Counted from the stretch's first letter, positions 1 through 64,000 are shown. The stretch: 64,000 bases of DNA from Synechococcus sp. (GCA_051439425.1 JBFRWD010000140.1:26309-90308); one strand, 5' to 3'. Made by a program: numbers and translations. The notes: a model not told the origin generated them from the letters alone.

Positions 1-119
1 TCAGTTAGGACAGAGGTTCCGATCGTTGTCAGGTCTAGACATCGCTGAAATGTCCGCATTGGTATGGCCACTGCCATACACCTCATTACCCATCGCTATT
101 AGATGGAGCGCTCGGGCCA

Positions 120-842
120 TTAGCCCAGTACACGCATCAATCCAGGTAGCAATACTGCTGTGGTGAACGCCGACAAAGCCATTGCTAGCCCAGCAAAAGC
201 TCCCATTTCGGAGCTGAGTTGGAACGCTCTCGCCGTTCCCAATCCATGAGCTGCAATGCCCAATGCGACTCCTTTCGTGGTGTTGTCTCGAATTCGCATC
301 CAATCGAGCAAAGCGGGGCCAATACTGGAACCCAAGATACCGGTTAAGACAACCAACACTGCGGTGAGGGACGGTAGGCCACCGATTTGTTCGGAAATCC
401 CCATGGCAACAGGAGTCGTGACGGATTTTGGGGCAATGGACAATTGTGTTTCGAGGGTGGCACCGAGCACTTTGGCCAGAAAGACGGAGCTGAGGGCACT
501 GAGAATGACTCCGGAGAGGATTGCGATCGCCAGTTGGGGCCACAGTGTTTTGAGCTTAGAGCACTGTTTGTAGAGGGGAATGGCTAAGGCGACGGTGGCG
601 GGACCCAGCAAAAAATGTATGAATTGACCCCCTTCGAAATACTGCTCGTAAGACGTACCGGTGAGCAGGAGTAAGGCGATGAGGGTCAGGATGGACGTGA
701 GAACGGGATTTAGAAGCGGGTTGGATTTAGCTAACCGGTAGAGCTTGTAGGCCAAGTTGTAGACCAGCAGTGTGACGGTTAGCTCCACCAGTGGAGTGGC
801 GGGTAGGTAGACCCAAATGTCGGAGAAGTCGAAGTCAGGCAT
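120..842 (-). CDS. lrgB: LrgB/CidB family membrane protein
   Basis: Hydrophobic ORF with LNPVL, LLGPATVALAIPLY, PKSVTTPVAM and AHGLGTARA motifs. Start placed at ATG 842 (MPDFDF), just downstream of the lrgA-like gene. Confidence 0.9.
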   Translation of the reverse strand: MPDFDFSDIWVYLPATPLVELTVTLLVYNLAYKLYRLAKSNPLLNPVLTSILTLIALLLLTGTSYEQYFEGGQFIHFLLGPATVALAIPLYKQCSKLKTLWPQLAIAILSGVILSALSSVFLAKVLGATLETQLSIAPKSVTTPVAMGISEQIGGLPSLTAVLVVLTGILGSSIGPALLDWMRIRDNTTKGVALGIAAHGLGTARAFQLSSEMGAFAGLAMALSAFTTAVLLPGLMRVLG

Positions 843-853
843 GGGTAGGCAAT

Positions 854-1219
854 TTAGTTCGCAGTCAATTTCTGGGTGAGGAGACGATCGGCGATCGCCA
901 TGGCGGCAGCAGAGCCTGTGATGGTGAGTAGGGTACTGAGCACGAGGGCGATGGTGATGGGAATCCACTCGGCAGAGAGGCGATCGAAATGAACCATTAC
1001 GCCCACCCCTGCAGGGATGAAGAGAAGGGACAGGTGGTTGAGTAGGGCGTTAGACGTGGTATCGAGAGCGATGGATACTCGACGCGAACAGAGCAAGGTC
1101 AGGAACAGCAATGTCATGCCTAGGACTGGGCCAGGAACAGGGAGGTGTAACAGATTGGTGGTCACTTCTCCCACCAGTTGATACACCAAAAGCGTAGAGA
1201 CACCATTCAGAAATTTCAT
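854..1219 (-). CDS. lrgA: CidA/LrgA family membrane protein
   Basis: 121 aa with PVPGPVLGM and LSLLFIPAGVGVM motifs; directly upstream of lrgB. Confidence 0.9.
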   Translation of the reverse strand: MKFLNGVSTLLVYQLVGEVTTNLLHLPVPGPVLGMTLLFLTLLCSRRVSIALDTTSNALLNHLSLLFIPAGVGVMVHFDRLSAEWIPITIALVLSTLLTITGSAAAMAIADRLLTQKLTAN

Positions 1220-1394
1220 GTGCTTTTCTGTCTGTTAGGGGTTTGGGGAGATGTCGCCAGTGTAGGGGCGGGACGAGAGTGCTTTCTTACCTTAGAGTCC
1301 TTTTTGGGGACGGTCCGGGTATTTTGATTTGGAATATGCTGCGATTGCCCTTCAGTGGAAAACGTTCAAACATGGCAAGGCTCTAACTCTAGAC

Positions 1395-1472
1395 CAGTGA
1401 CCCCATCACTGCGGACATTTCAGCGAAGGCAATCCCTGTCTGTATCTAGAGTTGAATGTCCTGACTGAAATG
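1395..1472. repeat. Dispersed ~80-bp structured non-coding element, copy 1
   Basis: Aligns without gaps to 10363-10440; 20-bp identical core CACTGCGGACATTTCAGCGA. Confidence 0.8.
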
Positions 1473-1904
1473 AAAAACGCAATATTCCGGTGGATTTCAC
1501 CGTTCGAGCAGCCGCTAAAGCACGATCGATATCAGTGCCGCCTGCTGCTGATATCGCCAAAGGAGAGTTCTCTGCTCAAGTGAGATTCATTCGCTCCATC
1601 TCTGGAAATGCTGCATAACAACTCCGCTTGGCACGAACGCTTCATTGTCTTTCTCATTTTTGCGACACTGCCCTGACTCGAGTGTTGCTGGCTCGATGAA
1701 GATGTAGGGATGGGTCCTCAAAAAACAAGAGGCAGATATGCCTTGGAGCCGCAGGTGAAGTCGCGAACGTTGAAATCGCGAAATCTGACAAAACGTATCG
1801 ATAATTTGACGATTGTTTACCGATTGGGAGAACGAACCACAAACAGAGTGGCTGTTGCATAGGGTATTGATATTGCTTGCCTGATGTTTCGACTGGGTGT
1901 TCCT

Positions 1905-2570
1905 ATGTACACCTATGCTTTCCTCACCTGTCCCGAGCATACCCTGCATCTCCCCGCCGGAATTAACGGACGGTTGGAGCTTGTATATTGCGACCGTATG
2001 GCTGCTTTGACGGAGCCTGACGCTGATTTCGAGCAGTTCCAGCAGGATGACGACAACTTAGTGCAAGCTGCACTGGCTCACGATCGCGTCATGTGTGCTG
2101 TCTTTGAGCAGGTGCCCCTTATTCCCCTGCAATTTGGCACCTGTTTCCACTCGCACCAGCGACTAGTCGATCATTTAGCCAAACACCAAGATACCTATCT
2201 CAGCAAGCTCGATATGCTGGCAGACTGCGTAGAATACTGCTGTAAGCTGACTCTGCTTGATTCGCCCGACCCTTTGTCCGCCGATCGGCCAGCAGAACAA
2301 ATTATGGTTTCAACTCTTCCACCTTCTAAGGCGCAATCTGTCGATGACAATAATCGGGTTCAGGCAGAGAAAGACGACATCCTAGCGCGAATTGCTCAGA
2401 CCTATCCCCGACTTGTCGCCCATACTCAGGGAGATACGGAGCGGGCTTATGTTCTGATTCAGCGGACTGAAGCGATCGAGCTGAAGGAGAAGGTGATGCG
2501 GTGGCGATCGCAATTGCACAATTGGACATTGGAATTGGGGCAGCCGCTGCCGCCGTATCATTTTGTTTAA
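1905..2570 (+). CDS. GvpL/GvpF-family (GvpW-like) gas vesicle protein
   Basis: MYTYAF start, AHDRV..PLIPLQFGT core and C-terminal GQPLPPYHFV, typical of the GvpL/F family. Confidence 0.8.
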   Translation: MYTYAFLTCPEHTLHLPAGINGRLELVYCDRMAALTEPDADFEQFQQDDDNLVQAALAHDRVMCAVFEQVPLIPLQFGTCFHSHQRLVDHLAKHQDTYLSKLDMLADCVEYCCKLTLLDSPDPLSADRPAEQIMVSTLPPSKAQSVDDNNRVQAEKDDILARIAQTYPRLVAHTQGDTERAYVLIQRTEAIELKEKVMRWRSQLHNWTLELGQPLPPYHFV

Positions 2571-2650
2571 GCAATAGCGCTACAGGCAAAGGAGTCTGTT
2601 CGAGGCATTCTGTCGAACTGTTTGCATACTACCTATTGCGATCGACGAAA

Positions 2651-4051
2651 TCAGCGAATAGCAGTTTTAAGCTGCTCCAGCATGACGTCCGCCCCGAATA
2701 AATTGGCACCTGTTAAATCGGCTCCAGATAGCTGAGCCCCCAACATTGTGGCGTCTTGAAAGTCACAGTCGCGCAAATTTGATGATTGTAAACGAGCATT
2801 GGTGAGATTTGCTCGATAAAGTAAGGCCCCTTTTAAGTTAGCCCCTCTTAAATCGGCTCCTCTTAGATCTGCATCTCGCAAATCAGCCCCCTGCAAATCA
2901 GCACTATTTAAATCGCACCCCACCAGAGAAGCTGCTGACAAATTTGCCCCATTCAGGTTGGATGCATACAGGTTCGCTTGTCGTAAATAGGCTTCGCGTA
3001 GATCGCTATCTCGTAGGTTAATGGCCCGTAGATAAGCCCCGAACAGCAGGGCTTTCCGCATATCTAGATTGGGAAAGTCTCGCTCGCCTGAACCGAACCG
3101 CTCTAATAATTCATCCGTTTTGGTTGAGATGCGACCGGTCTGGGAATTGGCGGGCATAACGATAGGAGACACCGGTTCGGGCAACTCCACGGGAGCATTA
3201 GAGCGAATGCTGCCATCTGGCATGACGGTATTACGAAAGGTGACTCCGTCTAAATTCGCCAGCCCAAGATTGGCTCCACTCAAGTTGGCGTTACTCAGAT
3301 CGGCTCCATTCAGATCCGCTCCTCCCAGATTCGCCCCCAGCAGCTTCGTGCCTTGCAAGGTGGCCAAACTAAGATCGGCCGCATTGAGATTGGCTTCAAC
3401 CAACATGGCTTGGCTGAGATTGGCTCCGGTCAAAATAGCCCCAGTTAGGATAGCCCCAGTTAGATTCGCATCAATGAGATTGGCGTCTCCCAATTTGGCT
3501 TCGGTCAAGTTTACGTAGGGGGCCGAGACCTTAACTAGGTTGGCCTGATATAAATCGGCTTCAGATAGGTTGGTTCGCTTTAATGTCGCTTCAGTGAAAT
3601 TGGCCCCATTCGCATCGCTACGACGGAGGTTGGCCTTGTAGAGGTCTGCCTTTCGAAAGTCCGTTTCCCGTAGGTGGCATCCCTTTAAAAAGGTGTTAAC
3701 CAGTAGAGCCTCGGAAAGGTTTGCACTGTATAGATTAGTCCCGGTTAACCGGGATCCGCTTAGATCGACCCCCTTTAGGTTGCCTGCCGATAGATCTACA
3801 TCTTGAATGCGGGCGCGACGGATACGAGCTTGACTGAGATTGGCACGAGCAAGACTTGAGAGTTTGAACTCGGTTTTATATAAGTCTGATTCCGATAAAT
3901 CGATGTCTTGTAGGTTGGACTGTGAAATCCTGCAGCGGATCAGAGATATTCCTGATAACGGAGCTTCACTCATATCGACGCGTTCGAAGGACAGTTCCTC
4001 GAACTTTTTGCGAGAAGAGCCATAGATTTGCAAGAGTTCTTCGATTTCCAT
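2651..4051 (-). CDS. Pentapeptide repeat protein (two repeat blocks)
   Basis: Long A(D/N)Lxx arrays split by MPDG linker and GERDF motif. Confidence 0.92.
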   Translation of the reverse strand: MEIEELLQIYGSSRKKFEELSFERVDMSEAPLSGISLIRCRISQSNLQDIDLSESDLYKTEFKLSSLARANLSQARIRRARIQDVDLSAGNLKGVDLSGSRLTGTNLYSANLSEALLVNTFLKGCHLRETDFRKADLYKANLRRSDANGANFTEATLKRTNLSEADLYQANLVKVSAPYVNLTEAKLGDANLIDANLTGAILTGAILTGANLSQAMLVEANLNAADLSLATLQGTKLLGANLGGADLNGADLSNANLSGANLGLANLDGVTFRNTVMPDGSIRSNAPVELPEPVSPIVMPANSQTGRISTKTDELLERFGSGERDFPNLDMRKALLFGAYLRAINLRDSDLREAYLRQANLYASNLNGANLSAASLVGCDLNSADLQGADLRDADLRGADLRGANLKGALLYRANLTNARLQSSNLRDCDFQDATMLGAQLSGADLTGANLFGADVMLEQLKTAIR

Positions 4052-4318
4052 GAGGCTCTGGGCAGATGGTTATGCAGTGTGGGCTGAAGATGCCGGACCG
4101 GCTACTCAGAATGAACCCGACCTGGGACTCTGTCTAGCTACTGTACCCGCAAATGCGCCCTTGACTCACGCGCCAGTCAATTGTTGTGCGAGTTCAAATG
4201 GCAGTCACAGACTTAGTTTCAGAGCCTATGGCGGATTCATCTGAAAGTTTAATTTAAGGATTGGGGGAGTTTCAATACGGAGTCCAGAGGTCAACCCCAA
4301 GAATCGTGTTGGTTTTAC

Positions 4319-5479
4319 CTACGATGCCTCATTGGTAGATGCCAGAGTTGATAGGTGGCTGGCGGTGGCTTTGACCGATGCGATCGCGCGTTCGTAGGAC
4401 ATGCGGGTAGGGCCTAGCAAGCTGACGCTGCCCATTGCCACAGGACCGCAAGAATACCCGGCAGAGATTAACGTGCATTGGTGCATAGGTTCGAGGGGAT
4501 TCTCGCTGCCGATGTAGAGCACCAGGCGATCGAGAGTGGTGGGTTCGATGACGGGCCACAGCTCCGCTTGATTTTGCTCCAGGAGTTGCACGACATCCTG
4601 GATCTGTTCGGTTTGGGCAAACTCGGGCTGCCGTAGGAGTCCGGTCATGCCCCCGACAAATACCTGGCCAATGGTGGGGCGGAGGTAATTTTGTTTGATC
4701 GTGCCTAGCAAGTGCTTCAGCCAGTCCCCATAATCGCGAAACTGGCGGTCCATCTGCTGCCAATCGATGTTGAGAATATCGAAAAAGGTCTTGCCCTTTA
4801 ATTCCAAATTGAGGAAGTTATTCAGCAGTTGGAGTTCCTGTTCCAATTGCTCTCGATCTCGCTCCCCAAGAGATGAGACACGAGTGGTTGAGCTGCTTGC
4901 GTTTGGATCGTGCTTCGCAGCCGGTGGCTCTGCGGCTGCTTGCGAGGTTAGGCCGTTGGCATCTCCACCAAGATTGAGCAGAACTGAATGAGTTTGGTAG
5001 GAGTCTGTCACCAGAATGGCCATCACCCGATCGCTTTCCACCGGCACCAGTTGCAAATGTCGGATGGTGGTGCTGTCGGTGGGAGGCGCGGTGATGAGGG
5101 CGATGCACCCGCTCAGGGATGCCAGGATTTGGGTGGCTTGGTGGAGCAGGCGATCGAGGTCTTCTTGCAGTTGGGGTCCCAATTGTTCGGAGAGGGTGTC
5201 GAGAAGCTGGCGTTGCAGATCTTTTGGCTCGTCAATCAGGTTGTCGACGTAAACGCGATAGCCGGAGTCGGAGGGAACTCGACCTGCAGATGTATGGGGT
5301 TGATAGAGCAATCCGGTGCGATCGAGGATGGCCATCACGTTGCGGATTGTGGCAGTACTGATTCCGAGGTCGTAGGACTGGGAGAGGGTTTTTGAGCCCA
5401 CTGGTTCGGCCGTTGCAATGTAGCTGCGAACGGTTGCTTTCAAAATTTGTTGTTGGCGGGAGGTTAAATCGATATGCAT
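4319..5479 (-). CDS. hrcA: Heat-inducible transcription repressor HrcA
   Basis: YIATAEPVGSK, SATIRN-like, QPHTSAGRVPSDSGYRVYVD and LGPTRMSY motifs. Confidence 0.96.
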   Translation of the reverse strand: MHIDLTSRQQQILKATVRSYIATAEPVGSKTLSQSYDLGISTATIRNVMAILDRTGLLYQPHTSAGRVPSDSGYRVYVDNLIDEPKDLQRQLLDTLSEQLGPQLQEDLDRLLHQATQILASLSGCIALITAPPTDSTTIRHLQLVPVESDRVMAILVTDSYQTHSVLLNLGGDANGLTSQAAAEPPAAKHDPNASSSTTRVSSLGERDREQLEQELQLLNNFLNLELKGKTFFDILNIDWQQMDRQFRDYGDWLKHLLGTIKQNYLRPTIGQVFVGGMTGLLRQPEFAQTEQIQDVVQLLEQNQAELWPVIEPTTLDRLVLYIGSENPLEPMHQCTLISAGYSCGPVAMGSVSLLGPTRMSYERAIASVKATASHLSTLASTNEAS

Positions 5480-5915
5480 GAGATCGCATCACCACGGGAT
5501 CGCTGTGCAATTGCCGCCACCTCTCGAACGTTAGCGCTCGCCACTAGGCTAGCGACGAGCGGTTCGAAGATTGCTAACTCTTGGGGAAGACCTCTGGCAA
5601 GGGTTGGGTGCGAGCATGATGGAGCGCGAACCGCGAGCCATCTAAATGCCATCCAGAGTAGCGCAGCCGTTTCTTTGTTTACCAGTGTTTAGCGGAAAGG
5701 GAGCGCTCGTCTGTTCTTATCGAACAGTTCCCTCTTCGCTCTACCAGGCGATCCATTTGCAAAGGAGTGCATGGAAACAATGGCTAGTGAGTGGCAGAAC
5801 CCCTCGGATGGTGCAATTGGATCTCACTGTAGTCGATAGGGTCGCGGTTGCGGCAGATTGCCGAGTAGGATCGAGTCACGATGTCACTCTTACCTAGGCT
5901 CCATTCACTGTGTCC

Positions 5916-6275
5916 ATGCGCATTTTTCTGAAGTCCAAATTGCACAAAGCAACCGTTACGGAAGCAGATGTCCAGTACACGGGATCGATCTCCATCGATC
6001 GCGATCTCATGGATGCAGCGGAGCTATCGGAATACGAAAAAGTGCTGGTGGTGGATAACACCAATGGCAATCGGTTGGAGACTTATGTCATCGAAGGAGA
6101 ACGTGGGTCTGGCACCATTTGCATGAATGGCGCAGCCGCCCATTTGGTGCAAGAGGGGGACGAGGTGACCATCATGTCCTTTCATTTGCAGGAGCACCCT
6201 ACTCCTCCAAAGAAGCTGTTGCTGGGGGCTGGGAATGCGATTGTTCGGGATTTGATGGCGCTTGAAGTGGGATAA
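5916..6275 (+). CDS. panD: Aspartate 1-decarboxylase
   Basis: [18 protein letters not shown] (Gly-Ser self-cleavage site), [16 protein letters not shown]. Confidence 0.96.
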
Positions 6276-6315
6276 AGAGTTGTCTAGAAAAAAGAGTTGT
6301 CTGCAATAAAGAGTT
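6274..6315. repeat. Short tandem repeat (AAAGAGTTGTCT, 17-bp period, ~3 copies)
   Basis: Copies start at 6274, 6291 and 6308, between convergent panD and ppk. Confidence 0.6.
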
Positions 6316-6391
6316 ACGCAGATCGTGAGTCTTGCGCAAATCGTGAGTCCCGATCGGACGCCCGATAGTCTACTTGCGTATCCGGTCGACC

Positions 6392-8956
6392 TTACTGAAT
6401 CACTTGGGAATACTTCTCCATCAATACTCGATGGGTACCGCGAGGAGCTTCCCCTTCACCCGGCTGTCGCTGAATATAGGTGCCGTCAGGCTGTAGTTCC
6501 CAAGCTTGGCGATTATCCGCCAGCATGATGTTCAACAACTCTGTTAGCTCGCCCTGTAAAGTTGGATCGGTAATGGGCGTCACGGCCTCTACCCGGCGGC
6601 TGAGATTGCGTCTCATCCAATCGGCACTACCCAAATAGAATTCTTCCTCTCCCCCATTACCAAAATAGAAAATTCGAGAGTGTTCCAAAAATCGCCCGAT
6701 GACACTAATGACTCGAATGCTCTCACTCATCCCCGGAATTCCTGGTTTTAGGCAGCACATTCCCCGCACAATCAAATCAATTTCAACTCCCAACCGACCG
6801 GCTTCGTAAAGCAGTGAAATAATCAGGGGATCGACAAGCGAATTGACCTTAGCGATGATTCTGCCTTTCTGCCCCAGTCCAGTCTCGTTAAAGCGTTTTT
6901 GGTGGGCAGCTTCGCGGCGAATCATTTCTGTCATGCGCGATCGCAGCGTGATGGGAGCCACCAGCAGCTTGTTAAAGGACTTTTGACGCGAGTAGCCGGT
7001 GAGGTAGTTAAATAGGTCGGTAATATCTGCTCCCAACTCTTCATCGCAGGTGAGCAGTCCTAGATCGGTGTAAAGTTTGGCAGTCTTTGGATTGTAGTTG
7101 CCGGTGCCGATGTGGACGTAGGTACGTAGGCGATCATTCTCGCGCCGGACAACCAGGGCGAGCTTGGTGTGGGTTTTGAGGCCGACCAGACCGTAGACCA
7201 CGTGAACGCCGGATTGTTCCAGCCGCTTGGCCCAGTGAATGTTATTTTCCTCGTCAAATCGGGCCTTGAGTTCTACCAGTACGGCCACTTGTTTGCCTTT
7301 TTCGGCGGCTTCGATTAGTGCGCGGATGACGGGGGAATCCCCAGAGGTGCGATACAGCGTTTGTTTGATGCTGACGACGTCGGGATCGGAAGAGGCAGAC
7401 TTGATGAAGTGGAGGACGCTGGCGTTGAAAGACTCGTAAGGATGATGCAGCAGGATATCACCTTTTTGAATTTCTTCGAAGATGCCGATCGGGCTCTCCG
7501 AGTCCGCAGATTGCAAGCGGGCAGGAATACTCGCCGACCACGACATGTCTTTCAGTTCGGGAACATCTAGGCTTGCCAGGGCAAAGAGTCGGTCTAGGCC
7601 GATCAGACCATCAATTTTATAGATAGACCCTTTATCTAATTCCAACTGGCGCTGCAGCTTGTTGACGATATTGTCCGGGGTGCGGGAGGCAATCTCCATA
7701 CGCACTGCCGAGCCCCCCAGCCGACGCTTGAGCAACTCTTTTTCGATCGCCTGTAGCAGGTCAGATGCTTCCTCTTCTTCAATCTCTAAATCGGCGTTTC
7801 GGGTGACTCGGAAGGGGTAGTACTCCCGAATTTCCATCCCCTTAAACAATGGTGCTAGGTTATGACCGATCGCGTCTTCTAGCGACACAAAGGAATGCTC
7901 GTCCCCCACCTGGATAAACCGGGGCAAGCTGCTAGGGATTTTGACACGGGCAAAGTGTTCTTGCCGATCTTCGGGGTCATAGATTGTGACCGCTAAGTTG
8001 AGACTGAGGTTAGAGATGTAGGGGAAGGGGTGGCCAGGATCGACGGCCAGAGGGGTGAGGACGGGGAAAATATGGAGATCGAAGTAATCTTTGAGGTAAT
8101 CCCGTTGGGTGGAGGTGAGGTCGGAATAGTAGAGCAGATGGATGTCGTGCTTGGCCAGTTCGGGAAGCAATAGCTCGTTAAGGCATTTATATTGCTTGGT
8201 CACTAGGGGGCGGACGGCTTCGCTGATTTTCTTAAGTTGTTCGGTGGGGGTGAGACCATCGGGGGTACGGGAGGTGACGTAGGCCGCAATCTGCTGCTTT
8301 ACGGCTGCCACGCGCACCATGAAAAATTCGTCCAGATTACTGGAGAAGATGGCCAGAAACTTCAGCCGTTCCAACAGTGGGGTGCGTTGGTCTAGGGCTT
8401 CGTGCAAAACGCGGGCGTTGAACTCAATCCAAGTCAGTTCGCGGTTGAGGTAATGTTTGGGAGCTTCTCGTTCAACAGGACCGGTCACTGGGTCGAGTGG
8501 AGGAAGGGGAGTCGCTTGACGAGTGCGAAGGGTACGGCTGGTGCTGGTACCGTTTTTGCTACGGCTACTGCGGGTGGTTTTCGAGCTGGCTTTGCGCTGG
8601 GTTGTCTTGTGTTGGGTTGTCTGGTCCTGAGTAGCACTGCTGCGAGTCGTATTGCTACTTGTCTTACGGGTAGTTTTTCGGGTGGTTGATTTGGAGGTGT
8701 TGGATCTGGAGGTATTCGATTTGGAGGTATTCGAGCGCGCCGTGTTGGATCTCGTAGAAGACTTGGGGGATTCTCGATCAGTTGGGGTGATGCCGTTGGG
8801 ACTTGAGTTGGTTTGAGGAGAGGGGTCAGCGGGGGTGTTGCTGGAAGAGGCAGTCATGGTTGGCAACGGTTGAGGAATGGAGGTGATTTGATGCTGGATC
8901 TCCATTCTTACCCACGTCGACGGTTCTGTATGTGGTTTGTCCATCAACAAAGACAA
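6392..8956 (-). CDS. ppk: Polyphosphate kinase 1 with long low-complexity N-terminus
   Basis: YLNRELTW, SNLDEFFMVRV, LLHHPYESF, KARFDEENN, GSADWMRRNL. Start uncertain (ATG 8857 is plausible). Confidence 0.97.
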   Translation of the reverse strand: MSLLMDKPHTEPSTWVRMEIQHQITSIPQPLPTMTASSSNTPADPSPQTNSSPNGITPTDRESPKSSTRSNTARSNTSKSNTSRSNTSKSTTRKTTRKTSSNTTRSSATQDQTTQHKTTQRKASSKTTRSSRSKNGTSTSRTLRTRQATPLPPLDPVTGPVEREAPKHYLNRELTWIEFNARVLHEALDQRTPLLERLKFLAIFSSNLDEFFMVRVAAVKQQIAAYVTSRTPDGLTPTEQLKKISEAVRPLVTKQYKCLNELLLPELAKHDIHLLYYSDLTSTQRDYLKDYFDLHIFPVLTPLAVDPGHPFPYISNLSLNLAVTIYDPEDRQEHFARVKIPSSLPRFIQVGDEHSFVSLEDAIGHNLAPLFKGMEIREYYPFRVTRNADLEIEEEEASDLLQAIEKELLKRRLGGSAVRMEIASRTPDNIVNKLQRQLELDKGSIYKIDGLIGLDRLFALASLDVPELKDMSWSASIPARLQSADSESPIGIFEEIQKGDILLHHPYESFNASVLHFIKSASSDPDVVSIKQTLYRTSGDSPVIRALIEAAEKGKQVAVLVELKARFDEENNIHWAKRLEQSGVHVVYGLVGLKTHTKLALVVRRENDRLRTYVHIGTGNYNPKTAKLYTDLGLLTCDEELGADITDLFNYLTGYSRQKSFNKLLVAPITLRSRMTEMIRREAAHQKRFNETGLGQKGRIIAKVNSLVDPLIISLLYEAGRLGVEIDLIVRGMCCLKPGIPGMSESIRVISVIGRFLEHSRIFYFGNGGEEEFYLGSADWMRRNLSRRVEAVTPITDPTLQGELTELLNIMLADNRQAWELQPDGTYIQRQPGEGEAPRGTHRVLMEKYSQVIQ

Positions 8957-9120
8957 CGACTGAACTGCTTGGTTCTCAACTCCTGCGATCGCGTTGATGT
9001 TTATGACGATTTTTGGGATAGCCTTGATGTCCCAGGTTGAATAGTTCTCAAGGGCAATATCCCTAGCCGTTTGCTATCACCGGCAATCTTGCTAAATGCC
9101 AATTTCCCGAGCACGACATT

Positions 9121-10095
9121 GTGAGCACTCCCGATCAGAATTCTGCTGAGTCTAACTCTGCGGCCGAACTGCCACCGATACCGGGTTTGTTACCCAAAGC
9201 ACCGAAAGGGTTCCGGTCTGGGTTTGCCGCTTTAGTGGGTCGCCCCAATGTGGGCAAGTCAACCATTCTTAACGGGCTAGTCGGCCAAAAAATTGCGATT
9301 ACCTCTCCGATCGCCCAAACCACTCGTAACCGCTTGCAGGGAATTCTCACCCTACCGATGGCCCAAATCGTACTGGTAGACACTCCCGGCATTCACAAAC
9401 CCCATCATCGCTTGGGGGAGGCGTTGGTCAACACCGCTCGCAGCGCATTGAATTCTGTAGATGTGGTCATTCTGGTGGTAGATGGCTCGGAAATGTCAGG
9501 AAAGGGCGATCGATTCATTGCCAATTGGCTGTCTCCTGACCTTCCCGTCATTCTCTGTCGTAACAAGCAGGATTTGCTGCCAGCAGAGAAGGGTAAACGG
9601 AAGGCGATTGCAGCCTCCTATAAGGAGATGCTGCCGCAGGCCAAAGATGTCAGTATCTCCGCGCTAAATAAAAACAGCCTGGAGCCACTGTTGGGGGCTA
9701 TTGCCTCATCGCTACCGCAAGGACCGTATTACTATCCCCCCGACTTGGTCACCGATCGCCCCGAGCGTTTCATCATGGGGGAATTGATTCGGGAGCAGAT
9801 TTTGCACCACACTCGCAACGAAGTACCTCACTCGGTTGCTATCACGATCGATCGTGTGGAAGAAAGCCCAAAAATTACTCGCATTTTGGCTACAGCGATT
9901 GTGGAGCGGGATTCGCAAAAGGGCATTCTGATTGGTAAGGGGGGGCAAATGCTGAAAACCATCGGCAGCGGAGCCCGTCAACAAATTCAGAAGTTGATTG
10001 TTGGAAAGGTCTACTTGGAACTGTTTGTAAAAGTTCGACCCAAGTGGAGGCAGTCCGCCGGACTTCTGGCTGAATTAGGGTATACCGAGGAGTAG
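9121..10095 (+). CDS. era: GTPase Era
   Basis: GRPNVGKST, DTPGIH, NKQD and KH-domain SQKGILIGKGG. Confidence 0.97.
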   Translation: MSTPDQNSAESNSAAELPPIPGLLPKAPKGFRSGFAALVGRPNVGKSTILNGLVGQKIAITSPIAQTTRNRLQGILTLPMAQIVLVDTPGIHKPHHRLGEALVNTARSALNSVDVVILVVDGSEMSGKGDRFIANWLSPDLPVILCRNKQDLLPAEKGKRKAIAASYKEMLPQAKDVSISALNKNSLEPLLGAIASSLPQGPYYYPPDLVTDRPERFIMGELIREQILHHTRNEVPHSVAITIDRVEESPKITRILATAIVERDSQKGILIGKGGQMLKTIGSGARQQIQKLIVGKVYLELFVKVRPKWRQSAGLLAELGYTEE

Positions 10096-10362
10096 TGTCT
10101 CATGGCGGCGCAACTAGGTCTTCAGCTATTTCTATTATCGATTGTATTTTTCAAAACCCTCTCTGTTTTTGGGGAATAGGAAGAGAAAATCAGCGATCGA
10201 CGCACTACAGGATGCTTTTAAGACAGCAATCCTTAATGGTTGACAGCAAGCCCCAGCAAGCAATTCGATCGCATTAGAAATGGCAAAAAGAAATATTGCC
10301 AGTGGGAATAGAACAATCTTTTCTTTAGACTCGTTGTGAAATTTATGGCGTAGATCGTATAG

Positions 10363-10440
10363 CAGTGACCATACCACTGCGGACATTTCAGCGATGTCCA
10401 GCCCTGACTTAAATTGAATACATTTGTCCTAACTGAGATG
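10363..10440. repeat. Dispersed ~80-bp structured non-coding element, copy 2
   Basis: Same orientation and internal spacing as 1395-1472 (offset 8968 bp). Confidence 0.8.
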
Positions 10441-10871
10441 GCAAACACTATGATTTTCCAAAGGCGAAATTACATTGCGCCAGAAAAGAAAATATATTTT
10501 ATCTAAATTTACAATCAAAATCAAAATATTAGATGAGCTTTTCAGACTTTCTTGATGCTTTCATTCATGGCGTTTAATACCTTTAATTTGATGCATTGTA
10601 AAAATAATCCCCGGTAGCTTGGAGCCATAATCCCCATGACTAGTTCGCACAATCATCTATAGCTACTGGAACTATTACAATTACAATAAGCGTCGAAGAT
10701 TGAATGGCGGGTATCTAACGTGAAACTGCTGAACTCGAAAGTATTTTGGGAAATCGTCGGCTGGTGTTTGGTCTTGGGTGTGTTCTTATCACTTTCTGGT
10801 CTACACCTGCCTACCTAAAGCCGCGATCGCTGCCGTACTTGTCTTTTCCCCACTCGCCTTTCGCCCTACTC

Positions 10872-11906
10872 GTGCCCATCTCCAAATCTCTGGACGCCAT
10901 CCCCGGCAAATTCTACCTATTCGTCGCCACAATCATCTTTGCTGGCGCCAACGCCATCACCAGTAAGCTCATGCAGCTCGGGGCACGGCAAGCAGTCGAT
11001 GGCATCAACCCCATTTCTCTCTGCAATGTTCTGTTTGTGGGAAATGCCTGTGCATTGCTACTGCTAGTAGGACTCTATCGCCAACAACTGAGGCGATCGC
11101 TCTTCTCTCAACTCAGCTCCAAAGATTGGATCGTTATGGTGCTGGTGGCAATACTCTCCGGAGCACTGGCCCCCGCCCTCATCTTTGCCGCCCTCGATCT
11201 CACCTCCGTCAATAACGTCATCTTGCTCTCCCGCTTGGAGCCGCCCCTGGCGCTGATTCTGGCAATATCCGTACTCAAAGAGCGAGTCAATCGTTGGGTG
11301 GCTGCCGGAGCAGCAGTTTCTTTTGCTGGTGTCATAATCACGGTATTGCTGCAGCCTCCTACCGGGCCGATGATGGCTACCGGAGGTTTGCAGATTGGTA
11401 TCGGTGACGTAGCGGCAATGGTAGGGGCGATTGCTGCGGCTGTGGCCACCACTATTAGTAAAGCTAGCTTGCAGCGTGTCCCCCTCGGTCTATTCACCGT
11501 CTTTCGCACTGCTCTCGGTACCCTGATCTTCTTCATTGCTGCGATCGCCATATTCGGTGCCGAACATTTCGAGGGAATCGGAGTGCCGCTGGTATGGCAG
11601 TGGATGGTCATTTACGGAGCCGTGATTGTTGTTGGGGGACAACTGAGTTGGTTTGCCGGGCTGAGACGGGGAACGGCATCAGAAATTTCCCTGGCAAACT
11701 CCATCCATCCATTAGCCGGTATTGCTGCTGCATTCGCCATCTTGGGGGATGTCCCCACCTTTGGACAGTGGGTTGGGGGCGGGACAATCGCAGTTGGAAT
11801 TCTGCTCACTCAGATGGGAGTGATTCGCCAGCAGCACCCGTTGAGTCAGGAGAAATCGGGAAGTCTGAAAGAAGCAGACATCGATATGGGATTTAAGGGG
11901 ATTTGA
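10872..11906 (+). CDS. EamA/DMT family transporter
   Basis: About 10 hydrophobic segments in two repeats, LKERV motif. Start uncertain (GTG 10872 or TTG 10746). Confidence 0.85.
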   Translation: MPISKSLDAIPGKFYLFVATIIFAGANAITSKLMQLGARQAVDGINPISLCNVLFVGNACALLLLVGLYRQQLRRSLFSQLSSKDWIVMVLVAILSGALAPALIFAALDLTSVNNVILLSRLEPPLALILAISVLKERVNRWVAAGAAVSFAGVIITVLLQPPTGPMMATGGLQIGIGDVAAMVGAIAAAVATTISKASLQRVPLGLFTVFRTALGTLIFFIAAIAIFGAEHFEGIGVPLVWQWMVIYGAVIVVGGQLSWFAGLRRGTASEISLANSIHPLAGIAAAFAILGDVPTFGQWVGGGTIAVGILLTQMGVIRQQHPLSQEKSGSLKEADIDMGFKGI

Positions 11907-11953
11907 GGTTGCTGGGCGGTAATACAACCTGAGGGCGATCGAACTCAGGCCGA

Positions 11954-12101
11954 CTACGACAAATCAGCCAGTTCTGCATTGAGTTCGCGATATTCACTCC
12001 AATCAATGTTTTCCCAGCGCTCTTCATCCGCAAGAAGAGTTGCAACATTCTTGCTAATGCGTAAGGCTACCGTCAGCTTTTTAAGTACAGGAGAGGACGT
12101 C
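11954..12101 (-). pseudogene. Possible gene fragment (..LLADEERWENIDWSEYRELNAELADLS*)
   Basis: Protein-like 48-codon frame preceded by an in-frame stop; family not recognised. Confidence 0.25.
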
Positions 12102-12156
12102 TAAAATAATTGCTTCATACGCACTCAGAAGGCTTCGACTCCAAAATTCAGCCTGC

Positions 12157-13638
12157 TCAACGGACGAGTTCCATTCCTCTGTCAAATAGAGTGCGAGCGT
12201 AGTCCGTCCATGTGCCCTGCCCCCAATAGCGGAAGCAACTAGTTTGCAACAACAAATTGTAGAGCAATGACTGTTGATACTCTTCAGTTTGTGTGGCTTG
12301 TGGATTTGCCTGAACCTCTCGATCCCAGCGTTGGTGAAAGGCCGAACTGAGTTGATTCATCGGTTCCAAAACGTTTTCGTAGCCCTGGACCCAACTTAGA
12401 TCGTTTGTCCAAGAGGCTCCGTCCATATGGAATTGATGGTCGGATTGTTTCAACCGAGCGATCGCATCTTCCACTGCCTCCGGCGTCGCGGTCTCAGGCT
12501 CGATCGCATTCCAAATTTTGTGTTGACCGACGGCTTGGCACGCTGGATAGTCAGACACCACTACACCTGTCGCTTCTAGCAGTTCCAGATATTCGGTACC
12601 ATTCAAGCCTGCAATCTCGTCTCCACCATCCCGCAATTCGTACCAAACAGGTGGAAAATCGCGCGGAAACTCGTTCATCATGACTCCGCCGTTTTCCCCA
12701 TCTGCAATCTGAGTCACCAGTGACGGAACCTGCTTGCTGCCAAGTGACAGCCTTCCGTGTCCCTTTGCTTCGTGATAAGGCTGCATCTGGGCCACCAGCT
12801 TGGTGTCAGATCCTTGAGTTTTGATCAGAGCGGTAATGCTGACACTATCTCCTCTGGAATTACGAGCGATCAACCGGTTGGGAACGTACTTATCGTCACG
12901 ATCTAGAGGCGAACCATCTAGCCGCTCGACCGAATGTTCTTGCACCAGCAGCCAGCGATAGCCGCAGTCTTTCAATGCTTTGACATATTCAAACAGGGTG
13001 TCGGGATGATTGGGTAAATGCATCTCCGGTGGAGAAAAGCCTTTTACCCTGCCAAGTGCCTCCCATCCAAAAATGGCGGCAAAGTGATGCTGCCATGCCT
13101 GAATATGCAGCTTGATATCCGGAATGGGGGTAGAGGGGACAACCGCATGACTCCACATGGTGCCCAGCCATTCCACATGGGGCCAGTATTGGCGATCGCA
13201 AGTAATCCTGGACAACGCATCCAGCACATCATTCCGCTCCATTTGCCGCAACCCCCACAGCAAATTGCCCGAGTAATCCAGCATGATGCGAGGGCTACAG
13301 CCATTGGCGACTAACTCGGGAATAAATTCCCCCATGCGGCTATAGCACCAGGCAAAAGTGCCAGCGTTGTGGTTGTCTCCATCGTGAGGATGGTCGAACA
13401 TGTGCTGCAAATTGCTAATGGGCTCGCCGTGGTTCCCTGCAGGGATAGTTGGCTGGTGCATGTGGAGGGCACAGGCAAACCCCGCCTGCAAGCGATCGAA
13501 GGAGACGGAAGAGTTAGGACGCCACAGTGATTCCTGCCGCCGAACAACTTCGGCCACCTCAGTTTCCCAGCCGCATAGATTTGGAAAATTGGAGCGCAAT
13601 TCTGGAAGTTGAAACGTTGAAGTCGATGTGGCTACCAT
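12157..13638 (-). CDS. Glycoside hydrolase family 57-like protein
   Basis: LHMHQP, GFSPPEM (nucleophile-like), ADGENG (acid/base-like) and QTSCFRYW match GH57 conserved regions; divergent from glgA. Confidence 0.75.
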   Translation of the reverse strand: MVATSTSTFQLPELRSNFPNLCGWETEVAEVVRRQESLWRPNSSVSFDRLQAGFACALHMHQPTIPAGNHGEPISNLQHMFDHPHDGDNHNAGTFAWCYSRMGEFIPELVANGCSPRIMLDYSGNLLWGLRQMERNDVLDALSRITCDRQYWPHVEWLGTMWSHAVVPSTPIPDIKLHIQAWQHHFAAIFGWEALGRVKGFSPPEMHLPNHPDTLFEYVKALKDCGYRWLLVQEHSVERLDGSPLDRDDKYVPNRLIARNSRGDSVSITALIKTQGSDTKLVAQMQPYHEAKGHGRLSLGSKQVPSLVTQIADGENGGVMMNEFPRDFPPVWYELRDGGDEIAGLNGTEYLELLEATGVVVSDYPACQAVGQHKIWNAIEPETATPEAVEDAIARLKQSDHQFHMDGASWTNDLSWVQGYENVLEPMNQLSSAFHQRWDREVQANPQATQTEEYQQSLLYNLLLQTSCFRYWGQGTWTDYARTLFDRGMELVR

Positions 13639-13790
13639 GCTTACTCCTGAATTCTGTGCCGACTGTTTGGGTGACAGCTGGAGCTGGTTGTCACCATTGA
13701 AAGTGCAGGGATGGCAGACGGGGCATTAATTTTTGCTTGACTGAACTGCGGAAAATGAACTTCTATGAAGGCGTGTGTCAAGGATGATTT

Positions 13791-15266
13791 ATGTACATCG
13801 TTCAGATTGCATCGGAATGCGCACCGGTCATTAAAGCGGGAGGACTGGGCGATGTTGTATACGGCCTCAGCCGCGAGCTGGATATGCGCGGCCACACGGT
13901 GGAATTGATTCTGCCGAAATACGATTGCATGCGCTACGACCACATCTGGGGATTGCACGATGCCTACAAAGATCTGTGGGTGCCCTGGTTTGGTGGCGCC
14001 ATCCATTGTTCGGTGTATTGCGGATGGGTGCACGGCCAAGTGTGCTTTTTCATCGAGCCCCATTCAGATGACTTTTACTTCGATCGCGGTCACTACTACG
14101 GCAGTGATGACGATCCGATGCGGTTTGCCTTTTTTAGCAAAGCAGCCCTAGAGTTTTTACTGCGCAGCAACAAGCGGCCTGACATCATCCACTGTCACGA
14201 CTGGCAAACCGGCCTCGTTCCGGTATTGCTGTACGAGATCTATCAATATCAGGGGATGAATACGGAGCGTGTCTGCTACACCATCCATAACTTCAAGCAT
14301 CAAGGAATTGCCGGAACGAAAACGTTGTGGGCCACCGGACTCAATCGAGAATCCTATTACTTCCATCCCGACCGCCTACAAGACAACTTCAACCCCTTTG
14401 CCATCAACTACATGAAAGGGGGGATTGTGTACTCGAACCACGTCACTACGGTGTCTCCCCATCACGCCTGGGAAGCGCGCGAAACGGACATTGGCTGTGG
14501 ATTGGGACACACCCTCCACGTGCACCAGGATAAGTTCAGTGGGGTACTTAACGGTATCAATTACGATTTCTGGAATCCTGAAGTGGATACACAGATTCCC
14601 CATCACTTCACCCCCAAGGATTTAAGCGGAAAAGCTCTTGATAAGAAGGCACTCCGCGATCGCCTACTTCTTCAAGACAACAACAAGCCCATCATCTGCT
14701 TCATCGGTCGCCTTGACCGACAGAAGGGGGTTCACCTCGTTCATCACTCTATCTATTACTCGCTATTTAAAAACGCTCAGTTCGTTCTGTTGGGCTCCGC
14801 GACAGAGCAAAGCATCAATGACCATTTCTGGGCAGAAAAACACCATCTCAACAACAATCCTAACGCCCACCTAGAGATTGCCTTTGATGCCGAATTGGCC
14901 CATTTAATCTACGCAGGCTCGGACATTATTGTGGTGCCCAGCAATTTTGAGCCCTGCGGTTTGACCCAGATGATTGGCCTCAAATACGGCACGGTACCGG
15001 TGGTTCGCGGCGTAGGCGGATTGGTCAATACGGTCTTCGATCGCGATTTCGACCCCAACAAGTCTGTAGAAGAGCGCAATGGATTCGTCTTCTACCAGGC
15101 TGATTACAGCGCATTGGAGTCTGCATTGGGACGGGCGATCGACTTGTATTATCAGAAGCCTGATGACTTCAGGCAGCTTGCCTTACAGGGGATGGAGTAC
15201 GACTACTCTTGGAATTTGCCGGGGGGTCAGTACGTTGAGATTTACGAGTCAATTTGTCATAAGTAG
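13791..15266 (+). CDS. glgA: Glycogen synthase
   Basis: KAGGLGDV, IHCHDWQ, RLDRQKG, PSNFEPCGLTQ. Confidence 0.97.
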   Translation: MYIVQIASECAPVIKAGGLGDVVYGLSRELDMRGHTVELILPKYDCMRYDHIWGLHDAYKDLWVPWFGGAIHCSVYCGWVHGQVCFFIEPHSDDFYFDRGHYYGSDDDPMRFAFFSKAALEFLLRSNKRPDIIHCHDWQTGLVPVLLYEIYQYQGMNTERVCYTIHNFKHQGIAGTKTLWATGLNRESYYFHPDRLQDNFNPFAINYMKGGIVYSNHVTTVSPHHAWEARETDIGCGLGHTLHVHQDKFSGVLNGINYDFWNPEVDTQIPHHFTPKDLSGKALDKKALRDRLLLQDNNKPIICFIGRLDRQKGVHLVHHSIYYSLFKNAQFVLLGSATEQSINDHFWAEKHHLNNNPNAHLEIAFDAELAHLIYAGSDIIVVPSNFEPCGLTQMIGLKYGTVPVVRGVGGLVNTVFDRDFDPNKSVEERNGFVFYQADYSALESALGRAIDLYYQKPDDFRQLALQGMEYDYSWNLPGGQYVEIYESICHK

Positions 15267-15463
15267 TTGTCCGCTCTCGAAATGGGCTTGATAAAGGGCT
15301 GAGATCGCCGATGGAGAAGCGTCCGTTTGGCCATGGGGAGCGGCCACAGCGTGAGATAATGTCACCTTAAGTCACTGCCCAATGCAGACCCATTGCGGCT
15401 AGTGAATCAGGGTTGCGATAGCATGACCCCTGTGGAATCTATTTCGATTGAGTCTTGAGGACT

Positions 15464-16363
15464 ATGACGTTGGCTGTCGATGCCTTTAACCTGACGGAGT
15501 ACCTGGCCGAGCGACGAACTCTGGTTGAGGATGCACTGGCAACAGCCGTGCCGATGGCCTTTCCCGAAACTCTCTACGAGTCAATGCGCTACAGCTTGAT
15601 GGCAGGCGGTAAGCGCTTGCGCCCAATTCTGTGCCTGGCCTCCGGTGAAATGTTGGGGGGGACTGCGGAGCAGTTGATGCCCACCGCCTGCGCTCTAGAA
15701 ATGATTCATACGATGTCGTTAATTCACGACGATCTTCCGGCGATGGATAACGATGATTTTCGCCGGGGTAAGCCCACAAACCACAAAGTGTATGGAGATG
15801 ACATCGCGATTTTGGCTGGAGATGCCCTGTTGGCCTATTCGTACGAAATCGTGGCCGAACGCACCCAAAATGTCGATCCCGTTCGGGTTTTGAATGTGGT
15901 CGGTCGGTTGGGGCGAGCTGTCGCTGCTGAAGGGTTGGTCGGGGGGCAAGTGGTTGACCTGCAATCGGAAGGAAAGCAAGTCACTTTAGAAACCTTAGAA
16001 TTTATTCACGCTCACAAGACTGGGGCACTGCTGGAAGTCTCTGTTGTATCTGGAGCGATTTTGGCAGGGGCAGATGACGAGACGGTCGATCGCCTGACAA
16101 AATATTCTCGCGATATCGGTCTGGCCTTCCAGGTGGTGGATGACATTTTGGATGTGACCGCCACTAGCGAACAGTTGGGCAAAACGGCGGGCAAAGATTT
16201 ATTGGCAGAAAAGGCGACTTATCCCAGCCTGCTGGGTTTGGATGGGGCACGGCAGAAGGCCGCCGACCTGATCGCCCATGCCAAAGACATTGTGAGCCCT
16301 TATGGCGATCGCGCCATGCCACTTAAGGCGATCGCCGACTACATAGCCAACCGCACCCACTAA
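15464..16363 (+). CDS. crtE: Geranylgeranyl diphosphate synthase
   Basis: [21 protein letters not shown] (FARM), FQVVDDILD (SARM), KATYP. Confidence 0.95.
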
Positions 16364-16374
16364 GTCGCAGGAGG

Positions 16375-16833
16375 ATGATGGTGCAGGAGTTGTTGGACAA
16401 CCATTTACTGTGGATGGCTCTATTATCAAGCTTGTTAGCCCAAGGGTTAAAGCTGATCGTTCGATACTTTGAGTCCAAGCGGATTGACTTTCACGTACTG
16501 GTGGAAACCGGGGGAATGCCCAGTTCTCATGCCGCCTTAGTCTCGGCATTGTCTACCGGTATTGGCTTGCAGGAGGGTTGGAGCAGCCCCTTGTTTGCGG
16601 CTTCGGTCGTATTTGCATTTATCGTGATGTACGACGCAGCAGGGATTCGGCAAGCGGCAGGCAAGCAAGCCAGAGTACTCAATCAGATGGTCGACGAGCT
16701 GTTTGGAGAAAAGCATCGATTTAGCGAAGAAAAGCTCAAAGAACTTCTAGGACATACGCCGATTCAAGTGATTGCTGGCGCGGTATTGGGGTCTATATTT
16801 GCCTGCGCATCATTAAATGTCTGGGCTCTCTAA
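16375..16833 (+). CDS. Divergent PAP2 family (DUF212) membrane protein
   Basis: GGMPSSH, VMYDAAGIR, LGHTP; usual crtE neighbour. Confidence 0.92.
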   Translation: MMVQELLDNHLLWMALLSSLLAQGLKLIVRYFESKRIDFHVLVETGGMPSSHAALVSALSTGIGLQEGWSSPLFAASVVFAFIVMYDAAGIRQAAGKQARVLNQMVDELFGEKHRFSEEKLKELLGHTPIQVIAGAVLGSIFACASLNVWAL

Positions 16834-17599
16834 CCTTCTTCAACGCATGAATAAAGTGAATAAAGCAATAGCGCAGCTCGCTTTTGCTGCCATTCCGTAA
16901 GGCCAGAAGAATTCTACAGTGGGAAGGATTATTCTTCCTCCGCATTCTTAATAGCCTTTGGCAATCAGCCCTGGAGAGTTATTTAGGTCTTTATTCCTGG
17001 CCAATCAAGGCTTTGAGCTGTCTTTATACTCCAGACCTTATAGCGGATTGTCGTAGTCTACATAAGTGCTAAAAATCAACCCCCAGCATAGAGTGCTTGC
17101 CCTACTGTCGTTCCCCATAAATTGAGACGCCTGATTAGAAGCCCTAAGAACGCAATTCCTTTGCTGACAAGATATATTCATTATCTGCATACAAGATGGC
17201 GTTGTCTGCAAGACTCCCTATTACCTATTCGTCAGTTCGCTCGTCCGATACGTCCAAGTTCTCTCAAACTTCCTGGGGAAGAAAACCTTTTTAGAAATAG
17301 GTCCTGAATTCTTTGACACTTTGATCGCGAAGTCACTGCAAAGCATTGTGCTAGGCCTATACAGGTGTTTCATTCTTACTGGTGTTCTTGATTTTTTATA
17401 TTGAAGTCCGATAACTTTTATCTCGACATTCGGGCGATCTTGTAAAGGGAGAGCCACTTTAGCAGAACTGAGTATACTCTGAATATGGTGCTAAATCTGA
17501 AGTACAGTAAACTGGCGGCATTTTATCCGTACAGGTTGTCTCTTCAGTTTTGATTGTTCAAGTACAGTTACGGGAAGGACGCATACATCCGAATTCATT

Positions 17600-17926
17600 A
17601 TGGTAGAGCTGCGCATTATCAACAATTTCGATACAAGTTTCACCTTAGAACCTGACTCGCAGAAGTTGCTGTTTAGCTTGTTGGAAAGCGACAGTTTTCT
17701 TGGTCAAGTGGCGGGACAGATTGAAGCCCAGAAAGTTCAGTTCACGGGTATCTTATTCCAGCCATTGCCTCAGGTTTCTGCGGCCCCCCGCAATATGTCG
17801 CCGGAGGTGGAAGAGTATTTCACTTCAAATCAGTACGCAATTGTTGATATCCCGCCTGCATTTTTGTTTAAAGCGCGGATTTCAAATCCCAAACATCTGT
17901 GTGCTATTTTTCACCGGCTGAAATGA
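17600..17926 (+). CDS. Hypothetical protein, 108 aa
   Basis: ATG-initiated ORF with normal composition, isolated in a long intergenic region; no motif recognised. Confidence 0.65.
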   Translation: MVELRIINNFDTSFTLEPDSQKLLFSLLESDSFLGQVAGQIEAQKVQFTGILFQPLPQVSAAPRNMSPEVEEYFTSNQYAIVDIPPAFLFKARISNPKHLCAIFHRLK

Positions 17927-18215
17927 GCACTGCTTTTGTCGGCAAGTTTTTCTGCGCGCTCTTTTTCTGCAGTGCTTAGCCCTCTTCTGAATCAGAATCA
18001 CTCGGGGCTGGCTAGGCTGACTCTATAGTGAAGACGAAACGCGATTGTGACGCAGTGACATTCTCTATGTATCCGCTCAGGACCGTTCTTGGGCGAAGTC
18101 TTGATATCTGAAAAGTGCCTCACTTCGCAGTGAATATGCACTTCAGGATAATCGAGAAACCCGTATGGCGGTGGGATAACCGCTACTAATTGCCACGTGC
18201 ACAATTGCTAATTAA

Positions 18216-19796
18216 TTAGTTAAGTGTCAACTTCAGGGAGCTGGGTATCCCCCACTGGCCCTCCAGCAAGCGAATCCGCCCATTAGCCGCGAGGTGGCGA
18301 GTGATTTGGTAAACGTTCTCCACTCGGTTTCCTTCCCCGATTCGTTCGGCTAATTCTGATAAGCTTGCGGGTCGGTCTTTCAGACTAGCAAGAACTTTGA
18401 GTTGCAACTCGAGAATACTGGAGGCTGCTTTCTTCCCAGCTTCTACTCCCGGCTGGTGGTAGGCATTGATATTGATTAGAGACGCGTACAAACCTACAGC
18501 TCGTTCGTATAGCGCAATCAATGCTCCCACCGATTGCTCGTCTACCCGAGGCAAGGTGACAGCGATTGAGTCGCGATCGTTTTCGTAGAGCGCTTGCCGG
18601 GTACCGAGGAAGAACCCTTCCAGATAATCGCCGGAGGTAACACCAGGCTCCAATTCGGGGGAGGGCCGATCTCGATCCTGCAAAACTTCGATAAAGGTGG
18701 CGAAGAAATTGTTCACCCCATCCCGCAACTGCTGAACGTAAGCATGTTGGTCGGTCGATCCTTTATTGCCGTATACCGCCAACCCTTGATTGACGATCGC
18801 CCCCGACAAATCTTCTGCCTTCCCCAACGATTCCATCACTAACTGTTGCAAGTAACGGCTGAACAACATCAGTCGATCTTTGTAAGGAAGAACCACCATA
18901 TCTTTGCTGCCCCTGCCATCGCTCAACCAATACCAGCAGGCCGCTAGCAACGCGGCTGGATTGGCCCGTAAATCTGGCTTGCGAGTTGCCCGATCCATAA
19001 GTTTGGCACCGGTTAATAAAGCACGAATATCGACTCCTTGCAGCGCTGCGGGGACTAACCCAACGGCGGAGAACTCGGAGGTCCGTCCACCCACCCAGTC
19101 ATCCATGGGGAATGTCGTTAACCAGCCTTCGGACTTTGCTTGGTTGTCTAGTCTGCTCCCTTCGCCAGTAATGGCCACTGCGTGGGCAGCAAACTCCAAT
19201 CCCGCATTGGCAAATACAGCCTGGACTTCCTGCATTCCATTGCGAGGCTCTGGGGTACCGCCGGATTTTGATGTCACGGTCACCAACGTAGTGCTCAGCC
19301 GCTCGCCCAGTAGGGCTAGAACCCGATCGATGCCATCGGGATCGGTATTGTCAATAAAGTGAATGGCTAGAGGCGGGCGCTCGGGGGCTAAGGCCGAGGC
19401 GACGAATTGAGGGCCAAGGGCAGAGCCGCCAATGCCGATCGCCAGCAAATCCGTAAACTTTCCACCGGTGGGCGGAAAGATTTTACCGGCGTGAATGTCG
19501 GCCGCGAACGCTTCAATGCGATCGAGGGTGGCGGTAATGCTTTGGGTCAGCTCTGGCTTAGGAGCCAACTCGGGGGCCCGCAGCCAATAATGACCCACCA
19601 TGCGGTGCTCGTCCGGATTGGCAATGGCACCACTTTCCAATGCCTGCATGTCCTCGAAGGCTTGCGCAAACTTCGGTTCTATTTCGGCAATAAAACTATC
19701 CGTGAAGCGAACTCGACTGATATCGAGGTAAATCCCCAACTCGGCGTTGAAGTAGAGCCACTGTTGGTAGCGCTGCCAAAGCTCTGCTGGCGTCAT
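18216..19796 (-). CDS. pgi: Glucose-6-phosphate isomerase
   Basis: [43 protein letters not shown]. Confidence 0.97.
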
Positions 19797-19907
19797 GGAA
19801 TCTACTGCCTTGCTGCTGACGGGTCACCAAAAAGGCTAACGCAAAACCGACAGAGGGACGTTAAAACTAAATATGGTAATGCCTGAATTTTAAGGATTTC
19901 TGCTGCT

Positions 19908-20189
19908 ATGGCCGATCCCATCACCCCTGCAATCAGCGATCGCATCTGTAAGCACATGAACGAAGATCATGCTGAGGCGGTGGCCCTATACGCAACGGCT
20001 TACGGTGGCTTGAGCAATGTCACAGCCGCCCAAATGAAGGCGATCGATCCTGAAGGCATGGACTTAATGGCTAACGTGGATGGAGCCGAAACCTCCGTAC
20101 GAGTCACATTCGAGCATCAGTTGCAAGATTCCGAAGATGCCCATCAAACCTTGATTGCAATGGTTCGGCAGGCACGCGCTCAGACGTAA
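19908..20189 (+). CDS. DUF2470 (Dri1-like) heme-binding protein
   Basis: SDRICKHMNEDH..IDPEGMDL..DAH; His16, His21 and His79 present. Confidence 0.88.
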   Translation: MADPITPAISDRICKHMNEDHAEAVALYATAYGGLSNVTAAQMKAIDPEGMDLMANVDGAETSVRVTFEHQLQDSEDAHQTLIAMVRQARAQT

Positions 20190-20453
20190 GCCCCATCAAT
20201 CGCTTAAACCATCCGTTTGGAGTCTTCTTGAGGTGCCTGAAAATTGGGTTTCGAAACTTTAAGATTATTAACGGGCACTCTGTCGGGCTGGACTTATTCT
20301 AAGTAAAGGTTAAAACTCAACAGTGCGATCGCTCCAAGAGTGTGCGTTTTTGCTCGCACGACTGGGGGTGTTTCCCGTTGTTGGCGATCGTCTTTATTAC
20401 TTGTCTTGAAACCTCGATAAACATCCTTTTTGCATCAAAGCTTAGGAGGCCCA

Positions 20454-21182
20454 GTGAGTCATCAGTTAGCGACCTTACTGAAGGAAGGGACGAAAGAGTC
20501 TCATACGATGGCGGAAAATGTCGGATTTATTAAAAGCTTTTTGGGGGGATTGGTTGAGAAGAGTTCCTACCGCAAGCTAGTCGGAAACTTTTACTTCGTT
20601 TACTCTGCAATTGAGCAGGAATTCGAACGCCATAAAGACCATCCGGTACTCAGCAAGCTCTATTATCCCGAACTGTGGAGAACCCATACGCTTGAAGAAG
20701 ATTTGGCGTTCTACTACGGCAAAAATTGGCGCTCTGAAGTCAAAGCATCCCCTGCGTGCGAAGAGTACGTGAAGCGCCTCAAGGTTGTATCTGACGAGCA
20801 GCCCGAGTTGCTGGTTGCTCACGCTTATACCCGTTATCTAGGAGATTTGTCGGGCGGTCAGATTCTGAAAAATATCGCGAAAAATGCGATGGGTCTTGAG
20901 GATGGTGCTGGTTTGAGCTTCTACGAGTTTGAGAGCATTAAGAATCCCGGCAAGTTCAAGAACATGTATCGTGCGGCAATGGACAGCCTGCCTGTCAGCG
21001 AACAGATGGCTGAGAGCATTGTTGATGAAGCCAACCTCAGCTTCCACATGAATATGAAGATGTTCCAAGAGCTAGAAGGCAACTGGTTTATCGGTCTCAT
21101 GCGCCTCACGTTAAACGCTTTGCGGGCCAAGTTGCAATCCATGTTCGGTGCCTCTGAAAAACCAGCATCTCAAGTTGGCTAG
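20454..21182 (+). CDS. ho1: Heme oxygenase (biliverdin-forming)
   Basis: LKEGTKESHTMAEN, AHAYTRYLGDLSGGQIL. GTG start follows AGGAGG at 20444-20449. Confidence 0.95.
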   Translation: MSHQLATLLKEGTKESHTMAENVGFIKSFLGGLVEKSSYRKLVGNFYFVYSAIEQEFERHKDHPVLSKLYYPELWRTHTLEEDLAFYYGKNWRSEVKASPACEEYVKRLKVVSDEQPELLVAHAYTRYLGDLSGGQILKNIAKNAMGLEDGAGLSFYEFESIKNPGKFKNMYRAAMDSLPVSEQMAESIVDEANLSFHMNMKMFQELEGNWFIGLMRLTLNALRAKLQSMFGASEKPASQVG

Positions 21183-21259
21183 TTGGAGTTGGCTCCAACC
21201 CTAGTTCCTCTGTTCTTCCTGTAGTCATCCTGTAGTCATCCTGGTGATGAATTACGTCT

Positions 21260-21286
21260 AGCCCCGACATCTGTCGGGGCTTTTTT
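21260..21286 (+). terminator. Intrinsic terminator after heme oxygenase
   Basis: AGCCCCGACA-TC-TGTCGGGGCT stem followed by a T run. Confidence 0.85.
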
Positions 21287-21423
21287 GAGGCTGGGTAAAG
21301 AATTGAACGCAGTGTCTGTTACAGCGATCGGCAATCCGCTATGGAGAGTTTCCTAAGGACTTTTCCTCGCCAATAACTTTTCCTCGCCAATAAAGGATTC
21401 TAGCTGTCTCAACACTCTAGACC

Positions 21424-23457
21424 TTAGAGCGGACTGCTATAGGTCGTGCTGTAACCGCGGGGGGTGATGGGATGGTTGGCATGGATAAAGGTCTTGGAAT
21501 TGCCAATCAACACCGTTGAGAGCATGTCCACTTGAGTGACATCAAAATGTTGTAGTGTCGTCACCACCGTTGTCTCTGAGGGACGAAAAGCAGATTTGAC
21601 GATTGCAACTGGAGTATCGGGTGAACGATGACGGGAGAAAATCTCTCTGGCCGTCGCTAAGCCTTGAGTGCGAGTTCGCGATCGCGGGTTGTACAGTGCC
21701 ACCACAAAATCCGCCGTGGCGGCTGCCTCTAATCGCTGCTCGATGGTCTCCCAGGGGGTGAGTAAATCGGATAGAGAGATGGCACAGAAGTCGTGCATCA
21801 GGGGAGCGCCAACGCGAGCTGCTGCTGCTTGCAAGGCGGTGATCCCCGGAATCACCTCAACCGTGGGAGTTATCCCATCCCATCCGGCACAAGCCAGTTG
21901 TTCCATAACCAGGCCCGCCATACCGTAAATACCGCAATCTCCAGAAGAAATAACGGCAACCGATAGGCCGCGATTCGCGAGTTCAATCGCTGTCTTGGCC
22001 CGCTGAACTTCTTGAGTGATCGGGCTAGCTCGGACGATTTGCTGGGGGGTCAGTAGCGGGGCAATTAAATCGAGATAGAGCTGGTAACCAACCACGACAT
22101 CTGCTTTCGCGATCGCTGCTCGCGCCGCTGGGGCAATTAAACTCAGCGATCCTGGACCCATCCCGACTAGGTGCAACGCTCCGCAGCGATCGCTATATTC
22201 TCGAGCGGCGCGGGCGATTGCTACCGTACAGGCGGCTCCATCCACGCGACTGGACCGTTTCTCCGCAATTAGAGTCGTGGTCGAGGCTGCCAGCAATGCA
22301 GCGGCTTCCGCGACTGATGGAGTTCCGACAGCGTGCTCCACAATGGACGAGGGATTTGGCACCGATACTGTTTTGAGGGCATCAGCTCTATGCCAAACGA
22401 TCGGCCACTGATATCTCTCGGCTAGTTCTACTAACCCTATTTCGTCGCGTTTGATATCGATTGACGTCAATCCGGCGATCGCCTCCCACGCCAGGTTGTG
22501 TTGTTGCAGGCAGGTGCGAATGGCGGTTTCGATGGTTGTCGCCGAGGTGCCTCGTTCGCATCCCACTCCAATCCACAGAGTGCGCGGATGCCAGCAGGCG
22601 TAGGGCCTAGGAAGGTTAGTCGGTGGTTGGCGATCGGAGATCCAGAGGGTGGCGGCTGGAGATGGCTGACTGTCGGAGCAACGATCCCAAACCAAGAACG
22701 GGTGGACTGGTGGGAGGCGATCGCGCCAGATATCCCAACCACAGGTTTGGATAACCGCCACGGATTGCGAGAATCCGACGTCCTCAGCCTTTGAACCGGC
22801 AGCTCTGGCATCAGAAATCTTGTTACCAGCAGTTCTAACAATGGCGCTGGCAACATCGGTCCAGTTCCCTGCTCCCCGCTGCCATCCCATCGGCTCTCCG
22901 AGAGTGTCAATGGCAGGTAGCTGATACGCCGTCGCTCCCGAAGAAATGACAGGAGTGGTATCGAGTAAAGTAGAGACTATGTTTGCCAGTTCATCCCCTC
23001 CTGCGACGTGCCCACCGCATAACGAGATGGCAAATTGTCCGTTCTCATCAATAGCGACTACCGCAGGGTCGGAGTGCTTATCTTCCAGTAACGGTGCGAT
23101 CAGTCGAACAATCGCACCAGTCGCCAGAATGCAGATTAATGCGTCAGCAGAGGCCCACAATGTCTGGAACAAGGTTGCGAGCGGGCCGCTGTACAGTCGA
23201 ACGTCCCTCTCGAGGTTAGGAGACAGTTCGCCAGCACCGTTATCTCTCCTGCTGCTACTGTCGCTGCCGGCGTTTAGTTTGTCCTCAGTGACTTCAGAGT
23301 TTGCAGATTCAGAGTTTGCTGAATAAGTCTCTGGACTAGAATCCTTTGTCCAAATTGTTGCATTGGCCAAACCCGCTCGCAGCCGCCGAGCGATCGCGAC
23401 CGCTGCATGCGTAGGGGCAATAATGGCGATCGCAGAATTTGCTAGAGATAGGGGCAT
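21424..23457 (-). CDS. cobJ: CbiG-CobJ(CbiH) fusion, precorrin-3B C17-methyltransferase
   Basis: CbiG motifs (DPAVVAID, GVGCERG, SVAEAAA) followed by VGMGPG, SSGDCGIYGMAG, HDFCAISLSDLLTPW, YNPRS. Confidence 0.93.
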   Translation of the reverse strand: MPLSLANSAIAIIAPTHAAVAIARRLRAGLANATIWTKDSSPETYSANSESANSEVTEDKLNAGSDSSSRRDNGAGELSPNLERDVRLYSGPLATLFQTLWASADALICILATGAIVRLIAPLLEDKHSDPAVVAIDENGQFAISLCGGHVAGGDELANIVSTLLDTTPVISSGATAYQLPAIDTLGEPMGWQRGAGNWTDVASAIVRTAGNKISDARAAGSKAEDVGFSQSVAVIQTCGWDIWRDRLPPVHPFLVWDRCSDSQPSPAATLWISDRQPPTNLPRPYACWHPRTLWIGVGCERGTSATTIETAIRTCLQQHNLAWEAIAGLTSIDIKRDEIGLVELAERYQWPIVWHRADALKTVSVPNPSSIVEHAVGTPSVAEAAALLAASTTTLIAEKRSSRVDGAACTVAIARAAREYSDRCGALHLVGMGPGSLSLIAPAARAAIAKADVVVGYQLYLDLIAPLLTPQQIVRASPITQEVQRAKTAIELANRGLSVAVISSGDCGIYGMAGLVMEQLACAGWDGITPTVEVIPGITALQAAAARVGAPLMHDFCAISLSDLLTPWETIEQRLEAAATADFVVALYNPRSRTRTQGLATAREIFSRHRSPDTPVAIVKSAFRPSETTVVTTLQHFDVTQVDMLSTVLIGNSKTFIHANHPITPRGYSTTYSSPL

Positions 23458-23516
23458 GCGTGGCGGAGAACTAGAGGGATATATTCGCCTCAAACCTTAG
23501 CCCAAGAATGTGCGCT

Positions 23517-24035
23517 CTACCCTAGAGAAAAAATTGCCGATAGAGTGCTGCTGGTCCAGCTGAGGGCAACAAACCCTCCCACAAACGTGAGGGGAACAAT
23601 CCAAATTAAGCGTTGCCAGGGAACATCAAGGGCGATCGCTGTAGCCCGTAGCTCCCAGACCACAAACCAAACCAATGCTGCCAACCCGGCTAAAGCCCCC
23701 AGCGAGCCCCCCAATGCCTGAGCAGGAGCAATAAATACCCACGGAAGTCCGCCAAAGGCGATCAGTACTAAGACCGTATCGAAGCGTGGATCGAGATTGA
23801 AACTGTACGCTAGCCCGCGCAGCAGAGCCCCAAGAATGACCCAGCCCAGCAATCCGGCGACAGCAGCCAACACCAATGTGAACGGGTTAAATCCTCCCTG
23901 CCGTCCAGCATCCAATGCATTTAGCAAAATTGTGATCGCTCCGGCTTGCCAGATAGGAGGATTTTCCCGCAAGTTGCGAAAGGTCCGGTCTGGGAAAAAA
24001 TAAGCACCGTAGATGTTATCCAGCAGGGCTTCCAT
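23517..24035 (-). CDS. Yip1-domain membrane protein
   Basis: YGAYFFPDRTF followed by 4-5 TM segments, with GLPW motif. Confidence 0.7.
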   Translation of the reverse strand: MEALLDNIYGAYFFPDRTFRNLRENPPIWQAGAITILLNALDAGRQGGFNPFTLVLAAVAGLLGWVILGALLRGLAYSFNLDPRFDTVLVLIAFGGLPWVFIAPAQALGGSLGALAGLAALVWFVVWELRATAIALDVPWQRLIWIVPLTFVGGFVALSWTSSTLSAIFSLG

Positions 24036-24104
24036 AAACGGGGATCCTCACTCGGGCCAGAACTACGTCAGAATCTCGGGTCGGGTTGCTTCAGCAAAGC
24101 GATC

Positions 24105-24172
24105 GCTTCAACGTTCGACTGCTTCAACGTTCACCAGCTTCAACGTTCGACTGCTTCAACGCTCGACTGCTT
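24105..24172. repeat. 16-bp tandem repeat GCTTCAACGTTCGACT, about 4 copies
   Basis: Units start at 24105, 24121, 24137, 24153, with a partial unit at 24169. Confidence 0.85.
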
Positions 24173-24290
24173 TCACGATAGCGCGGCAATCGGGCAGGGG
24201 ATAGCGGTATCCGGGATCCTTGCAGTATCTCCCTCTGTAGTCTGTGATGGCTTGGCACTCCATTCGCCACTGTCGCCCTATCGCCACAGC

Positions 24291-25940
24291 TTATTCGGTG
24301 GTCTGGGTTGCCACCGCCTGGCTAGCTTCTGACTGACTCGACTGGGGGATTTGTGTTTGAGATTTCTGAGTGGGGGACTGCTCGGTCAGGCGGTGAGTAA
24401 GGTGGCATTGACCACCGTTGGTGGGGCGATAGTTGAAGGTGGCTCGAACGTTGCGCGGAACGGCTACAGCAAAGTGATACTCCTGCTTGTTGGGTTCGTC
24501 GCCGAAGAGGACATCGAGCTTGGAGAGCAGTACAGCCAGAGTCAGCTTGATGGTGTACTGGGCAAATACCTGGCCGATACAGGCCCGCTTGCCACGTCCA
24601 AAGGGGAAAAAGTAGCTGCTGCCAAACGGATTTGCCTCGATTGTGGCTCGATCCCAGCGTTCGGGTTTGAACTGCTCGGGATTGTCCCAATGGGAGGAAT
24701 GCCGCTGCAGGAACCAGCTATTGATAAACAGTTGTGTATTGGCTGGGATTTCAAACTCTCCCAACGTGATGGATTTGTCCGGGCACACGTTGCGGGTGAA
24801 GAAGGGAACGGCGGGAAACAGCCGTAGAGCTTCGCGCATGACCTGTTCTAATGGCAGGCAGTTGTTGAGGCGATCGTAGGTGAGCGGTACCACCATTAAT
24901 TCATCCAGCGCCTGCTGCAGCACCATCATCTGGTCTGGGTGTTGCCACAGAAGATGAAGGGCATTGACAATCGCACTGGGAACGGACACGGCTCCCCCCG
25001 GATAAATTCCGGCACAATAATCCCTCAGTTGCCGCTCGGTAAAGTTTCCACTGCTGTACTCCCTAATCCACTGCAGCATTGATTGTGTTGAGGAGCCCGC
25101 TTGGGCATCTTGCGCCACGCGATCGAACAGGGAATACCACTTCTGACTGGCCTGACGGTATTGCTTGTCCCGTGGCTCGGTAGGAATAGCCCAGTTTCCT
25201 AGGGTTGTGGAGAGAGACATCCGTTGGGTGCCAGCATTGCACATAACGACAAATTGCTCGTAAACCTCGGGGGGGAAGATGCGCCCGTTGACCGCCAGGG
25301 AAAACCCGTCAAACGTTATCTTTTGCAGGGTTTCGTAAGCGGTTAATGGCCCCAGTTCCGATTGGCCTACTAGCTCGGCCGCACGGGTTTCCAGGAGTTC
25401 TTGGAGGGGATGAACCTGCGAGCTGAGCCAGTCTTCAAAATAGGGTTGATTGAACGGATCTTTGTCTGACAATCGAGTCCAGGTTTTGCCAGCATCGCGA
25501 GCAATAAACGGACTGTTATCCGTCAGCATGGGAAGCAATGCTTTGCGGGGTAGGTTTTTATAAAAATCGGCTTGGTTCGTGGGGAGAAAACGGTGGACGG
25601 GACAACGACTGGAGGCTTTGGGCGGAGGCTCGCTCTGCCCAGAGGGAGGTTCGCCGACTACGTGTGGCTTCTCCGTATGGGTCAGTTCTTCTGCATCGAG
25701 CAAAACATGGGCGATCGCCTCCGGATCGTTAAGCACAACGGAGGGCTTCGATCCGAGCCACATCACTGAAATTGGGCCATATTCTTTGGCATAGCGGCCC
25801 AACACTCTCCATAACGGTTCACCTGATGTTAAGTCCAGTAAGTTTCCCAATGGGAATTGGGGGGCTGGGCCAGGAATATCGGCCAGTCCCTTGTACTTTT
25901 TGGCATGGATGCTACGAAATAGTGAGGTGAGGAGTGACAC
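24291..25940 (-). CDS. Cytochrome P450 with atypical I-helix
   Basis: EALR (ExxR), FKPERW, FGRGKRACIG heme-Cys motif, IPGP..PLGNL hinge. Start uncertain (GTG 25940 chosen; ORF open to 26147). Confidence 0.9.
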   Translation of the reverse strand: MSLLTSLFRSIHAKKYKGLADIPGPAPQFPLGNLLDLTSGEPLWRVLGRYAKEYGPISVMWLGSKPSVVLNDPEAIAHVLLDAEELTHTEKPHVVGEPPSGQSEPPPKASSRCPVHRFLPTNQADFYKNLPRKALLPMLTDNSPFIARDAGKTWTRLSDKDPFNQPYFEDWLSSQVHPLQELLETRAAELVGQSELGPLTAYETLQKITFDGFSLAVNGRIFPPEVYEQFVVMCNAGTQRMSLSTTLGNWAIPTEPRDKQYRQASQKWYSLFDRVAQDAQAGSSTQSMLQWIREYSSGNFTERQLRDYCAGIYPGGAVSVPSAIVNALHLLWQHPDQMMVLQQALDELMVVPLTYDRLNNCLPLEQVMREALRLFPAVPFFTRNVCPDKSITLGEFEIPANTQLFINSWFLQRHSSHWDNPEQFKPERWDRATIEANPFGSSYFFPFGRGKRACIGQVFAQYTIKLTLAVLLSKLDVLFGDEPNKQEYHFAVAVPRNVRATFNYRPTNGGQCHLTHRLTEQSPTQKSQTQIPQSSQSEASQAVATQTTE

Positions 25941-26097
25941 AAGCGATCCTAGAGTGACAGCAATTTTCCAAATTTCATATCTGTGACGGTGGAATATAAA
26001 TTCGGAACGCGAGGCAAGTGTTATGACAGATTTTGATGTCAAAAAACATATAAATAAATGGCCGGAATTGACGAGCGCAAGCAATGCAAGAAACGGC

Positions 26098-26130
26098 AGC
26101 GATGGATGAACCCTTGGTTCATCCATCGCT
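26098..26130 (-). terminator. Perfect 15-bp hairpin downstream of the hybrid kinase gene
   Basis: AGCGATGGATGAACC-CTT-GGTTCATCCATCGCT; only a weak U-tract on the minus strand. Confidence 0.55.
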
Positions 26131-26279
26131 AGTCCCAAACAGAGCACCCACTGACGTCAGGCCAAGTGAGGGACAGCGAACACTCTCTCTGAATGACATG
26201 GAAAACCCTACCGTTATGCCATGGCTACCGATCGGGCAACAGGGCTGATGCACGCATCTGCAATCGGGGTTACTAGGGG

Positions 26280-29200
26280 TTATTCAGTATCTTCTGGAGG
26301 CTCGTCGGTATTGGTTGCAGCCATCGGCAACTGCACGGTGAACGTAGTGTTTCCAGGTACAGACTGGAACGAGATCGTACCCCGATGCTTGTCGACAATT
26401 TTCTTGACAATATCTAAGCCCAACCCACTCCCCTCTCCGGGAGGTTTAGTGGTGAAAAAGGGTTTAAAGATATCGGCCTGAACATCGTCTGGAATTCCAG
26501 CTCCGCTGTCCGTGATTTGGACTTGAATGCAAGAATTCACCTGGGTAATTCCCACAGTTAACGTACCCCGATAATCCATAGCTTGTAGCGCGTTATGAAT
26601 TAAATTTGTCCACACCTGGCTGAGCTCATCAAAGTAGCAAGGTATGGGCGGTACATCGACATAATTTCGAACGATCGTCACTCCATGTTTGATCTGATTG
26701 TGATACAGAGTTAGAACCGCTTCTAAACCATCGGTAACTTGGGCCACAGCGGCATTTTCTCGATAGTCATGTCGGGCATATGTTTTTAGCGCAAAAATAA
26801 TCTTGGCGGCTCGATCGCCGGCGGTCTGAATATCTCGTGTGCTCTCCCACACCCGCGTCCAATGTCGCACCATCTTGACAAAGGGGATGCAATCTTGAGA
26901 GCAAAAGAGCGGTAGAAAGACATACAACTCGTCATCAATTTCGCCGTAGATATTAATATCTAGCAACAGACTGGCAAGCTGGTCAGCACTAGGTACCCCG
27001 TTCTCATCTAAATCGGTTTTTAGACGCTTCCGAGTCCGACGTCGCTCGCGACCGGAGAGAATGGCCGGTGGATCGAGCGCTTTCGCCAGTAATTGTTTGA
27101 ATAGCTGTTCTCGCTCGGGAGTCAAGCTACCAAAAAACGCGGGCTGGTCGTAGAGCGTATTCTCCAGAAAATTACTGATGTACTGGACTGAAGAGCGAAT
27201 CGCCCCCATCGGCGTGTTGATTTCGTGGGCAATTCCGGCGACTAGCTGACCGAGTGCTGCCATTTTCTCGGACTGCACCAGCCCCTCTTGAGTGCGTTGA
27301 AGCTCGGCCAAAGTATTGGACAGCTCTTGGGTTCGCTCGTCGACTTTTTGCTCTAGGTTGGCATACAGACTGGCTTGGTCGATCGCGATCGCAGCTTGTC
27401 CCGAGAGCAATTGCAGCACCTTCAGTCGCTCCGGGGTAAATGCACCCACCGTCAAATTATTTTCCAAATACAGAATGCCGCTGAGTTGCCGCTGATTGAG
27501 CAATGGGGCGCAGAGGATGGATTTTGACTGATGCTCCTGGACGTAGGGATCGGTGGTGAAATTTCCCGACTGGGTGGCATTTTGCAGCACGACGCTCTCT
27601 TGGGTGCGCTGTACGAAATTGAGCAGGCTTTGGGGGAGGCGGTTGTGGTGGGATAGCGATTGCAGAACCGTTTCTTCGTGGGTGTCCACATTACAGGAGG
27701 CCTCGATGGCAAACTGGCCATCTCGCTCCAGTAACAGCAACCCCACCTGGGCACCCGCACTTTTGACCAAAATTTGGATCAGAGTGATGAGTAGCTTGTC
27801 GAGGACAATTTCGCTGGAGATCGCCTGAGAAGCTTGTAACACAGCTTCTAAATCGAGAACGCGATCCCCACTGACCTGTGTCGTGGAGGCTTGTAAGGTA
27901 GCGCCCACCGTAATAGGACAGGCGTCGATCGGTCTGCCGAGATCGCTATCCTCCCAAGCCGTTTCTCGTCTCTGTATTTGGCGACGGGCATGTGTGCCCC
28001 TAGAGAGGGCTGCCGAGATCGATACCAATTGTGGGTGGCGGCCCTCTAGCTGCTGGACTTTCTCCGTTGCCCCCCATTGGTAATAGTTGAAGTAGGCCTC
28101 CTGGAGATACACTCGCCCAAATTGCTCGCGACCCCTGGATAGGTAATGGCTGGCAGCGAGTTCGTTGGCGAGGGCTTCTTCGTGGACGTAACCATTGGTC
28201 TTTGCGGCAGCGATGGCGCGATCGTAAGATTCTCCAGCCCGATCGATGTGGCCGAGTACCCGATGGCGCTCGGCCTCCACCAGCTCGTACTTGTGTTGAT
28301 GGTTATTGGGAGCATGGTTGGCCCATTGTTTCAGTTGCTGTTGATTGCGCTCAACTTGCTCTAATAAGGTCTGGCGATCGGGAATGGCAGGCTCTTTGCC
28401 AGTGGCCTCTTCGACAACTACGTCTCGATCGATGAACTCTTCGCTGCCTATACTTTCACCGGCTAAACGATCTGGGGAGGCGGTAACGCGCTCGCACAGG
28501 GCTAACAGAGTCAGTGATTCGTAGAAGTTCAACTGAGCGACGGTTGCTGCCGCAATCATGCCGTCTTCATTGGCATGGGCTTGCCGAGCACTTTGGTATG
28601 CGGTCTCGTAATCTTGCAGGAGATAATTGACAAAGCACTTGTGCACGTAGAAGAACGCCATTGCCAGCTTGTTTTGCACGCTGTCAACAATCACATCGGT
28701 TTCATTCAGATACTCGCCGTTTAGTTGACTGCAATCGTCGGAATGACCCAGCAGGTTGGCAACCACCTGTTGGTAGATGCGCAGGTACAGCAAACAGGCA
28801 GACTGTTGCAAATCGGCGATCGTCTCGTGAAACTCCTGCATGCGGGCCGCCAGCCGCCGCAGTCCTTGCCCGGTGAACAGCGCATGCATGGCTTCCCAGC
28901 ACAGGCAATAGCAGGCGTATTCCAAATCGCCTGTTTCCAAACCAGCTTGGAACCCAGAGTGTAATTCGGAGATCGTGTTACTGAGGGGTTCTGTCCAGTG
29001 GCGCACAAAGGCATTAAAGACAAACATCACTCGGCTCTTGCAGTCTTTGGCCCCAAATTTTTCCACCACCGCTTGAGCCAACTGCCCGAACTGATAACCT
29101 GCAGCAATATCTCCGGTTACTCCGCACAGAATAATGCCGTAGCAGTCGTAGGCAAACGCCGACTCGGCAGTGTTACCGTACTGAATCGATAACTCGATTT

Positions 29201-32024
29201 GTTTGAGGTCACTCAGGATAAAGTGACCGATGGATGCTTGGTAGCCTGACGATAGCAACTCCGACAGAATTTGCATCGCCGCGAGTTTCTCCACCGCATT
29301 CATGCTGGGGCTCTCGAGGAGAGAATAAACCTTGGTGTCTACTCTGAGCTGGGCCACCTCAGATAGCTCGCGTTCGATATTGGGTTGAGAGTTTTCTGGC
29401 AGCTCGACCCCCAATCGAGTCAAAATGTCTAAACCAATCGAGATGGCTTCCAGATGCAAGTTGTGGGCAATCTTGGCCAAAATCTGGACTCGCGATACAT
29501 TGACGCAGTCCAAAACCGATTGAGCGTTGCCTTCCACAATCGCCGCCAGTTCTTCTACGCGATTGAAGTCGTGGTTGAGATAGGCCACCTCTATCGCTTC
29601 GTCATGTAGGGCTAAGGTGAGGGTGTAATCGTTGTTCCAGCCAGAGTCCCCCATTAACTCCAATCCCGTGTTTAAGTAACGGGCAGCGGCTTGATACGCG
29701 GTTGCAGATTTGGCTTTCTTGCCCCCCCGCAGGTTTAACTTGGCTAATGTCAGGTACTCGCCCCGCTCGGGATTGTCTGGCGAGAGGATAAGAGGAATAG
29801 CATGGTTGAGGTGGTCGAGGACCTCAAACAGCCGACTCGATAACGTTTTGGGTGGCATCTGCTTGAGCAGCAAGCGGCCAATGTTGAGGTGCACGGTTGT
29901 ACGTCGAGCGCTCGCAATGGTGGCGTAAGCAGCCTGCTGAATCCGATCGTGCTCGAAGCGGAAGCGATCGATGGTCAGTTCGGAATTGAGGGTGGATAGA
30001 GTGACCACCAGTCCCATGCGAATGGCATGAGTTAAGTTCTCAAACGTCTCCTGTCGCGATCGCTCGCAGGCGATCGCCAGCGTATCGAGGTCGAATTGCG
30101 CTCCGATGCAAGCGGCCAAACGCAAAGCCTCTTGTGCATCTGCCGGTAATTGCTGCAGGCGACCGATGAGTAGATCGACGACATTATCCGTTAAGTCTTT
30201 GGCTCGAATGCGCTCGATATCCCATTCCCACTGTCGCGATTCGGGACTGTAATGCAACAGGCTCTCGTCATGCAGCCGCTTCAGGAATTCGTTCACAAAA
30301 AACGGGTTGCCTTCTGTCTTTTGCCTCACCAGGCCAGCCAGAGATTCCACTTGCTCGATGGATCTCCCCACGGTATCGGCCACTAATTCACCCAGATGCT
30401 GCTGTGACAGGGGGTGCAACGTGATGCTGCCGATGGCAATCTGTTTGGCTTCCAGACGATCGATCAGGGCAGAAAACGGGTGGGTGGGGCCGACTTCGTT
30501 ATTTCGATAGGCGCAAATCACCAAAAAATGTTTGAGTTGGCGATCGCGCATGGTCCGTTCCAGCAGGCGCAAGCTGGCAGAATCTGCCCATTGCAAGTCA
30601 TCCAAGAACAGAACCAGCGGATGGTCAAAATCGCAGCACACCCGAATGAAGTTTTGGAACACCAGATTGAACCGGTTTTGAGCCTCGGTGGGGCCGAGTT
30701 TGGGTACGGGGGGCTGTTCCCCCACAATTAATTCGATTTCGGGGATCACCTCTGCAACGACGCCACCATTGGGGCCGAGGGCCGTGGCTAGGCGATCGCG
30801 CCAGCGATCGAGCCGCTCTTCGCTTTCGGTCAGTAATTGTTTGACCAAATCTTTGAACGCATCAATGACTGCAGAATAGGGAACATCCCGCTGGTACTGG
30901 TCGTATTTTCCGGCAATAAAATAGCCTCTCCGCTCGGTAATGGGCTTGTGAATTTCCGCCACTAGCGAGGATTTTCCGACTCCCGAATACCCCGCTACCA
31001 GCATCAGCTCGCTACAAGCATTTCCCCGTTGGTTAACCCGCTCGAACGCTTGCAGCAGAGTGACTTGCTCTCCTTCGCGACCGTACAGTCGTTGAGGCAT
31101 CTGAAAGCGATTGGAAAAATCGTGAGTCCCCCACCGAAATTCTGGAATAGAGTCTTGCTCTTGCAAGTATTGCCAACAGCACTCTAAATCGGCCTGAAGT
31201 CCGAAGGCACTCTGGTAGCGCTCCTCGGCTGTTTTCGCCATCAACTTGAGGATGATGTGCGACAGCATGTCCGGGATTTTGGGAGACACCGCGTGGGGGG
31301 GGACGGGCTGGTGCGCGATATGGCAGTGAACGAGCGCTAGCGGGTCAGTGGCTGTAAACGGTAACTTGCCGGTGAGTAATTCGTAAAATGTCACCCCTAA
31401 AGAGTAAAAATCAGTCCGGTAATCGAGAACGCGATTCATCCGCCCGGTTTGTTCGGGGGAAATGTAGGCCAAGGTCCCTTCCAGAACGCGCGGGTTTTTA
31501 ATGCTGGGGTTTTCCCGACTGAGCTGAGTGGCGATTCCAAAATCAATCAGCTTGACTCGACCACTAGCAGGATTGAACAGGATATTGCTGGGGTTAATGT
31601 CTTTGTGGATGATGCTGCGATGATGAACCTGACCTAGCACCCCTGCCAGTTGAATGGCTAAGGAGAGGAAAGTTCTCAGGGGAAGAGCTTTGTTGAGATA
31701 GAGCTCTTTCAGCGAGCGCCCGTCAATGTCTTCCAGCAGGATGGCATAGGTGCGTTGGTAGGGCTCTAGTCCGAAGACATTAATGACCCCTTCCACATCG
31801 GCTAAGCTGCGGGTGATCTCGTATTCCTGGCGATAGCGGGTGAGTTCTGCTGCGCTGGGATAGTCTTCTTTCAAAATTTTGACTACCACCACCGGACGCT
31901 CCCGATCGGAGGAGCCACTATTAGGGAGGACGCCATCGTCATCGGGAATAGCGCGAAACACCATAGAGTTAGCGCTGTCATAGATTTGCTCTAGAAGATG
32001 GCAATCAGCAACGGTTCCAATCAT
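26280..32024 (-). CDS. Hybrid Ser/Thr kinase - AAA ATPase - GAF - histidine kinase (HstK type)
   Basis: HKDINPSN and DFG, Walker A GYSGVGKS and LFLDDLQWAD, GAF (LYLENN), AHEINTP, GSGLGL. Confidence 0.95.
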   Translation of the reverse strand: MIGTVADCHLLEQIYDSANSMVFRAIPDDDGVLPNSGSSDRERPVVVVKILKEDYPSAAELTRYRQEYEITRSLADVEGVINVFGLEPYQRTYAILLEDIDGRSLKELYLNKALPLRTFLSLAIQLAGVLGQVHHRSIIHKDINPSNILFNPASGRVKLIDFGIATQLSRENPSIKNPRVLEGTLAYISPEQTGRMNRVLDYRTDFYSLGVTFYELLTGKLPFTATDPLALVHCHIAHQPVPPHAVSPKIPDMLSHIILKLMAKTAEERYQSAFGLQADLECCWQYLQEQDSIPEFRWGTHDFSNRFQMPQRLYGREGEQVTLLQAFERVNQRGNACSELMLVAGYSGVGKSSLVAEIHKPITERRGYFIAGKYDQYQRDVPYSAVIDAFKDLVKQLLTESEERLDRWRDRLATALGPNGGVVAEVIPEIELIVGEQPPVPKLGPTEAQNRFNLVFQNFIRVCCDFDHPLVLFLDDLQWADSASLRLLERTMRDRQLKHFLVICAYRNNEVGPTHPFSALIDRLEAKQIAIGSITLHPLSQQHLGELVADTVGRSIEQVESLAGLVRQKTEGNPFFVNEFLKRLHDESLLHYSPESRQWEWDIERIRAKDLTDNVVDLLIGRLQQLPADAQEALRLAACIGAQFDLDTLAIACERSRQETFENLTHAIRMGLVVTLSTLNSELTIDRFRFEHDRIQQAAYATIASARRTTVHLNIGRLLLKQMPPKTLSSRLFEVLDHLNHAIPLILSPDNPERGEYLTLAKLNLRGGKKAKSATAYQAAARYLNTGLELMGDSGWNNDYTLTLALHDEAIEVAYLNHDFNRVEELAAIVEGNAQSVLDCVNVSRVQILAKIAHNLHLEAISIGLDILTRLGVELPENSQPNIERELSEVAQLRVDTKVYSLLESPSMNAVEKLAAMQILSELLSSGYQASIGHFILSDLKQIELSIQYGNTAESAFAYDCYGIILCGVTGDIAAGYQFGQLAQAVVEKFGAKDCKSRVMFVFNAFVRHWTEPLSNTISELHSGFQAGLETGDLEYACYCLCWEAMHALFTGQGLRRLAARMQEFHETIADLQQSACLLYLRIYQQVVANLLGHSDDCSQLNGEYLNETDVIVDSVQNKLAMAFFYVHKCFVNYLLQDYETAYQSARQAHANEDGMIAAATVAQLNFYESLTLLALCERVTASPDRLAGESIGSEEFIDRDVVVEEATGKEPAIPDRQTLLEQVERNQQQLKQWANHAPNNHQHKYELVEAERHRVLGHIDRAGESYDRAIAAAKTNGYVHEEALANELAASHYLSRGREQFGRVYLQEAYFNYYQWGATEKVQQLEGRHPQLVSISAALSRGTHARRQIQRRETAWEDSDLGRPIDACPITVGATLQASTTQVSGDRVLDLEAVLQASQAISSEIVLDKLLITLIQILVKSAGAQVGLLLLERDGQFAIEASCNVDTHEETVLQSLSHHNRLPQSLLNFVQRTQESVVLQNATQSGNFTTDPYVQEHQSKSILCAPLLNQRQLSGILYLENNLTVGAFTPERLKVLQLLSGQAAIAIDQASLYANLEQKVDERTQELSNTLAELQRTQEGLVQSEKMAALGQLVAGIAHEINTPMGAIRSSVQYISNFLENTLYDQPAFFGSLTPEREQLFKQLLAKALDPPAILSGRERRRTRKRLKTDLDENGVPSADQLASLLLDINIYGEIDDELYVFLPLFCSQDCIPFVKMVRHWTRVWESTRDIQTAGDRAAKIIFALKTYARHDYRENAAVAQVTDGLEAVLTLYHNQIKHGVTIVRNYVDVPPIPCYFDELSQVWTNLIHNALQAMDYRGTLTVGITQVNSCIQVQITDSGAGIPDDVQADIFKPFFTTKPPGEGSGLGLDIVKKIVDKHRGTISFQSVPGNTTFTVQLPMAATNTDEPPEDTE

Positions 32025-32121
32025 TGATGTAGAGGGTGATGGGGAATAACGGTTGGTAAACCAAGGAATAAGTAATAGACGCGTTTGAGGGGGTGAAGGA
32101 AATTATTCTTTCGAACAGATG

Positions 32122-32153
32122 AAAACCCCCAACTCCATGGGGAGTCAGGGGTC
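32122..32153 (-). terminator. Intrinsic terminator downstream of the single-domain response regulator
   Basis: Minus strand reads GACCCCTGACTCC-CCAT-GGAGTTGGGGGT-TTTC. Confidence 0.6.
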
Positions 32154-32291
32154 AAAGATGCCCTGAAGGCAACGGCGTAAAGGCAGCGGATTGAAAAGAG
32201 ACTCGGTTGCGCTCATGGAATGAGTCTAGAATTCTGCGCGTAAATCTTGACTGTGGGAATATCGCGTTACTGCTTAAATCTGCGTTTTCAC

Positions 32292-32705
32292 TCAGACCTG
32301 TGTGGCAACGCAGGACTGAATCAGTTCGTTGATACGATCGACCATAGCCTGTTGGTCAACCACTGGCTTGGCAATATATCCTTGTGCTCCGCTTTCCTGC
32401 AGAAATTTTTCGCGATCGCCCCGCATGGCATGGGCCGTAACCAATATGACTGGTACGTGAGCGGAAGCTGGATTCTGTTTCAGAAATTGCGTAATCCGAA
32501 TCCCATCGACCGATTCGCCGCGATAAAAGCTACCAGACAGCGACACATCCATCAAAATTGCAGCGATATTGCCATCGGCGACCACCTGCAGAATTTCTTC
32601 TACATCTTGGCTGACAATCACCTCAAACCCACCGCGTTTGGACAGAATCGTTGAAAATACGCGGGCATTGAGCGGATCGTCTTCAACCAGCAATACTGTG
32701 GTCAT
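32292..32705 (-). CDS. Single-domain response regulator (DivK-like)
   Basis: VLLVEDD, LMDVSL, VTAHAM, IAKP; ATG at 32705. Confidence 0.92.
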   Translation of the reverse strand: MTTVLLVEDDPLNARVFSTILSKRGGFEVIVSQDVEEILQVVADGNIAAILMDVSLSGSFYRGESVDGIRITQFLKQNPASAHVPVILVTAHAMRGDREKFLQESGAQGYIAKPVVDQQAMVDRINELIQSCVATQV

Positions 32706-33107
32706 ACAACAGTCACCTGCTTGAATGAACGCTCCCAGATTACCCAGGCCAACTGGCGATCTCGACACGGAGACCTAACTCCACTAATTGGTTACACCAT
32801 GCCGAAAAAATTCGTATAAATAATTGCTTTTGATTGCGATTTTCACGATTGAATCGGTTGATGCTTGGGCCAGAGTTGGGATGTTTGAGTGGCAAGAGGT
32901 TGCTGGAGTGCCGGTTGTCCAAAAGACCTCACAAATGTAGCGATAGGCCAACCCCTCCCCGGACGCTCGTAGCCAACGCAATGTCGTTCCAGAATTTCCG
33001 CTTGGCATTAGACTGATTGAGAGCCGAAGAGGCGAGTCTGTGGCGGCCTTGAGGCCGTTTACTTGCGTCAAGCCTGTTATCTACCCAACGCCAGCGTATT
33101 CACTGTT

Positions 33108-33671
33108 ATGACCTCGGAACCTTCGTTATTTGCTACCGCCGCCCGTTACTGCCTGATTTTGGCCGGTGTTTTGGGATTCATGACGGTGGTCCTGTGGGTG
33201 CGCGAGATTAAGTGGAAATTTGCTTTTTTTGGCTATACCGCGTTCACATTAGTGCTAGCTGCTGGGTTGGGAGCTCTAAGCTTGGCACCGATCGTGCGCA
33301 CAACTGTTCCCGGAACGGTGCCGTTCTCAACGGTATTTGACGACAATTCCACCAATGCTGCGATCGCCGTATCGCCGACGATCACCCCCGAACAGCTGGA
33401 ACCCACGCTACGGCAGGCTGCGGCCAACTTGTATTCCTACGGGCGTTATTCCCCGACCACTCGCACGCTAACGATTCGGGCTCGGGCGATTGTTCACCCC
33501 GAACCGGGTATCTCGTTACCGATCTATGTGGGACAGGTGAAACGGTCGATGGAACTGCGTGACGATCCTGACATGACCATTGATATTGACTCCTCTGCGT
33601 TCTCCGAGCTGCGCAAATACTCGCCGGCTAGCCCGTCCTTAACCTCTGAAGGTGATGAGACAGCGGCCTAA
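33108..33671 (+). CDS. ycf51: Ycf51 family (DUF2518) protein
   Basis: Two N-terminal TM helices, then TLRQAAANLYSYGR and IRARAIVHPEPGISLP. Confidence 0.85.
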   Translation: MTSEPSLFATAARYCLILAGVLGFMTVVLWVREIKWKFAFFGYTAFTLVLAAGLGALSLAPIVRTTVPGTVPFSTVFDDNSTNAAIAVSPTITPEQLEPTLRQAAANLYSYGRYSPTTRTLTIRARAIVHPEPGISLPIYVGQVKRSMELRDDPDMTIDIDSSAFSELRKYSPASPSLTSEGDETAA

Positions 33672-33980
33672 ACATTAACAAGTTCGGTTGATGGGTTGCC
33701 GAAAATCTTAATTGCGGCTACCGGTGCGGAAGGCGTCAAAATCTGTAAAAGTGATGTAGTGCTGCTGCATCTGCTTTCAGGCCTAGCGTTTTGCGCCAGT
33801 GCCGAGTCAAATTGAGCCCGTTTAACGTTGAGTAAATCCAGCGTTGACGATGCTCCGGGGGGAAAAGGAGCCTAATGGTATCGAGACTGGGGGTTGCGGA
33901 CGATCGTTGTCTGTGGGCTCGATTGAGTGACCGCATGGGTGGAGATGGGGCTGCAGTATGGTCAAACTGCGCGAGCGGTT

Positions 33981-35282
33981 ATGAACTACTACCAAGTTCT
34001 GGAGATTCCTCCAGATGCGACACCAGAAGATATTAAACGGGCGTACCGCCAACTGGTTCGCAGGCATCATCCTGACGTTGCCACTGACGAAACGGGCGAT
34101 CGCTTCCATCAAATCCAGGCAGCCTACGAGATTCTGAGCGATCCCGGAGAGCGGCGCAAATACGATTTATCTGTGGGGTGGGGACGTTCTCCTCGCACCG
34201 CCATTCCGTATCGTCCGGCCCAAACCAAAACGGGATCGGGGGGGGCATCATCTGCTAATTCCCCTGCACCAAAGTCTCCTGCATCAAAATCTTCCGCAAA
34301 ATCTCCCGCATCACCCAACCCGACCCAACCAGCAGCGCGATCGAGCCAAGCCAGCGATCACGCTCGTTCTGCTTGGGCGAGTACCGCCAATCGCAGCAAG
34401 TTTGACAATACCGAATTCTCAAACAGCGGTCGTTCTCCCAACACTCAGCGCCAAGCGCACGATCGCAAGGCAGCAGCCCATGCGCCTTCGAAAGACCGAC
34501 AGCCGCCGTCCGTTAAATCAGCTCGTTCGCATTCCGAAAGAGACACAGAAAACAGAGGTAGCCGTGAAACACCGGATAAGCCCGGACAAGATCGCCGAGT
34601 GGGAGACCGCCGTAACAGTGGCGGTAAAAGCGACCGTAGCAATGGCTATGCCGAAGATCGCTCCCATATCCCGCACCACGATCGCCCCTCTCAGCAGGGC
34701 GCAACGCGCTCCAACACCCCAACGGTCGACGGGCCCCATAGGACCGTGTCTCCCAGCTATAGCCAGCGAATGCGGACTGCCGACAGTACATACAGCAATA
34801 GTTCGAGTAGCACTTCAAATGGCACCACGCCACCGAATGGCAAGATCCCAGGAGCTAGTAGGTTAGATGCCAGCAGAGCAAGTGCCAGTGCTTCTGCAAC
34901 TAGACAGGCGTCGTCTTCCCCATCCTCCAATTACAAGCCCTATTCTCCTCCCCCCAGACCGGAACCCGAGATTCCTAACTTCAATCGTGGGGTGAAATCT
35001 CTCAAAGAAGCTCTACGAAGTAATCGCTATTCGCTCGCGACCGAGATCGCCGACCAGTTGGTGACCCATTACTCCAACCGTCCCCCGGTTATGCGTCTAT
35101 TTGTGAAGGCGTATCATCTGCGGGGGAATGAGATGCTGTATTACAAGCGCTACGAACTGGCCGAGATTTATTTGTACGAAGCATTGAAAACAGCCCATTC
35201 TCACTATCCCGAGCTGGTAAAAACCATCCAGGCGGATCTCGAACGAACGGATACCAATCGGCGTGAGTTGGGGATGATGTAG
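33981..35282 (+). CDS. J-domain protein with long disordered linker and C-terminal TPR-like region
   Basis: YYQVL..IKRAYR..HHPD..AYEILSD..RRKYD; S/R/P-rich middle; helical C-terminus. Confidence 0.88.
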   Translation: MNYYQVLEIPPDATPEDIKRAYRQLVRRHHPDVATDETGDRFHQIQAAYEILSDPGERRKYDLSVGWGRSPRTAIPYRPAQTKTGSGGASSANSPAPKSPASKSSAKSPASPNPTQPAARSSQASDHARSAWASTANRSKFDNTEFSNSGRSPNTQRQAHDRKAAAHAPSKDRQPPSVKSARSHSERDTENRGSRETPDKPGQDRRVGDRRNSGGKSDRSNGYAEDRSHIPHHDRPSQQGATRSNTPTVDGPHRTVSPSYSQRMRTADSTYSNSSSSTSNGTTPPNGKIPGASRLDASRASASASATRQASSSPSSNYKPYSPPPRPEPEIPNFNRGVKSLKEALRSNRYSLATEIADQLVTHYSNRPPVMRLFVKAYHLRGNEMLYYKRYELAEIYLYEALKTAHSHYPELVKTIQADLERTDTNRRELGMM

Positions 35283-35472
35283 AGCGACGTCCCCCTGTCG
35301 AATAACAGCAGTATGCTCAGGACGGTCCACCAGGCAAGATAGCGGATTGCTATTGCTGTAATTGAAAGTCGATCGCGATTTTCCCCACCGTTTGCGCTAT
35401 GGAGGCTTAGACTAGCGGTCGGGATATGAACTTCCCACATTGGTTTGAACGTTCGCGCCGCCAACCTAGCGG

Positions 35473-36582
35473 ATGGTTCAAACGCTGTTGATGAATTGGG
35501 TAAATCGGACTGTGCCTAAGTGGGATGCAATTGTTGTCGGGAGTGGGGCGATTGGAATGGCGATCGCCTACGAGCTATCGCTGGGTGGTTGCAAGGTCGC
35601 TCTAGTCGATCGGGGGGAACTGGGCAAGCAGGCCAGTTGGGCGGCGGCAGGAATGTTGGCTCCACGAGCGGAAGAGTTACAAGAGGGGCCCCTACTGCAG
35701 TTGTGCCTGAAAAGTTTAGGACTGTATCCAGAGTGGTCCACGCAACTGCAACGTCTGTCTGGAGTTGATATCGGATATTGGCCTTGCGGGATTTTAAGAC
35801 CCTGTCTGGAGGGGGAGACAGTAGCAACCGATCGCCTATTGACACGCTCGGAGCTGGACGAACTGCAGGTGGGGTTGGGCTCGAAGGTGGTAGGCGCTGG
35901 TTGGTTGCCAAACGAAGGGCAGGTGGACAACCGCCAGTTGGTGCAGTCGTTGAGGGCTGCGTTGACAGAGGTGGGAGCGATCGCGATCCCCAACACCGAC
36001 GTTAGGCAATGGCAAGTGGAGGGCGATCGCGTTGTGGCTGTACAGACCTCCCGAGGTCGCTTGCTGGCGGACTCATTCGTGCTGGCGGGAGGGGCGTATT
36101 CGTCCGAACTCTTGGATATTCCCGTTCGTCCCCTGAAGGGGCAAATGCTGATGGTGAACGATCCGGTTTGCCAGTTGCAGCACGTTCTCTACGGCCAGGG
36201 CATCTACATCGTTCCACGCCAGGATGGACGCATTGTGGTGGGGGCGACAGAAGAAGATGTGGGATTTGAAGACGGCAATACGGGTGGTGCCATGCAGTCG
36301 TTATTGCAGAAAGCGATCGCGGTGTTCCCCAAGATTGCCGGGTTGAACTTATTGGAGACCTGGTGGGGGTATCGACCAACCACTCCCGATCTGCTGCCTA
36401 TTCTGGGAAGGGGCCCCCAGGAGAATGTGTATGTGGCGACCGGTCACCATCGCAACGGTATATTGCTGGTGCCGGCGACGGCTAGAGTGATGGCTCGACT
36501 AATTTTGGATGGAGATCGCGATCCGCTACTGCAGCACTTTAGTTGGCGACGGTTTCAGGCTGCCGAACTCAGCAAAGTCTGA
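35473..36582 (+). CDS. thiO: Glycine oxidase ThiO
   Basis: GSGAIG FAD motif, ASWAAAGML, YIVPR, GYRP, GHHRNGILL. Confidence 0.92.
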   Translation: MVQTLLMNWVNRTVPKWDAIVVGSGAIGMAIAYELSLGGCKVALVDRGELGKQASWAAAGMLAPRAEELQEGPLLQLCLKSLGLYPEWSTQLQRLSGVDIGYWPCGILRPCLEGETVATDRLLTRSELDELQVGLGSKVVGAGWLPNEGQVDNRQLVQSLRAALTEVGAIAIPNTDVRQWQVEGDRVVAVQTSRGRLLADSFVLAGGAYSSELLDIPVRPLKGQMLMVNDPVCQLQHVLYGQGIYIVPRQDGRIVVGATEEDVGFEDGNTGGAMQSLLQKAIAVFPKIAGLNLLETWWGYRPTTPDLLPILGRGPQENVYVATGHHRNGILLVPATARVMARLILDGDRDPLLQHFSWRRFQAAELSKV

Positions 36583-36695
36583 CCAATTACAGTAGAGCGA
36601 GCGATCGCTTATCCGTTGCAAGTTGTAATTACTGCCACTCGACTCTGGAGTTTGTGAGTACATTGAGGTTACGGTTTGCTCGGGAGACAAGACCA

Positions 36696-37283
36696 GTGGT
36701 TCGGGTGTTGATTCCGTTAGTTGATGGGTTTGAAGAAATCGAGGCGATCGCGATTATCGATATTCTGCGCAGGGCGGAGATTGACGTCACGGTTGCAAGC
36801 TTGGGGGCGCCAAACACGGTTGTGACAGGTAGCCATCATATTCCCGTTCAACCCGATACTACGCTGGATGAAATTTGGAGCGAGACCCTAGTCAATCAGT
36901 ACGATGCGTTGGTGATTCCGGGCGGCCCTGGTGTGAGTACGTTGTTGGAATCTGCAGCGTTGGGTCAGCTCGTGCTGCTGTTTGATAAGTCTCGCAAGTG
37001 TACGGCTGCAATTTGTGCGGCCCCGTTAGTGTTATCAAAAGCTGGATTACTGAAGCGACGCAGAGCGACGAGTTTTCCCGGCGTGCGCGATCGGATTGAT
37101 GCTGGGCAGTACAGCGAGGAGCGCGTAGTGGTGGATGGGCACATTGTCACCAGTCGCGGCGCAGGAACTGCTGTCGAATTTGCGCTGCAGTTGGTGGCTG
37201 AGTTGATCGATCCGGTAAAGGCCAATGAGGTGGGCAAGTCCATTGTGTCTCACTGGATTCCGGAGCCGATCGCCACTGCGTAG
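36696..37283 (+). CDS. DJ-1/PfpI (YajL/ThiJ-like) protein
   Basis: GFEEIE, IPGG, AAICAAP nucleophile elbow, TSRGAGT; GTG 36696 follows GGAG. Confidence 0.92.
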   Translation: MVRVLIPLVDGFEEIEAIAIIDILRRAEIDVTVASLGAPNTVVTGSHHIPVQPDTTLDEIWSETLVNQYDALVIPGGPGVSTLLESAALGQLVLLFDKSRKCTAAICAAPLVLSKAGLLKRRRATSFPGVRDRIDAGQYSEERVVVDGHIVTSRGAGTAVEFALQLVAELIDPVKANEVGKSIVSHWIPEPIATA

Positions 37284-37660
37284 CTTATTTGCAGGCAATT
37301 GATTGGGATTTACTGCAACGCCATGAAGTCCGACAACAACTCGCAGGCGTAGTTGAATGTCCGGCGTTATCGATCGTGCATTGTCATGTAGGTGATTTGC
37401 CAACTAGGTTAAGTTGATTGCGGCGCAGTAATTCATATCGAAGGAGGAAAGTGTGGCGTCGTTACGACGGCGACTACTGATGGTTGATTGTTGAGAAGTT
37501 CGTTTCTATTCACGATTCTTTGTTCTTCGAGGAGGCTGTTGCTGATGAATATTTTTCTTAACTCAGAGGACCTGTTGTTGACAGATCCACATGGTTTACA
37601 GTGCCGGTTGTCCAGCATCTTGGGTCCACTTCAGTTGTCCCAAGTGAAACACGACTTTTA

Positions 37661-39181
37661 CTATGGGGAAACCAAATTCCCTATGAAATCCAGTAGAGGA
37701 TTTTCCATGTAACGCCTCAACATGGCTTGATCCAAGAAGGGATCATCAGTTTGCTCGCGATAGTCTTGTAACTCATTCAAGAGGCGTTGTTGAACATCTT
37801 CGTAGGCTGGCAGGCCTGCAAGGTTGTTGAACTCTACTGGATCCTCTTGCAAGTCGTAGAGTTCGAATTCCGGTGGATCAACGAAGGTAGCAAAAGCTTG
37901 CTGCACGGGAGTGCCTTCATACGGCACCTCTTGGGATGCCAGATACGCATCACTGCGAGCGTCTCTGGAGCTTGGGCGGGCTTTTCCAGCCAATAAGTTG
38001 TGAATTAGTTTGTAACGCCGATCGCGAATCGAACGGCGCGGGAAAAATGGATGCGGCCCGTGAAAATGATGCTCTGCTACCAGATATTCGCGCAGCTCTG
38101 CCTCGGGCTGTGAGAGTAAGCTACGAAGTGATTGTCCATGAGTTGTCCCACCAAAATCAACACCAGTTGCATCTAGGATCGTCGGTAGAATGTCAAGAGT
38201 TGACACCATAGAATCGCTGCGCATAGGAGTCGACACCCCAGGCCACCGGATTAAAAACGGAACGTGAAGCCCGCCTTCATAGAGCGTAGTTTTACCACGC
38301 GAAAACGGAGGGCCGTGATCGCTGGTAAATATAACTAGAGTATTGTCATCGAGTTCGTGCTTGTGGATAACGTCCATCAACATGCCAACACCAATATCTA
38401 CCCGCCGGACACCGTTGAAGTAAGTTGCCAAGCGTTTCCTTTCGAGAGGCGTGTCAATAGTTGAGAAAGGTAATGGTGTCACCTCTTCTGGGGTAAGGGG
38501 ATTTTCAGGGATTCCATCTAATTGAAGCGGATAGGTCTTATCTTCCCTTCTCCCAAATTCGTGTGGATCAGAGTAATTGACCATCAAAAAAAACGGTCGA
38601 TCACCAGCCTCTGAGATAAAAACATCTGCCTTGCTAGCGATCCAGCTTATGTCCCGAGCCGAATCAAAAGCATTTTTTCCCTCGTCACGGAACCATTCGT
38701 CGAACTGAAAGCTATCTTGAGGGGCTACATGTAGTTTGCCAATATTACCGGTGCGGTAGCCTTCCGCTTTTAGGAGATTGGGAATCGTTTTATTGCGTAG
38801 CGAGGAGTGCAGCTCAATTTTGGGACGAAAGGGGGCATGCCAAGTGGACAATGGGAGGCCGAACTGCCCTGTTGCGTGAGGTTGAAGTCCAGTAAAAATA
38901 GAACTCCTAGAGGCGCTGCACGAAGCCTGGGTAACGTAAGCCAAGTCGAATTGCACTCCACTGGCAGCCAGTTCATCCAGGTGGGGGGTCTCAACCAGCG
39001 TTTCACCGTAACTACTGAGCTGTAAGCCGAGGTCGTCAGCTGTGATCAGCAGTACATTCATACGATTGCTGTTTGCCCCAGCACTGTACATCCAGAAGCC
39101 AAGCAGACAAGCGACAATTGCAGCTAGGACAAACTTCTTTTTGAAACGGCTCAATCCAGATCCTTTGAGATACTTCTTCAA
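37661..39181 (-). CDS. Formylglycine-type sulfatase (N-sulfoglucosamine sulfohydrolase-like), probably exported
   Basis: NVLLITADDLG, SCSASRSSIFTG, GKLHV, TSDHG, ELYDLQEDP; basic-hydrophobic N-terminus. Confidence 0.9.
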   Translation of the reverse strand: MKKYLKGSGLSRFKKKFVLAAIVACLLGFWMYSAGANSNRMNVLLITADDLGLQLSSYGETLVETPHLDELAASGVQFDLAYVTQASCSASRSSIFTGLQPHATGQFGLPLSTWHAPFRPKIELHSSLRNKTIPNLLKAEGYRTGNIGKLHVAPQDSFQFDEWFRDEGKNAFDSARDISWIASKADVFISEAGDRPFFLMVNYSDPHEFGRREDKTYPLQLDGIPENPLTPEEVTPLPFSTIDTPLERKRLATYFNGVRRVDIGVGMLMDVIHKHELDDNTLVIFTSDHGPPFSRGKTTLYEGGLHVPFLIRWPGVSTPMRSDSMVSTLDILPTILDATGVDFGGTTHGQSLRSLLSQPEAELREYLVAEHHFHGPHPFFPRRSIRDRRYKLIHNLLAGKARPSSRDARSDAYLASQEVPYEGTPVQQAFATFVDPPEFELYDLQEDPVEFNNLAGLPAYEDVQQRLLNELQDYREQTDDPFLDQAMLRRYMENPLLDFIGNLVSP

Positions 39182-39340
39182 AAACAGGCAGAGTACTTTG
39201 ACTGTTTCAGATGATGAACAGGAGCAATGCTACCTCATATCTAGATCGTGGTTCAAAAAGTGGCCAATTTGGGTAACAGTCGCAGCAAAAAATGGACCAA
39301 CTCTTAAAGTGGGCCAATCAGGCAAAAAAAAGTATAGAGC

Positions 39341-40064
39341 TCATGCCCTCTGGAAGCGCTGGAATCCCAACATCTCCAGGCAGTACGGATGGGCCTCACC
39401 AGTCATCAGTTCTCTGGGGCCCTTCCCCACTCGCTGTGCCACCTGGCTGCGGATGAAACGGCAGTGATTCAGAAAAAAACTGCAACAGGCTCAGATAGGA
39501 ATCACTCAAACTCCTGCGCAGGAAAAAGTAGTTTCGCAGAGGGCAATTCAGATTCTCCATCAGCGAGCTGGCTCTCGGAGTCGGCTTGAGCGCCCCAGCT
39601 ACCGCCTTCATCACTGAATGAAACTGCCCGGATAGCTGAGCATACAACTGATTCCAGCGTTCCCAGTAGGGATTAGATGTCGGCCGTTTCCTGAACAGCA
39701 GATAGACCTCTCTCACCGTCTGTAGTGGCAAGTTAAAACTGCGAGCAACGGCTTCCAGTTTGCGATAAAGGACACCACCAGCAAACGCCAACAAATCATC
39801 CCGTTGTTTGCCTAAAGCTTTTCTGAGTGTGCAAATCGCTGGGTGTTGGTTGCACTCTAGCTTCTGGAGTTCGACGACGATGAAATCGTAGAGCTCTTGC
39901 CGTGCCTCCAGTGACGGTCCCGCCAGTTCGAAAACGTCGTGACCCAGCTACTGCAGCAATGTTTTGAGATCCTGAGCCAGCGGTACGAGTTTCCGTTCTT
40001 TTTGCCTAGCATGGCCCAATCGGCTTCTCATCTGCCTGGTGACTTGATGGGTCAGTCTCGCTTT
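39341..40064 (-). pseudogene. Degraded transposase-like gene, 3' half
   Basis: ..DLKTLLQ*LGHDVFELAG..RDDLLAFAG..RASSLMENLN..LRNYFFLRR with stop and frameshifts; ends at the IS5 left end. Family assignment is from memory. Confidence 0.6.
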
Positions 40065-41253
40065 CAATTGGTTGCGGGTTTTGGCTCCCGTATGAATTTG
40101 TCTGAAAGCCCCTACTGACCAGGAACTCCATCGATTCAGCCTAAAGCGGCTACAGTCCTTTAGGTTGACGGTTGATTGGAGTGATGATGGCTCAATCTCT
40201 CTTCTGGCAACGGATTCCAGCGCATCTGATTTTGAAGTGGTTTGAGAAATTTGTCTTGCCCTACTTGCATATCGGGAGTCGCGGACCTCAGTCGAAGCTG
40301 GCTTTGCATCGGATATTCAACTACATCCTCAAGCTTCTATACCTCGGGTGTTAGTGGAAAGAGCTGCCCATCGAAAACGATAAAGAGGGACAACCTGAGA
40401 TTCACTACAGCAAAATCTATCGTGCCTTTAGGCGCTTCGAAACCCATGGTTGCTTTGATGCCATTTTCACAGGTTCTGTCGTGCAGATTCACCAGAATGA
40501 TGACCTCGACATCCGCGTCATCCATGGTGATGGAACGACGACAGCAGCGAAGAAGGGCGGCGATAATCTTGGATTTAGCGGACACAAACACGTAACAGGC
40601 GACAAGGTGGTTGCCTTCTGCGATCGCCACTGCAATGTCATCGCCCCGTTCGTGACTGCCCCTGGCAACCGTCATGAGTCTCCGCTGTTGAGCGAAGCTC
40701 GCTCAAAAGTGGCACGCACCGCTCAGGCGGTAGGACTGGCGTTGAGCGATACAACGGTCAGTCTGGATTCTGCTTATGACAGCCGGAGAAACCGCAAAGC
40801 CATTTTCAACCGTGGCATGACTCCAAACATTCCGGAAAACTGGCGCAGTAGAAAGACGCCTAAGCGGGGACGCAAGCGTTTGTTCAGAGCAGCGATTTGT
40901 CAAGAGAGGTTTTTCACCATCGAGAGGGGCTTTGCCTGGGAAGACAAATTTAGGCGTCTATTGCTGCGCTTCGAACGGATCGGCCGATTGCACTATGCCT
41001 TAAAGAGTTTGGCACATACGACGATCGATCTCCGGTATTTCGGCAAGAGATCGGCCACGTCTTCAGCATATTCTCTTAGGTCTCGGTACTAGAGATCTCG
41101 ATTTGCTGTGCTTTGAAAAGAAGAATACAGATAGCAGGAACGAGAACCACTGCCGAATCAGATCGGTTATACCCGATTGAATTCACAAGGCAGAATCCAG
41201 CTGGCTATGCAAGTCGACAGTTCTGATTGGTTACATCCAACCCCCGCAACCAG
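40065..41253 (+). mobile_element. IS5-family insertion sequence with inactivated transposase
   Basis: Left IR TGGTTGCGGGTTTTGG (40069-40084), right IR CCAACCCCCGCAACCA (41237-41252). Transposase ~40187-41092 (HGDGT, LDSAYDS, IERGFAWEDKFRRL) has an in-frame TAG at 40352-40354. Confidence 0.85.
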
Positions 41254-41426
41254 GTCTGAGGAAGAATTCTGAAAGCCAGGCACAGCATGGGTTTAGCTAG
41301 AATGAAAAAGCCTTGGGGCCTCTACTATGTCTATAAAGGAATTTCGAGCTTAGGTAGATACCTTGATTGTGAGGTTCCCTTTAAATCATCTGCTAGCACT
41401 GCTGCAACTCATATAAGCCGAATCTT

Positions 41427-44400
41427 ATGTCCATATCAATCTGGGATACTTCAGAACTAATCGTTAACAATCTTTACTATTGGCTAAATTCATCACCTTT
41501 GAGTAATGGCTTTTTCAGAACGTCATTAAACCGACAATGGCAACCTACAGGAACCCAAGTTGCTTCGGTGGTGTCTCAGTCCAGGTTGATTTTCACAATG
41601 TCTATGGGATATAGACTCACTGGGGATGAGAGTTTCCGAGCAGCAGTGGTTCGGGGAGCTGATTTTTTACTCAACTACTTTCCTAATAATGCGCAAGGTG
41701 ATGGTAAGTGGTACTGGAGCGTTTTGCCTGACGGTACGGTTAGCACTGTCTCCGATCCCAATGGCAGAGCTGACCTAAACCGATATGGAGAGGCATTTGC
41801 AATTTTTGGGCTGGCCAATGCTTATCAAGTCAATCCTGATTCTCGCTATTTGGATGCTGCGCTATCCACATTAAGAAATCTGGATTTGTGGACAGATATT
41901 GAAACTTACCCTGAAACAGTTCACGACCATGAGAAAACGTTTAACTCAGTGTTACACACATTTGAGGCACTGTTGTATTTGAGTGATGTGGCGCTCCCTA
42001 ATAGTAGTTTGTGGAAAGAGATTCAGATCAAAGCTGACTCATTAGCAACTTTCATCTTTTCGGAGCTTTATAACTCGACTGGCCATATCCCTGAAAAGTT
42101 TAATGCCCAATGGCAACCACTATCAACTTCGGCAGGGGGGTACATTGAAGTTGGCCACATCGTTGAAATGGCATTTTTTATCAGTGCTGCAATAGAACGA
42201 GGCCTCATTCCAGGAAATTATCTTAGCCAAGGCCAAAAATTATTGGACTTTGGGATAGAGCATGGTTACGATGCTCAGAATGGTGGCATCATTACTCGTG
42301 TCTCGGAGACTGGACAGCCCATTAGAACTGACAAAATTTGGTGGGAACAAAATGAATTGTTGAGGACTATTGCACAATACGCTAGTCTCCACGGAAGAGA
42401 GGACCTGTGGTCATTATTTCGACAAACTTCCCACTATGTTGAAACTAACTTTATAGATGAAGTATATGGTGGTTGGTATGCGCAGCCAGCTGATGTTCTC
42501 GGTGATAACGAAGCGGCAAAAGCAAAAGGCAACATTTGGAAAGTTGGTTACCATGTCACCACAATGCATGCTCAAGCAATTCAGCTCTATGAACGAGGAG
42601 AATTGGGCTTAGGAGCATCCGTTCACATCAATTTCCCAAACGCAGTTTCCGTGGGAGACGATTCAAGCGCATCTTATGAAATTAGTTTGGCTGTTCAACC
42701 AACGGAACCTGTAATAATTACAGTCACTGATGAAGAAGATTCTACCGGAACTCCAACAACTCTAATCTTTACTGCAAGCAACTGGAATCAACCTCAAACC
42801 GTTGCAATAGATACCGACAATGTCCTTCCTGAGGACAGCCTGCTCAACATTAATCTACAGGTAAGCCAGACAAGCAGTGACCCGAATTACAATCAATTGT
42901 CACCGCTTGACTTAGTTACCCAAATCTCCATAGGCTCAACATCGCCACCTGCCTCAGACACTTTGCACTTTAGCTTGAACTCAGCCCAAACATTTAGCGA
43001 TCTAAACCTAAACCCGATAGATATTGTTGAATTCGATGGAACAGGCTTTAGGCTCTTTTTTGATGGCTCGGATGTTGGCCTAACGACTGGCAAAATCGAT
43101 GCCATTGATGTCATTAGCGATACGGAGATCCTCCTCTCCTTCAACAATGCGATTAGGGTCCCTGGTTTAGGAACCGTAGATGACTCGGATATAGTCCGGT
43201 TCACGGCTAACAGTTTGGGAGAAAATACATTAGGCACGTTCTCTCTGGAGTTCGATGCTAGTGACGTGGGATTAAGAAGTGGCAGTGAGGATGTTGATGC
43301 CATTACTCTCTTACCTGATGGCAGTTTGCTGATTTCTACAACTGGTAGCCTTAACCCCGGGAGTGGAACCATTGCGGCTGATGAAGATATCGTTCTGTTC
43401 ACCCCGACGTCCTTGGGAGAGACGACAGCAGGTAGTTTCTCTCTATATGTTGATAGTAGTGATATCGGTCTTGGCAGTGAAGATGTCGATGCGTTTGGAA
43501 TCAATGCAACAGGTGACCTCTACTTTTCGACGACTAATAGCTTTATAGTGTCCGGATTGTCGGGAGATGATGAGGATGTTTTTGGTTTTACTCCATCCTC
43601 TTTAGGGAATTCTACGAGCGGTAGTTTTGCCTCGGCTCTCTTCTTTGATGGCGATAGGTTTGGGCTCGCTGTCAACGACATCACTGGCCTTGATATTTCT
43701 GGTAATGGCGCCAGTGGTGCACCCGGGGACACTACCCCCCCCAGCATTTCCAGCCTCACCCCAACAGATAATGCAACCAACGTTCCAGTGGGTAGTAATC
43801 TACAAATCCAGTTCAGCGAAGTGGTCCAGGCTGGAACGGGAACGATCGTGCTAAAACGTCTCTCTGATGGCAGTGAGATCGAGTCGATTAATGTCACGTC
43901 CAATCAGGTGACGATCTCGGGGTCCACCGTGACGATCGATCCTAGCGATTTGGCCGCCGATACGGATATCTATGTAGAAATTGCCGCCGGTGCATTTGAG
44001 GATGGAGCGGGGAATGATTTTGCCGGGATTGCTGACGACACCACCTGGAATTTCACCACTGCAGCTCCACCAGTTGGATTGGACAATTTGGTCTTTGTCA
44101 GTTCTCAAGGGAATGGCAGCGTGGGTGGAGTTTCCTACAGAGATGAAGATGTCCTAACCTATGACCCCAGTACTGGAAGCTGGGAGCAATTTTTCGATGG
44201 CTCTGATGTGGGAATAACCGCTGATACTAATGCCGTTCATGTGATGGATGATGGCAGTGTGTTGTTGAGCTTTGAATCGGCTGTTACGGTCTCGGGCTTG
44301 GGGACTGTTGATGACAGCGATATCATCCGGTTTACTCCCACTTCTACGGGAGCCAACACCGCCGGAAGTTTTGAATTATATTTCGACGGGTCTGATGTGG

Positions 44401-44852
44401 GCCTTACAAGTGGTGGTGAGGATATAGATAGTGTTGCTTTCACACCGAATGGTGACTTAGTTATTGGTGTCACAGGAACCTTTAATGCCGGCGGTGTTTC
44501 CGCTCAAGATGAAGACCTGATCGTGTTCGAAGCCACTAGTTTGGGAGCAAACACTAGTGGCAACTTATCGCTGTATTTTGATGGGTCTGATGTCGGTTTA
44601 GATTCTTCCTCTGAAGATGTGGATGGCTTCTGGGTTGCCCCAGATAGTGAACTTGTCTTAAGTACTCGCGGCAACTTTTCTGTTCCCAATGGGAGTGGCG
44701 ATGGTGATGACCTGACCCAATTTATGCCAATTTCTCTGGGAACTAATACTGCCGGCACTTTTGGGGGAACGATTTTTGACGGAGATGACGCGGGGTTTTC
44801 AACTGTTGATGCATTCTCCCTCTACTCTGCTGGTCTGCAAACTCTGCCGTAA
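41427..44852 (+). CDS. AGE-family (N-acylglucosamine/cellobiose 2-epimerase-like) domain fused to FDGSDVG repeats and Ig-like domains
   Basis: QSRLIF, YGEAFAIFGLA, HTFEAL, GHIVE, KIWWEQNE, YHVT; LIFTASNWNQPQTV; 8 FDGSDVG-type repeats; DTTPP..PTDNATNV..FSE Ig-like module. Confidence 0.85.
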   Translation: MSISIWDTSELIVNNLYYWLNSSPLSNGFFRTSLNRQWQPTGTQVASVVSQSRLIFTMSMGYRLTGDESFRAAVVRGADFLLNYFPNNAQGDGKWYWSVLPDGTVSTVSDPNGRADLNRYGEAFAIFGLANAYQVNPDSRYLDAALSTLRNLDLWTDIETYPETVHDHEKTFNSVLHTFEALLYLSDVALPNSSLWKEIQIKADSLATFIFSELYNSTGHIPEKFNAQWQPLSTSAGGYIEVGHIVEMAFFISAAIERGLIPGNYLSQGQKLLDFGIEHGYDAQNGGIITRVSETGQPIRTDKIWWEQNELLRTIAQYASLHGREDLWSLFRQTSHYVETNFIDEVYGGWYAQPADVLGDNEAAKAKGNIWKVGYHVTTMHAQAIQLYERGELGLGASVHINFPNAVSVGDDSSASYEISLAVQPTEPVIITVTDEEDSTGTPTTLIFTASNWNQPQTVAIDTDNVLPEDSLLNINLQVSQTSSDPNYNQLSPLDLVTQISIGSTSPPASDTLHFSLNSAQTFSDLNLNPIDIVEFDGTGFRLFFDGSDVGLTTGKIDAIDVISDTEILLSFNNAIRVPGLGTVDDSDIVRFTANSLGENTLGTFSLEFDASDVGLRSGSEDVDAITLLPDGSLLISTTGSLNPGSGTIAADEDIVLFTPTSLGETTAGSFSLYVDSSDIGLGSEDVDAFGINATGDLYFSTTNSFIVSGLSGDDEDVFGFTPSSLGNSTSGSFASALFFDGDRFGLAVNDITGLDISGNGASGAPGDTTPPSISSLTPTDNATNVPVGSNLQIQFSEVVQAGTGTIVLKRLSDGSEIESINVTSNQVTISGSTVTIDPSDLAADTDIYVEIAAGAFEDGAGNDFAGIADDTTWNFTTAAPPVGLDNLVFVSSQGNGSVGGVSYRDEDVLTYDPSTGSWEQFFDGSDVGITADTNAVHVMDDGSVLLSFESAVTVSGLGTVDDSDIIRFTPTSTGANTAGSFELYFDGSDVGLTSGGEDIDSVAFTPNGDLVIGVTGTFNAGGVSAQDEDLIVFEATSLGANTSGNLSLYFDGSDVGLDSSSEDVDGFWVAPDSELVLSTRGNFSVPNGSGDGDDLTQFMPISLGTNTAGTFGGTIFDGDDAGFSTVDAFSLYSAGLQTLP

Positions 44853-44859
44853 TTCTGCG

Positions 44860-45702
44860 CTGAAACAACACAAGGTGACCAGCTCGACCAGTTGCGACAG
44901 CGACTCCAATCGCCTCTACCGGATGGTGGTTTGTGGAGTGGTCCCAAAGTTGCGAAGGTGCTCTCCGAAATGCTGGGCCGTCAAGTGTGGCCGCAAGGGG
45001 GGTGGGATTATCTCAGGCGTCTAGGTTACTACTCCCCTCAGCGTCCCCGTCCCAACCACCTCAAGGGGGATAAGCAGGAGCAAACGACCTTAAAAAAACT
45101 GCCGACTCTCAAAGCAGCGTTGGAATGACATCACCCTTCGGCCACCGTTGAAATCTGGTCGTTTGACGAACATTGCCTCGGTCTCAAACCCATCCTACAA
45201 ACGCTTTGGGTCCAATTGGCGCACGCCCTATTGCCCAGTCCATCATTCCTATGAATGGACTTATTTGTATGGTTTGTCCATCCCGCCACAGGAGATACTG
45301 AATGGCTGATTTTGCCTCGGGTCAATACCACTTGGTTCAATCAATCCTTGCAAATCTTAGCCCAACAAGTCGGGGCCGGGGCTGATAAGCACATCCTACT
45401 GGTCCTTGACGGGGCTGGATAGCACAGCAGCCAGAAGGTTGTTGTTCCCGATGGCATCCATCTGGTCTTTCTTCCTCCCTATTCTCCGGAATTACAACCA
45501 GCTGAACGGCTTTGGTCATTAGCAGATGAGCCTCTCGCTAACCGCTACTTCGATACTCTCGATCGGCTTGAAGATGTGCTAGAACAACGGTGCCGCACAT
45601 TATCTTCCATACAAGGAGACATACAAGCCCTCACCAACTATCATTGGTGGCCTTAATTCAGAACCTATTTTTTCTGGGGTAAAAAACAGCGGATTTGGTA
45701 TA
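44860..45702 (+). mobile_element. IS630-family remnant (5'-truncated, with stops and frameshifts)
   Basis: DGGLWSGPKVA, WSFDEH, LVLDGAG*H, LPPYSPELQPAERLW, YHWWP* (ends 45656); terminus GCGGATTTGGTATA ending in TA. Confidence 0.85.
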
Positions 45703-45705
45703 AGT

Positions 45706-45894
45706 CACTTCTTCAGCATATTCACTTGGGTCTCGGTAGTAGAGAGATCGATTTGCTGTGCTTTGAAAAGAAGAATATAGATAGCAGGAACGAGAACCAC
45801 TGCCGAATCAGCTCGTTTGTACCCGATTGAATTCAAAACTGGCTATGCAAGTCGACAGTGCTGATTGGTTATATCCAAAACCCGCAACCAGTTG
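45706..45894 (+). mobile_element. Isolated second copy of the IS5 right end
   Basis: Direct repeat of 41056-41253 with a ~12-bp deletion; ends in CCAAAACCCGCAACCAGTTG, a 19/20 inverted match to 40065-40084. Confidence 0.85.
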
Positions 45895-45960
45895 TTTAAC
45901 TTTCAGCACATGCTCTTGACGGAGCCACATGGTTGATAAAGTCACTAGACCTCTTGTCTT

Positions 45961-46794
45961 TTACTCCTTCAGCTCCGATTGCTTGCCTCGACGCAACGAA
46001 AAGAATTGGTAGGAGGCGATCGCCAGCCCCACCAGAGCAAACGACACTACTGTCGTCACTGTTCCCAACGCATAAATAGCCGGAGTGGTGACATTGGTGG
46101 TCATACCAAACACTTCCAGTGGCAGCGTGTTATTCTCTCCAGCAATCAGCGATGTACGGGTAAATTCGTCGTAGGACAGCGTGAAGCTGAGGATGCCAAC
46201 GCCAAGCAAACTGGGGGCGATTAAGGGCAAGACAATTTCGCGAAACGTGGTGAACCCACCGGCTCCCAAATCGCGGGCGGCTTCTTCGTAAAAGGGATTA
46301 AAGCGATTGAAAATCCCCAGGACGATCAAAAAAGCAAACGGCAGCGTCCAGGTCAGGTGACCGGCCAATGCCGAGGAATACCACTGAATTTGCAGTCCCA
46401 GCACCTCGAACAGCAGAGCGATCCCCAAAGAGAGCAGAATGCCAGGGACGATCAAGCTGGCCACCGTAAGGTAGAACAGCGGAGATGAACCTCGAAAGGG
46501 TCTTCGAAACGCAAAGCCAGCGCTGAGGGCGATCGCCACTGTCAGCATTGCAACGAGCAGACCGAGGAGGAGGGATCTGCCAAAGGGTTCGATAAAGCTA
46601 CCGACAATTTGGTCTTCAAATACTCCCAAAATCCAGCCAAAGCCAAACCCACGCATCGGAAACGTCAGAGAGCCACTGGGACCTTGGAAGGACAGGGTGA
46701 AGATGGCCAGCATGGGGCCGTAGAGATAGAAAACAAACAAGCTGAAGAAGCCTGCTAGCAGATAGAAAGCGATCGGTTTTCGACTGGGGGTCAT
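45961..46794 (-). CDS. ABC transporter permease (PotC-like)
   Basis: EEAARDLGA EAA loop, FTLSYDEF, TLPL. Confidence 0.92.
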   Translation of the reverse strand: MTPSRKPIAFYLLAGFFSLFVFYLYGPMLAIFTLSFQGPSGSLTFPMRGFGFGWILGVFEDQIVGSFIEPFGRSLLLGLLVAMLTVAIALSAGFAFRRPFRGSSPLFYLTVASLIVPGILLSLGIALLFEVLGLQIQWYSSALAGHLTWTLPFAFLIVLGIFNRFNPFYEEAARDLGAGGFTTFREIVLPLIAPSLLGVGILSFTLSYDEFTRTSLIAGENNTLPLEVFGMTTNVTTPAIYALGTVTTVVSFALVGLAIASYQFFSLRRGKQSELKE

Positions 46795-46849
46795 GACGCT
46801 AACGCTCGAAGAAGTGAATTTTGAATTCAAAAATAGAGACGAAGATCGC

Positions 46850-47707
46850 CTAGAGTTGTTTGCGAATATCGACAGCTCGCAAAATTCCGGCAACAAACAA
46901 CACGGTCACCATCAACAAAATGGCAGCATTTGCAGAGGCCAGCGGATATTGCAGACTGCCAATTTGGTTGCTAATCAGATAACCAACGGAGGATGATTGA
47001 CCGCCCCCCATCCAGCGAACGGTAATAAATTCCCCCATCACCAGCGTTACGACAAAGATCGACCCAATAGCGATCCCCGGTCGCGAGAGTGGCAAAATTA
47101 TTTCTTTGAATACTTGCAACCCTGAAGCTCCCAAATCTCGGCTGGCAGCAATCAAACTGGGCTCAATTCGAATCAAGCTATTGAAAATCGGCACCACCAT
47201 AAACAGGACGTACAGGTGGACCAGCGCCAGCACCACGGCAAAATCAGAAAACAGCAGCTTTTCTAACGGTGTCTCGATTAAATTCAGATTCATCAATGTC
47301 TGGTTAACCAAGCCCTCCCGCCCTAACAGCGGTACCCACGAAATCATGCGAATGATGTTGGATGTGAAAAAAGGAATGGTACAGATCACAAACCAAATTA
47401 ACTGCCATTTCAAACTAGCAATATGAAATGCCAAGAAATAGGCAACAGGGTACGCAATCAGTAGCGAAATCCCCCAGACCAAACTGACAAACTTAAATGT
47501 GTTGAGATACGTATCTAGATAGACGCGGCTAGTAAAAATGCTGATGTAATTATCAAATGAAAAAGCGGCAGTCATGGAAAAGCCGTTGAACTGCCAAAAA
47601 CTGACGATGACAATTAAGAGAATGGGCAAGACCAAAAAGATTGCCAGCACCAGAAGTTGCGGCAACACCAAAAGGTAGGGCTGAATTGTTGAGCGGAGCT
47701 TGGTCAT
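46850..47707 (-). CDS. ABC transporter permease (PotB-like)
   Basis: IPFFTSNIIR, AASRDLGA, LPLSRPG. Confidence 0.92.
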   Translation of the reverse strand: MTKLRSTIQPYLLVLPQLLVLAIFLVLPILLIVIVSFWQFNGFSMTAAFSFDNYISIFTSRVYLDTYLNTFKFVSLVWGISLLIAYPVAYFLAFHIASLKWQLIWFVICTIPFFTSNIIRMISWVPLLGREGLVNQTLMNLNLIETPLEKLLFSDFAVVLALVHLYVLFMVVPIFNSLIRIEPSLIAASRDLGASGLQVFKEIILPLSRPGIAIGSIFVVTLVMGEFITVRWMGGGQSSSVGYLISNQIGSLQYPLASANAAILLMVTVLFVAGILRAVDIRKQL

Positions 47708-47972
47708 GAATTCGGATTCTGACGAGCGAGAGGGGCTTGATGGAAGGGGGTCACACTCTTTACCTGGCTGGCTGCAATCCACATGCAACTCATCGCGCTA
47801 TTTAGCCTGAGTTCGATAGCCTTCATCTCCACCCCTTCACCTACGTTGAGGTAGGGAGCAAGAGACAAGCCGACGAATAGTTTCGGATAACGATGAGAGT
47901 AATATCTTGCTCGAGTAACTCTGTCGGATGGACTGGGTTCTTCGTAAGGGTTGACAGGCAACTAAACCAAAC

Positions 47973-48004
47973 CAGGGAAAAGGGCCCAAAGACCCCTCTC
48001 CCTG
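47973..48004 (-). terminator. Intra-operon stem-loop after the substrate-binding protein gene
   Basis: Minus strand CAGGGAGAGGGGTC-TTTG-GGCCCTTTTCCCTG (14 bp with G-U pairs), then GTTTGGTTT. Confidence 0.65.
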
Positions 48005-48043
48005 AAACGCGGTTAGCGAAATGAGTGTGCAGCAACCAACGAG

Positions 48044-49351
48044 TTAGGCAGCAATGAATTCATTCCACTTTTGAACCAAGTAGGTTTGCTCGTCCATCAC
48101 GGAGTTCCAGCACACAATGTTGCCTACACGTTCTTTAAACGCTCCGCCATCGCGAACGGCTCCGGCATCGGCAATCTTGGTTCCAAACGGATCGACAATC
48201 TCCTGAGCTGCAGGCTTACCTTCGTACCAGAAGTCCCACTCGTAAGGCTCCATAAACTGCCGCGAGTTTTCAGGAGCAGCACTGTAGTATCCCTGGCGGC
48301 CCAAGAAAGCCCCCAACCAGCCATCCATCATCCAATTAAGATACTCGTAGGCCGCATCTAATTCGATACCCGACAGGTTCTTGGAGAGGCCAACGCCGCC
48401 ACCCCAACCGCGATAGCCCTCTTGCAGAGGTCCGTACTGACATTCCAAACCGCGTGCCCGCACAGCAGTAACGGCAGGCGACCACATCGACTGCAGAATA
48501 ACCTCACCGGAGGACATCAAGTTCACCGATTCGTCGAATGTTTTCCAGAAGGCACGGAATTGACCGTCGCGCTTGCGTTCGATCAAGACTTTAGCCACTT
48601 CATCCAGCTCGGCTTTGGTCATGTTGCCTTTGTCACCGAAGGTCATCATGCCAGTGGCTTCAATTACCATGGCCGCGTCCATGATGCCAATGGACGGGAT
48701 GTCTAGAATGGAAGTTTTTCCTTTAAATTGCTCGTCGAATAGTTGTGCCCAAGACGTGATTTCGGTGCCCACCAGGTCGGGACGCCATCCCAAGGTATCG
48801 GCGTTGTATTGGAACGGTAACAGCGTGGCCCAATCAGTTTGCCCGTCGGCAAATTCGTTGGAATCTTGCCCTTTCAGATACATCACTTTGTACGGAGCTG
48901 TCCCTTGGGACGTTTCCACTGGCATGCCATCAAATTGACCGGTGGTGAAAAACGGGACAATTTTGTCAAATTGATCGATCTTATTGATATCGATCGGTTG
49001 CAAGTTACCGGAGGGAACAACCAACGGCAGGCTGAAATACTCGCCGTCAAAGATATCCCACTGCCGCGGTTGAGTAATCGCTTTGCGATTATTTTCGTCG
49101 GTGCTCAGTGGGGTCATCACCACCTTGAACCCCAAATCTTCCTCGATTTTCTCTTTGATCCCTTCAGTTTGCGAAACGCCAGTACCGATAAACCGCAGGG
49201 TAACGTCGCTAATCTGCTTGGTAATGATAATAGGACCGCGACGGGGAGCAGCTTTGGCAGGGCTGGTCAAATTTGACATCCCCTTCGTCGCCAACATCGA
49301 CCCAGCAGCAAGTCCGGTTTGAAGTAGACGGCGACGTGAAAGCTTAGACAT
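48044..49351 (-). CDS. ABC substrate-binding protein (PotD/PotF-like) with Tat signal
   Basis: SRRRLLQ twin-arginine leader, SWAQLFD, GEVILQSMWSP, EGYRGW, AAYEYLNW. Confidence 0.9.
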   Translation of the reverse strand: MSKLSRRRLLQTGLAAGSMLATKGMSNLTSPAKAAPRRGPIIITKQISDVTLRFIGTGVSQTEGIKEKIEEDLGFKVVMTPLSTDENNRKAITQPRQWDIFDGEYFSLPLVVPSGNLQPIDINKIDQFDKIVPFFTTGQFDGMPVETSQGTAPYKVMYLKGQDSNEFADGQTDWATLLPFQYNADTLGWRPDLVGTEITSWAQLFDEQFKGKTSILDIPSIGIMDAAMVIEATGMMTFGDKGNMTKAELDEVAKVLIERKRDGQFRAFWKTFDESVNLMSSGEVILQSMWSPAVTAVRARGLECQYGPLQEGYRGWGGGVGLSKNLSGIELDAAYEYLNWMMDGWLGAFLGRQGYYSAAPENSRQFMEPYEWDFWYEGKPAAQEIVDPFGTKIADAGAVRDGGAFKERVGNIVCWNSVMDEQTYLVQKWNEFIAA

Positions 49352-49409
49352 AATCACTCCTTGCAATGTTAAAGAGAGTTAAAACAGGGCGTGCCAACGA
49401 GGTTGGCTC

Positions 49410-50561
49410 TCAGTGAGGAAGAAAAACACAGTCTTCAACGGTCCACCCTAAGCCAATTGTCTGACCTTCTTGATAGCCAGACTTCAGCCAGTCATCGGTG
49501 CGGACCTTGAATAACAAATCGCGGCCATCCCGTTCGTTGACGAGAGACACTCGACTCACAAACCCAGTAAACTCCACCGAACAAATGCGAGCGGTAAGTT
49601 GATTGGGTAGGGACGAATGGTGGGACGCGGAATTGACGATCTGCAGGCGATCGCCGCGAATACAGCAGGCCGGTTGCTCACTGATATGGGAGGCATCCCC
49701 TTGGCAAACAACCCGACCGATCCCCGGAACATTCAGCACGATCTCCGAGCTCTCGGCCTGTTGAGTAATACTCTCGACCTCCCCTGGCAAGATGTTGTTA
49801 TCACCCACGAAGCGAGCCACAAATTGAGAGGCAGGGCGATTGAAAATATCGACCGGTGTCCCCACCTGATCGATACGGCCTCGGTCCATCACCACAACGC
49901 GATCGGAGAGAGAAAACGCCTCATCTTGTGAGTGGGTGACCTGGATAAAGGTCATACCAAATTGCTGTTGCAGCTTGCGTAGTTCCATCCGAGTCCGAGC
50001 CCGAAGAGATTCATCCAACGCACTTAAGGGCTCGTCCAACAGTACCACTTGAGGACGGGTGACTAGCGCCCGGGCCAGGGCAACCCGTTGTTGCTGGCCT
50101 CCACTCAGTTGAAAGGGTTTACGCTTGGCAAATTCGTCTAAATCGACCAGGGCAAGCATCTCCGAGATGCGCTGCTTCCGTTCTGTCTTGGAAACCCCCT
50201 TCATCTTGAGGCCAAAGCCAATGTTGTCCTGTACTGACTTGTGGGGGAACAGCGCATAGTTTTGGAACACCATCGCCGTATCCCGCTGGGCCGCTGGGCG
50301 ATCGTTGACCTGTTCGGTCCCGATCCAAACCTCGCCACTGCTGGCGGATTCGTGCCCGGCAATCAATCGCAGTGTGGTGGTCTTTCCACACCCGCTAGGG
50401 CCTAACAGACAAGTGTAGGAACCGGGGTCGATTTGAAGGTTTATCTGCTCTACAGCCGTAAATTGGCCAAATTGCTTGGAGACGTCTCGAAGGGTAACTC
50501 CACCCTGTTGAACCGATACTGGAGAACTTGACTGTGTCGCGCTGACGAAGGACAACCCCAT
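49410..50561 (-). CDS. ABC ATP-binding protein (PotA-like)
   Basis: GPSGCGKT, VFQNYALFPH, LSGGQQQR, LLDEP. ATG 50561 chosen because the predicted promoter lies inside the longer ORF. Confidence 0.93.
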   Translation of the reverse strand: MGLSFVSATQSSSPVSVQQGGVTLRDVSKQFGQFTAVEQINLQIDPGSYTCLLGPSGCGKTTTLRLIAGHESASSGEVWIGTEQVNDRPAAQRDTAMVFQNYALFPHKSVQDNIGFGLKMKGVSKTERKQRISEMLALVDLDEFAKRKPFQLSGGQQQRVALARALVTRPQVVLLDEPLSALDESLRARTRMELRKLQQQFGMTFIQVTHSQDEAFSLSDRVVVMDRGRIDQVGTPVDIFNRPASQFVARFVGDNNILPGEVESITQQAESSEIVLNVPGIGRVVCQGDASHISEQPACCIRGDRLQIVNSASHHSSLPNQLTARICSVEFTGFVSRVSLVNERDGRDLLFKVRTDDWLKSGYQEGQTIGLGWTVEDCVFLPH

Positions 50562-50689
50562 TACCCAAGATCCACAATTTGTTGACCAATCATGTCGCCT
50601 AGAGTTCGCCCGATGTAGAGTTCGCCCGAATGAGTCAAGCGCCTTAGGTTCGGCAAATGCAGGTGAAATCAACCAGAACACTCGGCCTG

Positions 50690-50732
50690 ACAATACGCGA
50701 TCGCCACAATGACGAATGTATTGCATGGCACA
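50690..50732 (-). promoter_or_regulatory. NtcA-activated (class II) promoter of the ABC operon
   Basis: Minus strand tGTG-ccatgcaa-TACa (50731-50718), exactly 22 nt, then TATTGT (50695-50690); fits GTA-N8-TAC-N22-TAN3T with one mismatch. Confidence 0.65.
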
Positions 50733-50954
50733 TAACGCTCTCTAGACAGTTAACCTTAGAGGAGATAACAAGCTCAAAAATACAAAGAAATTCTTCAGGA
50801 TAAATATGTATTGCCCCGTGCTGTGAGGCCCCTATCCCACCCAAATGGCTTCGTCAAACTGACGTTAACAGCGGGTTGATTTTTTTGGACAATTGCTGTG
50901 GTGTTCTCTGCTATCTGATGGCAATTCAGACCATATCCGCAAGTCGGTGAGATT

Positions 50955-52208
50955 ATGCTCAATTCCCCCCTCCAGACATTACCGTTGGCTGTCGATGGCG
51001 ATCGCCTCCTTCAGGCCCTCAAAAACCTGGGGAAAATCGGTCGTCAAGAAGAAGGCGTTGTCAGGCGTCTAGCCTTTTCGCCCGAAGACATTGAAGCCCG
51101 GAACCGAGTATCTCAATGGATGTCCGAAGCTGGGATGGCGGTGCGGATCGATGCTGCCGCTAACCTAATCGGCAAATATCCAGGACAGGAATCCGATGCC
51201 CCTGCGTTAGCGACGGGGTCTCACATCGACACAGTCCCATCTGGAGGGCAATATGACGGGGCATTGGGGGTGATTGCCGGTCTCGAAGTGGCTCGCGTCT
51301 TGCACGAGAATCAGTTAAGGCTACACCATCCGTTCGAAGTGATTGTGTTTGCGGATGAAGAGCGGACAATGGTGGGGTCTAAAGCAATGGCGGGGATTGC
51401 ACCATCCAATCCAGACGACTACTCCACCGCAACCAACGAACCGATTCAGATTTGTCTCGATCGCGCTGGAGGACATTGGGAACGGTTGGCGACAGCCAAA
51501 CGGACGGCCGCAGACCTTGCCTGTTTTTTGGAATTACATGTCGAGCAGGGGGGCGTACTGGAAGCGGTTGGCAAAGACATTGGAGTGGTGGAAGGGATTG
51601 TCGGTCAACAGCGACATCAAGTTGTGATTAAAGGGCAAGCCAATCATGCTGGGACTACCCCCATGTCGATGCGTCGAGATGCTTTGACAACAGCCGCACA
51701 GCTAATTCTGGCGGTGGAAGATATGGCCAAGCATTATTCTGGTGAGCCGGTTGCTACGGTGGGAGCAATGAACGTATGGCCCAACGCCATCAATATTGTT
51801 CCTGGCGAAGTTGAAATGAGTCTCGATCTACGGGCGTTGTCTCAAGATGTCATCGATCTGATGCTGGAGCATCTGCGGCGCAAGATTGAAACCGTGGCCG
51901 TGTCAACACGCACCCGAATCCGCATGCGCAACGAGCTCAAGGTAGACCCGATACTGGCCACGCCGAGTGTTGAAGCGGCGATCGAACAGTGCTGTGACGA
52001 GTTGGGACTGAGCCACACCCATTTACCCAGCCGTGCCAGCCACGATGCTCAAGAAATCGGCCGCTTTACCGATATGGGTATGATTTTTGTGCCCAGCCAT
52101 GAAGGAGTCAGCCACTCTGGCGAGGAATACACATCTCCAGAGCAATGCATTCAGGGGGCAAATGTACTCTTGCAGACGCTACTCAAGCTGGACGACAACT
52201 ATCAATAG
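50955..52208 (+). CDS. M20 Zn-dependent amidohydrolase (allantoate amidohydrolase / N-carbamoyl-L-amino acid hydrolase type)
   Basis: GSHIDTV, YDGALG, ADEE, ELHVEQG, ANHAGTTPM, SHDAQ, GVSHSGEE. Confidence 0.92.
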   Translation: MLNSPLQTLPLAVDGDRLLQALKNLGKIGRQEEGVVRRLAFSPEDIEARNRVSQWMSEAGMAVRIDAAANLIGKYPGQESDAPALATGSHIDTVPSGGQYDGALGVIAGLEVARVLHENQLRLHHPFEVIVFADEERTMVGSKAMAGIAPSNPDDYSTATNEPIQICLDRAGGHWERLATAKRTAADLACFLELHVEQGGVLEAVGKDIGVVEGIVGQQRHQVVIKGQANHAGTTPMSMRRDALTTAAQLILAVEDMAKHYSGEPVATVGAMNVWPNAINIVPGEVEMSLDLRALSQDVIDLMLEHLRRKIETVAVSTRTRIRMRNELKVDPILATPSVEAAIEQCCDELGLSHTHLPSRASHDAQEIGRFTDMGMIFVPSHEGVSHSGEEYTSPEQCIQGANVLLQTLLKLDDNYQ

Positions 52209-52282
52209 CGCATCTCATCCAGTGGGTTGAGTGTATCTCTCACGATCGCTTTTTCGCTAGGCGTTTATTCAATCAAAATCTA

Positions 52283-52681
52283 ATGGCGACTTCATCCACC
52301 AAGCAATTTTTTATTTGTGGGTCTGCATTACGCGGCCAGCCCGATCACGAGAACTTGAAGGGAGCGACGTTTGTCGGTGAAACCCAAACGAAACCAAAGT
52401 ATCGATTACACGCGGTCAAGGATGGCTGGCACCCTGGCATTTACGAAGTTGAGACAGGGGGAATTTCCATTCCCGGTGAAATCTACGAGATGACTACCGA
52501 GCAATACGATTACCTGTTGGGTAACGAACCCCCCGACATGTACGAAGCTCCCATAGAACTAGAAGATGGTCGGTCAGTGTCCGCGATGTTATACCCACAA
52601 GCGTTGATTGAAGCAGACAACTGGCCGGACATCTCTCATTACGGTGGCTGGGCCGCATATAAAGCGGCGGTCAGTTCGTAA
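52283..52681 (+). CDS. Stand-alone allophanate-hydrolase C-terminal-like (GGCT-fold) protein
   Basis: FICGSALRG, TKPKYRL, IPGEIYE, EPP, IELEDG, DISHYGGWAAY. Confidence 0.8.
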   Translation: MATSSTKQFFICGSALRGQPDHENLKGATFVGETQTKPKYRLHAVKDGWHPGIYEVETGGISIPGEIYEMTTEQYDYLLGNEPPDMYEAPIELEDGRSVSAMLYPQALIEADNWPDISHYGGWAAYKAAVSS

Positions 52682-52723
52682 CGTTGCCCAATCGAGAATC
52701 CCTAAGCTGAAGCATGGGAGGCT

Positions 52724-53173
52724 TCATTCTCTGGTGTCGGTATTCTCCGGTGTCGGGGGTCCGTTAGCAAGCCTGGCAGAGCCAGTGGAAAATATTGAAG
52801 ATGCAATATAGTTCCTCCACCCTCCCCATTGAGTAATCTCCAGTTGTCCATCACACAAAATCGGTTCGCCAATCACCCCAAGCACTTCATCACCATCGGC
52901 AAGACGAACCTTACCAATGCTTAAGCCGGGAGGTTCTTGCTGCAAAATTGTGGCTAAACCAGCAGGGGGCACGGCCCATACTTCAAGAGCGATCGCCCGT
53001 CCTCCAGAGTCCACCCGCACCATTGCCGGATGGCGATCGCCGATTGACCACAGCCGGTAAGTTGCTTCCGTTTCTGCTTCTTTAACAAAGGTAGCCTTCA
53101 CGTTGAGCAGGTTTTTATTGAGTTCCAATCCTCGCATCAACGTACCATTTACAGCTAGCAATACTTTTTTCAT
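52724..53173 (-). CDS. Second stand-alone allophanate-hydrolase C-terminal-like protein
   Basis: LAVNGTLMRGLELN, TEATYRLW, EVW, EPPGLSIGKVRLADG, EITQWGGWRNY. Confidence 0.82.
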   Translation of the reverse strand: MKKVLLAVNGTLMRGLELNKNLLNVKATFVKEAETEATYRLWSIGDRHPAMVRVDSGGRAIALEVWAVPPAGLATILQQEPPGLSIGKVRLADGDEVLGVIGEPILCDGQLEITQWGGWRNYIASSIFSTGSARLANGPPTPENTDTRE

Positions 53174-53462
53174 AGAGCTGGATTGAATCAAACAAGAAAC
53201 GTCAGTCGTGGATATCAGAGCATAAAGCGCTTGTTCATTGTCTCTAGATGTTGTGTTTCTGAAAGCGTATAAGGATTGTTAGGCGGCTCATGAATGTATT
53301 GTCGAATTTTATTTTCTTTCAACAGAACCCTACAGTCCGACTGTTACTTGGAATACAAATCTATCCACTCTCCCGAGCGATGATGCTTCCTAACCTAGAA
53401 TCAGATTGCTGTTAGCAAGCCATCTCTGTCATCGTCCAAACGCAATTTTGAGATTGCAACTC

Positions 53463-54137
53463 GTGCGAATTTTGTTAGTTGAAGACGATCCTCAACTGTC
53501 AGCGTCTCTTGCAGAGGCATTGACGGCCCAGCATTATGCTGTCGATGTGGTTCAGGACGGTGAACAGGGTTGGCAACAAGTGAATGACTATCCGTACGAC
53601 CTTATGTTGCTCGATGTGGCACTGCCCAAAATGGATGGGCTTAGGTTGTGTCAGAAATTGCGATCGCAGGGCAATGTCTCACCGATTCTCATGCTGACTG
53701 CTCGGGACACTAGTGTTGACAAGATTTTAGGATTGGATTCCGGAGCAGATGTGTATATGGTCAAGCCATTTGACCTGCTGGAACTTCTCGCTCAAATTAG
53801 AGCACTTTTGAGACGACAATCTATTCGGGACAGCTCTCTGTTGGTCTGGGGAGACTTGATGATGAACAGTCAAACCTACGACGTTAGTTTTCGATCCCAG
53901 AGAATCAATCTAACTCCCAAAGAGTTCGCCATTCTAGAGCTGCTGATGCAAAACGGTCGTCGGGTACTCAGTCGGGCATTTATCATCGATTCAATTTGGT
54001 CGTTAGGCGATCCGCCCGAAGAGGAAACGGTTAAGTCGCATATCAAAAGCCTACGATTGAAATTGCGCAAAGCAGGAGCACCAAAGCACTCAATTGAAAC
54101 AGTTTACGGGTTTGGATATCGATTGGAAGCAGTTTGA
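53463..54137 (+). CDS. OmpR-family response regulator
   Basis: ILLVEDD, LLDVALP, LTAR, KPF, LTPKE, IETVYGFGYR. Confidence 0.95.
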   Translation: MRILLVEDDPQLSASLAEALTAQHYAVDVVQDGEQGWQQVNDYPYDLMLLDVALPKMDGLRLCQKLRSQGNVSPILMLTARDTSVDKILGLDSGADVYMVKPFDLLELLAQIRALLRRQSIRDSSLLVWGDLMMNSQTYDVSFRSQRINLTPKEFAILELLMQNGRRVLSRAFIIDSIWSLGDPPEEETVKSHIKSLRLKLRKAGAPKHSIETVYGFGYRLEAV

Positions 54138-54189
54138 GATAGGAAACTCTCCATAGCGAATTGCCGATCGCTATAAGCCTAATAGACCC

Positions 54190-55974
54190 CTAGTCCACCA
54201 AGGGAAGTTTGACCGTAACTGTTGTGCCGATGTCCAGCTCGCTATCGACGGCAATCGTTCCCCCATGCAGATCGACACAGGTTTTGACGACAGATAATCC
54301 CAATCCCGTTCCCGGTATCGTACCGACATTCTCGCCACGGACGAAGGATCCGAAGAGTTTTTGGCGAGTAGCCTCAGGAATTCCCATCCCGCTATCGCTT
54401 ACCTGAATGACCAATGTTTCTTCCGCCTTATTCAGAGTTAGCTCAACAATGGAGTGCTTAGGAGAATACTTAACCGCATTTGATAGCAAATTCATAAGGA
54501 TAGAGCGGAGTAACTTGGGGTCGAGATAGACCAACCCAACGTCGTTGATGTTTTTAAACAGGATGGACTGGCTCTTTGCTCCAACTTTTATTTCGCTGAC
54601 GAGTTCAGTGCAATAGACATCTAAATTAAACAAGCGAGGAGCAAAATCCAACTTTCCACTCTCGGCCCGAGTCAGGGTCAAAATATCGTCCACCAGCTGA
54701 GATAGCTCCTTGGTAGCGGTTTGAATTCGATGGGTGAAAATGTCCTGTTGCTCGGTTGACAGTCGATCGCGATTCGTTTCCAGCGACTGAGCACAAATCA
54801 GAATAGTGCTGAGGGGAGTCCGCAGTTCGTGGGAGGCCATCGAGAAGAAGCGTAATTTGAGATCGTTGATTTCTCGCATGCGATCCAGAACCGCTTGAGA
54901 ACGCAACAAATAAGACAGCAACCCTGCGGTCAGTAGCGTTCCGATCGCCATCACGGAAAAAGCCCCCCAAGAAAGCGGGGGCAACGGGTATGATTCGGCA
55001 GCCTCAAATACGATCGACCACTCCCGCTGACCGACAGTCAGTTCTCGTACACAGCTGGTCGGGTTTGGACACAGGTAAGTATTACGTTTGCTGATACCTG
55101 GAGGCTGCGAGAGGGTCATGCTGCGCCCAGACGCTTGATAGGTACCGAGAAATTCACTGGCTGGGACTGCGTTGAGATCGCGAATGAAAAAGTTGATGTC
55201 GTAGTTGAGATTGGCTAACGATTCTTCCACGACATCAGAGACGCGAAAGACTCCGAGGATATATCCATTCGGTGTATCGGAATGCGATCGCTCTGGGTTG
55301 TGTGGTTCTGGATTTCGTTGCTCTAATGGTCCTCCCCCAGACCGAGCGGTGCTTGGAAAAATGGGCAAAAACATTAAAAAACCAAACTGTTCCTCAGTTT
55401 CTTGCACTAAGGAGATTCGCCCGGAAGCTACCACAGTACGTTTGTCTCGGGCCTCTTCAAGGGCCTGTCTGCGAGTATCGTTAGACCTCAGATCGAAGCC
55501 ATGCGCTCTTTCATTTCCCTGCATGGGGGCAATATACGTAACGGGAACATACTCCTCTCGAACAGTAGCGGCTACGAGGTTGCCATTTAGATCGGACTCG
55601 ACAATTCGAAATGAGTCATACCCGAGAGCCCGCACTGACGCTTCGAAGTCCGCTCTCTCGTCCGCCGCGATCGCTGGGGCCCATTCCAACGCTTGAATTC
55701 CTGGGTAAACATTTAGATAGGGACGCACAAACGTTTTAAATTCGGCCTCGCTGACGGTACCTGAGACATCGTAAAACGCTGATAGCGACAGTAATAATTC
55801 AGAATGGCGATCGATATTCCGCTGTAATGTGGTGGATAGATTGTCGATTTGTTGAGAGAACTGCAGTTGCTGCTGGACTCGCTCGAATCGACTCACAGCG
55901 ATCGCTGTAGCCAAAGTGAGCACCCCTCCCAAACAGAGCGTCGTACCAATCGATATGAGGCGCTTGGCCCTCAC
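54190..55974 (-). CDS. CHASE-domain sensor histidine kinase
   Basis: TM, IQALEWAP..YVPVTYIAP..GFDL (CHASE), TM, ASHELRTPL, NAVKYS, GTGLGL. Confidence 0.92.
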   Translation of the reverse strand: MRAKRLISIGTTLCLGGVLTLATAIAVSRFERVQQQLQFSQQIDNLSTTLQRNIDRHSELLLSLSAFYDVSGTVSEAEFKTFVRPYLNVYPGIQALEWAPAIAADERADFEASVRALGYDSFRIVESDLNGNLVAATVREEYVPVTYIAPMQGNERAHGFDLRSNDTRRQALEEARDKRTVVASGRISLVQETEEQFGFLMFLPIFPSTARSGGGPLEQRNPEPHNPERSHSDTPNGYILGVFRVSDVVEESLANLNYDINFFIRDLNAVPASEFLGTYQASGRSMTLSQPPGISKRNTYLCPNPTSCVRELTVGQREWSIVFEAAESYPLPPLSWGAFSVMAIGTLLTAGLLSYLLRSQAVLDRMREINDLKLRFFSMASHELRTPLSTILICAQSLETNRDRLSTEQQDIFTHRIQTATKELSQLVDDILTLTRAESGKLDFAPRLFNLDVYCTELVSEIKVGAKSQSILFKNINDVGLVYLDPKLLRSILMNLLSNAVKYSPKHSIVELTLNKAEETLVIQVSDSGMGIPEATRQKLFGSFVRGENVGTIPGTGLGLSVVKTCVDLHGGTIAVDSELDIGTTVTVKLPLVD

Positions 55975-56212
55975 AGATCACCTTTTTTCGACCCAATCTA
56001 CCCGACTTTTGCCCGGTTTCCTCCCGATTCTTCCACATCTTTTACCTATAGTGCTTGGCAAATTGATGCGCCGAGCATTGTGCTTGTCGTTGATATTGAT
56101 AGATTTCGGCGGCTCCTGCTAGTACGGAGCGTTCTAGTGTCCGCCAGTGATTATCGTGGCTGCAGCCCTCCATGTGAAGTGGAGATCGGGCGAGTTTTTT
56201 GGGGAGAGTTCG

Positions 56213-57868
56213 ATGAAGCGAAGAGACTTGTTGAAAGGTGGAACCGCTTTGGTGGCGGGTAGTGCGCTGTTAGGAACTGGGCGAGCAACGCAATCTGTTC
56301 CTACGCTGATTGCCCAAGCAGGGGCGGATAGCACCCTGAGAGTCGTTCGCGGTGGAGGCTTCCCTAACGGTCTAGACCTGCACGCAGTCGGTACCAACCG
56401 TCCTGCCTACGGATCTGCCTGGAATCTCTACGATCGCCTGATGACCTTCGGCACCAAAACGCTCGCCGATGGCAGTGAATCCTACGATTACACAGTTCTG
56501 GAACCCGAGCTGGCAGAAAGCTGGGAGATCGCCGAAGATGGCCTCTCCGTTACCTTTAACTTGCGTCAAGACGCGACGTTCCACGACGGAACACCTGTAA
56601 CCGCGAATGACGTGAAATGGTCCTTCGATCGCGCTGTCTCTGTTGGCGGCTTCCCCACCTTCCAAATGAAAGCCGGGGCGTTGGAAAGTCCGGAGCAATT
56701 TAGCGTCGTGGACGATTACACGTTCCGCGTCGACTTTTTGCGCCAGGACAAACTCACCATGATCGACATGGCGGTACCAATTCCGGTGATTATCAACTCG
56801 GAATTGGTTAAACAACATGTCACCGAGGATGACCCTTGGGGGACAGTGTGGTTGAATGCCAACGACGCGGGCGGCGGTGCTTATCAAGTGGACACCTTCA
56901 AACCCGGTGAGCGTCTGGTGTTGAAGCGGTTCGAGGACTGGAAATCGGGTCCTTTGCCTCAACTCGAACAAGTCATCGTCCTCGATGTGCCTGAAGCAGG
57001 AACTCGACGAGCGTTGTTGGAACGGGGCGATGTCGATATTAATTTCGATGTGGCAGAAAAAGACACCAAGGAACTGCGCGATATCGGCGACTTCACGGTG
57101 ATCTCTACTCCGATTGAGAATGCGATGCACACCATCGATCTCAACTCCACCCCCGAACTGGGAGGGGAGCCGAATCCCTTCTTCGATGTCAAGGTGCGAC
57201 AAGCGGTTGCCTACGCCGTCCCGTACGAAGCAATTATGACAACAGCCATGTTCGGACAGGGGGTACCGATGTTTGGCGGGCCATCGTTCGAGCCCGAAAC
57301 CATTGACTGGCCGCAACCCTTTCCGTACGTGACAGATATGGAAAAAGCCAAAGCCTTATTGGCTGAATCCAGCTATCCAGACGGCTTTTCAACAACACTG
57401 GCGTTTAACTTGGGAACGCAGGAATGGGCTGAACCCATGTGCGTGCTGATTCAAGAGGCGCTCGCTGAGTTGGGCATCCAAGTGACGCTGGAAAAAGTCC
57501 CAGGAGCGAATTTCCGGGCTGTTCTGGTGGAAAAAAACCGACCGATGATTATCAATAACTTCGGTGGTTGGCTAAACTTCCCAGACTATTTCTTCTTCTA
57601 TTCCTATCACGGGCAAAATGCCACCTTTAACGGAAGCTCCTACCAAAACCCAGAGCTAGATGAGTTGGTAGATGCCGCCTTACAAACCGGACCTGGCGAT
57701 CCGGCTTACGACGAGTACGTGAAAGGCTTCCTGAAAATAGCCTTCGAGGAAATGCCGCGAGTACCGATGGTTCAACCCTCTCTATCGGTTGCGATGCAAC
57801 CCAACATATCGGGCTACAAATATTGGTTCCACCGTCAGCTCGATTATCGGCAAATGGTTAAGTCCTAA
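56213..57868 (+). CDS. Dpp/Opp-family substrate-binding protein with Tat signal
   Basis: MKRRDLLK leader, LAESW, FHDGTPVTANDVKWS, VRQAVAYA. Confidence 0.92.
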   Translation: MKRRDLLKGGTALVAGSALLGTGRATQSVPTLIAQAGADSTLRVVRGGGFPNGLDLHAVGTNRPAYGSAWNLYDRLMTFGTKTLADGSESYDYTVLEPELAESWEIAEDGLSVTFNLRQDATFHDGTPVTANDVKWSFDRAVSVGGFPTFQMKAGALESPEQFSVVDDYTFRVDFLRQDKLTMIDMAVPIPVIINSELVKQHVTEDDPWGTVWLNANDAGGGAYQVDTFKPGERLVLKRFEDWKSGPLPQLEQVIVLDVPEAGTRRALLERGDVDINFDVAEKDTKELRDIGDFTVISTPIENAMHTIDLNSTPELGGEPNPFFDVKVRQAVAYAVPYEAIMTTAMFGQGVPMFGGPSFEPETIDWPQPFPYVTDMEKAKALLAESSYPDGFSTTLAFNLGTQEWAEPMCVLIQEALAELGIQVTLEKVPGANFRAVLVEKNRPMIINNFGGWLNFPDYFFFYSYHGQNATFNGSSYQNPELDELVDAALQTGPGDPAYDEYVKGFLKIAFEEMPRVPMVQPSLSVAMQPNISGYKYWFHRQLDYRQMVKS

Positions 57869-58047
57869 CGTTCGGGCCGTCGCTATTTGCTGAGTTATCA
57901 GGCTTGCACTTAGAGATGTGCCACCAAGCTTGAGACGTTGCAAGCTGTGGACGTCATTAATCTCCGGATATATTCCAGCAAGCCTAAAGGAGAGCAATCG
58001 CCGAACGCCTCTCCATTGACAGAGCACCTGCCCAGTTTCTATCGCCA

Positions 58048-59073
58048 ATGGCCCGCTCATCGCTCAACCTGTTCATCAATCGCCTATTGGCTGCAATTCC
58101 CAGCTTGGGAGGAGCGATCGTGGTGGCCTTCGTGCTCACTCGGGCGTTACCTGGCGATCCGGCAGCCTATTTTGCCGGACCGGCAGCCACTCAAGAGGCG
58201 ATCGAGCAAATCCGGGAGCAACTGGGACTGAACGACAGTCTCTGGGTTCAGTTTTGGATTTATCTGAACAGCTTAGTTCGCGGGGATTTCGGCACATCGC
58301 TGAATACTGGACAACCGGTGCTGACGGACTTGCTGGAGAAGTTGCCCGCCTCTTTAGAACTGACCGGCTTGGGGTTGATGTTCGCGATCGCAATTGCCAT
58401 TCCCCTCGGCATTTTGGCGGCATTGCATCCCAATTCTTGGATCGACCGTTTTGCGCGATCGATAACCACGGCTGGTGTTTCCCTGCCCACATTCTTCACC
58501 GGACTACTCCTGCAGTACGTGCTGTATTACAAGCTGGGCTGGGCTCCTCCTCCTGTCGGGCGTTTGGATTTGTTCACCACACCACCGACCCACATCACCG
58601 GGTTTTATTCCATCGACAGTTTGCTGGAGTTGAACGTCAGCACCTTTATCGATGCCATATCCCATCTCTTGCTGCCAGCATTTACCTTAGGTATTTTCGC
58701 TCTCGCTCCCCTGGCTCGCGTTACCCGTGCCTCCATGCTGGGGATTATCTCCAGCGACTTCATCCGTACCGCTCGGGCCAATGGATTGCCCCGTCACACC
58801 ATCGTCTTTAGCTACGCCTTCCGCAACGCTCTCCTGCCAATTGTCACCACGATGGGAGTGGTATTCTCCTTCCTGCTGGGGGCCAATGTCTTGGTTGAAA
58901 AAGTGTTTGCCTGGGAAGGGATTGGCTCCTATGCAGTGGAGGCACTCGAAACCTCTGACTACGCTCCGATTCAGGGATTTGTTCTGACGATGGCAACTCT
59001 ATACGTGTTGCTCAACTTGGCGATCGATCTCCTCTACGGCATCATCGATCCCCGCGTGGAGGTGGACGCGTGA
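58048..59073 (+). CDS. Dpp/Opp ABC permease (DppB-like)
   Basis: LPGDPA, GDFGTS, FIRTARANG, EKVFAWEGIG, DPRV. Confidence 0.93.
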   Translation: MARSSLNLFINRLLAAIPSLGGAIVVAFVLTRALPGDPAAYFAGPAATQEAIEQIREQLGLNDSLWVQFWIYLNSLVRGDFGTSLNTGQPVLTDLLEKLPASLELTGLGLMFAIAIAIPLGILAALHPNSWIDRFARSITTAGVSLPTFFTGLLLQYVLYYKLGWAPPPVGRLDLFTTPPTHITGFYSIDSLLELNVSTFIDAISHLLLPAFTLGIFALAPLARVTRASMLGIISSDFIRTARANGLPRHTIVFSYAFRNALLPIVTTMGVVFSFLLGANVLVEKVFAWEGIGSYAVEALETSDYAPIQGFVLTMATLYVLLNLAIDLLYGIIDPRVEVDA

Positions 59074-59915
59074 CAGCGTTTCTGCGCCAGGCTCGCTACA
59101 CGATCGCCGAGAATCGCATGACTCTCGTCGCGTTTTTGCTGTTCGTGGCGTTTGTCGTCATGGGCATATTCGGTCCTTGGATCGTTCCCTTCGATCCGAG
59201 ACAAACCAATGACGCTCTCCAACTGCGATCGCCCACTTGGCAGCACTGGTTCGGCACCGATGAGTTAGGTCGCGATGTCTTTAGTCGGGCGGTTGCTGCA
59301 ACGCGCTTGGACTTGGGCATTGCTGTCTCGGCGGTCGGCATGTCCTTTCTCGCCGGAAGCGTCTTGGGCACCTGCGCCGGATATTTTGGCGGTTGGGTCG
59401 ATCGGATTGCCGGTCGGCTCATCGACACGATCATGGCGTTTCCTCTGTTTGTGTTGGCGATGGGGATTGTGGCAGCGCTGGGCAATTCGGTAGAGAACAT
59501 CATTTACGCGACGGCGCTCGTCAACCTGCCGCTGTACGCGCGGGTGGTGCGATCGGAGGTGGTGGTGGCTCGAAAGGCGGGTTATGTAGACGCCGCCCGA
59601 CTGGCTGGGAACGGGGACTGGCGCATTATGGCAGCACATATTTTCCCGAACGTGTTACCCGCGACGATGGTGCCGATGTCGCTAAATATGGGCTGGTCAA
59701 TTTTGAATGCCGCCGGTCTGTCGTTTATTGGCTTGGGGGTTCGGCCACCGACGGCGGAGTGGGGAATTATGGTGGCGGAAGGGGCGACCTATATCATTTC
59801 TGGGGAATGGTGGATGGCGTTGTTCCCCGGCATGATGCTGATGCTAGCGGTATTTTGCTTCAACTTGCTGGGGGATGGACTGAGAGATCTAGTCGATCCG
59901 AGACGGAGAACTTGA
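59070..59915 (+). CDS. Dpp/Opp ABC permease (DppC-like)
   Basis: HWFGTDELGRDVFSR, LSFIGLG, EWG, GDGLRD; GTGA overlap with the upstream gene. Confidence 0.93.
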   Translation: MTAFLRQARYTIAENRMTLVAFLLFVAFVVMGIFGPWIVPFDPRQTNDALQLRSPTWQHWFGTDELGRDVFSRAVAATRLDLGIAVSAVGMSFLAGSVLGTCAGYFGGWVDRIAGRLIDTIMAFPLFVLAMGIVAALGNSVENIIYATALVNLPLYARVVRSEVVVARKAGYVDAARLAGNGDWRIMAAHIFPNVLPATMVPMSLNMGWSILNAAGLSFIGLGVRPPTAEWGIMVAEGATYIISGEWWMALFPGMMLMLAVFCFNLLGDGLRDLVDPRRRT

Positions 59916-60031
59916 TGGTTTGTCAGGCTGACGTTGATAGTTTTGCAGGCTGACTCCAAAGAACACTATTCCTTGGCCAAGACCCTGCAGTCAGCCTGAA
60001 AGGAGTGGTCGACAACTAGGGAGATATTTGC

Positions 60032-60994
60032 ATGGGTGCACCGCTACTCTCAATTGAAAATCTGACGCTAGAGTTCAAAACTCGGTTGGGGGTGGTTCGC
60101 GCGCTTGAAGGGGTCAATCTCTCGGTCAGACGTGGCGAAACCGTCGGCATTGTGGGAGAAAGCGGTTCGGGAAAATCCGTGCTGGCGATGGCTGTGATGG
60201 GGATTTCGGATAGCGCGGCTCGCATCCGCTCGGGAGCCATTCACTTCGATCTCCAAAACCTCCTCTCTCTAAAAGAATCGGCCCTACGGAAGATTCGCGG
60301 CAAAGACCTCTCCATGATTTTCCAAAGCCCGCGCACCGCTCTCAATCCGATCCGGCAGGTGGGCAAACAGTTGGAGGATGTGCTCAAAGCCCACGCACGC
60401 ATTCCGCGATCGCTGTTGAAACAGCGGGCAATCGAACTGCTGGCCCAAGTGCGTATCCCCGATCCTCAACGGCGATATTTGGCTTATCCCAACGAACTGT
60501 CTGGTGGACAATGCCAGCGCATTGGAATCGCTCTCGCCCTCGCCTGTTCCCCCAAGCTACTGATTGCCGACGAACCCACGACGGGTCTGGATGTCACCAC
60601 CCAAGCCGCTATCTTGCACCTGATTCGTGATTTGGCCCGCGACACGCAGATGGCCACTGCCATCATTACGCACGATCTCGGTTTAGCCGCGGATTATTGC
60701 GATCGCATTGCCGTCATGCACGCCGGACACGTGGTGGAAGTGGCACCCACTCAAGATTTGTTCGAACACCCCAGCCATCCCTATACGGCCAAGCTGATTG
60801 CAGCCACTCCCGATTTGGTATCCGACATGCGTCACTTGGTGCCAATTTCGGGGAATTTGCCGGATTTGAGGGGTGCATTACCGGCTTGTCGGTTTAGCAA
60901 GCGTTGCGATCGCTACCATCGAGACTGCGAACAACCTCTATCTCTAAAGACAATTGCCCCCAATCGTGCAGTTGCCTGCTGGAGGCCCTTATGA
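60032..60994 (+). CDS. Dpp/Opp ABC ATPase (DppD-like)
   Basis: GESGSGKS, LSGGQCQR, ADEPTT, HPYT, C-terminal Cys cluster. Confidence 0.94.
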   Translation: MGAPLLSIENLTLEFKTRLGVVRALEGVNLSVRRGETVGIVGESGSGKSVLAMAVMGISDSAARIRSGAIHFDLQNLLSLKESALRKIRGKDLSMIFQSPRTALNPIRQVGKQLEDVLKAHARIPRSLLKQRAIELLAQVRIPDPQRRYLAYPNELSGGQCQRIGIALALACSPKLLIADEPTTGLDVTTQAAILHLIRDLARDTQMATAIITHDLGLAADYCDRIAVMHAGHVVEVAPTQDLFEHPSHPYTAKLIAATPDLVSDMRHLVPISGNLPDLRGALPACRFSKRCDRYHRDCEQPLSLKTIAPNRAVACWRPL

Positions 60995-62058
60995 CAGAGG
61001 AATCGCAAACGAAAGATTTACTCGCCGTCCGGGGGCTGACGAAGAAGTTTCACACCGGTCATTCAGAACCGTTGTTGAAGCGGTTGAGAACGGCGTTTTT
61101 GCAGGAAAAGAAGTCGCTGTCTCCTCATTTGCTTCACGCTGTAGACGACGTCTCATTTTCGATTCGGGCTGGCGAAAGCGTTGGGTTAGTGGGGGAGTCC
61201 GGTTGCGGTAAGTCGACCTTGGTCCGTTTGGTCACACGCTTGATGGACCCTACTGCAGGGGAAATTTGGTTCGAGGGCAGCGATCTCGCCAGCATTCCCA
61301 GTCGGCGCTTTGCCCGATCGCCGCACAGACCCAACGTGCAGATGGTGTTCCAAGATCCCAGCGACAGCCTTAATCCCGCTCACACTGCCTTTGCAGCAAT
61401 CGCCGAACCTTTGAAGCGATTGGGGACTGCAAATCAACGGTCTGAATTAACTGTTCGCGTGCATCAATTGGCGGATTGGGTGGGGTTACCGGCGGAGCTG
61501 CTCAGTCGCTTTCCCCACCAGCTTTCGGGGGGGCAGAAGGCTAGGGTGGTGATTGCGCGGGCGATCGCTTTGGAGCCAAAGTTATTGGTGTTGGACGAAC
61601 CGACTTCGGCGTTGGATGTGTCGGTACAGGCGTTGATTTTGCAGCTATTGGCGACATTACGCCAGCGATTGGGAATTAGCTACCTGTTTGTGTCGCACGA
61701 TTTAAATGTGGTGAGGTTGCTGTGCGATCGCGCCATTGTCATGTATCTGGGCAAAGTTGTGGAATCCGGCCCTGTGGAAGACATATTTACTCGACCGGCT
61801 CATCCCTACACTCGCGCTTTAGTTTCGGCGATTCCAAAGTTTGGCAGCAAGGTAAAGTCCGAACAGTTTCAGTTAGAGGGCGATCCGCAAAGTCCTATCG
61901 ATCCCGATCCAAATACGTGCCGACTGTTTGGCCGCTGTCCGAAAGGGACGGACATGTGCGCAGAGAAGATGCCTCCCTTACAAGCGTTTGTTCCCGATCG
62001 TGAGGTGGCTTGCCATTTCACAGAAATCAACATTGAGGCCTACTCAAAAAGCATGTAG
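60991..62058 (+). CDS. Dpp/Opp ABC ATPase (DppF-like)
   Basis: [37 protein letters not shown] overlap. Confidence 0.94.
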
Positions 62059-62235
62059 ATGTCCGGGCCGCTTGGGATTACTTGACTCAGGAGTGAGGCT
62101 TACAGTCAGAATAGATTGCAGTTTACGTTCACTCGATTGGAGGGGCGATCGCGATCGAAGGTTTATCGAACAAGCACTGCCTCACAGACAATGATTTGAT
62201 TGTGAGTTGTTTCATTAGCACTGCCAAGAGGTCAC

Positions 62236-63507
62236 TCAGTCGGCAAACTTGCGGAATGCCAAAGTGACGTTGTGCCCGCCGAATCCAAGAGAATTGGACA
62301 GAGCAACATTCACGGTCAATTCGCGACTGTTGTAGGGCACATAATCCAAATCGCAACCCTCACCGGGGTTGTCCAGATTCAGAGTGGGAGGAACGCGATC
62401 GCGAGCCACCGTCAACACGGAGGCCACCGCCTCAATACCACCCGATCCACCCAAAAGATGGCCGGTCATAGACTTGGTCGAGCTAACCGCTACGCTTCCA
62501 GCATGCTCGCCCAACACCGTTTTGATCGCCGCTGACTCATTCTTGTCGTTGGCTGGAGTGCTGGTGCCGTGAGCATTGATATAGCTGACTTCCTCGGGAG
62601 ACAAACCACCATCCTTGAGGGCAAAACGCATCGCCCTCGCAGCCCCTTCGCCCCCCTCAGCAGGAGCCGTGATGTGAAACGCGTCGCAGGTAAGACCGTA
62701 GCCCACCATTTCGGCGTAAATCTTGGCCCCACGAGCTTTGGCATGTTCCAGCTCTTCCAGCACCAAGATGCCGCTGCCTTCACCCATCACAAACCCGTCG
62801 CGGTCTTTGTCAAAGGGGCGACTGGCCCGCTGGGGGTCGTCGTTGCGAGTGGACATCGCCTTCATATTGGAGAAACCCGCCATCGATAATTCCGTAATGG
62901 CAGCTTCCGCCCCTCCCGCAATCATGGCTTGGGCATCTCCTCGCTGCACGATACGAAACGCATCGCCCAACGCATTGGCTCCGGCAGCACAAGCGGTCAC
63001 CGTGCAGTTGCTCGGACCTTTGGCACCAATTTTGATGGCAACCTGACCGGCGGCCATGTTGGCAATCATCATCGGAATCATAAACGGACTGCAGCGCCCC
63101 GGACCTTTGGTGAGATTGACCCGCTGCTGATCTTCTAAAACTTTAATGCCGCCAATCCCCGTTCCGATTAGCACGCCCACCTGCTCGGCATTGACATCGC
63201 TGATGGGCAACTCAGAGTCTTCGATCGCCTGCAGAGCAGCACCAATCGCAAAATGCACAAACCGATCGTTGCGTTTAATTTCCTTGCGATCCAAGTAAAT
63301 CGCTGGGTCGAAACCCTTTACCTCAGCTGCAATCTGACAACCGTGCCGAGACGCATCGAAATGAGTAATCGGCCCCATTCCGCTGCGACCCTCCATCAAC
63401 CCCTGCCAGTACTCTTCGGTGGTAATACCAATGGGGGTGACGGCACCTAGACCGGTCACAACCACGCGCTTCAGTTCGATAGTGCGGTTCGTAGAAGTAT
63501 CAGACAT
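62236..63507 (-). CDS. fabF: Beta-ketoacyl-ACP synthase II
   Basis: [36 protein letters not shown]. Confidence 0.97.
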
Positions 63508-63767
63508 TAGCAGGGTCAGAGAAAGAGAACGGCGATCGCCAAAAAATCAAAGGGACAGTTCGAATGAGTCCAGCAATTACACGAAGTAATTTGCGGTTCC
63601 AGACTAGCTCAGGTGGGCCGAATGCCCCAAGCCAAAGCCACTGCTATGAAACCAAAAGGGCCTAAACAATCAGCGCACATAACTACAATGCGTAGCGCCA
63701 GGCAATTCCCTTACAGAAGCTGGATTCAGAACCGTCCCCAAGCACTAAAGCTTCAGCAGACTGAAAA

Positions 63768-64000
63768 CTATGCTTTGCTGTCGATGTACTTCACAGCGTC
63801 GCCAACGGTGGCAATGTTTTCAGCTTCTTCGTCGGGAATTTCCATATCGAATTCCTCTTCAAACGCCATCACTAATTCGACGGTGTCCAAGCTGTCGGCT
63901 CCGAGGTCGTTTTGGAAGTGGGACTCAGCTTTGACGGTGTCAGACTCGACTCCCAACTGATCGACGACAATCGTGCGAACCCGCTCTAACGTATCTGACA
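63768..64000 (-). CDS. acpP: Acyl carrier protein (start codon cut by the window edge)
   Basis: [14 protein letters not shown]. The frame extends to (A)TG TCA GAT ACG at the window end. Confidence 0.96.

Follow-up and report, generated by a model that had tools for sequence, protein, structure and literature searches.

The window analysed here, a 64,000-nt stretch of DNA from Synechococcus sp. (GCA_051439425.1 JBFRWD010000140.1:26309-90308), holds within its first 10.5 kb three copies of a repeat of ~95 bp, each in an intergenic region of its own (Table 1). Copy w3 begins 41 nt past the stop codon of lrgB, and w1 lies in the divergent region between lrgA (minus strand, start at 1219) and gvpL/F (plus strand, start at 1884 or 1905), so placed that the two copies bracket lrgAB. 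The third, w2, lies 262 nt past the stop codon of era, with 293 nt or more between it and the EamA ORF.

Table 1. Positions of the repeat copies, their conserved parts and a second repeat family (fam2) in the 64-kb window
Feature	Position	Strand	Description
Copy w1	1390..1484	+	~95-bp repeat, subfamily A; between lrgA and gvpL/F
Copy w2	10358..10452	+	subfamily B; 3' of era, ahead of EamA ORF
Copy w3	1..78	-	subfamily B; inverted relative to w1 and w2; truncated by window start
Hairpin P1 of w1	1395..1411	+	CAGTG-7 nt-CACTG; 7 pairs, one compensatory change, one U.G
Hairpin P1 of w2	10363..10379	+	
Hairpin P1 of w3	73..57	-	one G.A mismatch breaks the stem
Invariant 17-nt core, w1	1410..1426	+	holds 5' strands of S1 (GGACA) and S2 (TTTCAG)
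Invariant 17-nt core, w2	10378..10394	+	as in w1
Invariant 17-nt core, w3	42..58	-	as in w1
3' box, w1	1457..1472	+	TGTCC-nnn-CTGAAATG
3' box, w2	10425..10440	+	as in w1
3' box, w3	12..1	-	cut
fam2 copy	21319..21441	-	123 nt; begins and ends with the terminal motifs of the ~95-bp element
fam2 copy	16948..17055	-	decayed
fam2 copy	54139..54176	+	partial (3' part only); ends in the shared terminal motif

An earlier sequence-only reading of this DNA had described w1 and w2 as two copies, in the same orientation and in unrelated intergenic regions, of an unrecognised ~80-bp non-coding element with the potential to form a hairpin and an H-type pseudoknot. Realignment returned the same gapless match (56 of 78 positions identical, 1395-1472 against 10363-10440), including an identical 20-nt core (1407-1426 and 10375-10394) for which 100 shuffles gave no match; the loop of the CAGTG..CACTG hairpin differs between these copies as described, and the three settings in the window (lrgB 3' end, lrgA/gvpL-F and era-EamA) are indeed unrelated. 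The similarity spans ~95 bp, however, rather than ~80, and the common orientation holds for w1 and w2 but not for w3, a third copy on the minus strand. No further copies were found in the 64 kb with nhmmer (--max) or with a covariance model run without filters. Spacings of ~1.3 kb and 9 kb, mixed orientations and the genes lying between the copies agree with the earlier view that this is not a CRISPR repeat. The ~510 bp said to separate each copy from the next gene is correct as arithmetic under the guessed starts (1905-1395=510; 10872-10363=509) but is not a feature of the family, since in relatives elsewhere either ~18-73 nt separate the end of the copy from the next start, or the neighbouring gene is convergent.

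The element is non-coding, as had been supposed: six-frame translation found no frame open in all copies, and every frame has stops in some copy. ORFs starting from the 3'-terminal AUG differ in length and lose conservation after ~5 codons, and we rejected a coding fragment or small ORF. The element was also said to be unrecognised, and a search of the whole window against Rfam 15 gave no match that reached gathering; among the matches listed at E<=10 for 1-1700 and 10200-10600, none aligns to the element, and the weak rows at 10285-10538 and 10434-10508, which span or abut w2, score far under gathering. A known RNA family was set aside on these searches. So was a promoter or terminator cassette, as no sigma-70-like or intrinsic-terminator-like site lies inside any full copy.

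Build and conservation of the unit

Complete copies are 94-95 bp long and end in an imperfect terminal inverted repeat of 28-30 bp, the outer ends of which read TATAGC...GCTATA and the inner ends GGACA and TGTCC. When the first 30 nt were compared with the reverse complement of the last 30, the five complete copies gave 16, 17, 19, 12 and 14 matches out of 30 (40-63% identity), against ~7.5 expected from 2000 shuffles of each, with p<=0.003 in four of the five. Hairpin P1 is a local fold within the left arm, and the right inverted end has as its inner part the reverse complement of the 3' box. Two instances of an octamer, CATTTCAG, are present, one immediately internal to the left arm and the other in inverted orientation within the right arm. 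Between these blocks, which are rigidly spaced across the aligned copies, lies a middle of ~28 nt that is fixed in length and differs in sequence between subfamilies. No target-site duplication was seen at the borders of the five complete copies; a short duplication might be masked by the TATA palindrome present at each end.

Conservation is uneven along the unit, as the sequence-only reading had remarked. In the alignment of the three window copies, 49 of 79 columns are invariant, and the longest uninterrupted stretch of identity is 17 columns (permutation p=0.002). Over six copies, three of them from a second genome and chosen by this very 17-mer, identity in the 17-nt core is 1.00; it is 0.92 in the 3' box, which played no part in that selection, 0.45 in the middle and 0.55 at the extreme termini, which we grade as the least conserved part. 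That the core is better kept than the ends reverses the pattern to be expected from an active MITE, and hints at selection for something besides transposition.

Copies in a second genome and a second repeat family

A search for the core 17-mer in 185,579 species genomes gave 90 loci, at three of which the whole element is present. All three are in one cyanobacterial MAG, at unrelated intergenic sites: 5' of pyrG, 5' of a STAND NTPase gene, and after a phycobilisome-linker gene and its terminator. The known set is six to seven copies (three in the window, and three full copies plus one chimera in the MAG), of which three were picked via the core. Apart from the elements, the MAG loci and the window have only two short fam2-repeat matches in common, and six proteins encoded beside the MAG copies had no tblastn match in the window. 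Subfamilies cross the two genomes: MAG copy L046 and w1 share 82% identity, and w2, w3 and MAG copy L053a are mutually 77-83% identical, with 64-72% between subfamily groups. The copies cluster, three within 10.5 kb in the window and two within 1 kb at MAG locus L053, and occur in both orientations.

Among the 87 loci without the element, TGTCC follows within 70 nt in 5, against ~6 expected. Seven cyanobacterial loci (L001, L002, L005, L009, L040, L052 and L056) lie in one orthologous coding gene, asparagine-synthase-like as checked in L040, and being otherwise unlike the element were taken as chance. Two Microcoleus loci (L085 and L088) have similarity around the 17-mer only, or none, and at L036, a separate locus, nothing but the 17-mer matches. 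A Bacillus alkalicola array of thirteen 52-nt units, which lies upstream of an EamA gene, also contains the 18-mer; as the EamA proteins are just 26% identical over 104 aa, this array, too, is treated as probably due to chance rather than as a distant relative. Neither PLSDB nor INPHARED had a blastn match, and a plasmid or phage origin was set aside; a 14-mer from the core was absent from 8.1 M PMC papers and 0.36 M bioRxiv texts.

A second repeat family in the window, fam2, begins with the 9-mer found at the 5' end of the ~95-bp element and closes with its 3' terminal motif. The motif TATAGCRRT occurs four times, against 0.8 expected, and four occurrences were reached in none of 100 shuffles. 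At L053, the MAG interval 2940->2761 is a chimera of a fam2 5' module and a 3' module of the ~95-bp family, with the one terminator-like match that we found in its middle. In the ~95-bp family a short tag, TA(T/C/G)(A/G)G, directly precedes the CAGTG.. hairpin, and the order of tag then hairpin recurs in fam2.

Pairing potential and the structured-RNA question

The two complementary block pairs, GGACA/TGTCC (S1) and TTTCAG/CTGA(A/G)A (S2), are arranged in 1-3/2-4 order as the sequence-only reading described, in the manner of cis-regulatory RNAs with H-type pseudoknots. The 5' hairpin is real, P1 being backed by the sole compensatory change of the element, A-U in two copies and G-C in three. 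In S1, all five of the five pairs are invariant; S2, over six copies of which three were selected by the 5' strands, has no compensatory change, one U.G and one break. The covariation score of the whole structure, 0.074 against 0.055, was equalled by 89 of 500 shuffles, and RNAalifold retains P1 and S1 only. In an H-type pseudoknot, the loops must be long enough to cross the grooves of the stems. Since GGACA and TTTCAG are contiguous, simultaneous formation of both stems here would need a loop 1 of 0 nt, with a loop 3 of 3 nt; in this respect, in the lack of covariation in either stem and in the lack of an Rfam match, the element is unlike such RNAs.

It is unlikely, in our estimate, that the element is a cis-acting structured RNA, possibly exapted from a repeat, in which P1 is followed by either S1 (GGACA:UGUCC) or an 8-bp S2 (CAUUUCAG:CUGAAAUG) as alternatives, S2 hiding the AUG at the 3' end and so acting in untranslated regions as a switch of translation or stability. 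The contrast of core and 3' box with the middle, the significant invariant run in the window copies and the fixed length of the middle would fit such an RNA, as would the substitutions in P1 (one compensatory change, one U.G) and S2 (one U.G). Single-sequence folds do alternate, w1 and L046 forming S2 whereas L053a and w3 form S1, and two MAG copies end 18-26 nt ahead of start codons (pyrG and the STAND NTPase). Against this, compensatory change is absent from S1 and S2 and the score is within reach of shuffling; P1 is disrupted in w3 and one S2 base is lost in L053a; the neighbouring genes are functionally unrelated, and L053a has no gene downstream on its own strand. Fold z-scores are just -1.2 to -2.1, and the antisense strand folds equally well, a lack of strand preference that is expected from symmetry at the DNA level.

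On these grounds (no compensatory change in S1 or S2, no preference of the sense strand in folding, 89 of 500 shuffles), the riboswitch, ribozyme or H-type pseudoknot put forward earlier lacks support, and the covariation among homologues that had been proposed as its check goes against it in spirit, the pseudoknot stems being without compensatory change. As to the earlier remark on a wobble specific to one strand, U.G pairs in S2 of w2 and in P1 of MAG copy L041 are tolerated on the sense RNA only, and the tally is two against one A.C that would form a wobble if the opposite strand were the RNA. The imperfect terminal inverted repeat has S1 as its inner end, and its arms, together with the duplicated octamer, probably give rise to the apparent pseudoknot as a by-product.

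Origin of the repeat and likeness to known elements

Scattered intergenic copies, imperfect inverted ends and occurrence in two related genomes argue for a miniature mobile element rather than a riboswitch or ribozyme, and we consider that the element is probably a non-autonomous, modular dispersed repeat of the MITE or BOX-like kind, ~95 bp long and non-coding. It shares with MITEs a short, non-coding sequence, terminal inverted repeats and copies at non-homologous sites, and differs from them in that no target-site duplication was seen; the modules exchangeable between shared ends, as in the fam2 termini and the L053 chimera, are BOX-like. Further support comes from the occurrence in both orientations, the clustering, the narrow distribution and the decayed or partial fam2 copies. 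A match to an IS or MITE end had been named beforehand as a finding that would count against a regulatory RNA, and the inverted ends, the dispersed copies and the termini held in common with fam2 amount to such a match in spirit.

Under this reading, the termini common to the families, together with the subterminal GGACA/CATTTCAG motifs, would be recognised by a transposase or recombinase acting in trans, which would move or copy the unit into intergenic DNA, with internal modules being shuffled between families that have common ends. An inserted copy would be co-transcribed with its neighbours, and the hairpins of the transcript may incidentally alter mRNA stability or translation.

The passages of PMC10969869 on pneumococcal BOX, RUP and SPRITE elements describe short non-coding intergenic repeats with conserved end modules and a variable middle, without a transposase of their own, whose copies cluster, nest within one another and make RNA hairpins once transcribed. 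As far as that account goes, our element is like them in its conserved end blocks over a variable middle, its two-family chimera and its clustered copies. It has no sequence similarity to them and belongs to another phylum, and it has one middle module of fixed length where BOX has a variable number of boxB units. The same source, in its part on Correia/CREE of Neisseria and other MITEs, gives these as non-coding elements of 100-200 bp with terminal inverted repeats, intergenic and often just upstream of genes, which act via promoters and RNase III cleavage, and cites Nezha as an active cyanobacterial MITE (PMC10969869). The element resembles them in being non-coding, intergenic and bounded by terminal inverted repeats. 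Unlike Correia, with its good inverted ends and TA duplication, it has the poorly matched ends given above and no duplication that could be seen, no copy contains a promoter-like site, and no parent IS is known from the window or the MAG loci.

Counting against a mobile repeat are the weak inverted ends, the missing target-site duplication, the lack of a partner transposase in the DNA searched and the sense-only tolerance of the two U.G substitutions. Neither the 64 kb nor the three MAG loci yielded a transposase with such ends; the sole transposase, DDE_Tnp_1 at 40481-41092, was rejected as a partner because its ends are unlike those of the element. With no duplication, no partner and a core better kept than the ends, the element may have acquired an exapted role as RNA or as a protein-binding site. 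One form of this, which we rate as quite unlikely, is a repeat of mobile origin whose core and 3' box are now selected as a structured RNA, in which the 5' hairpin precedes a two-state long-range pairing (S1 or the 8-bp S2) and the AUG is exposed in one state and hidden in the other; if true, it would be a lineage-specific portable riboregulatory cassette placed before genes such as those for PyrG and the STAND NTPase.

Very unlikely, to our mind, is a host protein-binding DNA module, either a regulon operator or a nucleoid or boundary site, with GGACA and CATTTCAG as inverted half-sites at fixed spacing. The blocks are invariant rather than covarying, their spacing is rigid and the signal is symmetric between strands, as such a module would have it. 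Inverted pairs also twice bracket small membrane-protein genes, lrgAB between w1 and w3 and a 202-aa ORF at L053, but the two pairs are of opposite polarity, tails out in one and heads out in the other. Positions relative to genes are inconsistent as well (3' ends, 5' ends, 18 to >400 nt from starts), the neighbours have no common function and no regulator gene is consistently close. The multi-site protein-DNA element with rigid spacing that had been offered earlier as a fallback is compatible with our reading insofar as the protein is a transposase or recombinase. A composite transposon around lrgAB was set aside on the same opposite polarity of the bracketing pairs in the window and L053; the outer end of w3 lies beyond the window.

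Distinctly improbable, too, is a single-strand hairpin element of the REP/REPIN or IS200/IS605-PATE kind, in which a Y1 (HUH) transposase would recognise the 5' tag and hairpin. In the portions of PMC3733652 dealing with REPs, these are defined by a GTAG or CGTC tag beside a short G+C-rich palindrome, and GTAG-tagged REPs, with RAYTs, are reported in cyanobacteria, among them Anabaena, Nostoc and Cyanothece. Set beside that definition, the element likewise has a short tag, conserved directly before the hairpin in both families, a small hairpin, intergenic dispersal and no target duplication. Its tag, TA(T/C/G)(A/G)G, is neither GTAG nor CGTC, however; its CAGTG/CACTG stem is short (5-7 bp), A+T-richer rather than G+C-rich, with a loop of 5-7 nt; and it is 95 bp long with a long unpaired middle. 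The conserved hairpin folds at the left end only, unlike PATEs derived from IS200/IS605, which have similar subterminal hairpins at both ends. Pfam found no Y1 (RAYT) domain among the 51 window ORFs and 8 MAG ORFs searched.

If the small mobile repeat that we favour is the right reading, the biology is ordinary: one more miniature-repeat family, of use for annotation in a poorly sampled cyanobacterial lineage, where intergenic look-alikes would be flagged and should not be called riboswitches. Less ordinary are the termini common to two families and the internal core, rather than the ends, as the best conserved part, a pattern that would make these copies a small test case of a repeat exapted to a regulatory RNA or protein-binding site. 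The copies also mark possible recombination sites around lrgAB.

Copies of the repeat and their distribution

Two intergenic stretches (1395-1472 and 10363-10440) had been read as copies of an ~80-bp element, alignable without gaps at 56 of 78 identical positions. This similarity is real, as are the 20-mer common to 1407-1426 and 10375-10394 (0 matches in 100 shuffles) and, in both copies, the CAGTG-7nt-CACTG hairpin with its unlike loops and the GGACA-TTTCAG ... TGTCC-nnn-CTGA(A/G)ATG arrangement. The true extent of the unit is ~95 bp, and a third copy, on the minus strand, had been overlooked (w1 to w3 in the table). No further copy was found in the 64 kb by nhmmer --max or by a covariance model without filters, so that all three lie within the first 10.5 kb. 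No frame is open across all copies, the element being non-coding, and no flank similarity was seen outside it. The '510 bp' from each reported copy to the next gene was an arithmetic coincidence of guessed start codons, and the relatives have no such spacing.

Copies of the ~95-bp element, copies of the second family (fam2) and other features
Feature	Position	Strand	Setting
w1	1390-1484	+	divergent region, lrgA / GvpL/F gene
w2	10358-10452	+	between era and EamA transporter gene
w3	1-78	-	cut at window start; begins 41 nt past lrgB stop codon, 3' end of lrgAB (minus strand)
L041 copy			~18 nt upstream of likely GVG start of pyrG
L046 copy			26 nt upstream of STAND (NB-ARC) NTPase ATG
L053a			past phycobilisome-linker gene and terminator; abuts stop codon of convergent 202-aa membrane ORF
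fam2 copy	21319-21441	-
fam2 decayed copy	16948-17055	-
fam2 partial copy	54139-54176	+
fam2 copy in L053	2940->2896
Terminator-like hairpin and T-run	1720-1743	-	w1-gvpL/F gap
120-aa ORF, no Pfam match	1587-1949	-	encloses the hairpin
16-nt unit, four to five tandem repeats	24105-24184		overlap of ORFs 23946-24332 (+) and 24291-26147 (-, cytochrome P450-like)
1914-aa multidomain protein	26280-32024	-	followed by response-regulator gene
DDE_Tnp_1 ORF, 203 aa	40481-41253 region		probably truncated
Downstream direct repeat	45706-45891
L067 tandem array, 52 nt x 13.2	1949-2632		between divergent PadR-like gene and EamA transporter gene

Rfam 15 gave no match to the whole window at gathering thresholds, and relaxing the cut-off to E<=10 around the copies, with both strands covered, listed no match that aligns to the element; two weak rows of this listing, with scores far under gathering, just span or abut w2. 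Searches by blastn against PLSDB plasmids and INPHARED phages returned no match to the element, and a 14-mer from its core was absent from a full-text literature search. A scan of 596 Gb of genome contigs with the invariant 17-mer as query yielded 90 loci, against an estimated chance expectation of ~70, and nhmmer over all 90 found the whole element in just three (L041, L046 and L053), all from one MAG, 'Cyanobacteria bacterium J06642_12'; beside its full copy (L053a), L053 matches the element a second time, over the 3' half. Cyanobacteria seem overrepresented among the scan matches because the 17-mer lies in frame, around position 2000, in an asparagine-synthase-like gene conserved in Microcoleus and Oscillatoriales genomes: seven aligned loci (L001, L002, L005, L009, L040, L052, L056; gene checked in L040) represent this one orthologous coding gene. 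Three further cyanobacterial loci (L036, L085, L088) have the 17-mer itself at most. Elements aside, the only similarity between the MAG loci and the window is two short fam2 matches, and six proteins encoded near the MAG copies had no tblastn match in the window. The Pfam match of pyrG in L041 starts at residue 14 of a longer ORF.

The copies w3 and w1 form an inverted pair around the lrgA-lrgB operon (1-1484), 5' ends inward, and the 202-aa membrane ORF in L053 is bracketed by two copies of opposite polarity to that pair; these bracketings may be fortuitous or may reflect cassettes moved by the repeats. The long w1-gvpL/F gap, with its terminator-like hairpin, may hold unannotated transcription.

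Conservation, pairing and inverted ends

Mean pairwise identity over six copies is 1.00 in the core, 0.92 in the 3' box, 0.81 in the 5' hairpin (P1), 0.65 in the 3' tail, 0.55 at the 5' terminus and 0.45 in the middle. In the three window copies alone, which were not pattern-selected, the invariant 17-column run has a permutation p=0.002. Subfamilies span both genomes, with w1 and L046 82% identical and w2, w3 and L053a mutually 77-83%.

The sequence-only reading had proposed a riboswitch or ribozyme in which P1 precedes a pseudoknot of S1 (GGACA/TGTCC) and S2 (TTTCAG/CTGA(A/G)A). In the six-copy structure alignment (A4) 95% of the cells of these helices are paired, yet the helices hardly vary: all five S1 pairs are invariant, S2 has one U.G (w2), one break (L053a, deleted base) and no compensatory change, and P1 has a single compensatory pair (A-U in w1 and L046, G-C in L041, L053a and w3, A.C in w2) together with a U.G in L041 and, in w3, a G.A break. 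The search pattern fixed the S1 and S2 5' strands in three of the six copies, and compensatory change is therefore detectable there in the window copies only. The covariation score (0.074 vs 0.055) was matched by 89 of 500 shuffles, and RNAalifold retains just P1 and S1. Single-copy fold z-scores are -1.2 to -2.1 for sense and +0.1 to -2.6 for antisense, and DNA folds have the same strand symmetry as RNA folds. The wobble argument for the plus strand has two sense-strand U.G cells on its side and, against it, one A.C cell that would be a wobble on the opposite strand. Because GGACA and TTTCAG are contiguous, a simultaneous H-type pseudoknot needs a 0-nt loop 1, which is not feasible without fraying. 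A riboswitch, ribozyme or pseudoknot is thus not supported.

The first 30 nt of five complete copies, compared ungapped with the reverse complement of the last 30 nt, gave identities of 16, 17, 19, 12 and 14 of 30 (shuffles ~7.5; p<=0.003 in four copies, the remaining one having a 1-nt deletion). This makes the element a unit with imperfect inverted repeats, TATAGC...GCTATA at its outer ends. S1 is the inner end of the two inverted arms, nothing more, and S2 is complementary because the octamer CATTTCAG occurs twice, inverted in the right arm and a second time immediately inward of the left arm.

A second family and the nature of the element

The second family, fam2, a ~123-nt repeat carried by both genomes, came to light from a short stretch of similarity linking L053 to the window. 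Its 5' end is the 9-mer TATAGCAGT of w2 and its 3' end is ..CGCTATAA; the window has four TATAGCRRT sites where 0.8 are expected (none of 100 shuffles reaches that number), one site lying within a coding gene and perhaps being chance. The ends of fam2 form a ~20-bp imperfect inverted repeat, with an 8-nt HIP1-like insertion in one arm. The half copy in L053 is a ~180-nt chimera of the two families, in the order fam2 5' module, P1 3' arm remnant with GGACA (one inserted base), and 3' module and terminus of the ~95-bp element.

We consider the element probably a dispersed repeat of MITE/BOX type, modular and non-autonomous, because its copies are dispersed over unrelated intergenic sites in two genomes with subfamilies common to both, have inverted ends and share termini with fam2, include chimeric, partial and decayed forms, are clustered in mixed orientation, and are narrow in taxonomic range. 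A protein reading the termini and subterminal motifs would mobilise it in trans. In a MITE review (PMC10969869), BOX, RUP and SPRITE elements are described as clustering and inserting into each other, and Correia elements as having regulatory side-effects; the ~95-bp repeat clusters likewise, here also with a fam2 chimera. Tagged hairpin repeats, REPs, are described in cyanobacteria in another paper (PMC3733652). The element adds to a known kind of repeat, and the original observation is confirmed and extended.

Against mobility count the weak inverted ends, the lack of a visible target-site duplication in the five complete copies, of a partner transposase in the 64-kb window or the three MAG loci and of a promoter-like site within any copy, and extreme ends that are the least conserved beside an invariant internal block. 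Because of this pattern there is room for an exapted role, either as a structured RNA, which is unlikely, or as a host protein-binding module, which we regard as quite improbable. A REP/IS200-like single-strand mechanism, a variant of the mobile reading, has a similarly low probability.

Other repeats and genes

The Bacillus alkalicola locus L067 carries a tandem array in whose unit the same 18-mer makes up the arm plus loop of a GCGGACA/TGTCCGC hairpin, with a ~12-nt variable tail after it; the array has no Rfam match, and its likeness to the cyanobacterial core is probably chance. DDE_Tnp_1 (40481-41092), the window's only transposase, was rejected as partner, its ends being unrelated to the element. 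About 190 bp at and after the 3' end of this ORF recur as a direct repeat 4.65 kb downstream (92% identity), with a 1141-aa GlcNAc-2-epimerase/Big_5 gene between the two. The 1914-aa protein combines Ser/Thr kinase, AAA_16, GAF and HisKA/HATPase domains.
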